The notes under the pieces: model-generated
The model's input: the letters and a program-made list of their open reading frames with translations, nothing else
Databases searched by the model: none
Told to the model about the DNA's origin: nothing
Shown: piece by piece, positions 1 to 39,515 of the stretch
Numbering within the stretch: the stretch's first letter is position 1
Layout of the letters: each line of letters starts with the position of its first letter
Translations under genes and position numbers: made by a program
Assembly: GCA_021783455.1 (NCBI GenBank)
Contig: JAJXTW010000003.1
Span: forward strand, 1 to 39,515
Length of the DNA: 39,515 bases
From: Nitrospirota bacterium
Lineage (GTDB): Bacteria > Nitrospirota > UBA9217
Direction: 5' to 3'

Positions 1-2
1 CC

Positions 3-806
3 GTGACGGCGATGGAGCCGCTGCGTTTTCATGACCAGGTAGATCTCTTTGGTTTTCGACTGCCCACGAGCGAAAACATCTACCTCTTCCGCCATCACGA
101 CGAACTGACCATGATAGACGCCGGCCACGGAATCTATTATTCCGACATCAAGCGCCTGCTCCTATTGCACGGCATGGACCCAGGGAGAGTAAAAAGAATT
201 TACGTCACCCATCCTGATACGGACCATGTGGGGGCTGCGGGCTATTTTGAGGAAGAATTCGAAACCGAGATTTTCATACATAGCGGCAGCGCCGAGGTGA
301 TTGCCAACCTGAACAGGGCCCATGGTGCAACCGGAAGCCTGCTGAACCTGAACAAGTACTACACCCGGCTGTCGAGCAGGTTTACGGAATGCCGCTTTCC
401 AAGCCATCCCCGCCACTTTTCCGCAGCAACAACAAAGAGCATCAACGGTTTCCGGATTATCGACGCTTTTATTATCGGGCCCCTTGCTTTCGATGTTCTG
501 GAAAGTCTCGGCGGACACACGCCCGGCCTGGTCTTTTTCCTGAACCAGGAGCTCGGCCTGCTTTTTACTTCTGATTTTCTCCTGAACGTGAAAAGTCTGA
601 CACCCGAAGACAAGGAACACCTCGGCATCTACCGCTATTTGCTGACCAACCCGAACAGGGATTCAAGAATCTATAAGGAAGAAACTGCAGCGCTGCGGAG
701 CATCATGCTCAACCTGGATGGAGAATTAAAGAAAAGGAGCAGCAGTGCATTGATTTTCCCCGGACATGGAGATTATTATCAAGCCGGGGAATTGAAAGAG
801 AAATGA
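3..806 (+). CDS. MBL-fold metallo-hydrolase, probably the C-terminal part of a longer gene starting outside the window
   Basis: MIDAGHG, THPDTDHVG (HxDxDH variant of the MBL motif), GGHTPG, FTSD and FPGHG motifs; ORF open at the window edge. Confidence 0.75.
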   Translation: MTAMEPLRFHDQVDLFGFRLPTSENIYLFRHHDELTMIDAGHGIYYSDIKRLLLLHGMDPGRVKRIYVTHPDTDHVGAAGYFEEEFETEIFIHSGSAEVIANLNRAHGATGSLLNLNKYYTRLSSRFTECRFPSHPRHFSAATTKSINGFRIIDAFIIGPLAFDVLESLGGHTPGLVFFLNQELGLLFTSDFLLNVKSLTPEDKEHLGIYRYLLTNPNRDSRIYKEETAALRSIMLNLDGELKKRSSSALIFPGHGDYYQAGELKEK

Positions 807-843
807 TCGTGCTGACCTGGTCTCTGCAGGTAATTTCTCAAAA

Positions 844-1785
844 TCAGATTAATTTGATCCCGTCGCTGTAATGGTCCGCCCCCGCATGGATCCTGTCGAT
901 AAGATCGCGGGAAAATATCCTCTCCTCGGGGACCTCCGCCTGGATATAACCAAGCTTTTTCAGGACCGGAACGAACTTCATGGTCGAAGCGATATATTCA
1001 TCCGAAAGTCTTGCGCAGTATTTCGGTGAAACCTTGAGCGTGTCCAGGACAAAGTCCTTATCAACGACGCTGACGAAATCGGCGATGATCTGCGCAGCCT
1101 TGGCCGGCTCATTTCTCATGAAGGCCGTGGCCTCTTCGTGCAGAATCAGAAACTTCTCCACCACTACCCGTTCCCTTTGCAAAAATTCAGCATCCGCCAC
1201 GATACCGTAGCTCGGATTGTTCGGCCAGAGTTTCGACGCGGGGAAGAGCACCTTGCCGCCTGCAAAACGATTGATCGCAATGGCCAGGGCGGGCGTACCC
1301 ACGGCAGCAGCCACCTCGCCCGCAACCACAGCCTCAGTCACGAGATCTGCCCAGGGAAAGTTCTTGATCTCGATCTCCTGCTGAAGACCCATCTGCTCAA
1401 TACAGTCCTTCAGGATGACGTCGTGAATGGAACCCTTGCCCGGAACGCCGATTGTGCGGCCGCGAAATTGTTCCAAGACAGCCCTGATATCCTTGGCCGC
1501 AGGAAATCCGCTCCACTGCGACTTGCCCGCCATGACCGTACCTTCCACATGACCGCCCGCAACGCACAGGACGTTGATGCCCTGGCTTATACCGATGATC
1601 GCAGGCGGCAGTCCGATGTAGGCAAGATCAAGCTCACGGCGCTCGAAGGACTTCATGATCGCCGGCCCCGTTCCCATCAGCTTCCATTCAACCTCTGCTC
1701 CAAGCCGCGCATCAGCTCTTCCCTGGGCCATGAGCAGGATAGCAGTGTGGTAAAAGGTTGAGAGATGCCCGATCCTGATTTTCAT
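844..1785 (-). CDS. ABC-type substrate-binding-fold protein (SsuA/NitT/TauT, NMT1-like), no evident signal peptide
   Basis: MKIRIGHL start, GTGPAIM..LDLAYIGLPPA, TIGVPGKGSIHD; ATG at 1785 preferred over TTG at 1809. Confidence 0.75.
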   Translation of the reverse strand: MKIRIGHLSTFYHTAILLMAQGRADARLGAEVEWKLMGTGPAIMKSFERRELDLAYIGLPPAIIGISQGINVLCVAGGHVEGTVMAGKSQWSGFPAAKDIRAVLEQFRGRTIGVPGKGSIHDVILKDCIEQMGLQQEIEIKNFPWADLVTEAVVAGEVAAAVGTPALAIAINRFAGGKVLFPASKLWPNNPSYGIVADAEFLQRERVVVEKFLILHEEATAFMRNEPAKAAQIIADFVSVVDKDFVLDTLKVSPKYCARLSDEYIASTMKFVPVLKKLGYIQAEVPEERIFSRDLIDRIHAGADHYSDGIKLI

Positions 1786-2016
1786 CGCTTGCTGCTCTTT
1801 CTGTTCCAAGGATACAGGTTCATGAACTTATAATAGTCGCCGTTTTTAACATAGTCAAGCCCTGTCATCGCAAAGAAAATGGCGCATCTGCCTTTCATTC
1901 CGCAATCATCAATCCGCTTGCACCCAGCGCTCACGAGTGCCTAGCGCGACTGCAGGGCGAAATCCGCCGGCCTTTCCTGTTGCTGGGCCAGAGAGAGTGT
2001 GTTAATATAAAATCGT

Positions 2017-4038
2017 ATGAAAATCATGCTCGACAAGGACAGTTCAGAGGTGCTGAGGACTCTCGATTTCCTGAGGATGCCCGCTTTTATCGTTGATACC
2101 AAATGGACCATCCTCTCCTGCAATGACCGCGTCGGCGCCGTCTTCGAATATGGCCGGGCCGAGGTCATCGGCAGGAACCTTGAGAAATTCATCTCCCTTG
2201 ACAGCATCTTCCGGGAGCGCGGCAACGCCGGCTTTTCCTCTCTTGCTGATGCTGTCCGCGAAGGGGAATCGACGGCCCTTCGCGCGTTCTGTTTCAGGAA
2301 AAACGGCAGCCCGCTGGCGTTGCCGATCGCCGTCATTCCCAACAGGCAGCATCGACCCGACCGAATGATCATCGTCGTCCGCGACGCTCCGGGGCAAGAA
2401 GCCGCACCTGCCGACGCCTCCCTCTCCCCCGACAAAGCGTACCAGGGCGAGTTGATCAACGAACTGAGCAGCATCATCAATTCCAGCCTGAGCATCGGCA
2501 CCATCTTTCGCATGGTCGTATCGGAGTTAAGAAAGATCATCGACTACAGCAGGGCGAGCCTGCTCCTGTACAACGACAAAGACAACAACCTTACGATCTT
2601 CGCTCTTGATACGGAAATGAAGACCGTGATGAAAAAGGGAGTAAAGGCCCCTATCGCGGGAACGAGCGCGGGTTGGGTCGTGCGGAACAACAAGCCCTGG
2701 ATCAGCTACGATCTCAATGACACCGCGTTCCCCCTGGACCGGAAGCTTCTGGCCGAAGGCATCCGTTCGACGATCAGCATCCCCCTGTTCCACGACCGCA
2801 TGCTCGGCGTGTTCAATTTCGACAGCACCGAGCCCTCCCAGTATACGGAAAAAGATCTCGAGATTCTCCTCCCGGTGGCCAAACACATCGCCGTCGCCCT
2901 TGAGAACGCCCTGTTGTTCGAAGAGATCTCAAAGGAAAAAAAGGAATGGGAGAGGACCTTCGACGCCATCACCGACATGGTCTGGATCGAGGACGGAAGG
3001 CAAAAGGTGATCCGCGCAAACCACGCCCTCATGGGAAGGACCGGCTTTTCCAAGGCGGAAATCAATGGCAAGCTCTGCAAGGAACTCCTCGAGAAGATCG
3101 GCATCACCGTGACCGGGACCTGTCTCTGCTCTGAAACGCTCTCGTGCAAGAGGCCGTCGTTCCAGGAACTGAAAAGCGCGGGCAACAGCATCTTTCATTT
3201 CTGGGCCTACCCGCTCATCGATGAAGAAAACCGGCTCTATGCCATCGTGCACTACTTGAAGGACGTGACGGCCCAGAAGCGGATCGAGCAGCAGCTCATC
3301 CGGACGGACAAACTCGCCTCGCTCGGCACGCTCGTTGCGGGCATAGCCCACGAGATCAACAACCCGCTGGGAATCATCGCCGGCTACTCGGAAGCGCTGA
3401 TCGACCGGGCCGGCGAAAAGACCTTGCGCGGAATAAAGGAGTTCGAAGACTTTCCGGAATACCTGCGGACCATTCACAGCGAGATCTTCCGGTGCAAGGG
3501 GATCCTGAAGAGCCTGCTCGAATTCGCCCGTCCGTCGGGTGGCACCTTCCGCGAGATCGACATCAACGAACTCATCAAGGAAGTTCTCCTCCTGCTCAAA
3601 CACCGGACCGCGAAATTGCAGCACACGATCGAACTCAATCTGGACCGCGACGTCTCCAAGATCTACGCCGATGCCGGAAGCCTCCGCCAGCTGTTGATGA
3701 ACCTGCTCCTGAACGCCATTTACTTTACGCCCGTGGGAGGACGTATCTCCATTAAAACCGAACCGGACAACGGAGCGCCGGAATCGAGGTTCAACGGATG
3801 TTCCCACCGGGTACGGCTGTCTTTGACAGATACCGGGACCGGCATCCCTGAAGACCTTATTGGCAAGGTCTTCGACCCCTTCTTCACCACAAAGCCCGTT
3901 GGGGAAGGGACCGGGCTCGGCCTTACCATCAGCCACAAAATCATTGAAGAGCACGGCGGCGCCATCGACGTGGAAAGCACACCGGGCAAAGGCGCGACGT
4001 TCATCATCACGCTGCCGTCGATCACCTGCAGGGAATGA
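2017..4038 (+). CDS. Cytoplasmic PAS-GAF-PAS sensor histidine kinase
   Basis: H-box AGIAHEINNPL, N-box QLLMNLLLNA, G1 DTGTGI, F-box FDPFFTTK, G2 GTGLGL; no transmembrane helices seen. Confidence 0.92.
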   Translation: MKIMLDKDSSEVLRTLDFLRMPAFIVDTKWTILSCNDRVGAVFEYGRAEVIGRNLEKFISLDSIFRERGNAGFSSLADAVREGESTALRAFCFRKNGSPLALPIAVIPNRQHRPDRMIIVVRDAPGQEAAPADASLSPDKAYQGELINELSSIINSSLSIGTIFRMVVSELRKIIDYSRASLLLYNDKDNNLTIFALDTEMKTVMKKGVKAPIAGTSAGWVVRNNKPWISYDLNDTAFPLDRKLLAEGIRSTISIPLFHDRMLGVFNFDSTEPSQYTEKDLEILLPVAKHIAVALENALLFEEISKEKKEWERTFDAITDMVWIEDGRQKVIRANHALMGRTGFSKAEINGKLCKELLEKIGITVTGTCLCSETLSCKRPSFQELKSAGNSIFHFWAYPLIDEENRLYAIVHYLKDVTAQKRIEQQLIRTDKLASLGTLVAGIAHEINNPLGIIAGYSEALIDRAGEKTLRGIKEFEDFPEYLRTIHSEIFRCKGILKSLLEFARPSGGTFREIDINELIKEVLLLLKHRTAKLQHTIELNLDRDVSKIYADAGSLRQLLMNLLLNAIYFTPVGGRISIKTEPDNGAPESRFNGCSHRVRLSLTDTGTGIPEDLIGKVFDPFFTTKPVGEGTGLGLTISHKIIEEHGGAIDVESTPGKGATFIITLPSITCRE

Positions 4039-4086
4039 GACGCTTCCTGCTGCCAGGGAGGCGCGGAGACAGGCCGTCTATCTACT

Positions 4087-5418
4087 ATGATCAACATTCT
4101 CGTCGTTGACGACGAAGAGCCCTTCAGACGGCTCCTGAACAAAGAACTGACCAGAAAAGGATATGCTGTCGAGGTTGCGCGCGACGGCAACGAGGCACTG
4201 CGCCTTTTGCACGAACGCTCTTTCGACGTCTTGCTTCTCGATGTCGTCATGCCCGGCGTGGACGGCCTTTCGCTCATGAAAAAACTGAAGGAAGATTCCG
4301 GAGCGCCGGCGATCATCGTGCTCACGGGCAAGGCGACGGTCGAGACCGCGGTGGAGGCCATGAAGAACGGGGCCTACGATTATCTCACGAAGCCTTACAA
4401 GCTCGACGAGCTCGCGATCATCATCGACCGGGCCTACGAGTTCAGCCGGCTCTCGGTCAAGAGCAAGCTCCTGGAGCAGGAGCTGGTCAGGAAAGAATCC
4501 CCCTTCGAGTTTATCGGCAAGAGCAAACAGCTCCAGGACATCCTCGCCATGATCCAGAAGGTGGCGCCCACGGACTCGCCCGTATTCATCCAGGGAGAGA
4601 GCGGGACGGGCAAGGAGCTCATAGCGAACACGGTCTGGCATTTCAGCACCAGGAAGGACGCGCCGTTCATTGCCTTGAACTGCGCCACGCTGTCGGAAAA
4701 TCTCATCGAGTCGGAGATCTTCGGCCACGAGAAGGGCGCCTTCACCAACGCCTACCAGATGAAGCACGGCCTCGTGGAGGTGGCGGACAAGGGAACGCTC
4801 TTTCTGGACGAGATCGGCGAGATGCCCATCGGGCTCCAGCCAAAGCTTCTGCGCTTCCTCGATTCCGGCGAGTTCCGGAGAGTGGGGGGGAACAAGACGC
4901 TGCGCGTGGACGTGCGCATGATCGCCGCGACCAACAAGGACCTCGATAGCCTGATCAAGGCAGGGACATTCCGCGAAGACCTCTATTACCGCTTGAACGT
5001 GATCAACGTCGCCATCCCGCCGCTCCGCGAACGGAAAGAGGACGTCGTCGAGCTGTCGCAACATTTCCTGAAAAAATACGCGAAGAAGCTGTCCAAGCCC
5101 ATTACGGAATTCACGTCTGAAGCCCTGGACCTGCTCACGGGATACAACTGGCCGGGCAACGTGCGGGAACTGGAGAACGTCGTGGAACGGGCCGTGATCC
5201 TCTGCGAATCAGGCAGGATCGGCGCGGAAGATCTCTCCATATCATCCTACTCAGCTGTTGCGGAGATGAGCGTGAATCCCTCGCTTGAAGAGATGGAGAA
5301 GAACTACATCCTCCGGGTCCTCAAAGAAGCGGGCAACAATCAGTCCAAGGCCAGCCAGCTTCTGGGCATCGATCGCAAGACGCTCTATCTCAAGCTCAAG
5401 AAATACGGAATCAGCTGA
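4087..5418 (+). CDS. Sigma-54-dependent Fis-family response regulator (NtrC/AtoC type)
   Basis: Receiver VVDDE/LLDVVMP, Walker A GESGTGKE, GAFTNA loop, FLDEIGE, WPGNVREL, C-terminal HTH NQSKASQLLGIDRKTLY. Confidence 0.95.
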   Translation: MINILVVDDEEPFRRLLNKELTRKGYAVEVARDGNEALRLLHERSFDVLLLDVVMPGVDGLSLMKKLKEDSGAPAIIVLTGKATVETAVEAMKNGAYDYLTKPYKLDELAIIIDRAYEFSRLSVKSKLLEQELVRKESPFEFIGKSKQLQDILAMIQKVAPTDSPVFIQGESGTGKELIANTVWHFSTRKDAPFIALNCATLSENLIESEIFGHEKGAFTNAYQMKHGLVEVADKGTLFLDEIGEMPIGLQPKLLRFLDSGEFRRVGGNKTLRVDVRMIAATNKDLDSLIKAGTFREDLYYRLNVINVAIPPLRERKEDVVELSQHFLKKYAKKLSKPITEFTSEALDLLTGYNWPGNVRELENVVERAVILCESGRIGAEDLSISSYSAVAEMSVNPSLEEMEKNYILRVLKEAGNNQSKASQLLGIDRKTLYLKLKKYGIS

Positions 5419-5500
5419 GTCTTTACTTTCATCGCTCTTCTTTGACAAAGCTCGGATTTTGTGTTGAAGATGAAAAAGGGGAGTTGCGATCCACCATAAC

Positions 5501-5540
5501 AAAAGGGCTGGCTTCCTTTTTTCGGAAGTCAGCCCTTCTC
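5501..5540. terminator. Probable bidirectional intrinsic terminator between convergent genes
   Basis: AAGGGCTGGCTTCC (5503-5516) / GGAAGTCAGCCCTT (5524-5537) inverted repeat with one mismatch (G-U on the + strand). Confidence 0.65.
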
Positions 5541-5619
5541 ATTGTAATGGCACCCAGAGATAATAAAGCAGCGCATAGAATCAACAGCCACTTTGGTTTC
5601 CTCGGGCATTGCGGCGATA

Positions 5620-6189
5620 TCAACCTTGGAGCTTCTTGAAAAGGATATCCTTAAGACTGGAGCGGTCATTCCGGGAATAGGACTGATACAGGTTGGCGAT
5701 CTTGGTGTCGCATTCGCTTTCCGATAGAAGGCCAGCTTCTTTGGCCATGTCAAGAATGCTCATCTTTTGCTGCAAGTCGGCCAGGACCTTCTCTCCAAGC
5801 TGCGCAACAAAGGCTTTATCCCGTTCCAGCCGCTTTTCACGGTAATGCTTCATGCTCTTTTGGACCGCATATGCCGTGAGGGCTGTGGCGAAAAGGGGCA
5901 GGAGCACGGAAAGGAACTTGTAGGTCGTCCTGCTGACCACATGGGTGCCCCCTTTCATGAGACCCCAGGAGGACAGAAACCCCTTGATCGGCGAGTTCGT
6001 GAAGGTGGATGCGACCCAGGAGCCAACGAGGATGCCAACAATGGCGCTTACTCCGGGGATCTGGCTGAACAACTGCTTCTTCGTGTAATAGGCGATCTCC
6101 CGCAGCTCCCGCTCCCATGCCGCCCGGTCCATGCTCCGTATCTTCCGGATAAGTTCAATAATATAGTCTACCAGCTTGTCCATAGGCAT
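5620..6189 (-). CDS. Hypothetical membrane protein (two hydrophobic segments, possible SHOCT-like C-terminal motif)
   Basis: 189-aa ORF with IPGVSAIVGILVGSWVAS and FLSVLLPLFATALTAY; upstream sigma70-like promoter. Confidence 0.7.
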   Translation of the reverse strand: MPMDKLVDYIIELIRKIRSMDRAAWERELREIAYYTKKQLFSQIPGVSAIVGILVGSWVASTFTNSPIKGFLSSWGLMKGGTHVVSRTTYKFLSVLLPLFATALTAYAVQKSMKHYREKRLERDKAFVAQLGEKVLADLQQKMSILDMAKEAGLLSESECDTKIANLYQSYSRNDRSSLKDILFKKLQG

Positions 6190-6191
6190 TT

Positions 6192-6220
6192 ATGATAGAG
6201 CGGCGATTTGCCGATGTCAA
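6192..6220 (-). promoter_or_regulatory. Sigma70-like promoter for the 5620-6189 gene
   Basis: TTGACA (6220-6215) - 17 nt - TATCAT (6197-6192). Confidence 0.55.
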
Positions 6221-6270
6221 CAGAAATCCTTGCGAGGAGTTCGCTCACTGGGCTACTAGTCGCGGATCAG

Positions 6271-6332
6271 GTTCAACGCGCGGATGAGGCGCGACGCTTT
6301 GGTTAACGTCGCACTCGATCCGCTGGCTGAAA
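6271..6332 (-). mobile_element. Integron attC-like recombination site (R'' box degenerate)
   Basis: Minus strand: TTTCAGC-CAGCG-GATCGAG-TGCGACG-loop-CGTCGCGC-CTCATC-CGCGC-GTTGAAC; 62 bp imperfect palindrome with 5-nt spacers, an extra C in the L'' box and a perfect GTTRRRY. Confidence 0.65.
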
Positions 6333-6376
6333 TACGTGCCAGTTGAGCGGTGTTACTGGTTTGTGACAAGAAGGGC

Positions 6377-6669
6377 CTATCGAACGCGAGTTTTCCAGTA
6401 TCCCGGTTCCCGGTGGCAGTGCATTACAGCCATGATAAGAATGTAATCTGCTTCGATGGAGTATAGAATGGCATAAGGAAATACGCGCGTCAGATACCGG
6501 CGTACATTCTTTTCTAGTGGTTTCCATTGTTCGGGTTTTTCGACAATACGCTGAATAGCGTGCTCAATAGCGTCGATAAAACGCTGCCCGAGCCGGGTTG
6601 GCAGCCCTCATAATATCGGGCCGCATCTTGGTATTCTTCCAGAGCCTCGGGATGAAATTCATATCTCAT
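6377..6669 (-). pseudogene. RelE/ParE-family toxin, frameshifted by a 1-nt deletion near 6590-6596
   Basis: MRYEFHPEALEEYQDAARYYEGCQPG, then in a shifted frame LGQRFIDAIEHAIQRIVEKPEQW...RVFPYAILY...IMAVMHCHREPGYWKTRVR*; span 293 nt = 294-1; ATGA overlap with the antitoxin stop. Confidence 0.85.
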
Positions 6670-6899
6670 TTTTTGATGGCTTGTCTGACTTGTGCCAAGG
6701 CGACATCACCGGGAATTGCTTGAACGCGGCCACTGCGAATTTCGTCTCGACGCCGACATGCTTCTTTTATCCAGAGTTGACGTATCTCCTCGTCTTCAGC
6801 GGGATCTAGGCTTTCCACTAATCTGTCAGCAAGAAGGGCGCGTGCGTCACTGGGAAGTGAAAGAGCTTCTTCTGCAATTTGCTCGACGGTTAATCTCAT
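6666..6899 (-). CDS. Addiction-module antitoxin (TIGR02574-like)
   Basis: MRLTVEQIAEEALSLPSDARALLADRLVESL...W..EACRRRDEIRSGRV; AAGGAG RBS upstream of ATG 6899. Confidence 0.85.
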   Translation of the reverse strand: MRLTVEQIAEEALSLPSDARALLADRLVESLDPAEDEEIRQLWIKEACRRRDEIRSGRVQAIPGDVALAQVRQAIKK

Positions 6900-6955
6900 A
6901 TAAACTCCTTTTTGCAATAAGGCTGAAAACCACAATTAAAACCATTTATAGCGAT

Positions 6956-6984
6956 ATATTACAGATGCGCGGTAACTTAGTCAA
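6956..6984 (-). promoter_or_regulatory. Sigma70-like promoter of the toxin-antitoxin pair
   Basis: TTGACT - 17 nt - TAATAT. Confidence 0.5.
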
Positions 6985-7011
6985 TCGCAAAAACAGAGGG
7001 GCTGGGCGGCT

Positions 7012-7347
7012 TTAAAATGGAAGAAGTGTTACAAGCTTCCCGGAGACTTCAAGATGCACTTTCTGGTTCTCTATAAATCCATTCTCAGTAAGTACGCGTG
7101 CAAATGCAAGGCTGACTTTATTGCCGCGATTGTCTTTTAGATCTGGAGAAACCCAAACGACGGGCATTCTGGCGGTAGCCCTAAGCCCTGCGTCATATTG
7201 TTCCTTTCCCACATGAAGCCTGAAAGGAATTCTAACATTATCTTGGTAGGGTAGCGGCGAGGCGTTGCGCCGGTCTATTGCGATTTCCATGCGTTCAAGG
7301 TCATCTGCATAGAATTGTGAAAGTCCTCTAACCTGACCCTGCGGCAT
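7012..7347 (-). CDS. Hypothetical protein (111 aa), possible gene cassette
   Basis: ORF MPQGQVRG... with AAGGAGAGGGGG RBS before ATG 7347. Confidence 0.6.
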   Translation of the reverse strand: MPQGQVRGLSQFYADDLERMEIAIDRRNASPLPYQDNVRIPFRLHVGKEQYDAGLRATARMPVVWVSPDLKDNRGNKVSLAFARVLTENGFIENQKVHLEVSGKLVTLLPF

Positions 7348-7442
7348 ATGCCCCCTCTCCTTAAATTCAACCAGTGTATGATGGGACGGAAACCGCCCCG
7401 TCATTTCAAAAATATGTTGTTGGCGAGTTTAGTAAGAAGAAT

Positions 7443-7546
7443 GCCTAACGTTCTGTTTGTTGTCTCACCCCCGTTTCGGCAGCACGGGGGCTTATAATAC
7501 ACTGTGATTATGGACCGATTTTAGGCCTGTCTGATCGCCCTGTCAA
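7443..7546 (-). promoter_or_regulatory. Pc-like promoter plus attI-like GTTAGGC core
   Basis: TTGACA (7546-7541) - 17 nt - TAAAAT (7523-7518); GTTAGGC (GTTRRRY) at 7449-7443 ahead of the cassette-like ORFs. Confidence 0.45.
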
Positions 7547-7635
7547 ATATATTTAAAGCGTCTCTTGGATGCAATCAGGGTTGACGGTACTAGGTTTGTC
7601 CGGGGAAGTCATGCGGCGCTTGCTGCGGCCATTGC

Positions 7636-7685
7636 AAACAAAAAACTGGGCACCCAACCCCTGTGAAGGGTAGGTGTCCAGTTTT
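7636..7685 (-). terminator. Intrinsic terminator just downstream of the duplicated tRNA 3' end
   Basis: AAAACTGGGCACC (7642-7654) / GGTGTCCAGTTTT (7673-7685), followed by a U-tract on the minus strand. Confidence 0.65.
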
Positions 7686-7693
7686 GAAAGTAA

Positions 7694-7702
7694 TTGGCTC
7701 CC
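7694..7702. repeat. 9-bp direct repeat of the tRNA-Asn 3' end (putative att remnant)
   Basis: TTGGCTCCC at 7694-7702 and at 9311-9319. Confidence 0.5.
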
Positions 7703-7980
7703 CGGTCGAGACGCTCAGCAAAACCATATTCCGTATGTTTTAGCCTTTATATGGCATCCCATTGCAAGAAACAACCATCCATCTTCTTTATTATTTCTGA
7801 TGAACCAAGGCAGACACGAATCCGGAAAATCTCCATCTCTTTGAGATTGATTTCTCCTGATTTTGAGACTTTCACCTACTACTCCTTACAGCGATTCTCG
7901 CGAAATTCTGCGAACTACCAGTTGTACTTGATAATCCGCGGCTCAGGCGTTGTTTTTGTCAAAACACAGTGAAGACACGT

Positions 7981-8985
7981 TTATGCTAACACGTATTTAC
8001 CTGTCTTATGGCCTCCTCGCCGCACAATGAGATCGCGCTCTAGAAGAGGTTTGATAATATGGTGCGCCCCAGCCCGAGTTGTAACACGAAGTTCCTTCAT
8101 AATATCGTTGATGCCGAGCGGCGAGTTACGAAGGAGGGCCAGGAGCCTTTCCTGTTTCGGTGTCAATATCAGTTCTTCTCCCGGTTTCGCTCCCTGTATC
8201 GCCTGCACCCGCTTCCAAGCCTGGCCCAGGGCCTCAGCTGCGGCAGCTGCAACATATTCGATCCATCCGGAAAGGTTTCCGCCCGCCTCCTGGACTGAGC
8301 GGAGGATAGAAAAATATTTGTCCCGGTCTTCCCAGTAGACTTCGTCTATAGAGAAGATATGGTAGGTGTCGATTTTCCTCCGATAGAGCTCCCATGTGGC
8401 CAGAAGGCGACCCACCCGCCCGTTTCCGTCGCCAAAGGGGTGAATATGCTCGAACTGATAATGCAGAATAGCCGAGGAAATTACGGCAGGCAGGTCCTTG
8501 CCTTGAAAATTGACCCAATCGAGCAGCTCGGAGACCAGCCCGGGCACATCCTGATACCGCGGCGGCCTGTGTTGCCTGATCACGACCTGATAATCCCGGA
8601 ACTTGCCAATGGGCTCTCGCTCGAGTGCATCCCTGCCGACGATAGCGTGCACCCGAAGGACGTCCTTTACGGTGAGGGCTTTCTTGCTGGAATGGGCGGT
8701 AATATAGCGAAGCGCGGCAAGATAGTTCAACACCTCGTTCTTATACCGGCGCTGGGCCATCGGCAAATCGCCGCCTTTTGACAGGATCTCAACCTCCCTA
8801 AAGGTCAGGGGATTCCCCTCGATAGCGGTTGACGTATGCGCCAGCCGGGCAAAGGCATCGCGCTCCAGGCGCGGCCTCCACTGAACGGACACCGGGGACA
8901 TCTCGATCTTCGTCCTGAGCTCGGATATCTTTTCCAGAAGGCCGGCCGTACGGGAAGTTATCGTATATGCTGGTTTATATCCCAT
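7981..8985 (-). CDS. Fic family protein (N-terminal inhibitory helix, C-terminal HTH)
   Basis: HPFGDGNGRVGR Fic motif; STAIEGN inhibitory motif; winged-helix-like C-terminus. Confidence 0.92.
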   Translation of the reverse strand: MGYKPAYTITSRTAGLLEKISELRTKIEMSPVSVQWRPRLERDAFARLAHTSTAIEGNPLTFREVEILSKGGDLPMAQRRYKNEVLNYLAALRYITAHSSKKALTVKDVLRVHAIVGRDALEREPIGKFRDYQVVIRQHRPPRYQDVPGLVSELLDWVNFQGKDLPAVISSAILHYQFEHIHPFGDGNGRVGRLLATWELYRRKIDTYHIFSIDEVYWEDRDKYFSILRSVQEAGGNLSGWIEYVAAAAAEALGQAWKRVQAIQGAKPGEELILTPKQERLLALLRNSPLGINDIMKELRVTTRAGAHHIIKPLLERDLIVRRGGHKTGKYVLA

Positions 8986-9003
8986 AATATCCTAGTTTCT
9001 GTT

Positions 9004-9037
9004 CGTATAGTATACGTTAAGCTATTAGTCAAGTCAA
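9004..9037 (-). promoter_or_regulatory. Fic promoter with a palindrome over the -10 element
   Basis: TTGACT (9037-9032) - 17 nt - TATACT (9014-9009); CGTATA-G-TATACG palindrome at 9004-9016. Confidence 0.55.
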
Positions 9038-9263
9038 ATTATATTTAAGGATCAGCAGAGATACAGCGGGACGGCCGGCGAACTTCGGAAAGGCACCTTC
9101 GCTGCAAACTTCAAGATATACTATTGGACATTCGAGAGATCCCAACTCTAAGAACTACAGGAAGCAGTTCTTGACCTATTTTTAATATGACTTTTTGTTT
9201 TAAATACTCAACGATAAAGCGAAGTCTGCATATTAAGGTTTGTTTTGCTGAGAGTCACAGATC

Positions 9264-9306
9264 AAAAAAATAAAGCCTGATTCTAATCAATAGAATCAGG
9301 CCTTTT
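9264..9306 (-). terminator. Terminator of tRNA-Asn
   Basis: GCCTGATTCTA (9275-9285) / TAGAATCAGGC (9291-9301) plus an A-run on + (U-tract on -). Confidence 0.75.
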
Positions 9307-9311
9307 ATGTT

Positions 9312-9387
9312 TGGCTCCCGAAGCAGGACTCGAACCTGCGACATGGTGATTAACAGTCACCCGCTCTACCAACTGAGCTATTCGGGA
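9312..9387 (-). tRNA. tRNA-Asn(GTT)
   Basis: TCCCGAATAGCTCAGTTGGTAGAGCGGGTGACTGTTAATCACC...GGTTCGAGTCC...GGGAGCCA; 76 nt with CCA. Confidence 0.97.
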
Positions 9388-9527
9388 ATGATCGGTATGG
9401 CTTGGGAATGCATTAAATCAGGCTGGTATAAATACCATATATTGCGTGATATGTCAACGGGTTATTTACAGGGACGAAGGCAACGGTGTTGCGGTTTTTA
9501 CGCCGACATGGGCGGCTCGCTCCAGCG

Positions 9528-10124
9528 CTACCCGCCCTCCTGTCCTTTTTTGAGCTCCATGATCACGAGCTTGGCAATGGCCTTCAAGGTATCAAACACG
9601 CCGGTGCCGTCGGTTGCAATAGCCTCGTAATCAGGGAGGCCGCGCGGATTAAGCGCTTTCTTCATTTCCTCGAGCGGCACGACATTCGGCAGATCGCGCT
9701 TGTTGTACTGGATGATGAAGGGGACCTTGTCCAGATTGTATCCCTGTTCGGCAAGATTGATGCGCAGGTTTTCCATACTCTCGATGTTGGCTTCCATGCG
9801 CTCGACCTGGGAATCGGCTACAAAGACGACGCCATCAACACCCTTCAGGATGAGCTTGCGGCTTGCGTCGTAGAATACCTGGCCGGGGACCGTGTAAAGA
9901 TGAAAGCGGGTTTTAAAGCCGCGAATCTCACCGAGGGCGAGAGGAAGGAAATCGAAGAACAAGGTCCGCTCCGTCTCCGTAGCCAGCGAGATCATCTTGC
10001 CCTTGCTGTCCGGATTCGTTTTTTTGTAAATCCACTGCAGGTTGGTCGTCTTGCCGCACAGCCCGGGCCCGTAAAAGACGATCTTGCAGTTTATCTCTCT
10101 CGACGAATAATTGATAAAGGACAT
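9528..10124 (-). CDS. mglA: MglA small Ras-like GTPase
   Basis: [52 protein letters not shown]. Confidence 0.97.
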
Positions 10125-10173
10125 GAGACGGTAATTCCTCTCCTACCTGCTTTCAGGGATGATCGCGGCTGGG

Positions 10174-10668
10174 CTATCCGAAGAGTTTATCAATATCTTC
10201 GTCCGTTATTTCTGCGAAGGGAGAATCAGCGCTCTTGCCCGAACCCTTTTCTGTTTCCACCTTCTGGAGGAGCTGGCTGAAAATGCTCCCGAGGGCTTCC
10301 GCGCTCTTTTTTACCCGAAGCCGGACAAGGCCGAGCGATGACCGCTGATCGAAGATCACCACCAGGATCACACGTTGCCCGATGATGGAGATATGGATAT
10401 TATCCCGCGCGCCCTCGTGGAACAGGATCGAGAATTCCTTTTCACCCAGGAGTTTGGCCATGCCGCCCGTGGCTGCGATATTGCCGGCGGTGAGCGACGC
10501 AAGCGAGGTGGTGTCGAGGTTTTCCGTCTCGCCGGTGGCCGCTATGAGCTGGCCGTTCTTGTCCACCAGGAACACGACTTTTGCGTTCGCCTGCTGCAGA
10601 AGGCGCTGAAGTTCCGCGTCTATCAGCTTGAATTCTTCATCATACATTACCAAGTCGGAACCCAGCAT
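10174..10668 (-). CDS. mglB: MglB roadblock/LC7 GAP
   Basis: VFLVDKNGQLIA, TSLASLTAGNIAATGG, SSLGLVRLRVKK, PFAEITDEDIDKLF. Confidence 0.96.
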   Translation of the reverse strand: MLGSDLVMYDEEFKLIDAELQRLLQQANAKVVFLVDKNGQLIAATGETENLDTTSLASLTAGNIAATGGMAKLLGEKEFSILFHEGARDNIHISIIGQRVILVVIFDQRSSLGLVRLRVKKSAEALGSIFSQLLQKVETEKGSGKSADSPFAEITDEDIDKLFG

Positions 10669-10771
10669 ATATGCATCTCCTTCTTGAATTTGCGCGCCTT
10701 GAGCACTACGGGGCTATTAAACCACACTGACTTGCAGATTTCAAGGCTTTTTTTGAAACCATCCTGTAAGT

Positions 10772-10803
10772 AAAATAGCCGGGAAGACATCCCTCCCGGC
10801 TAT
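10772..10803 (-). terminator. Probable terminator after porB
   Basis: ATAGCCGGGA (10775-10784) / TCCCGGCTAT (10794-10803). Confidence 0.6.
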
Positions 10804-10831
10804 GATCTTGGCCTAGTGCGGCAATAACAAT

Positions 10832-11788
10832 CTAACTCTTGGACATCTCCTGGAGTTTCTTGAGGCTCTCCCAGTCCTGGTCAACAAGCTCCTGGAACCG
10901 GGCGAGTAATGCCTCGTTGCCAGGCGCAAAGAGATGCTTGAACCGGCCCTGGGGCTTGAGCCATTCAGTAATCGGCTTTTTCCTGTCCTTGGGATCGTAG
11001 TTGATGGTCCACTTTCCATCCTGCACTTCATAAAGCGGCCAATAACAGGTTTCAACCGCAAGCCGCGAAAGCAGGATCGAGTCATTCGTCTGCGACCTCC
11101 AGCCCCGGTTGCAGGGAGAGACGACGCCCATATAAGCCGGACCGTTCGTGGCCAGGGCCTTTCGTACCTTGGTCATGAGGTCTTTCCAGTTGTGAGGCGA
11201 CGCCTGAGCAGCATAGGCCACGTTGTGCGCTGCCATAATGCGGGTAAGGTCCTTCCGGCGCTGCGTTTTTCCCTGGATCTTGGACCCCACCGGCTGGGTG
11301 GTCGTATCCGCGCCGAACGGCGTGGCGCTTGAGCGCTGGATGCCGGTGTTCATGTACGCACCGTTGTCGTAGCAAATATAGAGCAGCTGATGGCCTCGCT
11401 CCATGGCGCCCGAGAGCGCCTGGAAACCGATGTCGTAGGTGCCGCCGTCGCCCCCGAAAGCGATGAACTTCATCTCCTTCTTGAGCTTTCCCTGTTTTCG
11501 GAGCGAACGGTACATGGTCTCGATCCCGGAAGCCGTGGCAGCCGCGTTCTCAAAGGCGCTGTGCATCCACGGTACCTGCCACGCCGTATACGGGAACAGG
11601 CAGGTCGAAACTTCGAGACAGCCCGTTGCGTTCGCGATGACCACCGGTTCGTCAATGGCCATCAGGACCTGCCGAACGATAGTCGGGGCGCCGCAACCGG
11701 AACACATCCGGTGGCCGCCGGTAAGATGAACCGGCTTGTGCGTCAATGCTTTCAGGGTCAGGGGATTTTCCTGTGTCGGTGTACTCAT
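10832..11788 (-). CDS. porB: Pyruvate (2-oxoacid):ferredoxin oxidoreductase beta subunit
   Basis: GHRMCSGCG, ATGCLEV, GGDGGTYDIG...YDNGAYMNTG TPP-binding motif. Confidence 0.93.
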   Translation of the reverse strand: MSTPTQENPLTLKALTHKPVHLTGGHRMCSGCGAPTIVRQVLMAIDEPVVIANATGCLEVSTCLFPYTAWQVPWMHSAFENAAATASGIETMYRSLRKQGKLKKEMKFIAFGGDGGTYDIGFQALSGAMERGHQLLYICYDNGAYMNTGIQRSSATPFGADTTTQPVGSKIQGKTQRRKDLTRIMAAHNVAYAAQASPHNWKDLMTKVRKALATNGPAYMGVVSPCNRGWRSQTNDSILLSRLAVETCYWPLYEVQDGKWTINYDPKDRKKPITEWLKPQGRFKHLFAPGNEALLARFQELVDQDWESLKKLQEMSKS

Positions 11789-11838
11789 TGTGTTCTCCTA
11801 TAGGCGATATTCTGAGGATATCGAATGGGAAGTTATTT

Positions 11839-13026
11839 TCAGTTCCGGACCGTAATATACTCTTTTATCATTTTCGCCTTGCCTGTCTTCGCGACCTCAA
11901 TCGTTTCATCGATCAGCTGGTCAACGTCAAGGGGCATCAGGTCCCTGCCGCCCAAACCGTAGACCTTGTTGAACAGCACGGGCCCGCGATGGGGCTGTAC
12001 AGCCGACGCGATCTCCATGAAGAGTGGACCGTAGCCGCCGTAGGAATCGGCGCGGTCCATGACGCAGACGGCCTTGGCGTTCTTGAGAGCAGCGCCGACT
12101 TCCTCGTACGGGAAGGGTCTGAACACGCGGGGCTTGAGCAAGCCGGCCTTCACGCCCTTTTCGCGATATCGGTCAACCTCGTCTTTGATCGTACCCGCCG
12201 CGGAGTTGAGCGCAACAAGAACCACCTCCGCATCTTCGAGCCGGTAGGATTCGAAGAGATCGTATGTGCGGCCGAAAAGCCTGGCGAACTCTGCGGAAAC
12301 ATCGGAAATGACCTTCTTTGCGTTCAGCATGGCTTCGTGCTGGGCCCGCTTGTGCTCCATGTAGTAGTCCGGCAGCACCAGCGCGCCGATGCTCTTGGGG
12401 TGATCGATGTCGAGGAGGGGATCGATGGCGATGTAGTCGCCCACAAATTTTTTCACTTCAGCATCAGGGATGAACGTCATGCTCTCGATCGAGTGGCTGA
12501 TAATGAAGCCGTCCATGTTGACCGCGATCGGCAGCCGAACGTCCTTGTGCTCGGCTATGCGGTATGCCATGATCGTATTGTCGTAAGCCTCCTGGGCGTT
12601 CTCGGAGAAGAGCTGGATCCAGCTGCAGTCGCGCATACCCATGCCGTCCGAATGGTCGCCGTGAATATTGAGCGGCGCTGACAGCGCCCGGTTCACCAGG
12701 GCCATCAGAATGGGCAAGCGATAGCCTGAAGCGATATGCAGCATTTCCCACATGAGGGCGAGGCCCTGTGCAGAGGTCGCTGTTGCCACGCGCCCGCCGG
12801 CTGCCGAGGCGCCGATGCAGGCGCTCATGGCGCTGTGTTCGCTCTCCACGAGGATCGTCTCGGTGTCCACCTTGCCGTCGGAGACGAACTTGGTAAAGGA
12901 TTCCATGATGCCGGTCGATGGCGTGATAGGATACGCGGGCATCACATCGGGGTTGAGTTGGCGAAGCGCTTCGGCAACCGCCTGGTTGCCGGTAACCGCC
13001 ACGATCTTGGTCGTCGTTGCTCCCAT
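11839..13026 (-). CDS. porA: Pyruvate:ferredoxin oxidoreductase alpha subunit
   Basis: AYPITPST, VESEHSAMS, TATSAQGL, APLNIHGDHSD; start at MGATTT (13026). Confidence 0.93.
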   Translation of the reverse strand: MGATTTKIVAVTGNQAVAEALRQLNPDVMPAYPITPSTGIMESFTKFVSDGKVDTETILVESEHSAMSACIGASAAGGRVATATSAQGLALMWEMLHIASGYRLPILMALVNRALSAPLNIHGDHSDGMGMRDCSWIQLFSENAQEAYDNTIMAYRIAEHKDVRLPIAVNMDGFIISHSIESMTFIPDAEVKKFVGDYIAIDPLLDIDHPKSIGALVLPDYYMEHKRAQHEAMLNAKKVISDVSAEFARLFGRTYDLFESYRLEDAEVVLVALNSAAGTIKDEVDRYREKGVKAGLLKPRVFRPFPYEEVGAALKNAKAVCVMDRADSYGGYGPLFMEIASAVQPHRGPVLFNKVYGLGGRDLMPLDVDQLIDETIEVAKTGKAKMIKEYITVRN

Positions 13027-13027
13027 G

Positions 13028-13321
13028 TTATTTGCCCTCCTCTTCCATAACAATAGCTTTATTGCCTTTTTTCCCCGGGCATTCCATGGCGCAGACGCCG
13101 CAGCCCTTGCAGTGATCATAATCGAATCCCGTCATCTTTTCATCCTTGACGCTGACCGCGGAGTCGGGGCAGTAGATCCAGCAAAAGAGACATTGAATGC
13201 AGTTCTCTTCGATCCAGCGCGGCTTGAGCGAACGCCACGAGCCGGTCTTATATTCGTTTGCGTTGCCGGCCTTCAATATGGATCCGGCATGGGGCAGTTC
13301 ATTCCAGTTCATCTGTTTCAT
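13028..13321 (-). CDS. porD: Pyruvate:ferredoxin oxidoreductase delta subunit (2x4Fe-4S)
   Basis: KTGSWR, CIQCLFCWIYCP, CKGCGVCAMECP. Confidence 0.93.
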   Translation of the reverse strand: MKQMNWNELPHAGSILKAGNANEYKTGSWRSLKPRWIEENCIQCLFCWIYCPDSAVSVKDEKMTGFDYDHCKGCGVCAMECPGKKGNKAIVMEEEGK

Positions 13322-13893
13322 CCTTCTTTTACCTCCTCGTACCCGCGCTTCACGGCGGCGAGATTCCCATCGATGATCTTCTGCGCAAATTTCTTCCCGA
13401 AGCTGCCTTTCACGTCATCGAGCAGCACATCCATGCCCACGATGCCCGTTGCCCTGTTAACTGCGCCGAGCATGCATGAGTTCGGCATGTTTCTTCCGAT
13501 GGTCTCGACGGCGATCTTCGATGCGTCAACGGTAAAGACTTTTTGGGTCGGCTTGACCTTCAACTTCAGCCGCACATCCTTGGGATCCTTGCCCGTGTTG
13601 ATGATGAATACGGCATCGTCCTTCGCACCCTCGGCCACGTTGATAGCATCGAGGAGTGTTGCATCCACGACCGCCACCACACCGGGGTTCAATACCGGGC
13701 AGTGCATCCTGAGAATCTTCTCGCTGACCCGGTTATACGCGCGGAGCGGCGCACCTGCGCGTTCAGGGCCGTATTCCGGGAACGCCTGCACGTTGCGGCC
13801 TCCGGAGAGACATGCATCTGCAAGCACTTTGGCCGCAGTAACCGTACCCTGGCCGCCTCTTCCGTGCCATCTGATCTCAATCATTTCTGCCAT
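13318..13893 (-). CDS. porC: Pyruvate:ferredoxin oxidoreductase gamma subunit
   Basis: IEIRWHGRGGQG, FPEYGPERAGAP; start MAEMIE at 13893 with GGAGG RBS; the extension in the ORF track is repeat DNA. Confidence 0.93.
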   Translation of the reverse strand: MAEMIEIRWHGRGGQGTVTAAKVLADACLSGGRNVQAFPEYGPERAGAPLRAYNRVSEKILRMHCPVLNPGVVAVVDATLLDAINVAEGAKDDAVFIINTGKDPKDVRLKLKVKPTQKVFTVDASKIAVETIGRNMPNSCMLGAVNRATGIVGMDVLLDDVKGSFGKKFAQKIIDGNLAAVKRGYEEVKEG

Positions 13894-13908
13894 AAGAACC
13901 TCCAAATC

Positions 13909-13986
13909 ATTGCGGATTGTGGATTGCGGATTGCAGATTGCAGATTGTACAACAAATCCGAAATCGAAAATCCGCAATCCGAGATT
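13909..13986. repeat. Heptamer tandem repeat arranged as an imperfect inverted repeat
   Basis: ATTGCGG ATTGTGG ATTGCGG ATTGCAG ATTGCAG ATTGTAC ... AAATCCG AAATCGA AAATCCG CAATCCG. Confidence 0.85.
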
Positions 13987-13989
13987 ATC

Positions 13990-14661
13990 TTACATTTCCC
14001 TTCGTCCTTCAAGCGCCCGCTGAACGGTGTTCTCGTCGGCGTACTCGATGTCCCCGCCCACCGGGAGGCCATAGGCGATGCGGCTGACGCTGATGCCCAG
14101 CGGTTTGATCAATTTCGAAAGGTACAGGGCCGTAGTCTCGCCCTTTACCGTGGGGTTCGTGGCAATGATGACTTCTTTGATGTCGCCGGACCTGAGCCGC
14201 TCCAGGAGGCCGTCAATTTTGAGGTCCTCGGGACCGATGCCGTCGAGCGGCGAGATCGCGCCGAGCAAAGCGTGGTAGCGTCCCCGGAAGGTGGCGCTCT
14301 TTTCCAGGATGAGAATGTTGCTCGGCTCTTCCACAACGCAAATCCGGGTATTGTCCCGTCTCACGTCAAGGCAAATGCAGCAAATCTCCTCTTCGGTGAT
14401 ATTGTTGCAAACCGTGCAATACCGGCTGTTGTTCTTGAGGTCCAGGATGGCCTGGGCGATGCCCGCTGCTTCTTCGCGCGGCATGCCCAGAACGGCAAAA
14501 GCGAGCCGCTCGGCGCTTTTTCTTCCGATGCCAGGAAGCTTCATGAAGGCCCCGACCATCCGGCCCAAAGCCTTACCGGAGACCTCGGCAACCTGCGCCC
14601 CGGCTTTTCCTTGTCTTCTTCCCAGCGAGGCGGCCCGAGACGTTTGCTCCTGCTCATTCAC
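13990..14661 (-). CDS. recR: Recombination mediator RecR (start uncertain)
   Basis: KLPGIGRKSAERLA, C4 zinc finger CTVCNN..CCIC, toprim IIATNPTVKGETTA, RIAYGLPVGGDIEYAD. Confidence 0.95.
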   Translation of the reverse strand: MNEQEQTSRAASLGRRQGKAGAQVAEVSGKALGRMVGAFMKLPGIGRKSAERLAFAVLGMPREEAAGIAQAILDLKNNSRYCTVCNNITEEEICCICLDVRRDNTRICVVEEPSNILILEKSATFRGRYHALLGAISPLDGIGPEDLKIDGLLERLRSGDIKEVIIATNPTVKGETTALYLSKLIKPLGISVSRIAYGLPVGGDIEYADENTVQRALEGRREM

Positions 14662-14743
14662 TGCGCTGTCCTGTCTTGTTCACCTTGAATCGTATCAAGT
14701 TCGGATTTCGGATTGAAAAAAATCAGAAATCGATAATGCATAA

Positions 14744-15064
14744 TTAGAACAACCCGGGCGGCAGCCCCATTCCCGCGGTAAGTTTGCCCATTTCTTCCTT
14801 CATCAGGTCCTGCGATTTTCTGAGGGCCTCATTCACTGCGGCAGTAACCAGGTCCTGCAGCATATCGATGTCCTTAGGGTCGACCACCGAAGGGTCTATC
14901 TTGATCGAAAGCACTTCCTGCCGGCCATTGCAGACCACGGTCACCATGCCGCCGCCGGAGGACGCCTCAACGGTTTTGCCCGCCGCCTCTTCCTGGAGCT
15001 TTTTCACCCGCTCCTGCATTTGCTGGGCCTGTTTCATGATATTACTGAGCATGTTTTTTGACAT
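14744..15064 (-). CDS. ybaB: YbaB/EbfC nucleoid-associated protein
   Basis: MKQAQQMQ, EASSGGGMVTV, DMLQDLVTAAVNEA; located between dnaX and recR. Confidence 0.93.
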   Translation of the reverse strand: MSKNMLSNIMKQAQQMQERVKKLQEEAAGKTVEASSGGGMVTVVCNGRQEVLSIKIDPSVVDPKDIDMLQDLVTAAVNEALRKSQDLMKEEMGKLTAGMGLPPGLF

Positions 15065-15212
15065 TGGCAACCTTATACAGAACGAAATAAAATTAAGAAA
15101 AAGGAATGATATAATAAAAGAATTTTTGCGGTTTTGCAAGCTAAATTGCGGGGTTTATGAATCTATAAAAAAAACAAATGATTTGTTGTTGGAATAGCGT
15201 GGGGCTCGTTTT

Positions 15213-16862
15213 TCAATCCGACGAATGGTCGTTTTCTATGACTTCTCCCTTGGGAAACACCCGGAGCACGTCCTGAATTGCGGGGTCTTGTTCCTCAGGC
15301 CCTGCTTTTTTCTGGCTTTTCGCCCTTGCCTCCGGCTTCGGGGCATCGGCAAGGGGCTGTACCTTTACACTCAGCTTCTTGCTCAGAATGCCTGCAACGA
15401 CTTCTTCCAGGAGCATCCTGCTCTCCCGTTTTTCAACGAGTTCAACTTGAAAACTGGCGCCAGAGACGCCGATAACCAGTTCACTGTCCGTCATGCTCGT
15501 AATCGTGCTATGCGCGAGCGCTGATGCAAGGCCCGGTTTTTTCGACTTGAGCGCGGAGATGACTCCTCCCCAAAGGTCGCCATACTCTCCGCTCCCCAAG
15601 GCAACGACCTGCCGGGACGGCGGGACAAGAGCCTTCGGCGAAGCGGCATAAGGCGCGGCGCCTTCGCTGATTCGGTGGGCAGCAACAGGGGACTTTACCG
15701 GCAAAGAGCCGCCGCGGGCAAGTCTCGCCTCAAGCTCTTTCATGCGGCCCAGGACCTCGGAAAGAGGCTGCAAGGGAGCAATAGCACTGGCCTTCATCAG
15801 ACCCACTTCCAGGGTGAAGCGCTGATGCGGGGACCAGCGCATGTCGTCAAGCGTCTTGGAGAGGCTGTCAAACAGCATGAGGAGGCGGTCGACATCCGCT
15901 TCAGCTGCCTGCTTTTTTATCGCATCGAGATCAACCATGGACAGCTCGATGATCTGGCCCGGATCCGACGCGACTTTCACGACCAGCAGGTTCCTCACAT
16001 GTTCCACCGCGCCGGCCAAAAACTGACGCATGTCCTGCCCCTGCTCCAGTAACGCATCGATCTGCTTCAAAAGGCCGGCTGCGTCCCGTGCCAGGAGGCC
16101 CGTGGTGAACTGCAGAAGCGCCGGCTGGGCAACCGAGCCCAGCGTTGCCTGGAGGTCGTCGTCCTTGATCTCCATGCCGCTGTACGAGACCGCCTGGTCG
16201 AGTAAACTCTGTGAATCACGCATACTGCCTTCCGCAGCCCGTGCAAGCATGGCAAGTCCCGAATCGGATATGGTAATTCCCTCGGCAGCGGCAATCGTGC
16301 GGAGCCGCTCAATGATCTCGTGAAGCGCGACCCGTTTAAAACCGTAGCGCTGGCAGCGGGAGTGGATCGTGGCGGGAATTTTCTGCGGTTCGGTGGTGGC
16401 GAAAATAAAAATCACGTGCGGCGGCGGCTCTTCGAGGGTCTTCAAGAGCGCGTTAAACGCCTCGTTCGTGAGCATGTGGACTTCGTCGATGACATAGACC
16501 TTGTACTTGCCGCCCACGGGCGCATATTTGACGGCCTCGCGCAGCTCGCGGATGTGCTCGATACCGCGGTTCGACGCGCCGTCAATCTCGATAACATCGA
16601 CGGAGGTGCCGGCTGTCGTCTCGATACAAGGATCGCATTTGCCGCAGGGCGTCGGCGTCGGGCCCTGGTCGCAGTTCAGCGCTTTGGCGAGAATGCGGGC
16701 CGTCGTGGTCTTCCCGACGCCGCGGGGACCGGAGAACAGGAAGGCATGGGCAAGCCGTCCCGACGTGATCGCGTTCTGGAGCGTTCGCGTAATGTGCCCC
16801 TGTCCGACCACATCCTCGAAAACCTGGGGCCTCCACTTTCTGGCAAGCACCTGGTAGCTCAT
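15213..16862 (-). CDS. dnaX: DNA polymerase III subunit gamma/tau
   Basis: MSYQVLARKWRPQ, GPRGVGKTT, DEVHML, NALLKTLEEPP, SRC. Confidence 0.97.
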   Translation of the reverse strand: MSYQVLARKWRPQVFEDVVGQGHITRTLQNAITSGRLAHAFLFSGPRGVGKTTTARILAKALNCDQGPTPTPCGKCDPCIETTAGTSVDVIEIDGASNRGIEHIRELREAVKYAPVGGKYKVYVIDEVHMLTNEAFNALLKTLEEPPPHVIFIFATTEPQKIPATIHSRCQRYGFKRVALHEIIERLRTIAAAEGITISDSGLAMLARAAEGSMRDSQSLLDQAVSYSGMEIKDDDLQATLGSVAQPALLQFTTGLLARDAAGLLKQIDALLEQGQDMRQFLAGAVEHVRNLLVVKVASDPGQIIELSMVDLDAIKKQAAEADVDRLLMLFDSLSKTLDDMRWSPHQRFTLEVGLMKASAIAPLQPLSEVLGRMKELEARLARGGSLPVKSPVAAHRISEGAAPYAASPKALVPPSRQVVALGSGEYGDLWGGVISALKSKKPGLASALAHSTITSMTDSELVIGVSGASFQVELVEKRESRMLLEEVVAGILSKKLSVKVQPLADAPKPEARAKSQKKAGPEEQDPAIQDVLRVFPKGEVIENDHSSD

Positions 16863-16995
16863 AGCACCCTCACATCAACCCACATAAATCAATAATCAAT
16901 GCTGAATTAACCACGGATGAACACAGATAATAACCGATGGATGAAAGAAAATATTTCATTGAAATTGAGCGGGGAAATTTACATAAAAATAAAAG

Positions 16996-17108
16996 GCTCA
17001 TAAACCCGGGCGCTCCTGCGGCACACCTGGAACCCGTTTACCGCTGCTTCCTTCCGGACCTGACGGGATTCACGGGACCGCGGTTGCGCAGGACCCGGGC
17101 TCATGAGC
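16996..17108 (-). ncRNA. ffs: Small SRP RNA (4.5S); ends approximate
   Basis: Conserved GTCAGGTCCGGAAGGAAGCAGC in a long hairpin closed by CCCGGG ends; upstream of dnaX. Confidence 0.93.
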
Positions 17109-17185
17109 GCGAAAACTACAGTTCAGCGTAAAAAACAGTCTGTTTCTTTTCACTTTTCACCCTGAACTTAGAACTATTGTTAATA

Positions 17186-17273
17186 TGGCGGAGAGGGTGG
17201 GGTTCGAACCCACGTTAGGTTTCCCTAAACACGCTTTCCAAGCGTGCGCCTTCAGCCGCTCGGCCACCTCTCC
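17186..17273 (-). tRNA. tRNA-Ser(GGA)
   Basis: GGAGAGGTGGCCGAGCGG... anticodon arm CACGC-TTGGAAA-GCGTG, long variable arm, CCA. Confidence 0.96.
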
Positions 17274-17312
17274 GGTTTCTACTTATGTTATGTACTCTGA
17301 ACTACGCTTTTA

Positions 17313-17402
17313 TGGCGGAGAGGGGGGGATTTGAACCCCCGGTGGAGTTACCCCCACAACAGTTTTCGAGACTGCCGCCTTCAGCCACTCGGCCACCTCT
17401 CC
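17313..17402 (-). tRNA. tRNA-Ser(CGA)
   Basis: Anticodon arm GCAGT-CTCGAAA-ACTGT, long variable arm, CCA. Confidence 0.96.
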
Positions 17403-17422
17403 GAATTTTGACCTGAGAGCCC

Positions 17423-17896
17423 CTATTTCTGCCTGAGCTTCTCAAAAAAACCCTGAAGCATCAAGCGGCACTCAGCCTCGAGCACTCCCGGCGTAATCCG
17501 GTAGTTATGATTTAACCGTCCGTCCCGAACGACATCATATACCGACCCGAGGGCGCCTGCCTTCGGATCCCGGCATCCGTATACCAGCCGATCGACCCTT
17601 GCAAGCACCAAAGCGCCGGCGCACATGAGGCACGGTTCCAGGGTCACATACACCGTGGCATCGTGAAGTCGCCATCTGCCAAGGCGGGCCGAAGCTTCGC
17701 GGACCACGAGAAGTTCTGCATGGGCCGCGGGGTCCTGCCAGGTCTCGCGCATGTTATGCGCCGTAACGACACATTCATGGTTGATGACCAGTACGGCACC
17801 GACCGGGGTCTCGCCGATAGCAGCCGCCTTCTCCGCTTCGGCCAGAGCCATGCGCATGAAATACTCGTCGCTCTTTTGCCCCGATGTCGCTTTCAT
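17423..17896 (-). CDS. tadA: tRNA adenosine(34) deaminase
   Basis: HAE, VTLEPCLMCAGA, DPKAGA, RLNH; start MKATSG (17896) because the longer ORF runs into tRNA-Arg. Confidence 0.93.
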   Translation of the reverse strand: MKATSGQKSDEYFMRMALAEAEKAAAIGETPVGAVLVINHECVVTAHNMRETWQDPAAHAELLVVREASARLGRWRLHDATVYVTLEPCLMCAGALVLARVDRLVYGCRDPKAGALGSVYDVVRDGRLNHNYRITPGVLEAECRLMLQGFFEKLRQK

Positions 17897-17938
17897 GATC
17901 CGTTGATACGAGGGCGTCTCCGTACTTCGCGATTTAAA

Positions 17939-18015
17939 TGGTGCGCCCAAGAGGATTCGAACCTCTGGCCTACGGATTCGTAGTCCGTTGCTCTATCCAG
18001 CTGAGCTATGGGCGC
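17939..18015 (-). tRNA. tRNA-Arg(ACG)
   Basis: GCGCCCATAGCTCAGCTGGATAGAGC; anticodon arm ACGGA-CTACGAA-TCCGT; CCA. Confidence 0.97.
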
Positions 18016-18053
18016 AAATAAAGTGCACAGATGCGCGCTTTACGCATCTGTGC
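18016..18053 (-). terminator. Terminator-like or processing hairpin between the lipoprotein gene and tRNA-Arg
   Basis: GCACAGATGCG / CGCATCTGTGC perfect 11-bp stem followed by ACTTTATTT on the minus strand. Confidence 0.45.
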
Positions 18054-18090
18054 CTCATCGTGTGTGTTTCGGTCTCACGAGCCGTTGTTG

Positions 18091-18588
18091 TTACTTTGCA
18101 ACTCCGCCCACAAGCAGGATGGCTATTTTTTCGTGTTCAAAGGGATGCACGTCGGGGTGCATGGAATACAGCCAGCCCTTCCACTCCGGTTTTCCCGGCT
18201 CCTGTATGACTACCTGAACTGCCGGATTGTTCGGTTTATCCGTTGCCGAGGTGATTTCCTTGTCGGTCATCCGGAAGTCAGGCAGGAACGCAAGTACCTT
18301 GATTTTCACCTTCGTCTTCGGAATTGCCAGGTCTGATCCCACGGCAATGGTGTATTCCTTCGAACCCTTGGTGGCCTTGTCCGTAATGGCTATTTTTACG
18401 GCTTTCCATTTGGCTTTCACGTCCTTCGGAACGACGACCGTCCGTTCTACTTTGGGCGTGCCCGGCATCCCGTTTTCCATGCCAGGGTGTCCCGGCGGCA
18501 ATTGGGGCGTTGCTTCCTTCTTTTTGCATGCCCCGAATGAAACGGCTAGAATCAATACGGCGATGATTATTCCGAGCTTCTTCAGCAT
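18091..18588 (-). CDS. Lipoprotein, DUF2155-like
   Basis: Lipobox FGAC, LPPGHP, FLPDF, NPAVQV, WKGWLYS. Confidence 0.7.
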   Translation of the reverse strand: MLKKLGIIIAVLILAVSFGACKKKEATPQLPPGHPGMENGMPGTPKVERTVVVPKDVKAKWKAVKIAITDKATKGSKEYTIAVGSDLAIPKTKVKIKVLAFLPDFRMTDKEITSATDKPNNPAVQVVIQEPGKPEWKGWLYSMHPDVHPFEHEKIAILLVGGVAK

Positions 18589-18652
18589 TGTTCAATTCCC
18601 TCCTTAAACTATTTTAAATCGGGCACGACCTGCCTTGCACATCCAGCTAAAA

Positions 18653-18742
18653 TGGCGGAGAGGCCGGGATTCGAACCCGGGGTGGAGTCACCCCCACAAC
18701 TGCTTAGCAGGCAGCTGCCTTCAGCCGCTCGGCCACCTCTCC
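18653..18742 (-). tRNA. tRNA-Ser(GCT)
   Basis: Anticodon arm GCTGC-CTGCTAA-GCAGT, long variable arm, CCA. Confidence 0.96.
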
Positions 18743-18848
18743 GTGCAACGATAGTTCAAAGGACTCAGTTCCGAGTTCAGAGCAGAATTGGCCCGGCTTT
18801 TTCCGCCGCGCCGCACTCTGAACTTTTAACTCAGTACTTTACTATTTA

Positions 18849-18934
<86 letters not shown>

Positions 18935-18992
18935 GTTAACGATTGTAGATTGCGGATTTTTTATGCCGCCTTCGGCAATCCGAAATTCCCAA

Positions 18993-20294
<1,302 letters not shown>

Positions 20295-20321
20295 TTACAG
20301 TATCATTCTCCTCTTCTGTTG

Positions 20322-21110
20322 TCAATAACTTTTCTTGATGATCCTGTTCTCGAGCGCCCTAATCTTGATCTGAATGGCCTCCGGATTCGGATAGACAGGC
20401 TCGATCTCTTTGTACAGCGCAAGGGCCTCGTTCAGCTTGTCGCCGAGCTCAAGGCATTCGGCAAGGGCGAAGGTGGCCTTGATCTTGAGCTCCTTGTCCC
20501 CATTCTGTTCGAGCGCCTTTCGGTAAAACTGCTCCGACGCTTCCAGCTCGCCTTTCGAGAACGCCGCCGTACCGAGCCTGAAGTACGCAAGCCTCGACTG
20601 CGACCCGTTGGGAAACTCCGCAACCTGACGCATCCAGATCGCCCGAGCTTCTTCTATTTTGCCGATGCGGAACAGACATTCGGCAAGACTGAAGAGGCTC
20701 TTTTCACGGACCTCCCGGTTCGAGTATTCAGCGGCCTTGCGATATTCCCCGATGGCTCCATTGTAGTCATTGTATCCCAGCTCGTAAATCTGGGCGATAT
20801 ACCACTGGGCATAGGGCGCCATGTCGCGGTGCGGATAGGTCTTCAGAAGCAGCCGCAGGGTCTGGAGCGCCTTCTCGGTCTCCCCGAGATAGAGAAACTG
20901 CGTTACGCCGGCCCAGTAGAGCGCATCGTCCGCCTTCGGGCTGTAGGGGTGCTCTTTGACCAGTGCAAAATACATGTTGACCGCAGCCGGGTAATCACCG
21001 GCGTTCCAGCGCTTGGTCGCGTTTTCATAATCGTTGTTCGCGGCCTGGTCAAAAACATCGCATCCCGTGAGGAGGATTCCCAGCAGGAGAAGAACAAAAA
21101 ACTTTTTCAT
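20322..21110 (-). CDS. TPR-repeat lipoprotein (BamD/YfiO/CpoB-like)
   Basis: Lipobox LTGC; repeated YP.S..ADDALY / AYFRLG TPR patterns. Confidence 0.8.
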
Positions 21111-23599
21111 GACGCACTGATGTCCTGGCCGGCAGGGGGGTCAGAGACGTTCTTGTCCGTTACAATGTCTTTCTCGTCTTCGCGTTCCACCAGCTTGGCA
21201 AAACTGACCACTTTATCCGCCCCTTCGATGTCGAACAGACGAACGCCCTGCGTATTTCTGCCCTGGACCGAGATGTCTTTGGCCCGGATGCGCAACACTT
21301 TACCGTTTGACGTGATAAGGATGATCTCGTCTTCCTCGGAGACTTGCGCCATACCGGTCACTCGGCCGTTCTTTTCCGTGATCTTGATCGTGATAATGCC
21401 CTTGCCGCCGCGGCCCTGGCTGCGGTAGTCCTCGAGGGTGCTCCGCTTGCCGTAGCCTTTCTCGGTCACGGTCAGGATCGTGGAATCGTCGCGCACGATC
21501 TCCATGCCCACGACCTCGTTGCCCTCTTCAAGCCGGATGCCGATCACGCCCTTGCCAATGCGGCCAATCTCGCGCACATCGTTCTCGGTGAAGCGGATCG
21601 ACAGGCCGTCCCGCGTGCCGAGGAACACGTCCCGCTTGCCGTCGGTGACCTCGGCCGAAATGAGTTCGTCACCCTCTTCGAGCGTGATTGCGATGATGCC
21701 CGACGGACGGGGATGGCTGTAGGACTCAAGTTCCGTCTTCTTGATAATGCCCTTCTTTGTGGCCATGAGGATGAAATGGTCAGGCGTGAACGCGCGAATC
21801 GGAAGCGCCGCGGTAACGCGCTCGTCCTGGCTGATCTGGATCAGGTTCACGATGGCCTTGCCCTTGGCCTGCCTGCTCGCTTCGGGAATTTGGTGCACCT
21901 TGAGCCAGTACACCCGGCCCTTGTTCGTAAAGAAGAGGATATAGCTGTGCGCCTTGGCGGTAAAGAGCCGCTCGACAAAATCCTCTTCCTTGGTCTCCAT
22001 GCCGATCTTGCCCTTGCCGCCGCGCTTCTGCGCCCGGTAGTTGGTGAGCACATTACGCTTGATATATCCCGCATGGGAGATCGTGATGACCATCTCCTCG
22101 TCTTTGATCAGGTCCTCGATGTCGATCTCCGAGGTTGCGGCGACGATCTCGGTCCTCCGGACATCGCCGTACTCGGCTCTGATGGCAAGAAGCTCGTCCC
22201 TGATGATCTTCATCACCAGGGCGTCGCTTGCCAGGATCTCGTTCAGGCGCGCGATTTCTTTCAGGACCTCTTCGTATTCGGAGATGATCTTGTCGCGCTC
22301 AAGACCCGTAAGCCGCTGGAGCCGCATTTCGAGGATGGCCTGGGCCTGGATCTCCGAAAGCTTGAATTCGCGCACCAATCCCGTCTTTGCTTCCTCCGGG
22401 TTCGCCGACGCCTTGATCAACGCGATGACGGCATCGAGATTATCGAGCGCGATCTTAAGGCCCAGGAGAATATGAGCGCGTTCTTCGGCCTTCTTGAGAT
22501 CGTACTTGGTTCTCCTGACCACCACTTCCCGGCGGTGTTGGATAAAGTTCGACAGGAGCTTCTTCAGGTTCAATACCCGCGGCTGGTTGTTCACGAGCGC
22601 CAGCATGATCACGCCGAAGGTGGACTGCATGGCCGTGTGTTTGTAGAGCTGGTTCAGGATCACCGTCGAGATCTCGCCTTTTTTGAGATCGATCGCGATC
22701 CGCATGCCTGCACGGTCGGACTCGTCGCGGATCTCGGAAATGCCGGTAATCTTCTTTTCCTGCACCAGTTCCGCGATCCGCTCCAGAAGCCGCGCCTTGT
22801 TCACCTGATAGGGGAGCTCGGTCACGATGATGCTCTCGCGGTCTCCCCTGCCTTCCTCAATGACCGCCCGCGCACGCATCTGGACAATACCGCGGCCCGT
22901 CATGTAGGCCTGGCGAATTCCCTCGTAGCCGTGAATAAAGCCGGCCGTGGGAAAGTCCGGTCCCTTGATGGAACCCATCAGTTCCGGGATCGTGACCTCG
23001 GGATTGTCGATCATCATGACAAGGCCGTCGACAACCTCGGAAAGATTGTGGGGCGGGATGTTCGTGGCCATACCCACGGCAATACCCGCGGAGCCGTTGA
23101 TCAGGAGGTTCGGCACCCGCGTCGGAAGCACCGAGGGCTCGACGGTGGTATCGTCGAAGTTAGGAGTAAAGTCCACTGTCTCCTTGTCGATGTCCGCAAG
23201 CAGTTCTTCCGCTAATTTTGTGAGCCGCGCCTCGGTATACCGGTAGGCCGCGGCCGGATCGCCGTCCACGGAGCCGAAGTTTCCCTGTCCGTCGACCAGC
23301 GGGTAGCGCATGTTAAAATCCTGCGCCATCCTGACCATGGTGTCGTAGACCGCGCTGTCGCCGTGCGGATGATATTTCTTCAGCACTTCACCCACCACGC
23401 CCGCGCTCTTTGAGTACTTCTTATTGTGCAGGAGGCCTTCCCGGAACATGGCGTAGAGGATGCGCCGGTGCACGGGCTTCAAGCCGTCCCGCACGTCCGG
23501 CAGCGCCCGGCCCACGATCACGCTCATGGAGTAGTCGAGGTAGGAGGTTTTCATCTCCTGCTCGATATTGATCTGCGATTTTATCTCTTGAGGTTCCAT
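21107..23599 (-). CDS. gyrA: DNA gyrase subunit A
   Basis: [30 protein letters not shown], GyrA-box QKRGGKG. Confidence 0.98.
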
Positions 23600-23693
23600 A
23601 ATTATAATTTCCGTTTTTCGACCGCCGGCGCACCAGGCAAAGATATGCCCGCCTCAGTTACGGCAAACAGCAACTCGATTGCCTTTGCCCGCA

Positions 23694-26159
<2,466 letters not shown>

Positions 26160-26278
26160 TCAAATGACAATCGCACAAGCTCCACTCTTCAAATCACAAA
26201 CTCCCTACGTCATTGCGCTTGGGTCACGGGTACCCTGAAGCGTGCCGGAGATGCGGCGTCCGGGACCCGGAATGTTCC

Positions 26279-27394
26279 CTACACCCGCATGGGCATGACG
26301 ACGCACTTGTAATGCTCGTCACCCTCTTCCGTGATCAGGCAGGGACTTAAGGCGTCGTTCAGTTCCAAGGCGATCGTCTGCCGGTCCATGGCCGACAACA
26401 CGTCCATAAGGTAACGCGAATTGAAGCCGATGGCGACGCTGTCGCCTTTGTAGTCCACGGCAAGCTCTTCGCTCGCCTCGCCTACTTCCGGGTTGTTCGT
26501 GGAGAGAATGAGCCGGCCTTCCTCAAGCTGCATCTTTACCGCGTTCGTCTTTTCCTTGGACAGGATCGAGACACGCTTCACCGCATGCGTAAACACGTCT
26601 TTGGCGATGGTGACTTTTTTCGTGCTCTTCGCCGGCACTACCTGAAGGTAGTTGGGGTAATTGCCGTCGATAAGCTTCGATACCATGACCAGCCCGTCCC
26701 GTTTGAACAACGCATGGTTCTTGCTGAAGCCCAGCCGGAGCTCGCCCTTGGGAGAGTCCTCCTCAAGGATACGCCTGAGTTCCAGCATGGCCTTTTTGGG
26801 GATGATGAGGCTCTCTTCCTTGTGCTTGGCGTCAATCACCCGGTCGATCATCGAAAGCCGATGGCCATCCGTGCCGACCATGCGGATATTGAGGCCCCCC
26901 TTGACCTGGGACATGTGCACGAACAAACCGTTCAGCACATACCGGGCATCGTTCTCCCCGACGGAGTAGAGCGTTTTTTTGATCATGTCCCGAAGGATTT
27001 CGCCGTCGATTGCGATCATGCCCTCTTCGGCCACATCGGGAAGGGAGGGATATTCGTCCTTGGGCAGCCCGACGAGCTTGAACTGGGACCGGCCCGAGAT
27101 GATCTTGACCCAATTGCCGTCTTCAACCTTGATCTGCAAATCTTCCGCGGGAAGCTCCCTGACGATCTCGTACATTTTCTTGGCGGACACCGTGACGGCC
27201 CCGGGTTTTTCAACTTCTGCCGCATAGCGGCCGCGCAGCCCGATCTCGAGGTCCGTGGCGACAATCTCAATACTGCTGCCTTCGGCGATCAGAAGCATGT
27301 TCGAGAGAATGGGCATGGTGTTCTTTTTTTCCACAACGCCCTGGATCCTCTGCAGCCCCTTCAGGATTTCCTCTTTCTTGATTGTAAGTTTCAT
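26279..27394 (-). CDS. dnaN: DNA polymerase III beta clamp
   Basis: MPILSN, ATDLEIG, GTDGHRL, LIDGNYPNY, VVMPMR. Confidence 0.98.
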   Translation of the reverse strand: MKLTIKKEEILKGLQRIQGVVEKKNTMPILSNMLLIAEGSSIEIVATDLEIGLRGRYAAEVEKPGAVTVSAKKMYEIVRELPAEDLQIKVEDGNWVKIISGRSQFKLVGLPKDEYPSLPDVAEEGMIAIDGEILRDMIKKTLYSVGENDARYVLNGLFVHMSQVKGGLNIRMVGTDGHRLSMIDRVIDAKHKEESLIIPKKAMLELRRILEEDSPKGELRLGFSKNHALFKRDGLVMVSKLIDGNYPNYLQVVPAKSTKKVTIAKDVFTHAVKRVSILSKEKTNAVKMQLEEGRLILSTNNPEVGEASEELAVDYKGDSVAIGFNSRYLMDVLSAMDRQTIALELNDALSPCLITEEGDEHYKCVVMPMRV

Positions 27395-27480
27395 CGGGGA
27401 AGCCTCCTGTCACGTCGTAGAATGGTATCAGAAAACCGGCCAAATAGCAATAAGTTTTTACTTGTTTTTATCATTTAGTT

Positions 27481-28821
27481 TCAATGTTTTATCTGTCTAA
27501 TTAACATCTCGATTTTTGCTTTCAAATCCGGGTCTTTTTCTTTTTTTTCTTCGGTGACTTTGCAGGCGTGAATGACCGTGCTGTGGTCCCTGCCGCCGAA
27601 AAAATTTCCTATTTCCGGCAACGATGAATTGGCAAGAGTGCGGCAGAGATACATCGCCACTTGTCTCGGCAACACCACGGCCTTGGTGCGGCGCTTTGAC
27701 TTGAGGTCCGAGATCTTTACACCGAACGACTCAGCCACGACCTTCTGGATCAGGTCGTTCGTGATCGTTTTTTCCCTGCTGTCGAGCAGATACTTGAGCT
27801 CGTTCTTTGCCAGCTCCTGGGTGATCTCGGTATTCGTGAGCGACGAGACGGCGCCCAGCTTGACCAGTCCGCCTTCGAGCTCCCTGATGTTGCTCTTCAT
27901 CATGGAGGCCAGAAAGTGGGCCACGTCGTCGGGCAAACGTATGCTCCAGAAATCCGCTTTCTTCCGGAGGATGGCGATGCGGGTCTCCAGGTCCGGCGCC
28001 TGGATGTCCGAGATCAGCCCCGACTCGAACCGCGAGCGGAGGCGCTCTTCGATGTCGGGAATTTCTTTGGGCTGGCGATCGCTGGTGAGGACGATCTGCT
28101 TTTGCGCTTCATAGAGAGCGTTAAAGGTGTGAAAAAACTCTTCCTGCGTCCGCTCTTTTCCGGCAATGAACTGGATATCGTCGATCAGCAGCACGTCCAT
28201 GTTCCGGTATTTCTGACGAAACTCCTCCATCCGCTGGTGGCTCATGCGATTTATCAGTTCGTTCGTGAACTGCTCCGAGGACAGATAGGCAACCTTTGTT
28301 CGCGGAGATTTACCCTGGATGTGATGTCCGATCGCATTGATCAAATGGGTCTTGCCCAGTCCCACGCCGCTGTAAATGAACAACGGATTATAGGCCCGGC
28401 CCGGCGCGTCCGCCACGGCCTTTGCCGCCGCATGGGCAAACTGGTTGCTCGGCCCGACGACAAAAGTGTTGAAGGTGTATTTTTTTTCGAACAGGCCGAT
28501 TTTCTCTTCCCGACCTTCTTTTTTTTCTTCTTTTGCATGACGAGTTGTTTTTTTCGCCACCTTCGGCTGAACAAAAAACTCGATGTCCATGTCATCGCGC
28601 TTGGTAACTTCGCGGATAACCTCGGTTACCGTGCTCCAGTGATGTTCTTTAATCCAGTCCCGATGGAATTTACTCGGGACTTCTATCAAAAGCCGGTTGC
28701 CCTCAATCGAAAGGAGCTTCGACTGGCTGAACCAGGTATCGTAACCCTGCTTAGACATTCGGTTTTCTATCAGCAGGAGAATTTCTTCCCAAACTTTTTC
28801 CTGATCCATGCCATACCCCAA
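27481..28821 (-). CDS. dnaA: Chromosomal replication initiator DnaA
   Basis: YNPLFIYSGVGLGKTHL, LLIDDIQF, QEEFFHTFN, SNIRELEG, GGRDHSTVIHA. Confidence 0.98.
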   Translation of the reverse strand: MGYGMDQEKVWEEILLLIENRMSKQGYDTWFSQSKLLSIEGNRLLIEVPSKFHRDWIKEHHWSTVTEVIREVTKRDDMDIEFFVQPKVAKKTTRHAKEEKKEGREEKIGLFEKKYTFNTFVVGPSNQFAHAAAKAVADAPGRAYNPLFIYSGVGLGKTHLINAIGHHIQGKSPRTKVAYLSSEQFTNELINRMSHQRMEEFRQKYRNMDVLLIDDIQFIAGKERTQEEFFHTFNALYEAQKQIVLTSDRQPKEIPDIEERLRSRFESGLISDIQAPDLETRIAILRKKADFWSIRLPDDVAHFLASMMKSNIRELEGGLVKLGAVSSLTNTEITQELAKNELKYLLDSREKTITNDLIQKVVAESFGVKISDLKSKRRTKAVVLPRQVAMYLCRTLANSSLPEIGNFFGGRDHSTVIHACKVTEEKKEKDPDLKAKIEMLIRQIKH

Positions 28822-28849
28822 AAATACCCCGAAAAACCTGCTCGGTTAC

Positions 28850-29160
28850 AAACATGCTTATCCACACCTGTGGACAATGCAATTTATATCATTTATTCAA
28901 TTGATTATGAGTTCGTTCGGAGGCCTATTGTCTGCTTTTTGAAACCCTATTTTTGCTTGATTTCTTGTTGCCCTTATGAATCGTACTAAGCACGCATCTT
29001 GCACAACAGGGGGCCGCGGGAGGCCGCTTGATCCAGCGGGCCAAACTATACCAGAACCCGGACTTTCTGGCAAGGTATTTTTATCCACAGGCATGGTCTT
29101 GACGGGTTCCTGTGCCTTGTGTTGTCCAACAAAACAAATCCGCAATGAATCTGTTTATCA
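28850..29160. other. Probable oriC (DnaA-box cluster with AT-rich segment)
   Basis: TTATCCACA 28858-28866 next to TGTGGACAA 28869-28877, an AT-rich stretch ~28881-28910, and TTATCCACA 29081-29089. Confidence 0.75.
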
Positions 29161-29261
29161 GGTTCACGACAGCAACAGAAGCGCTTTTCGCTTGAGCAAA
29201 AATGACAGCATCGAGAAAGACCAATCATCGTGACGGCGGTTTCAAGTAATTAAAAAATTGC

Positions 29262-29290
29262 TTGACTTCGCAACTCTAGAACGGTATTAT
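29262..29290 (+). promoter_or_regulatory. Sigma70-like promoter of tusA-dsrE2
   Basis: TTGACT - 17 nt - TATTAT. Confidence 0.6.
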
Positions 29291-29356
29291 AAAACACTTG
29301 TTTCAATGATGAAGATGAACGAATATCGCTTATAACTTTTTCCGGAGGTGATAAAA

Positions 29357-29599
29357 ATGTCAGCAGATGTGAAGGCCGATCAGGTTCTCGATGCAAAGGG
29401 TTTGAGCTGTCCTCTCCCGATTTTGAAAACAAAGAAAGCGGTGGAAGCACTTTCAAAGAATCAGGTGTTAAAAGTAGAAACCACGGATCCGGGATCAAAG
29501 AATGATATGGCTTCCTGGGCAAAAAGAACGGGCAATGAGATCCTGAAAGTTGAAGAGGGATCGGGGACATTCACGTTCTTTATCAAGAAAACCGCATAA
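29357..29599 (+). CDS. tusA: TusA-family sulfur carrier
   Basis: LDAKGLSCPLPILKTKKA, TTDPGS; GGAGG RBS. Confidence 0.92.
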   Translation: MSADVKADQVLDAKGLSCPLPILKTKKAVEALSKNQVLKVETTDPGSKNDMASWAKRTGNEILKVEEGSGTFTFFIKKTA

Positions 29600-29608
29600 G
29601 GAGAAAAA

Positions 29609-30082
29609 ATGGCAAACAAGAAAATGACAATTATTGCATCGAAGGGTTCGCTGGACATGGCTTATCCTCCCTTGATCCTTGCCACCACGGCAGCAGCCAT
29701 GGATGTTGATGTTACGATATTCTTCACGTTCTTCGGTCTCGACATCATAAAAAAGGGCAATGCAGACAATCTGAAAATCTCACCCATCGGAAATCCGGCA
29801 ATGCCGATGCCGATACCCATCCCGACGTTGGTCGGGTCGCTCCCCGGCATGGAAGCCATGGCGACCTCCATGATGAAATCCATGTTCAAGAAGCACGGCG
29901 TTGCATCGATCGGAACGCTGCTCGACCTCGCCAAGGAGAGCGGTGTTAAACTCATAGCCTGCCAGATGACCATGGATGTCATGGGCGTCAAGCAGTCGGA
30001 CATCGTGGACGGGGTTGAGTTCGGCGGCGCGGCCATGTGGCTGGATGAAGCTTCTGATTCACAGATCAATCTGTTCGTGTAA
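29609..30082 (+). CDS. DsrE2-like (DsrE/DsrF/DrsH-like) sulfurtransferase
   Basis: IIASKGSLDMAYPPLILATTAAAM..FFTFFG, IACQMTMDVMG; paired with tusA as in tusA-dsrE2 clusters. Confidence 0.88.
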   Translation: MANKKMTIIASKGSLDMAYPPLILATTAAAMDVDVTIFFTFFGLDIIKKGNADNLKISPIGNPAMPMPIPIPTLVGSLPGMEAMATSMMKSMFKKHGVASIGTLLDLAKESGVKLIACQMTMDVMGVKQSDIVDGVEFGGAAMWLDEASDSQINLFV

Positions 30083-30112
30083 GCCGCAGATCAAAAATAT
30101 GATGCGTTATTG

Positions 30113-30149
30113 AAAACCGGTTCTGCAAACAGAACCGGTTTTTTGTTTT
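30113..30149. terminator. Bidirectional intrinsic terminator
   Basis: AAAACCGGTTCTG-CAAA-CAGAACCGGTTTT perfect stem between convergent operons. Confidence 0.85.
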
Positions 30150-30190
30150 CTCGGCCTTCTCCTAAAATATTTTTAATATAGGGTCGCCTC

Positions 30191-31441
30191 TCAGAACTCA
30201 TATCTCATCTGTGTATATACATTGTCATTCTTTGCAAATTGCCCGAATTGGCTCCACGGCTTGCCGCCACCGAAGACGTTGCCTCCCATTGCAAGCCAAA
30301 TGGCGTCCGTCAGATTATACTTCACCTCGGGATTCAGCATGTAATCTCCATCCGACAAACCGTAAAACGTAAAGAAGGACAGCCTCAATGTCTGGTTCAT
30401 CAGAAACTGAGTGAGCCGCATTGTCGCAAGCTGATGGAGATGTTTCTCTTGCGGGAAACCGGCGGGCAGGTTTTGAACATAGGCTGAATAATCCTGCATG
30501 TATTCGCCGTAGTACTGAAGCCCCAGCGTGAAGTCCTCCCAGAGCTGTCGTTGATACCCGATCAAATACCGCGTTTGCGAGTTGGGAATCATCGGATCAG
30601 TACCGTGCCTGTCCTGACTCGAATCGTAGTAACCGGCTTCGAGGCTCACGACGCCCTCAAAGGCCTTGCCCTGGGAACTCGCACCGTAGACATTGAGCTT
30701 GGGATAAAAAAGTGTAAGCTTTGTGGGCGTTACCGGGTTGTCGGGCATTATCGACGGCTGCCGTGAGTATCCGCGATAGTAATATAATGATGTATCGAAT
30801 CCGGCCACGTCGCGGTATATACGCATTGCCGTTTCCGCCTCATGGAGGTCTCTGTACGGACCTTGCGCTTCCCTGTTCGTAATGCCCGCCATAGGATCGA
30901 ACATCCAGAATCTTGTCGGGTCAGGGTAATTGTTCGGTTCGAAATACGGGATGGCGATAAGTTCGATTGACGCAAATTCCGGATAGAGACCGATCTTTGC
31001 GCCGTCAACGCCCTTTTTCAGATACTCCAGCGGTCTGCCTGAGAAGAACGCGGCGTAGTCTTTCGGGAATATGTCATTAATAAACAGAAGATCGCCGACA
31101 CCCCAGGTGACGATCTGCCGACCGACGCGCGCGTCCCACTTCTCCGCAGTAAAGTCGAAATACCCTTCCCGGAGTTCCGTAGACGCTTTTTTATCCAGGT
31201 TGTCATAAAAAGCATCTTCCTTCACAAGTAAGTGAAAAGGATCCGCGGCCGCGTCGAGTTTAAGTTGCGCCCGCTCCTCCGACAATTTATAGTCTTTGCC
31301 GTCGGGGTCGTCGGTAACGGTATCTCTTGCGTAGTTTCCCTGAACAAATCCATGCAGGGAAACGTCGCCTGCTGACGCTGTGGAACAGGTAATAATCACA
31401 AGCGCAAGACCAAGAACCGATTTCACAACATTCTCGTTCAT
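30191..31441 (-). CDS. Outer-membrane beta-barrel protein (DUF1302-like)
   Basis: Signal peptide, LREGYFD, RVGRQIVTWG, C-terminal YTQMRYEF beta-signal. Confidence 0.8.
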   Translation of the reverse strand: MNENVVKSVLGLALVIITCSTASAGDVSLHGFVQGNYARDTVTDDPDGKDYKLSEERAQLKLDAAADPFHLLVKEDAFYDNLDKKASTELREGYFDFTAEKWDARVGRQIVTWGVGDLLFINDIFPKDYAAFFSGRPLEYLKKGVDGAKIGLYPEFASIELIAIPYFEPNNYPDPTRFWMFDPMAGITNREAQGPYRDLHEAETAMRIYRDVAGFDTSLYYYRGYSRQPSIMPDNPVTPTKLTLFYPKLNVYGASSQGKAFEGVVSLEAGYYDSSQDRHGTDPMIPNSQTRYLIGYQRQLWEDFTLGLQYYGEYMQDYSAYVQNLPAGFPQEKHLHQLATMRLTQFLMNQTLRLSFFTFYGLSDGDYMLNPEVKYNLTDAIWLAMGGNVFGGGKPWSQFGQFAKNDNVYTQMRYEF

Positions 31442-32101
31442 TTACACTCCCTGAGATTTTATCGCGCGAATGCAGACGAAACCCGCGTTTTCAACCAACC
31501 GGTCATAAGCGATTTCATCATGAGGTTGATCGGACGGAGGCAAACAGAGCGCTGAAGAATAACGATCAATCTTTAGCCCTGAACCTGCTATCAACGATTC
31601 GGCCTCTTCGATACGGTAAAAACGGGCCTCCTGGTAGATAGGATGCCCTTGCGCTTTCTTTGTTTCATACAACTGTCCCCAAGGACTTTCTTTGTTGATC
31701 ATTCCCACGATCAACGCCCCATTCCTCTTTAAGACTCTTTTCGCTTCGGACAGCACCGCTGCCGGATCAGCAACAAAACAAAACGTAAAAAGGATAAAAA
31801 CAGCGCCGAAGGACTCATTGCCGAACGGCAACGCCTCGGCTCCTCTCTGCAAAACCCTGACTCCCCGGCTTTCAGCTATTTCAAGTTCCTTTGCAGAAGG
31901 ATCTATGCCAAGGTCAATTCCCAGCGCTTTTGCAAACCTGCCGGTGCCGACGCCGACCTCCAGAAAAGGACGTTCAATGCCTCTCATTAAAAATCGAACT
32001 GCCTCAACTTCAACCCTGAACAGTTTTTTCCCCACAGGGCTGTCGAACCACCTGTCGTAGTCTTCAGCGCGCTGATCGAAGACCGAGACCGCACCTGTCA
32101 T
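31442..32101 (-). CDS. Class I SAM-dependent methyltransferase (type 11)
   Basis: YDRWF, LEVGVGTGRF, GIDPS, AEALPF, EAKRVLK. Confidence 0.9.
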   Translation of the reverse strand: MTGAVSVFDQRAEDYDRWFDSPVGKKLFRVEVEAVRFLMRGIERPFLEVGVGTGRFAKALGIDLGIDPSAKELEIAESRGVRVLQRGAEALPFGNESFGAVFILFTFCFVADPAAVLSEAKRVLKRNGALIVGMINKESPWGQLYETKKAQGHPIYQEARFYRIEEAESLIAGSGLKIDRYSSALCLPPSDQPHDEIAYDRLVENAGFVCIRAIKSQGV

Positions 32102-35100
32102 TCGATCATCCTCCTTGGCGGCTGTTTGAGATAGCGTTCTGAAAAGAGGCTGTCCTCGACGCCGATATTGTAATCTACCTTCGTGAACGTCACTTCCGTG
32201 ATATGACCGCTCTGGACGTTCTTCATCGTGCGTTTCGTCACGGTGGGGATGCCCTTCACGTCCCTGATCTCGTCGGCGGTGAATGCCTTATAAAGATCTC
32301 CTTTTTTGTCGTAGTATTCCTCTTTGAGCGGCAGAAAGCTCGTTTTGTCCACCCATGATAGTTTGTATCTGTAATCCACGTCGTCTACCTTGGGCGTGCT
32401 CTTGACCACGACGCAGTCCTTTGCGCCGATCTTTTCCTCCTTTACAACAACATGGGTATCGTCCTCCAGGTACCGTCCCGACACGTCCTCATAGGAGAAA
32501 TCCGATCCCACGAAGCTTGAGCTCTTGTCCTGCGCGGCGATCCGTCTCACCATGCTGATTGCGGGAATAAAGAGCCACCGGTCCGCGTCCCTTCCGGGGT
32601 GCTTCCAGACCATGAAGGTCATGTCCTTCACGTCGGCCGGCTGGAAGAAGTACATGAAGTACTTCTGCTCGCCGCCGGTCGTGCCGTAATTCTTTCGGAT
32701 CATGGTCATTTCGCGTATCCGCTCCTGTCCTCCGCTGCTTACAAGCTTCATCATGACCCGTGCCTTAAAATCTTTGCCTGCGTACAGAAAAGCGGTCTGC
32801 GACTTCTTCATGAGCTCCGCACCGTTGTCGGCGGCAGACGATACAGATGCAGCAAGCACGAATGCTAATACCAGCGATGTTGCGGCAACACGTTTCATGT
32901 TGGTTCCTCCTTCGAATAGCCAGCCCTGAAGTAAGGTGATGAGGGCCGGCAGATAGAGCATGGTCATAAGAGCGCTCAAAAGCATCATTGTTACGATAAA
33001 AGCTCCCACAGTGATATACGGCGTGAGCGGGGCGAAGATCATAACTGCGAAAGAAGCGGCAAACAGCACGGCGTTCCGCATGATCCCCTTGCCGGGCCGC
33101 GCCGCGGTCCAGCAGCAGGCGTCATGCAGGGACTCACCCGGCGCATCCACGAGCCGCTGCCTAAGGCGGCTTACAAAATGGATCGCGAAATCCACGGCCA
33201 TGCCGAGGGAGAGGCAGCTCATGACCGATATCGGCATGTCGAAGTCCTTGCCCGCGAACCCGACAGCGCCGTAGATCATGAGGACCGTGAAGATAAGAGG
33301 GATATACCCTACAAGCGCCCACTTAAACGACCGGAAGTCAAGAGCCAGGACGCAGAAGACCGCGACCACGGCAAGGAGAAAACCCTTGACCATGTCCCAG
33401 AGCACTTCATGGTTCCAGACGAGATTGAAGTAAGCTATGCCGGCCGGCTTTATCTCCATGGGCGTCGGATGGGCTTTTTTGTATTCATCCGCCGCGCTGA
33501 TCACCGTTTGCATGGCCTTTGCGTCCCAGGTCTTGAGCTGCACCCAGATGTTCGCGCGTTTGAACGGGTAGTCTACGACATTGTCCAGATCGGACGGTTT
33601 TGCGGACATGGAGAAGAGAAAAAGATACTGGCCTATGGTCTCTTTCTTATCCGGGACCGCGTCGTATTTCGGGTTGTTGTCATGGAGCACCTGGTTGATC
33701 CTTTTCACATAATCTACGACTGACGTCGTTTTTCCCACAACCGGGAGTTTTTCGAGATGACGCTGCAGGCCTTCGATATAGCGCATGGCTTCGGGCGTTT
33801 TGATGTAATCGTCATTCGGCGCGATTGCAACTATATATCCGAGGTCGGTCCCGCCGAGGGCCGCGTTCATCACCCGGTCCGCGGTGCGGACGTCGCTGTC
33901 CTTCTTGAACCACTCCACGAGGTTGTTGTTCACCTTGGTATGCGCGATGCCGGTGATTGCAATGACCGCGAGAACGAGTCCGACGGCCACGACCGTCTTT
34001 GAGTGGTCCGCGCCCAGCCCGGCGAGTTTCCTGAGGAACCGCGCGGTCCGACCGTGCTCTACGTCTTCCCTGGCGGCGATCTTCGCGATCTTTTCTTCGC
34101 TGACAAACGTGAACATAGCTGGGATGAAGCTGAAACTGAGCACCCTCAGCGCGATCGTGCCAAAGGCCACCAGCCCGCCGAAGACCTTGACCGGGATGAT
34201 GTTCATGAACAAGAGCACGCCAAACCCCGCCGCCGTGGCCAAGGCGGTGTTTCGCACGGGCCTGCTCACCGCCCGCATGGTTTCGAGGATCGCCTGTTTT
34301 TTATTCTTCGTCTCCCGGTACCGGAAGTAGAACTCGTTGAAGATGTGCATGCTGTCCGTGGCGATTGCCATCAGAAATACCGGCGCCATGGAGCTCATGA
34401 TGTGGATCGGAAAGCCCAGACCGATCAGGAGCCCCATGCTCCAGACGATGCTGATCATGGCGTCCATCATCAGGGTTATGGAAAGGAAGAGGTCCCGGAA
34501 CATGAGATACCGGACGATGAGCATAACCATGCCAGCGATAGGGGCGAACACGGCCATGAGCTTGAACATTTCAGCTCCGAAGGTGTCCCTCGCAACGGGG
34601 TCCCCCGCGACGTAGAATTTTTCCTCGCCCTTTTCCTTGGCCACGATCTCGCGTATTTTGTCTGCGATCTCCTTGCCGTTTGCCCCTTTTTCGAGGGGGG
34701 CGTAAATGGCCGTGGTCTTCCCGTCTTTTGATATGATCCGATTTATGAAGAGCGGATTCTCGTAAAGCATCTTCCGAAGCGCGTCGATGCCTTTGGCGTT
34801 TTGCGGAGCCGCGGTCATGAGCGGGGCGACTCTGAGAGTTCCATTTTCCACGGAAACATTATCGATCGTGGTAAAGCTCGACACGTCACGGGCAGCAACA
34901 CCCTTGATCTTCAGTATCTCGTCGGTGATACGCTGGATCTTGCCGAGAGTGTCCGGATTCAGGACGCCCTTCTCGTTCACAATCCCCACGGCGATCGTGT
35001 CCTCGTAGAGGCCGAAGGTCTTTTCAACGCTGTCGTTCCAGACCCTGACATCGGACGTGGCCGGAAGCATGTTCTTCGGGTTCGTGTCGGTCCGCATCTT

Positions 35101-35199
35101 CGGGAACTGCGTCATGAAAAGAAGCGTCAGTATTACCGTCAGGACAACGACCAGTTTCGGGTGCTCCACGGAAAACTCAACCAAGGAAAATTTGCGCAT
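32098..35199 (-). CDS. MMPL/RND-family transporter fused in frame to a LolA-like outer-membrane lipoprotein-sorting domain
   Basis: Two MMPL repeats (ATDSMH; AVDFAIHF); residues 768-1033 start with a signal peptide and contain QPADVKDMTFM and SFVGSDFSYED. Confidence 0.88.
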   Translation of the reverse strand: MRKFSLVEFSVEHPKLVVVLTVILTLLFMTQFPKMRTDTNPKNMLPATSDVRVWNDSVEKTFGLYEDTIAVGIVNEKGVLNPDTLGKIQRITDEILKIKGVAARDVSSFTTIDNVSVENGTLRVAPLMTAAPQNAKGIDALRKMLYENPLFINRIISKDGKTTAIYAPLEKGANGKEIADKIREIVAKEKGEEKFYVAGDPVARDTFGAEMFKLMAVFAPIAGMVMLIVRYLMFRDLFLSITLMMDAMISIVWSMGLLIGLGFPIHIMSSMAPVFLMAIATDSMHIFNEFYFRYRETKNKKQAILETMRAVSRPVRNTALATAAGFGVLLFMNIIPVKVFGGLVAFGTIALRVLSFSFIPAMFTFVSEEKIAKIAAREDVEHGRTARFLRKLAGLGADHSKTVVAVGLVLAVIAITGIAHTKVNNNLVEWFKKDSDVRTADRVMNAALGGTDLGYIVAIAPNDDYIKTPEAMRYIEGLQRHLEKLPVVGKTTSVVDYVKRINQVLHDNNPKYDAVPDKKETIGQYLFLFSMSAKPSDLDNVVDYPFKRANIWVQLKTWDAKAMQTVISAADEYKKAHPTPMEIKPAGIAYFNLVWNHEVLWDMVKGFLLAVVAVFCVLALDFRSFKWALVGYIPLIFTVLMIYGAVGFAGKDFDMPISVMSCLSLGMAVDFAIHFVSRLRQRLVDAPGESLHDACCWTAARPGKGIMRNAVLFAASFAVMIFAPLTPYITVGAFIVTMMLLSALMTMLYLPALITLLQGWLFEGGTNMKRVAATSLVLAFVLAASVSSAADNGAELMKKSQTAFLYAGKDFKARVMMKLVSSGGQERIREMTMIRKNYGTTGGEQKYFMYFFQPADVKDMTFMVWKHPGRDADRWLFIPAISMVRRIAAQDKSSSFVGSDFSYEDVSGRYLEDDTHVVVKEEKIGAKDCVVVKSTPKVDDVDYRYKLSWVDKTSFLPLKEEYYDKKGDLYKAFTADEIRDVKGIPTVTKRTMKNVQSGHITEVTFTKVDYNIGVEDSLFSERYLKQPPRRMIE

Positions 35200-35264
35200 A
35201 CTCCTCCCCCCCTCTACGCATGGAAATATAGCGATGTTTGCATGTATCGACTGAAATAAAAAAT

Positions 35265-35687
35265 CTAAAACGTAAGGTTCATATCCGCCGGGATCACGGT
35301 TTCCTTGTAATAATGCGCGGGATCGGCAACCTTCACGCCGTCGATTAATTGTTTCGGAGAGATATTGAAGAGCGACACGTTCAAGGGACAGGCAAGTACG
35401 GTCGCGCCCTCGGCGATCAGCATGAAGAAGAGATCCTCGACGGATGGAAGGTCCATTTCCTCCATCTTCTTCATCACCGCGTCGCCCTCTTCCTTCGGCT
35501 GATCAGGCAGGCACTTGAGGTCTTTCACTTTTTCTTTGTGCACCGCGTTGATGCCCCGTGAGCCGAAGAACATGGTGACCTTCGAGCCTTCCCGAAGTAA
35601 GCTAAGCGCGGTCATGAGAGCGTTGTATACCTGGCAAAGCTCGTCATGGAAGCACATGATCGATACATTTTTTATTATCTTGGTCAT
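35265..35687 (-). CDS. DsrE-family protein
   Basis: VTMFFGSRGINAV, VLACPLN, C-terminal NLTF. Confidence 0.75.
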   Translation of the reverse strand: MTKIIKNVSIMCFHDELCQVYNALMTALSLLREGSKVTMFFGSRGINAVHKEKVKDLKCLPDQPKEEGDAVMKKMEEMDLPSVEDLFFMLIAEGATVLACPLNVSLFNISPKQLIDGVKVADPAHYYKETVIPADMNLTF

Positions 35688-36027
35688 ACTGGTTCTCCTT
35701 TCGCATCCCCAAACCCCGATTCATTGGCGCTGGAGTATCTCCATAGAGCTGTTCCAAACCTTCCTGCATCAAGCTGCACGCCTGACAGATCTTTTCATTT
35801 GCGATTCCATAATACACATTAACGCCTTCCCGTCTCGTCGTAAGGATGCGCTCCATGCGCATGAGAGCCAGATGCTGAGACGAATTCGCCTTAGACACTC
35901 CGAGCTTCTCGGTGATCTCGCCGGCAGTCAGTTCTCCTGACCGGAGCAGACAGAGTATCTCTAGCCTCGTGGGGTTGGAGAATATCTTGCAAAAATCAGC
36001 GTGCAGTTTCAAGATCTCCTTCTTCAT
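35644..36027 (-). CDS. ArsR/SmtB-family repressor, BigR/SqrR-like
   Basis: FCKIFSNPTRLEILCLL, SQHLALMR, RREGVNVYY, KICQAC; ATG 36027 overlaps the sqr stop (ATGA). Confidence 0.85.
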   Translation of the reverse strand: MKKEILKLHADFCKIFSNPTRLEILCLLRSGELTAGEITEKLGVSKANSSQHLALMRMERILTTRREGVNVYYGIANEKICQACSLMQEGLEQLYGDTPAPMNRGLGMRKENQYDQDNKKCIDHVLP

Positions 36028-37214
36028 GGCAGATTGCTGAGCCCCCTCTTCATCTTCCAGAGGAAGTATTTTTCGAACCGGACCTTCATCCACTTCGCCC
36101 AGATGGTCTTCTTCGTGTAGGAACTCTGGCGCGGCGGAAGCACGGGATAGGCCTTCATGTATGCTGCTGTGTTTCCCATGTCCATGAGACAAACCACGCC
36201 GATTTCCGACGGGGGAGGCGGGGTCTTCCCGGTGATGCCGGCAGCGATAGTTGCCGCGGCAATCTTCGCCATCTTCACCGTCATAAATCCGGTCTTGGGA
36301 ACGCCCGTCGGCACCGGCGTCGCCTCCGGCGGTGCAATGGCCATGGTAACACCGACGGCAAAAATATTTTTATATTTCGTGTGACGATAGTTCTTGTCAA
36401 CCGGGATGAACCCGCGGGGATTTCCCAGCGGCATGACGGCAGGCACACCTTTGAACGGCGGCGCGATCATGGCGAGTTTGAAAGGCAGCTTTGTGCCGTC
36501 CTTGAGCTTGATTTCTCCGGGCGTCACCTCTTCAATGGCCTGGCTGATGAGGGGCTTGATGTCCCGCTCGGCAAATTCGTCTTCCATGAAGCGCTTTGAT
36601 TTGCCGAGACCGCCGACGCCCATGTGGCCGAGATAGGGTTCCGAGGTGAGATAGAGGATGGGTACTTTGCTACGTATTTTCCGGCGGCGAAGCTCGGTGT
36701 CCATCTCAAACGCGAGCTCATAGGACGGGCCGAAACAGCTCACCATCTGCGACGAGCCGACAACAATCGGACCGGGGTTCTCCAGGATCTTTTTCCACGA
36801 TTGCCCGGCTCTTAATGCATGATCGAGGGTAAACGTACAGTCGGTATGGCCCCTGTCAGGTCCCAACCCGGGGATCTCATCAAAGGAAAGATGCGGTCCC
36901 GTAGATATTACGAGAAAGTCATAGGGCAGCTCTTTCCCTTTAGCCGTGATGACCTTCGATGACTCAGCGTCAACCTGTTTTGCCGCATCGTGGACGAAAT
37001 CGATCTCTTTGGGTTTAAGAATCTCGCTCACCTTGAGGGTAATATCTTCCGGCTTTCTCCACCCCATGATAAGCCACGGCAGCGACGGAAGGAATACGAA
37101 TCGATCATCGTCGCTCACCACGGTCACGTCGGCTTTCTTCCCGAGCAGACGCTTAAGCTCGAAGGCCGCTGTCAATCCCCCGAACGATCCCCCTAACACA
37201 ACGATCCTTGACAT
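36024..37214 (-). CDS. sqr: Sulfide:quinone oxidoreductase
   Basis: VVLGGSFGG FAD motif, SCFGPSYE, GVPKTGFMT, VCLMDMG, amphipathic C-terminus KVRFEKYFLWK. Confidence 0.85.
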   Translation of the reverse strand: MSRIVVLGGSFGGLTAAFELKRLLGKKADVTVVSDDDRFVFLPSLPWLIMGWRKPEDITLKVSEILKPKEIDFVHDAAKQVDAESSKVITAKGKELPYDFLVISTGPHLSFDEIPGLGPDRGHTDCTFTLDHALRAGQSWKKILENPGPIVVGSSQMVSCFGPSYELAFEMDTELRRRKIRSKVPILYLTSEPYLGHMGVGGLGKSKRFMEDEFAERDIKPLISQAIEEVTPGEIKLKDGTKLPFKLAMIAPPFKGVPAVMPLGNPRGFIPVDKNYRHTKYKNIFAVGVTMAIAPPEATPVPTGVPKTGFMTVKMAKIAAATIAAGITGKTPPPPSEIGVVCLMDMGNTAAYMKAYPVLPPRQSSYTKKTIWAKWMKVRFEKYFLWKMKRGLSNLP

Positions 37215-37264
37215 AATAACCTCTCCTTTCTGCATGTATCTGCGTGACAGATCTTGTTCAAATT

Positions 37265-37939
37265 TTATTTACTGCGTCCATACCGTGTCAGATAACCGAC
37301 GACCTCTGTCTTTTCATTATCCGTAATTATCTTTTTGCCCATGGATCGCATATTGGACTGCATTCTATCTACGACTTTGGGCCATTCGTCGGCTGTATGA
37401 AGCTTTGGGTCCGGAAGAGGATGACACTGCGAGCACGTCTCCTTAAAGAGGACGGCGCCTTGTGATCCAGGGGCAGGAAGTTCGCTGGGAGACAGGGACT
37501 TCATGGCATTGGTCTTTAAGTAAGACACGATCGCCTGTTGTTCTTCGGACGATGGCAACTCTACATTCATCATTCCTATCATGGCGGACATCATGGACAT
37601 GCGAGAGAACATCCGCGAGGTTACGCCCGGCCATTGCTCGGCCGTATGCATTGCCGGACTAGGGAGGTTGTGACATTGGGTGCAATAGCGGACCAGAAGT
37701 TTGGCCCCTGGGCTGTCCGGCAAAGGAAGGTCTTCCGGTGTGATCCCAAGCGGGAGCATGTCCGGCATCATCCTTTGCATCATTTCTTTCATTCCTCCCC
37801 GGCCCATCATTCCACCGCTCGTCATCATGCCTCCAGGCATCCCTAATTGACTGCTCCCGGACCCATGCATTGCGACAATACCTGTTATCCCGAATACGAT
37901 CAAAACAATCGCAATTATCAGCAATCGAATATTCTTCAT
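37265..37939 (-). CDS. Exported diheme cytochrome c with Gly/Met-rich N-terminus
   Basis: Two CxxCH motifs (CTQCH, CSQCH), each followed by HTAxxWP...RM; N-terminal hydrophobic segment. Confidence 0.85.
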   Translation of the reverse strand: MKNIRLLIIAIVLIVFGITGIVAMHGSGSSQLGMPGGMMTSGGMMGRGGMKEMMQRMMPDMLPLGITPEDLPLPDSPGAKLLVRYCTQCHNLPSPAMHTAEQWPGVTSRMFSRMSMMSAMIGMMNVELPSSEEQQAIVSYLKTNAMKSLSPSELPAPGSQGAVLFKETCSQCHPLPDPKLHTADEWPKVVDRMQSNMRSMGKKIITDNEKTEVVGYLTRYGRSK

Positions 37940-37955
37940 GGCGCATTGACTCCCA

Positions 37956-38288
37956 CTATGAAATATCCTTTTTTATCTTTTCATACTCTTCTTTGGTGAT
38001 TTCCCCCTGAGCATATCTTCTTTTCAGAACATCAAGCGCCGTTTCCTGTGGCTGCGGCCCGCGATCTTTCTCAACAACCGCTACTATCCATCGGACAAGC
38101 AGGACGATCCCGGCGATTACGGCAATCCAGAATCCGACCATGATGACGCTCATGAACCAACCCATACCGTATCCCCATCCCATCATTCCAGGCCCCATAC
38201 CGTAACCACCGCCCGGACCCTGTGCAAAAGCATATGAAGCCTCGCTGAGATAGACCGCTGTTATGAATGTTCGTAATGCTTTTTTCAT
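37956..38288 (-). CDS. SHOCT-domain membrane protein
   Basis: GMGPGMMGWG, one transmembrane helix, ALDVLKRRYAQGEITKEEYE. Confidence 0.88.
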   Translation of the reverse strand: MKKALRTFITAVYLSEASYAFAQGPGGGYGMGPGMMGWGYGMGWFMSVIMVGFWIAVIAGIVLLVRWIVAVVEKDRGPQPQETALDVLKRRYAQGEITKEEYEKIKKDIS

Positions 38289-38363
38289 AATATTCTCCTG
38301 GTCGCTCCCTTTTTTTTACCCGGTCCTTTGCGTTTTACGACTCGCGCCGTGACTCTTGGTGGC

Positions 38364-38645
38364 TCAAAACATTCCTGTGACCTTTTCGCCGCTCGTTATA
38401 ATGTCCGTCAATTTATCGTAGTCGATAATTTTGACCCGATCATCCATCTCGGTATCCTTGAGACCCCGGAGCCTCTTGTCGTCATCCAGGACATACACTG
38501 TCCGGGCAAAATCGCCGAGCCGTTCTTTTTTCGCAAAATACACGCCATTCTGCAGCAAGATAAGATCGGCCCCGCTTTCTTTCGCAAGAGTCAATCCGAG
38601 TGCTCCATCAGTCGTATCCGGCGCGCTCTTTATCATCACGAACAT
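38364..38645 (-). CDS. DsrH/TusB-like protein
   Basis: LILLQNGVY, VYVLDDDKRLRG, IIDYDKL. Confidence 0.85.
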   Translation of the reverse strand: MFVMIKSAPDTTDGALGLTLAKESGADLILLQNGVYFAKKERLGDFARTVYVLDDDKRLRGLKDTEMDDRVKIIDYDKLTDIITSGEKVTGMF

Positions 38646-38656
38646 AGCAGCCTCCT

Positions 38657-39010
38657 CTAGAATATCATGGTCGATTTTGCTTCCTTCAGCAGTCCCGCAA
38701 TCTCTTTGGCGCCGACCACCTTGACGTTTTCGACGAGCTCGTTTGACGGGACCCCCTGCGTTTTGAGCGACGCAGTGTCGGCATAGACGGCGACTCCCAT
38801 TTCGACGCAGTCCTTGAGAGTGCCTTCGAGATTCGTGAAGCCGGTACCTTTGTCGTCCTGCCCCTTCTTTGCAAGCAGCACCCCGCCATCGACCAGAATG
38901 AGGTCAACGCTTAATTCCCCGGACACCGCGCCGAGGGCGTGGCGCACGGCCTCGGCTGCGTTGATGTCGCCGTAGGGAGATCTCTTCAGGATCATTGCAA
39001 CATTTGCCAT
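38657..39010 (-). CDS. DsrF/TusC-like protein
   Basis: ILKRSPYG...EAVR, LVDGGVLLAKKGQ, VYADTASL. Confidence 0.82.
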   Translation of the reverse strand: MANVAMILKRSPYGDINAAEAVRHALGAVSGELSVDLILVDGGVLLAKKGQDDKGTGFTNLEGTLKDCVEMGVAVYADTASLKTQGVPSNELVENVKVVGAKEIAGLLKEAKSTMIF

Positions 39011-39019
39011 ACGCTCCTC

Positions 39020-39376
39020 CTATGCACCGAGATTAATCCACACGTCCGTCTCGCCCATGGTTGCAAACAGGCCTTTGAGCGAGCCGACTTCCGTACCTGC
39101 AAGATAGTCTTCTTTCGCTGCACGGCGAAAGTTGAGGCACCCGCCTCAGAGATACACCTTCAAGCCTTTTTGTATGAGCCTGGTGAACTCCTCCTCGGCG
39201 TTCAGAATGCCTTTCGCTTTCTGTTTGGTCAGGAAACAATAGATTCCGTCAGCCGATGCGATGAGATTGACGGTATGGCCCTTGTTCAAAGCGGATTCGG
39301 CAATGCGGGCGCTTGTTAGTGTGTTCTCGTAGGAATACGGCGAGGTGGTCAGATACAGCGTAACGGTTTTCGGCAT
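39020..39376 (-). CDS. DsrE/TusD-like sulfurtransferase with in-frame UGA (probable selenocysteine, U77-G-G-C), 118 aa
   Basis: TTSPYSYE, ASADGIY; frame stays open through TGA (39148-39146) as GGCLNFRRAAKEDYLAGTEVGSLKGLFATMGETDVWINLGA* to a TAG that overlaps the dsrF RBS. Confidence 0.85.
39112..39131 (-). promoter_or_regulatory. Candidate bacterial SECIS hairpin
   Basis: CUUUCGC-CGUGCA-GCGAAAG; stem starts 14 nt and loop 21 nt after the UGA, with GU near the 5' side of the loop. Confidence 0.6.
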
Positions 39377-39387
39377 AGAACCCTCCT

Positions 39388-39513
39388 TTATACGAGTGTT
39401 ATTTCACTGTCGCACATGATCGATGTCTTCAAGCTTTGGTACGTAATGGTATCGTTCCTTGCGATGAGCCGTCCGTTCAAGACAACGGAAGGACAGGGAA
39501 CTGGGTCTCGTTG
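39388..39513 (-). CDS. C-terminal end of a small thioredoxin/glutaredoxin-like protein (5' part outside the window)
   Basis: ...RDPVPCPSVVLNGRLIARNDTITYQSLK...* resembles the cis-Pro/beta-strand end of the Trx fold; stop abuts the AGGAGG RBS of dsrE. Confidence 0.5.
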   Translation of the reverse strand, partial: QRDPVPCPSVVLNGRLIARNDTITYQSLKTSIMCDSEITLV

Positions 39514-39515
39514 CC

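Follow-up and report, generated by a model that had tools for sequence, protein, structure and literature searches.

A run of minus-strand genes in a Nitrospirota contig of 39,515 nucleotides (the window analyzed, which is the whole contig) is operon-like and encodes a type I-like sulfide:quinone oxidoreductase (SQR), a DsrE-F-H trio with a selenocysteine (Sec) in DsrE, a DrsE_2 protein with four cysteines, an ArsR regulator with two cysteines, and a three-part conduit. This conduit consists of an RND pump of the HAE3 family, a LolA-like soluble protein of the periplasm and an outer-membrane barrel of DUF1302-like type. The reading preferred here, held at about even probability, is that of a mobile island for sulfide and zero-valent sulfur whose conduit carries hydrophobic S0, the cargo and the direction being what we infer. 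The cluster occurs in many anaerobic bacteria and may be their way to move elemental sulfur across the envelope. Searches of the literature for this gene combination found no paper describing it, in agreement with an earlier note on this DNA, which knew of no characterized system of the kind.

The gene run is real, and the family assignments that the earlier note had made for all of its genes were borne out by Pfam and NCBIfam profile matches. Upstream, the run is visible only as far as a truncated thioredoxin-like gene. The features are listed below with their coordinates in the window.

39388-39515, minus: thioredoxin-like gene, C-terminal 41 codons, cut by the contig end (translation)
39020-39376, minus: dsrE, selenoprotein of 118 aa, U77 in the motif U-G-G-C (PF02635, 53 bits)
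39146-39148, minus: in-frame TGA, Sec codon 77 of dsrE
39112-39131, minus: SECIS-like hairpin CUUUCGC-CGUGCA-GCGAAAG, 14 nt after the UGA of dsrE
38657-39010, minus: dsrF-like subunit (PF02635, 61 bits)
38364-38645, minus: dsrH-like subunit, no Cys (PF04077, 39.7 bits)
37228-38385, minus: strain-specific insertion of 1.16 kb with the SHOCT and cytochrome c genes
37956-38288, minus: SHOCT protein (Pfam)
37265-37939, minus: cytochrome c, Met-rich, membrane-anchored, two CxxCH motifs (Pfam)
36024-37235, minus: sqr, type I-like (3HYV, E 9.5e-96)
35644-36027, minus: ArsR-family regulator with the pair Cys13/Cys84 (Pfam)
35265-35687, minus: DrsE_2-family (DsrE2/E3-like) protein, Cys 12, 18, 59 and 100 (Pfam)
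32098-35199, minus: MMPL-LolA_like fusion, whole ORF (LolA_like E 1e-62, MMPL E 2e-29)
32899-35199, minus: MMPL/HAE3-family RND part of the fusion (TIGR00921, 189 bits, below cut-off)
32098-32898, minus: LolA_like domain of the fusion with its own signal peptide, MKRVAATS...SSA/AD (9TP6, E 1e-53)
31442-32101, minus: class I SAM methyltransferase, cytoplasmic (Pfam, NCBIfam)
30191-31441, minus: DUF1302-like outer-membrane beta-barrel, 416 aa, signal peptide, C-terminal ...RYEF
30112-30143, no strand: terminator hairpin, 14-bp stem, with an A-rich and a T-rich flank
29609-30082, plus: dsrE2
29348-29599, plus: tusA

Overlapping stop and start codons were found, as had been claimed, at the sqr/arsR junction (TGA and ATG within ATGA) and between the MMPL-LolA and methyltransferase genes (4 nt), while the barrel gene directly abuts that of the methyltransferase and the gaps within the run are of 0-75 nt. 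The locus was found in no RNA run. The shared terminator that had been described also stands: the hairpin at 30112-30143, between the convergent dsrE2 and barrel genes, is the sole strong one, the remaining 14 terminator-like sites being weak and the total of 15 being at chance level (10.8 ± 3.2 expected). A profile search of the window found no dsrAB or dsrC, again as noted earlier; elsewhere in the genome, dsrA (568 bits, contig C272) and three matches to dsrC were detected.

Co-occurrence of the transporter with sulfur-relay genes, on which the earlier note had made its interpretation depend, was surveyed, and the association was strong, specific to the orthologous group and present across labeled phyla. 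Where an orthologous locus extended 4 kb or more upstream of mmpL (53 loci), this region contained sqr (41/53), dsrE (40/53), dsrF (40/53), dsrH (35/53), arsR (32/53) and the DrsE_2 gene (28/53), counts that overstate independence because the carrier loci are related by descent and transfer. Downstream, among the loci with enough sequence, lolA was present in 59/59 and the barrel gene in 58/59. An even sample of the phylum contained the MMPL orthologue in 67 of 401 genomes, and pairing by hand placed an sqr match at most 2.4 kb away in 44 of these 67 (43 on the same contig and one across a contig break). As a control, 11 loci with paralogous MMPL genes (21-33% identity), several with an adjoining LolA-like gene and some with a barrel gene, were inspected, and none had any of these sulfur genes.

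The association has exceptions. No sqr match at all was found in 15 of the 67 carrier genomes, no sulfur gene was nearby in 5 of the 53 loci, and a minimal module, arsR-mmpL-lolA-barrel, was observed in MAGs labeled as Omnitrophota, Planctomycetota and Elusimicrobia. Among the 14 other genomes of the window's genus, sqr occurs in 12 and the MMPL orthologue in only 2, and deletion scars were found at the former transporter site in genomes G014 and G183; the sqr-dsrEFH module can exist without the transporter. MMPL identities of at least 72% across differently labeled phyla suggest that the block was transferred recently.

Gene content and order also vary, which speaks for independent recruitment of sulfur genes in different lineages and so for the preferred reading. 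Type III-like SQRs replace the type I-like enzyme at other placements, between mmpL and lolA (L101), after the barrel gene (L092) or after dsrH (L082 and L084), and in locus L037 a type III-like SQR gene follows an ArsR-rhodanese fusion. Other genes, which lie mostly between mmpL and lolA, encode a YedE/Sulf_transp protein in 15 loci, a secreted protein of 141 aa in 14, a rhodanese of the periplasm in 13 and a YgaP-like TM protein in 11. Locus L054 has extra genes for a redoxin, a DsbD_TM protein and HdrD-like CCG proteins.

All 48 DsrE homologues, some with as little as 34% identity, have the TGA (UxxC), and the SECIS-like hairpin covaries, with 90.2% of cells paired against 40-61% for slid partners and compensatory changes in 4 of 7 pairs; tRNA-Sec and selB are present in the genome. 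Judged by its full-length homologues, which have NDPMGKR-U in 8 distinct loci and Cys in one, the upstream thioredoxin-like gene codes for another selenoprotein. DsrF scored 41 bits against the 94-bit cut-off of the NCBIfam TusC/DsrF model, DsrH 40 against 49 bits (NCBIfam) and DsrE matched no NCBIfam model, its nearest solved chain being Escherichia coli YchN (E 0.03). Having no signal peptide, DsrEFH presumably resides in the cytoplasm. Type I SQRs in general face the periplasm, and a hand-over step from SQR to DsrEFH is therefore hard to place, a point against the preferred reading.

As in known DsrEFH sets, three small DsrE-, DsrF- and DsrH-family genes stand in the order E-F-H, and the same genome also has DsrAB, DsrC and TusA. 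U77 lies at the active-site Cys position of DsrE, which is Cys78 in type I. In contrast with those sets, the reactive residue is selenocysteine in all homologues, the subunits fall under the TusC/TusB cut-offs, and the neighbors are sqr and the RND conduit instead of dsrAB (type I) or tusA/yeeE (type II). The DsrE-like selenoprotein family of Zhang and Gladyshev, given as functionally uncharacterized in the available portions of PMC1088965 and PMC13188914, is similar in combining PF02635 with a UxxC motif and a SECIS element. In the present DNA such a protein leads a DsrE-F-H trio as its first subunit, within a conserved sqr/RND island, a context of which those portions hold no mention that was found.

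The catalytic Cys133, Cys167 and Cys349 of SQR are kept in 42-45 of 45 homologues, and the four cysteines of the DrsE_2 protein are conserved. The best PDB matches of the ArsR protein were Rv0081, NolR, HlyU, BigR and SqrR, and the BigR model gave it 55 bits, where the cut-off is 155. Like the persulfide-sensing repressors SqrR, BigR, HlyU and YgaV, which control sqr, pdo, rhodanese and TauE genes, it belongs to a non-metal ArsR subfamily encoded alongside sqr, and 13 loci have TauE/SafE genes upstream. Unlike them, it has a conserved pair, C13 (31/31 homologues) and C84 (29/31), and no Cys at the HlyU-type sensing position (the HlyU "ILC" position is Cys in only 5/31); the island also lacks a persulfide dioxygenase gene.

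The barrel matched DUF1302 below threshold (20.2 against 23.2 bits); its nearest ESM Atlas clusters were DUF1302 (score 0.99), and its F416 is invariant in 48 sequences. An in-frame MMPL-LolA fusion like that of the window was seen in 3 of 59 loci, and most relatives have two separate genes; the fusion argues that the two proteins work together. Co-encoding of an HAE3/COG1033 RND protein, a LolA-superfamily protein and a DUF1302-type barrel is shared, as far as the available parts of the sources go, with AmeABCD of Castellaniella defragrans, whose conduit-type architecture was linked with monoterpenes (PMC6394551), and with the Pseudomonas and Shewanella DUF1302/DUF1329/BNR/RND clusters, likewise tied to hydrophobic substrates (10.1101/072470; 10.1101/2020.07.04.188060). 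The present island differs in having no BNR/COG4447 (AmeC) gene, a PF17131 LolA_like protein of ~260 aa instead of a DUF1329 protein of ~450 aa, a barrel of ~415 instead of ~600 aa, and SQR, DsrEFH and ArsR instead of hydrocarbon or fatty-ester catabolism as context. A fused MMPL-LolA followed by a porin gene is also found in Thalassolituus oleivorans (TOL_3187 and TOL_3188), a likeness of architecture, with no sulfur context there; in the consulted part of PMC6304351 both proteins were strongly induced on solid n-C28 alkane, and their function was inferred from proteomics only.

In the preferred reading, SQR at the inner membrane would convert sulfide to polysulfane/S8 that partitions into the membrane. 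Part of this sulfane sulfur may be mobilized by Sec-DsrEFH and DrsE_2 as protein-bound perselenosulfide or persulfide and passed towards TusA/DsrE2 and the DsrC/DsrAB encoded elsewhere in the genome. The pump, the LolA-like carrier and the barrel would link the inner membrane with the outside of the cell as a route for hydrophobic S0, probably for outward overflow, with uptake of external S0 as a close alternative. ArsR would be expected to derepress the genes through Cys13/Cys84 as reactive sulfur rises. Accessory roles would fall to the methyltransferase, the SHOCT protein and the cytochrome c.

Inward transport is a credible but rather unlikely alternative. Insoluble S8 from outside the cell would be picked up by the barrel and the LolA-like carrier and brought to the inner membrane, where Sec-DsrE would open the ring and so supply the Dsr pathway for oxidation or disproportionation of S0. 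This would resemble the delivery of cholesterol by NPC2 to NPC1, and the MMPL part carries sterol-sensing/Patched signatures (Pfam). YedE-like importers and the periplasmic rhodanese are interleaved among the transporter genes, and an obligate selenolate nucleophile would suit S-S bond opening. The operon is, however, tied to SQR, a producer rather than a consumer of S0, and its internal repressor is more typical of stress or efflux modules; moreover, all characterized bacterial RND transporters, to our knowledge, move substrates outward. On the other side, related MMPL-LolA and barrel systems are induced by insoluble hydrophobic growth substrates (PMC6304351, in part) or needed for them, DUF1302/DUF1329/RND mutants being defective on fatty esters, butyl stearate or Tween 20 in the available text of 10.1101/2020.07.04.188060.

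In another, improbable reading the methyltransferase turns sulfane sulfur from SQR into a methylated or organic sulfur (or selenium or arsenic) compound, which the conduit exports; dimethyl polysulfides and methylated metalloids would be candidates. The methyltransferase gene recurs in 23 of 59 loci at several positions (in the lolA-barrel gap, upstream of mmpL or after the barrel gene), a recurrence that fits organic or methylated cargo equally. Also in favor are the ArsR-family regulator, a further ArsR protein with C-terminal cysteines encoded upstream in the C195 copy and in other loci, and an adjacent SelD in 8 loci. However, 36 of the 59 loci, those of the closest relatives G019 and G003 included, lack the methyltransferase gene, which is therefore not core. 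No arsenite or thiol methyltransferase model (NCBIfam) was matched above cut-off, the best being the DVU_1556 family (51 against 155 bits), and small methylated sulfides generally need no transporter to pass through membranes.

Equally improbable is a conduit for an envelope lipid or quinone, comparable to HAE3 HpnN and hopanoids, that adapts the outer membrane to sulfide stress with sulfur as signal and not cargo. The only characterized HAE3 members cited in the available part of PMC6394551 are hopanoid transporters, and Price et al. proposed export of cell-wall components for DUF1302/DUF1329/RND clusters (10.1101/072470, in part). The phylum has many paralogous MMPL loci that lack sulfur genes, several of them next to LolA-like and barrel genes. 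In L037, mmpL and the SQR-like gene are separated by a gene for a fatty-acid hydroxylase, and the methyltransferase has weak UbiE/MenG similarity (NCBIfam). Against this, the island has no conserved genes of lipid biosynthesis, its interleaved genes are for sulfur transfer and thiol redox, and the SQR reaction itself is implicated by the link with two classes of SQR.

Adjacency without functional meaning, with two modules hitch-hiking in one mobile island and inherited together, would suit the patchy distribution in phylum and genus, the occurrence of each half alone and the suggested block transfer, but is very improbable, as the association persists despite differing gene order, SQR classes and placements, some loci have sulfur genes between mmpL and lolA, the run has overlapping start and stop codons with no internal terminator, and the paralogous modules lack the association.

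The earlier interpretation is partly supported. It held in its sulfur-gene co-occurrence and agreed with the literature searches in knowing no characterized system with the combination, and it was not supported where it counted tusA-dsrE2, SHOCT and cytochrome c as parts of the system. Its persulfide regulation is a proposal that the ArsR cysteine positions and BigR score do not back, and its S0, polysulfide or methylated S/Se species are candidate cargoes. Its convergence on tusA-dsrE2 is a local accident: tusA or dsrE2 followed the barrel gene in 0 of 59 loci, whereas dnaA-tusA-dsrE2 is a conserved origin-proximal locus in 12 of 13 related genomes, to which tusA-dsrE2 belongs, and only one, near-identical, has the barrel after it. 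SHOCT and cytochrome c genes were found in 1 of 59 loci; in relatives sqr follows dsrH directly with neither gene between, and contigs of three other metagenome runs (X2, X3 and X7) skip the 37228-38385 insertion.

The genome bin from which the window comes comprises 302 contigs (89% completeness, 3% contamination); the window is one entire contig of 39.5 kb, and the nearest public loci carry Nitrospirota/Thermodesulfovibrionales MAG labels. From position 30191 to the contig end, twelve minus-strand genes form one run, here called the island, in which neighbours are 0-75 nt apart and three junctions overlap or abut. The gene families that the earlier note had named in this stretch were all confirmed by Pfam and NCBIfam. 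The sole strong terminator-like hairpin (14-bp stem) separates the last gene of the run from the convergent dsrE2. The features to which the text refers are:

1-28821, housekeeping genes, the last ones being gyrA, gyrB, dnaN and dnaA
28822-29347, spacer between dnaA and tusA
29609-30082, plus strand, dsrE2, next to tusA
30191 to contig end, minus strand, the island
35265-35687, minus strand, DrsE_2 gene of the island, distinct from dsrE2
37228-38385, insertion of about 1.16 kb, SHOCT protein and Met-rich two-haem cytochrome c
39388-39515, minus strand, thioredoxin-like gene, last 41 codons only, cut by the contig end (full gene at about 654-924 of locus L135, on contig C195 of the same genome)

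The neighbourhoods of the transporter genes were compared across genomes. With a five-sequence alignment of the MMPL part, 80 loci of at least 72% identity were collected, labelled as Nitrospirota, Rokubacteria/Methylomirabilota, Deltaproteobacteria/Desulfobacterales, Omnitrophota, Elusimicrobia, Planctomycetota and others. Genes were scored by tblastn with the window proteins (E of at most 1e-6, at least half of the query covered, same strand).

Genes found around mmpL, counted over the 53 loci with at least 4 kb upstream of mmpL or the 59 loci with at least 7 kb from the mmpL start
sqr, 41/53 loci
dsrE, 40/53 loci
dsrF, 40/53 loci
dsrH, 35/53 loci
arsR, 32/53 loci
DrsE_2 gene, 28/53 loci
lolA, 59/59 loci
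barrel, 58/59 loci
methyltransferase, 23/59 loci
tusA, 0/59 loci
dsrE2, 0/59 loci
SHOCT, 1/59 loci
cytochrome c, 1/59 loci
mmpL-lolA fusion, 3/59 loci

No sulfur gene was found in five of the 53 loci, four of which keep arsR beside mmpL. As a control, 11 paralogous MMPL loci of the same phylum (21-33% identity) were scored in the same way, and none of them had sqr, dsrE, dsrF, dsrH, arsR or the DrsE_2 gene; a LolA-like gene adjoins mmpL in several of them and a barrel gene in some. Triads of MMPL, LolA-like and barrel genes at these paralogous loci (L125-L134 and L015) recur in the sampled genomes of the phylum, up to three per genome, in non-sulfur contexts. Among 401 evenly sampled genomes of the phylum, an MMPL orthologue was present in 67 (49 of 162 genera) and an sqr match in 155, and the spread of the island extends to MAGs that bear the labels of at least five other phyla. 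When the MMPL and sqr tables were paired by hand for the 67 carriers, sqr lay within 2.4 kb on the same contig in 43, and in one more (genome G007) the two were joined across a contig break; 15 other carriers had no sqr match at all, and eight had sqr elsewhere or at a place not listed. The co-occurrence of transporter and sulfur genes that the earlier note had proposed to survey was thus borne out for sqr in 41 of 53 loci and 44 of 67 carriers, as against none of 11 paralogues.

The association is conserved and has also been re-formed repeatedly, and its recurrence with different parts and gene orders is a sign, read from gene arrangement, that the link may be functional and not inherited alone. 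Type III-like SQRs, whose scores on the type III model are 206-267 bits as against 106 for the enzyme of the window, stand after dsrH in place of the type I-like enzyme (L082, L084), between mmpL and lolA (L101), after the barrel (L092) or after an ArsR-rhodanese fusion (L037). Rokubacteria-labelled loci have the order arsR-dsrE(Sec)-dsrF-mmpL-lolA-barrel, with sqr, the methyltransferase or both downstream of the barrel in some, and a minimal form, arsR-mmpL-lolA-barrel, was found in MAGs labelled Omnitrophota, Planctomycetota and Elusimicrobia. Genes for a periplasmic rhodanese, a YedE/Sulf_transp membrane protein and a YgaP-like transmembrane protein are interleaved in 11-15 loci, mostly between mmpL and lolA. 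In 14 loci, L078 and L083 among them, the gene between mmpL and the periplasmic rhodanese gene encodes a conserved secreted protein of about 133-141 aa that matches no Pfam or NCBIfam family. In 13 loci TauE/SafE genes are encoded upstream. One locus, L054, has in addition genes for a periplasmic redoxin, for a membrane protein of the DsbD type and for HdrD-like CCG proteins.

The counts within the genus of the window, together with apparent scars, are signs against an obligate link: among its 14 other genomes, sqr was found in 12 and the MMPL orthologue in just two. In one genome (G014; L136, 9401-9541), trx-dsrE-F-H-sqr is present at 90-97% identity and is followed by the first 47 arsR codons only, and in another (G183; L138, 8229-8516) arsR codons 1-55 adjoin a barrel fragment. 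A barrel fragment of 58 residues directly follows sqr in the scar genomes that lack the transporter. Judged from sequence, these remnants look like deletion scars, in which the conduit would once have been present and then lost while the sqr-dsrEFH part stayed.

The SHOCT and cytochrome c genes were rejected as core parts of the system: each was found in one of 59 loci, and contigs of related strains in three other metagenome runs skip 1.16-1.21 kb, joining 37227 to 38386 or 38441. None of the four metagenome runs covered 37362-37903. In relatives, dsrH is directly followed by sqr, and the pair is absent from all of them except L054, where it stands after an extra ArsR downstream of the barrel.

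The selenocysteine (Sec) of the island DsrE is obligate. An in-frame TGA lies at codon 77, the active-site position (U77-G-G-C, a UxxC motif), and TGA occupies the aligned codon in 48/48 DsrE homologues from the 80 related loci, 16 of them merely 34-41% identical, whereas canonical type I DsrE has an active-site Cys there. A 7-bp SECIS-like hairpin, which sits within coding sequence, begins 14 nt 3' of the UGA. The hairpin was judged by covariation because the MFE fold of the post-UGA region picked a different structure, no better than shuffles (z -1.15). Pairing was kept in 90.2% of cells over 41 sequences, compared with 40-61% for slid partners, a set from which eight Rokubacteria-type sequences with their own perfect hairpin in another register were left out. 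Compensatory changes were present in four of the seven pairs, and 0 of 500 shuffles matched the observed pairing or covariation. The genome has the machinery for Sec decoding, with one tRNA-Sec and a selB that falls into two parts (231 and 96 bits), each at a contig end. A full selD (TIGR00476, 320 bits) lies within or adjoining the island in eight of the 80 loci (L049, L083 and six others).

The thioredoxin-like gene upstream of dsrE carries NDPMGKR-TGA (NDPMGKR-U-xxN) in eight distinct loci and Cys in one (L069); besides L135, it is full-length in L039, L062, L066, L071, L054, L086 and L120. With TGA in both genes, the island therefore encodes two selenoproteins, which would tie sulfur oxidation in the carrier groups to selenium supply. 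A second dsrE(Sec)-dsrF-dsrH set, with 86-90% nucleotide identity, was found on C195 (L135, 1-3695). Its dsrE retains both the TGA and the sequence that follows, and before the set come genes for another ArsR (CC motif at the C-terminus) and a split TauE/SafE permease, as well as the thioredoxin-like selenoprotein gene. This copy may be paralogous or may reflect strain heterogeneity of the bin.

"DsrE-like, UxxC" is already listed as an uncharacterised selenoprotein family in passages of PMC1088965 and PMC13188914; a preprint on new selenoprotein families (10.1101/2022.07.06.499078) deals with SAO, a system that is unrelated and has no bearing on this locus. In a passage of one survey (PMC11033732), most Thermodesulfovibrionia are said to "possess dsrFH, but no dsrE". 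This "missing" dsrE would be explained by gene callers that end the gene at its Sec codon, and the scoring of "oxidative" sulfur markers in genome surveys changes if DsrE is a selenoprotein cut at its TGA.

The tandem dsrE, dsrF and dsrH (PF02635, PF02635 and PF04077; gaps of 9 and 11 nt) differ from the canonical genes in other respects. DsrF scored 41.3 bits on the TusC/DsrF model against a cut-off of 94.15, DsrH 40.1 on the TusB/DsrH model against 49.2, and no NCBIfam model matched DsrE, whose nearest solved relative is YchN, with a CxxC that aligns to UxxC. Canonical type I dsrEFH is encoded with dsrAB/dsrC, unlike the island copy: the reported lack of dsrAB and dsrC in the window was confirmed, and dsrA and dsrC were located on C272, another contig of the same genome. 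Elsewhere in the genome are dsrAB, three dsrC-family matches and several YedE-family genes. For type II DsrEFH, synteny with tusA and yeeE/yedE and an active Cys67 are described in a passage of PMC13293266; in the compared loci, YedE-like genes stand beside the transporter genes in 15/80, tusA upstream in 1/53 and tusA/dsrE2 after the barrel in 0/59.

The SQR matched solved type I enzymes (3HYV, E 9.5e-96; 3SZ0, E 1e-93) and is about 50% identical to those of Aquifex and Acidithiobacillus. Of its three catalytic Cys, C133 is kept by 42 of 45 homologues, C167 by 44 and C349 by all 45, the first aligning two residues away from the 3HYV Cys. Four Cys are invariant in the highly conserved DrsE_2 protein. 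The ArsR belongs to a non-metal branch (Rv0081, NolR, HlyU, BigR, SqrR) and has two conserved Cys, C13 in 31/31 and C84 in 29/31 homologues. In contrast, the position of the HlyU-type sensing Cys ("ILC", helix alpha-2), C26, is Cys in just 5/31, a comparison made on alignments with HlyU, NolR, Rv0081 and YgaV. In the persulfide-sensing SqrR/BigR/HlyU regulators, the partner of that Cys lies close to the C-terminal end of alpha-5. Membership of the SqrR/BigR family was rejected on these Cys positions and on the score with the BigR equivalog model (55 versus 155 bits). No clear palindrome was seen when the 65-nt region upstream of mmpL was read for an operator.

The conduit consists of three parts, an MMPL pump, a LolA-like periplasmic protein and an outer-membrane barrel. 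The MMPL part matched Pfam MMPL (102.8 bits, above the cut-off) and scored 189 bits on TIGR00921 (HAE3), whose cut-off is 352. The LolA-like domain scored 211 bits on PF17131 and matched the close, solved and uncharacterised structures 9TP6, 3BK5 and 4Z48. The barrel has a signal peptide and an invariant C-terminal Phe; it scored 20.2 bits on PF06980 (DUF1302; cut-off 23.2), its ESM Atlas neighbours are DUF1302 clusters at 0.99, and its profile found no relative among solved structures (best E 0.97). A periplasmic partner of the LolA superfamily is shared with AmeABCD-type systems, yet the island domain scored only 18.9 bits on DUF1329, which places it in a different branch of that superfamily. 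The periplasmic AmeC (BNR/COG4447) is absent from the run in the window and from the gene clusters that recur in the 80 loci. The conduit is filed as a putative HAE3-RND/LolA/DUF1302 type dedicated to the sulfur island. The mmpL-lolA fusion was rejected as a defining feature, being present in 3/59 loci; mmpL and lolA are separate genes in most relatives, and the LolA-like part of the fusion retains its own signal peptide. An assembly error is not an obvious explanation of the fusion, because a contig of another metagenome run (X2) spans 32387-35194 without gaps.

Elemental sulfur is an insoluble hydrophobic solid that has to cross the outer membrane and periplasm of cells depositing it outside, as well as of those living on S0. 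The island is a concrete candidate for this crossing. SQR would make hydrophobic zero-valent sulfur at the membrane, and the RND/LolA-like/barrel conduit may move S0 across the envelope. The active site of Aquifex SQR holds polysulfur or S8. Characterised bacterial RND pumps are not known to work inward, and this polarity and the repressor inside the predicted operon would favour export. Passages of PMC6304351 and 10.1101/2020.07.04.188060 describe such modules as needed on insoluble substrates, and these precedents, together with the interleaved YedE and rhodanese genes, would favour uptake. The Sec-DsrEFH and DrsE_2 proteins may mobilise SQR-derived sulfur for a TusA/DsrC/DsrAB route, a proposed hand-over paralleled by the cable-bacteria model in the part of PMC13293266 concerned.

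Rival cargoes would be methylated sulfur or metalloid species, or lipids or quinones. As regards sulfur as the cargo, the strongest form of the proposal is a tentative and rather doubtful one: the conduit would be the first dedicated S8/polysulfane carrier across a Gram-negative envelope, coupled to SQR and to an obligately Sec-dependent DsrE(Sec)FH relay that opens S-S bonds with its selenolate. If true, it would explain the deposition of S0 outside, or its uptake from outside, by anaerobes of several phyla. The parts belong to known families and their combination appears undescribed: full-text searches for sqr together with MMPL, or with LolA and RND, gave a single, unrelated paper, and a search for LolA-like with MMPL gave only an alkane study. 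Both the large family of MMPL/LolA-like/DUF1302 modules and the uncharacterised DsrE-like UxxC selenoproteins gain a physiological context from the island.

On the other side of the terminator, TusA (PF01206, 84 bits) has the CPxP motif (GLSCPLP), and the dsrE2 product scored 189 bits on Pfam DrsE_2 and 206.4 on NF047629, just under the cut-off of 210. The claim that the system converges on tusA-dsrE2 failed, neither gene being downstream of the barrel in any of the 59 loci, and tusA was upstream in 1/53. Twelve of 13 related genomes share the order dnaA-tusA-dsrE2, and the barrel comes after it only in G005, a genome 99-100% identical to the window. This dnaA-proximal conservation and the 0/59 count rule out tusA-dsrE2 as a syntenic member of the system. 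The dnaA-tusA spacer is probably oriC, given its DnaA boxes at 28858, 28869 and 29081 (two exact, one with a single mismatch); across the whole window the box count does not exceed chance. Among the genes before dnaA, a small Ras/Arf-like GTPase adjoins a Roadblock/LC7 protein at 9528-10668, as an MglA/MglB-like pair, and a Fic-domain gene (7981-8985) lies near it.

Follow-up and report, generated by a model that had tools for sequence, protein, structure and literature searches.

A predicted DsrE-family selenoprotein heading a conserved DsrEFH-like gene trio in Nitrospirota

The locus studied here lies at one end of the window, the whole stretch of 39,515 nt that was analysed, and raises the question of whether an in-frame TGA terminates a short protein of the DsrE family or is translated as selenocysteine (Sec) within a longer one. 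The gene starts on the minus strand with an ATG at 39376, a Shine-Dalgarno sequence (AGGAGG, 39382..39387, minus strand, recognized by sequence inspection) lying 5 nt upstream and the contig end 139 nt 5' of it. Seventy-six sense codons lead to the residues LKVYL and then to the TGA (39146..39148, minus strand), the proposed Sec codon 77, followed by GGC GGG TGC, another 38 codons and a TAG (39022..39020) that overlaps the Shine-Dalgarno sequence (GGAGGAG) of the downstream gene (ATG at 39010). Translated with TGA as U, the complete frame (39020..39376, minus strand) encodes 118 residues and contains a UxxC motif, U77-G-G-C80. The original prediction of a hidden selenoprotein had described an ORF ending at 76 residues, a read-through product of about 118 and a terminal TAG overlapping the next Shine-Dalgarno sequence, all of which were confirmed on the minus strand, in coordinates as well as in content. 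A split gene with a second start past the UGA was also considered and rejected, the first in-frame codons there including no ATG, GTG or TTG.

The sequence was compared with contigs from three DNA studies and an RNA library, four runs in all, matched at 85% likeness and all derived from relatives. Contigs from the three DNA runs span the UGA, with no difference there among the 40 listed (123 further). The RNA-library contigs spanning the gene belong to relatives and are silent on strand, transcription and read-through.

The UGA column and the protein family

Among the best 99 matches obtained from 301 Nitrospirota genomes (E <= 2.8e-35), 89 contain exactly one TGA and the other 10 none, as counted by hand from the printed rows; these 89 come from about 81 genomes and at least a dozen families. 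A narrower search in 61 related genomes gave 30 strong matches with exactly one TGA and two with none. The TGA column is identical across 64 aligned relatives, in which the residues directly past it are conserved as either GGC[LMV]N[FY]RRAAK or TGCM..RGL. Cys takes the place of Sec in the rest of the 99, as seen at five loci with the motif CGTC in place of UGGC or UTGC, and the same column is Cys in the DsrE-like protein of this genome's own dsr cluster and in E. coli TusD (Cys78). Over 50 sequences position 77 is always Cys or U, and C80 is kept in 90% or more. The proposal that the UGA occupies the catalytic cysteine position thus agrees with the column found in homologues, and the case foreseen as speaking against a selenoprotein, close relatives all carrying TGC or TGT, was not encountered, TGA recurring across the phylum. 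Beside the UGGC type of the window there is a paralogous UTGC lineage, and a third one, UGTC, is located directly 5' of a gene resembling sulfide:quinone reductase (SQR).

The Pfam DsrE profile (PF02635) runs across the in-frame UGA, matching residues 5–114 of 118 with profile positions 3–114 of 116 (E 4.1e-14; 53.2 bits, cut-off 22.7), so that, together with the residues kept in the 64 relatives, conservation extends beyond the UGA. An AlphaFold2 model of the read-through protein (pLDDT 89.7) places U77 at the end of strand 73–77 and the start of helix 78–83, and Foldseek relates this model to YchN (TM 0.84), DsrE (0.85) and TusD (0.85); a 76-residue product would lose two strands and two helices of the modelled fold. 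At a finer level, all three equivalog models scored below their cut-offs, namely TIGR03012 (TusD/DsrE) on the E protein encoded here (16.3 bits vs 89.25), TIGR03010 (TusC/DsrF) on the F protein of the next gene (41.3 vs 94.15) and TIGR03011 (TusB/DsrH) on the H protein following it (40.1 vs 49.2). The hhalign comparison sets U77 opposite TusD Cys78 in a weak match (probability 6.8%, E 0.005) and MAFFT puts both in the same column, while the YchN profile (1jx7) matches with E 4.4e-10 and aligns its CKTC with UGGC. By these scores the E protein is, in sequence, closest to the CxxC-bearing YchN type and is not a DsrE/TusD equivalog. Therefore, of the original designation as a DsrE/TusD protein, membership in the DsrE family stands, by profile and fold, and the equivalog assignment does not.

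RNA-level constraint on the hairpin downstream of the UGA

The bacterial SECIS consensus is a hairpin shortly 3' of the UGA, with a G in the apical loop and a set spacing. In the window, a SECIS-like hairpin (39112..39131, minus strand) is formed by a 7-bp stem, CUUUCGC/GCGAAAG, pairing 39131–39125 with 39118–39112 around the loop CGUGCA (39124–39119); the stem begins 14 nt and the loop 21 nt past the UGA, and the original prediction had named this stem, this loop and a distance of 21 nt. In 23 of 36 relatives the stem has 8 bp and the loop is GUGC, corresponding in the alignment to positions 18–25 paired with 30–37 from the UGA and a loop containing G26-U27. The window has a C.A mismatch in place of the closing pair, 39119 being A (coding strand) vs G in those 23 relatives; this change is the only variant listed there in the four runs, present in all contigs of three of them and in part of those of the fourth.

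That constraint acts at the RNA level on this downstream hairpin is evident from its conservation. Over 36 distinct relatives 91% of the cells are paired, and the synonymous diversity of the whole gene reaches its minimum at codons 82–88 (0.175 vs a mean of 0.514), the lowest of 110 codon windows and a value as low as which was found in none of 100000 permutations. Folding of the 63 nt from the UGA onwards gives –23.8 kcal/mol vs –16.2 ± 3.0 for shuffled sequences (z –2.55; 3 of 200 shuffles as good), on its own modest evidence for a hairpin beyond chance. In the UTGC lineage the corresponding position is taken by a stem of 6 bp; of its cells 90.7% are paired and 13 have both partners changed, and none of 500 shuffles attains its covariation score. 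In the UGGC lineage just two cells are changed on both sides and the score is reached by 20 of 500 shuffles; as this hairpin scarcely varies, its support comes from conservation and not from covariation. G26 never varies in either alignment; U27 does not vary in one of them and reaches at least 90% in the other.

A scan of 38900–39515 against Rfam (E <= 10) found no SECIS family, giving three chance-level matches (E 3.4–4.2); it is in the comparative alignments that the conserved hairpin with apical G-U agrees with the bacterial SECIS type. The original prediction also mentioned a second hairpin, UGAGGC/GCCUCA, enclosing the UGA itself. It does exist in the window (39133..39148, minus strand) but is not conserved: in the 36 relatives 77.8% of its cells are paired, and three of the six pairs are often broken (2–15 in 24, 4–13 in 13 and 6–11 in 10 of the 36).

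The genome, 89% complete, contains all four genes of the Sec machinery that were looked for: selA (615.7 bits), selB, split between the ends of contigs C43 and C269, selD (376.6 bits), which carries one TGA itself, and the tRNA-Sec gene selC with anticodon TCA. The selA/selB and selD genes are found on contigs other than that of the locus described here.

With these data the readings of the TGA can be weighed. A broken gene, in which the TGA would be a nonsense mutation or an assembly error and a 76-residue fragment or nothing would be made, has a probability that we regard as close to negligible. Gene callers do stop at the TGA, all 120 listed database homologues ending near residue 76 (63–64% query coverage, 109 of them 75 or 76 aa long); a database search with residues 74–118 alone returned no candidate, and no database protein of 64–207 aa shares words with them. 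This reading is nevertheless at odds with a TGA recurring in 89 of the best 99 matches and at least a dozen families, with 41 downstream codons conserved as protein, with the Cys seen in the column elsewhere, with three DNA studies whose contigs have no listed difference at the UGA and with the incomplete fold that a 76-residue product would have. Comparative data alone show just that the codon is translated, and nothing more specific speaks for decoding as a standard amino acid (Trp, Gly or Cys) through an altered code or leaky termination, without Sec, which appears highly improbable in view of a column alternating with Cys only, of an apical G-U at SECIS distance and of a complete Sec machinery including the TGA-bearing selD. 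A general reassignment of TGA was rejected as well: out of 17 window genes checked, 8 end with TGA, and internal stops are absent from all 16 genes besides this one. Considering the UGA/Cys column, the conservation downstream, the hairpin and the sel genes, it is very probable that the product of 39376..39020 (minus strand) is a selenoprotein with 118 residues and the DsrE/YchN fold, in support of the original prediction. SelB and tRNA-Sec would decode the UGA as Sec77, directed by the hairpin 14 nt downstream.

Gene neighbourhood and candidate role

Downstream of the predicted selenoprotein gene and on the same minus strand, the window encodes a DsrF/TusC-like protein (38657..39010, 117 aa; Pfam DsrE, E 1.6e-16) without Cys in the active-site column and a cysteine-free DsrH/TusB-like protein (38364..38645, 93 aa; Pfam DsrH, E 5.7e-10). 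Then follow a small SHOCT-domain membrane protein (Pfam; 37956..38288), a membrane-anchored c-type cytochrome of 224 aa (37265..37939; Pfam Cytochrome_CBB3 and dihaem cytochrome c), an SQR of 403 aa (36024..37235; PDB 3hyv, E 9.5e-96, and 3sy4, E 8e-94), nearest to the Aquifex and Acidithiobacillus enzymes, and a DrsE_2-family protein of 140 aa (35265..35687; PF13686, E 5e-14). The SHOCT protein and the cytochrome are missing at this place in two same-genus relatives, where H is directly followed by SQR, and many relatives retain the DrsE_2 protein downstream of SQR, 13 loci showing it at +1.3 to +2.5 kb.

Gene order was counted only at loci with at least 2000 nt downstream. F follows E in 32 of 34 such loci; by lineage, the UGGC-type loci have F in 18/18, H in 17/18 and SQR in 15/18, and the UTGC-type loci F in 13/15, H in 14/15 and SQR in 8/15. 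Taken together, 23 of the 33 sufficiently long UGGC/UTGC loci have an SQR homologue behind the trio; among Sec-type loci of such length SQR is absent in 11 of 34. The nearest Cys-type homologues have a recognizable H partner in neither of two loci. The dsr cluster of the same genome is separate, on contig C272, and comprises dsrAB, dsrN, dsrMK-like genes and a Cys-type pair of DsrE- and DsrH-like genes. Beyond the original prediction, then, the predicted Sec-type E is the first gene of a conserved E(Sec)-F-H trio, mostly located before SQR and outside the dsr cluster. Neither tusA nor yeeE/yedE was found among the annotated window genes downstream of the trio, the YeeE-family genes of the genome being on other contigs. 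There is also a second copy, with a TauE/SafE-like permease upstream; the idea that it is the same locus on an allelic contig was discarded, the two being 86% identical over 855 nt in a match that stops 12 nt 5' of the ATG.

From the conserved E-F-H order and homology, the E protein is probably the E subunit of a DsrEFH-like hetero-oligomer formed with the products of the next two genes. Sec77 would be its nucleophile, judging from the column shared with TusD Cys78 and DsrE Cys78. Given that the trio mostly precedes SQR, its most likely role, one to which we give slightly less than even confidence, would be that of acceptor and relay of sulfane sulfur made by SQR, which Sec77 would take up as a selenenyl-persulfide (Se-S-S(n)H) and hand on. 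Cys80 of the UxxC motif could resolve this adduct through an intramolecular Se-S bond.

UxxC is a signature of thiol/selenol-disulfide redox proteins, and for this reason a redox role in place of the carrier one is a real possibility, although we consider it rather unlikely. The protein would still be a genuine selenoprotein, its UxxC cycling between selenol/thiol and Se-S bond either to reduce polysulfide or persulfide or to keep SQR products or cysteines in the right state, with F and H as scaffolds. Such an enzyme would fit the (near-)invariance of the motif (C80 in at least 90% of the 50 sequences), the absence of a second Cys at that spacing in TusD, the CKTC of YchN as nearest solved relative and the catalogue entries that place DsrE-like among thiol-based redox motifs (PMC1088965, PMC1794560). 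Fold and active-site column, on the other hand, match the sulfur-carrying DsrE/TusD, the E-F-H order is that of known sulfur-transferase complexes, and a carrier and a resolving cysteine are compatible with each other. It is very unlikely that the selenoprotein handles selenium instead, as the original prediction had suggested for the alternative to sulfur, for example by passing selenide or selenopersulfide to SelD: the local YedF match which would suggest it is weak (TIGR03527, E 0.009, residues 61–87) and, with 15.9 bits vs a cut-off of 110, far under the threshold, and the genes conserved nearby encode SQR and sulfur-carrier-type proteins; selD and selA are not among them and, like selB, lie on other contigs.

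Returning to the sulfane-sulfur relay, a wider and more doubtful proposal is that the trio represents a third, selenium-dependent type of DsrEFH, a dedicated acceptor of SQR sulfane sulfur in dsrAB-bearing Nitrospirota, with a Sec77 selenenyl-persulfide resolvable by Cys80 and with an otherwise conserved H-SQR backbone that accommodates two or more exchangeable E/F cassettes (UGGC, UTGC). Sulfur-metabolism surveys would not have seen it because gene callers cut E at residue 76.

DsrEFH genes serve as markers of sulfur oxidation vs reduction in dsrAB-bearing organisms. A second DsrEFH type, defined partly by a conserved cysteine, was added in 2026 (PMC13293266). The Sec-type set is frequent in Nitrospirota (about 81 of the 301 genomes, among the best 99 matches), and public protein sets hold just fragments of E without the active site, so that surveys made from predicted proteins would miss or misjudge it. 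If the SQR link is true, the trio would be a testable candidate for the step moving SQR-derived sulfane sulfur into cytoplasmic sulfur metabolism, and a natural case of a persulfide-carrying site at which selenium stands in for sulfur. Annotation gains from it a clean family for a selenoprotein-aware model.

Comparison with known systems

A selenoprotein family termed DsrE-like, with UxxC and PF02635, has been catalogued since 2005 (PMC1088965, PMC1794560), the entries including sequences from Desulfovibrio vulgaris and the Sargasso Sea (PMC1088965, PMC1794560, PMC9312934, PMC13188914); one prokaryotic catalogue lists it in its table, and another in a table footnote, among the thiol-based redox motifs. 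Reviews give the accession WP_014524487.1 for the Desulfovibrio member. As DsrE-like selenoproteins had already been described, a point that the original prediction made correctly, the window gene is a further member of a known family and not of a new kind. Compared by description, both share PF02635, a UxxC with Sec first, Cys homologues and a downstream hairpin with an apical G, although the catalogue entries give neither function nor context. The window gene differs in heading a conserved E-F-H trio, mostly with SQR after it, in at least a dozen Nitrospirota families. Among solved structures, the closest relative by sequence and one of the best by fold is YchN of E. coli (1JX7; DsrE family), whose CKTC corresponds to UGGC but with Cys instead of Sec. 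To our knowledge YchN is not a member of an E-F-H trio with SQR.

DsrEFH is usually placed in the dsr cluster, and TusBCD beside ribosomal and tRNA-thiolation genes. With type I DsrEFH of Allochromatium vinosum (2HY5) and TusBCD of E. coli (2D1P) the trio has in common the gene order (E/D, F/C, H/B) and the fold (TM 0.85). The alignments place Sec77 in the TusD Cys78 column, followed by an invariant Arg; in DsrE this column is that of Cys78, according to the literature. Unlike these systems, the one described here has Sec for Cys and a second Cys three residues on, absent at that spacing in canonical TusD, misses all three equivalog models, includes a cysteine-free H-like protein and adjoins SQR outside the dsr cluster.

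DsrEFH type II is a divergent three-gene set frequent in dsrAB-bearing Nitrospirota, for which a sulfur-transferase role downstream of SQR has been proposed (Plum-Jensen et al., ISME J 2026, PMC13293266). Its functional Cys67 is kept by 99.3% of the 985 sets, the set is syntenic with tusA and yeeE/yedE, and the article has no word starting with 'seleno' (PMC13293266). By its description, type II resembles the trio as a divergent DsrEFH-like set of three genes in Nitrospirota and differs from it in having Cys67 where here there are Sec77, encoded by UGA, and an SQR neighbour; the trio may overlap with type II 'subtype 1'.

The DsrE-family gene and its in-frame UGA

The DsrE-family gene at 39376..39020 (-), here called E, starts with an ATG at 39376 behind an AGGAGG ribosome-binding site (39387-39382) and runs through 76 sense codons (...LKVYL), an in-frame TGA as codon 77 (39148..39146), GGC GGG TGC and 38 further sense codons to a TAG (39022..39020), which shares bases with the ribosome-binding site of F, the gene that follows on the same strand (ATG at 39010). 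This is the frame that the original prediction had described, and its translation with the TGA read through has 118 residues and the motif U77-G-G-C80. The Pfam DsrE model PF02635 spans residues 5-114 without interruption over the UGA. An AlphaFold2 model built with 50 relatives as input (pLDDT 89.7, pTM 0.85) has residue 77 where a strand (73-77) ends and a helix (78-83) begins, its top structural matches being YchN (TM 0.84), DsrE of the Allochromatium vinosum DsrEFH crystal (0.85) and TusD (0.85). Judging from this model, termination after residue 76 would cost the fold two strands and two helices.

Searched in all six frames, 61 related genomes yielded 30 strong matches that carry a single TGA each, and two matches (52-53% identity) without any. 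When 301 genomes of the phylum were searched with a profile, made from both TGA and non-TGA kinds so that its E-values favour sequences resembling its members, 99 matches came up at E <= 2.8e-35; by a count of the printed rows, 89 of them had one TGA and ten had none. The 89 are spread over about 81 genomes and at least 12 families, so that a sense codon (TGC or TGT) in all close relatives, which would have pointed to a nonsense mutation or a sequencing error, is not what we see. From both searches 69 loci were retrieved, 64 of which carry the TGA in a single alignment column. The stop-free homologues have Cys there, either within ELCGTCL (loci L040, L041, L090, and L091) or SLCLTT (L050), as does a DsrE-like protein from the dsr cluster of the same assembly (VCEAC). 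U77 also aligns with residue 78 of Escherichia coli TusD, a Cys, both by MAFFT and by profile alignment, the latter weak alone (probability 6.8%, E 0.005). Conservation continues past the UGA: among 50 aligned sequences, columns U/C77 and R84 show no variation and C80 is kept in at least 90%. Naming the types by the Sec codon residue and the next three, the UGGC lineage continues with [LMV]N[FY]RRAAK (57-97% identity to the E of the window) and the UTGC lineage with M..RGL (about 40%); the UGTC motif was found in one of the retrieved loci.

The genes for selenocysteine insertion, on which the original prediction depended, were all found in the assembly (302 contigs, 89% complete): selA (615.7 bits), selB as two fragments, each at a contig end (C43 and C269), a tRNA-Sec (selC) with anticodon TCA, and selD (376.6 bits; contig C150:1439-2353), which has its own in-frame TGA and is therefore likely itself a selenoprotein. 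Reassignment of TGA was rejected, this codon being the stop of eight of the 17 well-defined genes of the window and the other 16 being free of internal stops. Since TGA is an ordinary stop and UGA alternates with Cys, selenocysteine is the only reading with any support, and we consider it highly probable at codon 77. The DsrE domain across the UGA, the alternation with Cys and the Sec genes thus favour the main proposal of a hidden DsrE-family selenoprotein with UGA at the catalytic Cys column. The window also has four tRNA-Ser genes (anticodons GGA, CGA, GCT, and TGA) and one tRNA-Arg at 17186-18934 (-), adjoining serS (18993-20294), and these tRNA-Ser genes are the source of sub-threshold tRNA-Sec matches.

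Hairpins around the UGA

Both hairpins originally proposed are present on the minus strand, one containing the UGA (UGAGGC/GCCUCA, 39148-39133) and one downstream of it (39131-39112), with a 7-bp stem CUUUCGC/GCGAAAG and a CGUGCA loop. Only the second is conserved, as three of the six pairs of the first are broken, each in 10 to 24 of 36 UGGC-type sequences. The distance of 21 nt from the UGA holds for the loop of the downstream hairpin, its stem beginning at 14 nt. The 63 nt starting at the UGA fold somewhat better than shuffled sequences (z -2.55; 3 of 200 shuffles as good), and an Rfam scan of the E region gave no matching family.

Numbering from the U of UGA as 1, the downstream stem (18-25 with 30-37) is paired in 91% of the cells of 36 distinct UGGC-type sequences. 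Both sides have changed in two cells only and the observed covariation score is reached by 20 of 500 shuffles, because the stem hardly varies. The codons that form it, 82-88, have a synonymous diversity of 0.175 against a gene mean of 0.514 (37 sequences), the minimum over 110 windows of seven codons, which none of 100000 random seven-codon draws reached. It is conservation, not covariation, that is the telling signal here. Position 39119 of the window is A on the coding strand and G in 23 of 36 relatives, leaving a C.A mismatch at the closing pair of the 8-bp stem; the change is synonymous (GCA/GCG, Ala), and this difference is the only variant listed at that place for the contigs of four runs (all contigs of three, part in the fourth).

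In the UTGC lineage another stem (AGCCGC/GCGGCU, loop GGUCUU) occupies this place (19-24 with 31-36); it is paired in 90.7% of cells and changed on both sides in 13 of them, from G-C to C-G or U-A at one pair and from C-G to A-U or U-A at another. Its covariation score was reached by none of 500 shuffles, with slid controls far lower. Both lineages have an invariant G26; U27 never varies in one of them and reaches at least 90% conservation in the other, which puts the apical-loop G-U equally distant from the UGA in both. A downstream hairpin with an apical G-U fits the general form of bacterial SECIS elements.

Operon context and further copies

Next to E come a DsrF/TusC-like gene (F, 38657-39010, -) and a DsrH/TusB-like gene (H, 38364-38645, -), both recognized by Pfam. 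All three fall well under curated equivalog cut-offs (E was tested against TusD/DsrE); cysteine is absent from the H-like protein and, at the active-site column, from the F-like one. Then follow, on the same strand, genes for a SHOCT membrane protein, a membrane-anchored c-type cytochrome, a sulfide:quinone reductase (SQR, 36024-37235; E 9.5e-96 to the Aquifex enzyme), a DrsE_2 protein and a 1033-aa protein that joins an MMPL/RND-type transporter to a LolA-like domain at its C-terminus (32098-35199, -). An MMPL gene has the equivalent position in one congener (L093). Two congeners with long contigs show the order E(TGA)-F-H-SQR-DrsE_2-MMPL, from which the SHOCT and cytochrome genes are missing. 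Among retrieved loci with at least 2000 nt downstream, UGGC-type genes are accompanied by F in 18/18, H in 17/18 and SQR in 15/18 cases, and UTGC-type genes by F in 13/15, H in 14/15 and SQR in 8/15; the sole UGTC locus counted has F and H, and SQR is absent. The contig ends 139 nt upstream of E. Elsewhere in the window, dnaA, dnaN, gyrB and gyrA lie in a row (21107-28821, -), so that it probably adjoins the chromosomal replication origin, and a DsrE2-like sulfur-carrier gene (29609-30082, +), just under its curated cut-off (206.4 against 210 bits), adds to the DsrE-superfamily genes within a 10-kb stretch.

The assembly holds another Sec-type copy of the gene (contig C195, L087:2853-3206, +), which shares the TGA and has an F-like gene of its own after it. 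Protein identity to the window copy is 95%; the DNA is 86% identical along 855 nt, a match that breaks off 12 nt upstream of the start codon. Further upstream of the C195 copy is a TauE/SafE-like permease gene. Two to three copies were also seen in several relatives (G015, G120). Within the genus of the window, E and F of UTGC-type operons (L042-L049 and others) reach only 38-46% identity to those of the window, against 77-87% for H and 82-86% for SQR; these identities suggest the swap of an E/F cassette while the H-SQR backbone was kept. A third lineage of the DsrE family is more remote (L130:1998-2339, +; Pfam DsrE E 1.2e-22); its gene has an in-frame TGA (A-U-G-T-C) and apparently stops at another TGA. 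Immediately downstream is a gene for an SQR-like flavoprotein (L130:2494-3642, +; nearest model type III SQR, 242 bits against a cut-off of 525), with F and H absent, and the pattern was also flagged in two more genomes of its genus (G050, G041). The dsr genes of the assembly are away from the trio, on contig C272 (dsrAB at 29541-31723), in a cluster (L133:1800-10156) of dsrA, dsrB, a dsrN-like amidotransferase, dsrM- and dsrK-like genes and Fe-S proteins. This contig also holds a separate Cys-type (C-E-A-C) DsrE-like gene and a DsrH-like gene, a set that may be one of the two DsrEFH types, I or II, already published.

Possible role and relation to known systems

A role is proposed here on the basis of a DsrE fold whose active-site column is a translated UGA, a second conserved Cys three residues on, the E-F-H order and the frequent linkage to SQR. 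The three proteins would form a hetero-oligomer like DsrEFH/TusBCD, in which Sec77 would attack sulfane sulfur made by SQR (polysulfide or a persulfide carrier) to give a selenenyl-persulfide; the sulfur would then be passed on, or Cys80 would resolve the adduct to a Se-S bond. That E of the trio is such a sulfur carrier is a tentative assignment, which we hold at somewhat short of an even chance. The UxxC pair could also mark a redox enzyme, a less likely role that would be compatible with the carrier one. A part for E in selenium handling is improbable, the sole point behind it being a sub-threshold match to YedF.

A "DsrE-like" selenoprotein family (PF02635, UxxC) was already catalogued from Sargasso Sea data and Desulfovibrio vulgaris, and is given as functionally uncharacterised in reviews of 2022 and 2026, as far as the accessible text of these papers goes (PMC1088965, PMC1794560, PMC9312934, PMC13188914). 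The E of the window has every sequence-level feature described there and is therefore filed as a new member. It is no equivalog of DsrE or TusD, and its nearest relative by sequence is YchN, whose CKTC aligns with UGGC. Public annotation truncates the family systematically: the 120 homologues listed from a 5.8-billion-protein collection all cover only 63-64% of the E query, 109 of them being 75 or 76 aa long and the named ones called DsrE family or TusD component, and no protein of 64-207 aa sharing words with E residues 74-118 was found in that collection.

DsrEFH type II, in the available portion of its description (PMC13293266, 2026), has Cys67 and synteny with tusA and yeeE, occurs in 985 genomes, many of them Nitrospirota, and keeps the functional cysteine in 99.3% of sets; no word starting with "seleno" occurs in that text. 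The trio described here differs in its active residue and its neighbours. It may overlap "subtype 1" of that study. In the accessible literature on DsrEFH or DsrE with selenocysteine, Nitrospirota included, we found no description of a Sec-bearing DsrEFH-like operon; a Sulfobacillus study matched DsrEFH and selenocysteine. Overall, this kind of selenoprotein was already known, and what is new is its phylum-wide spread, the E-F-H-SQR context, the two versions of E/F and the blanket mis-annotation.
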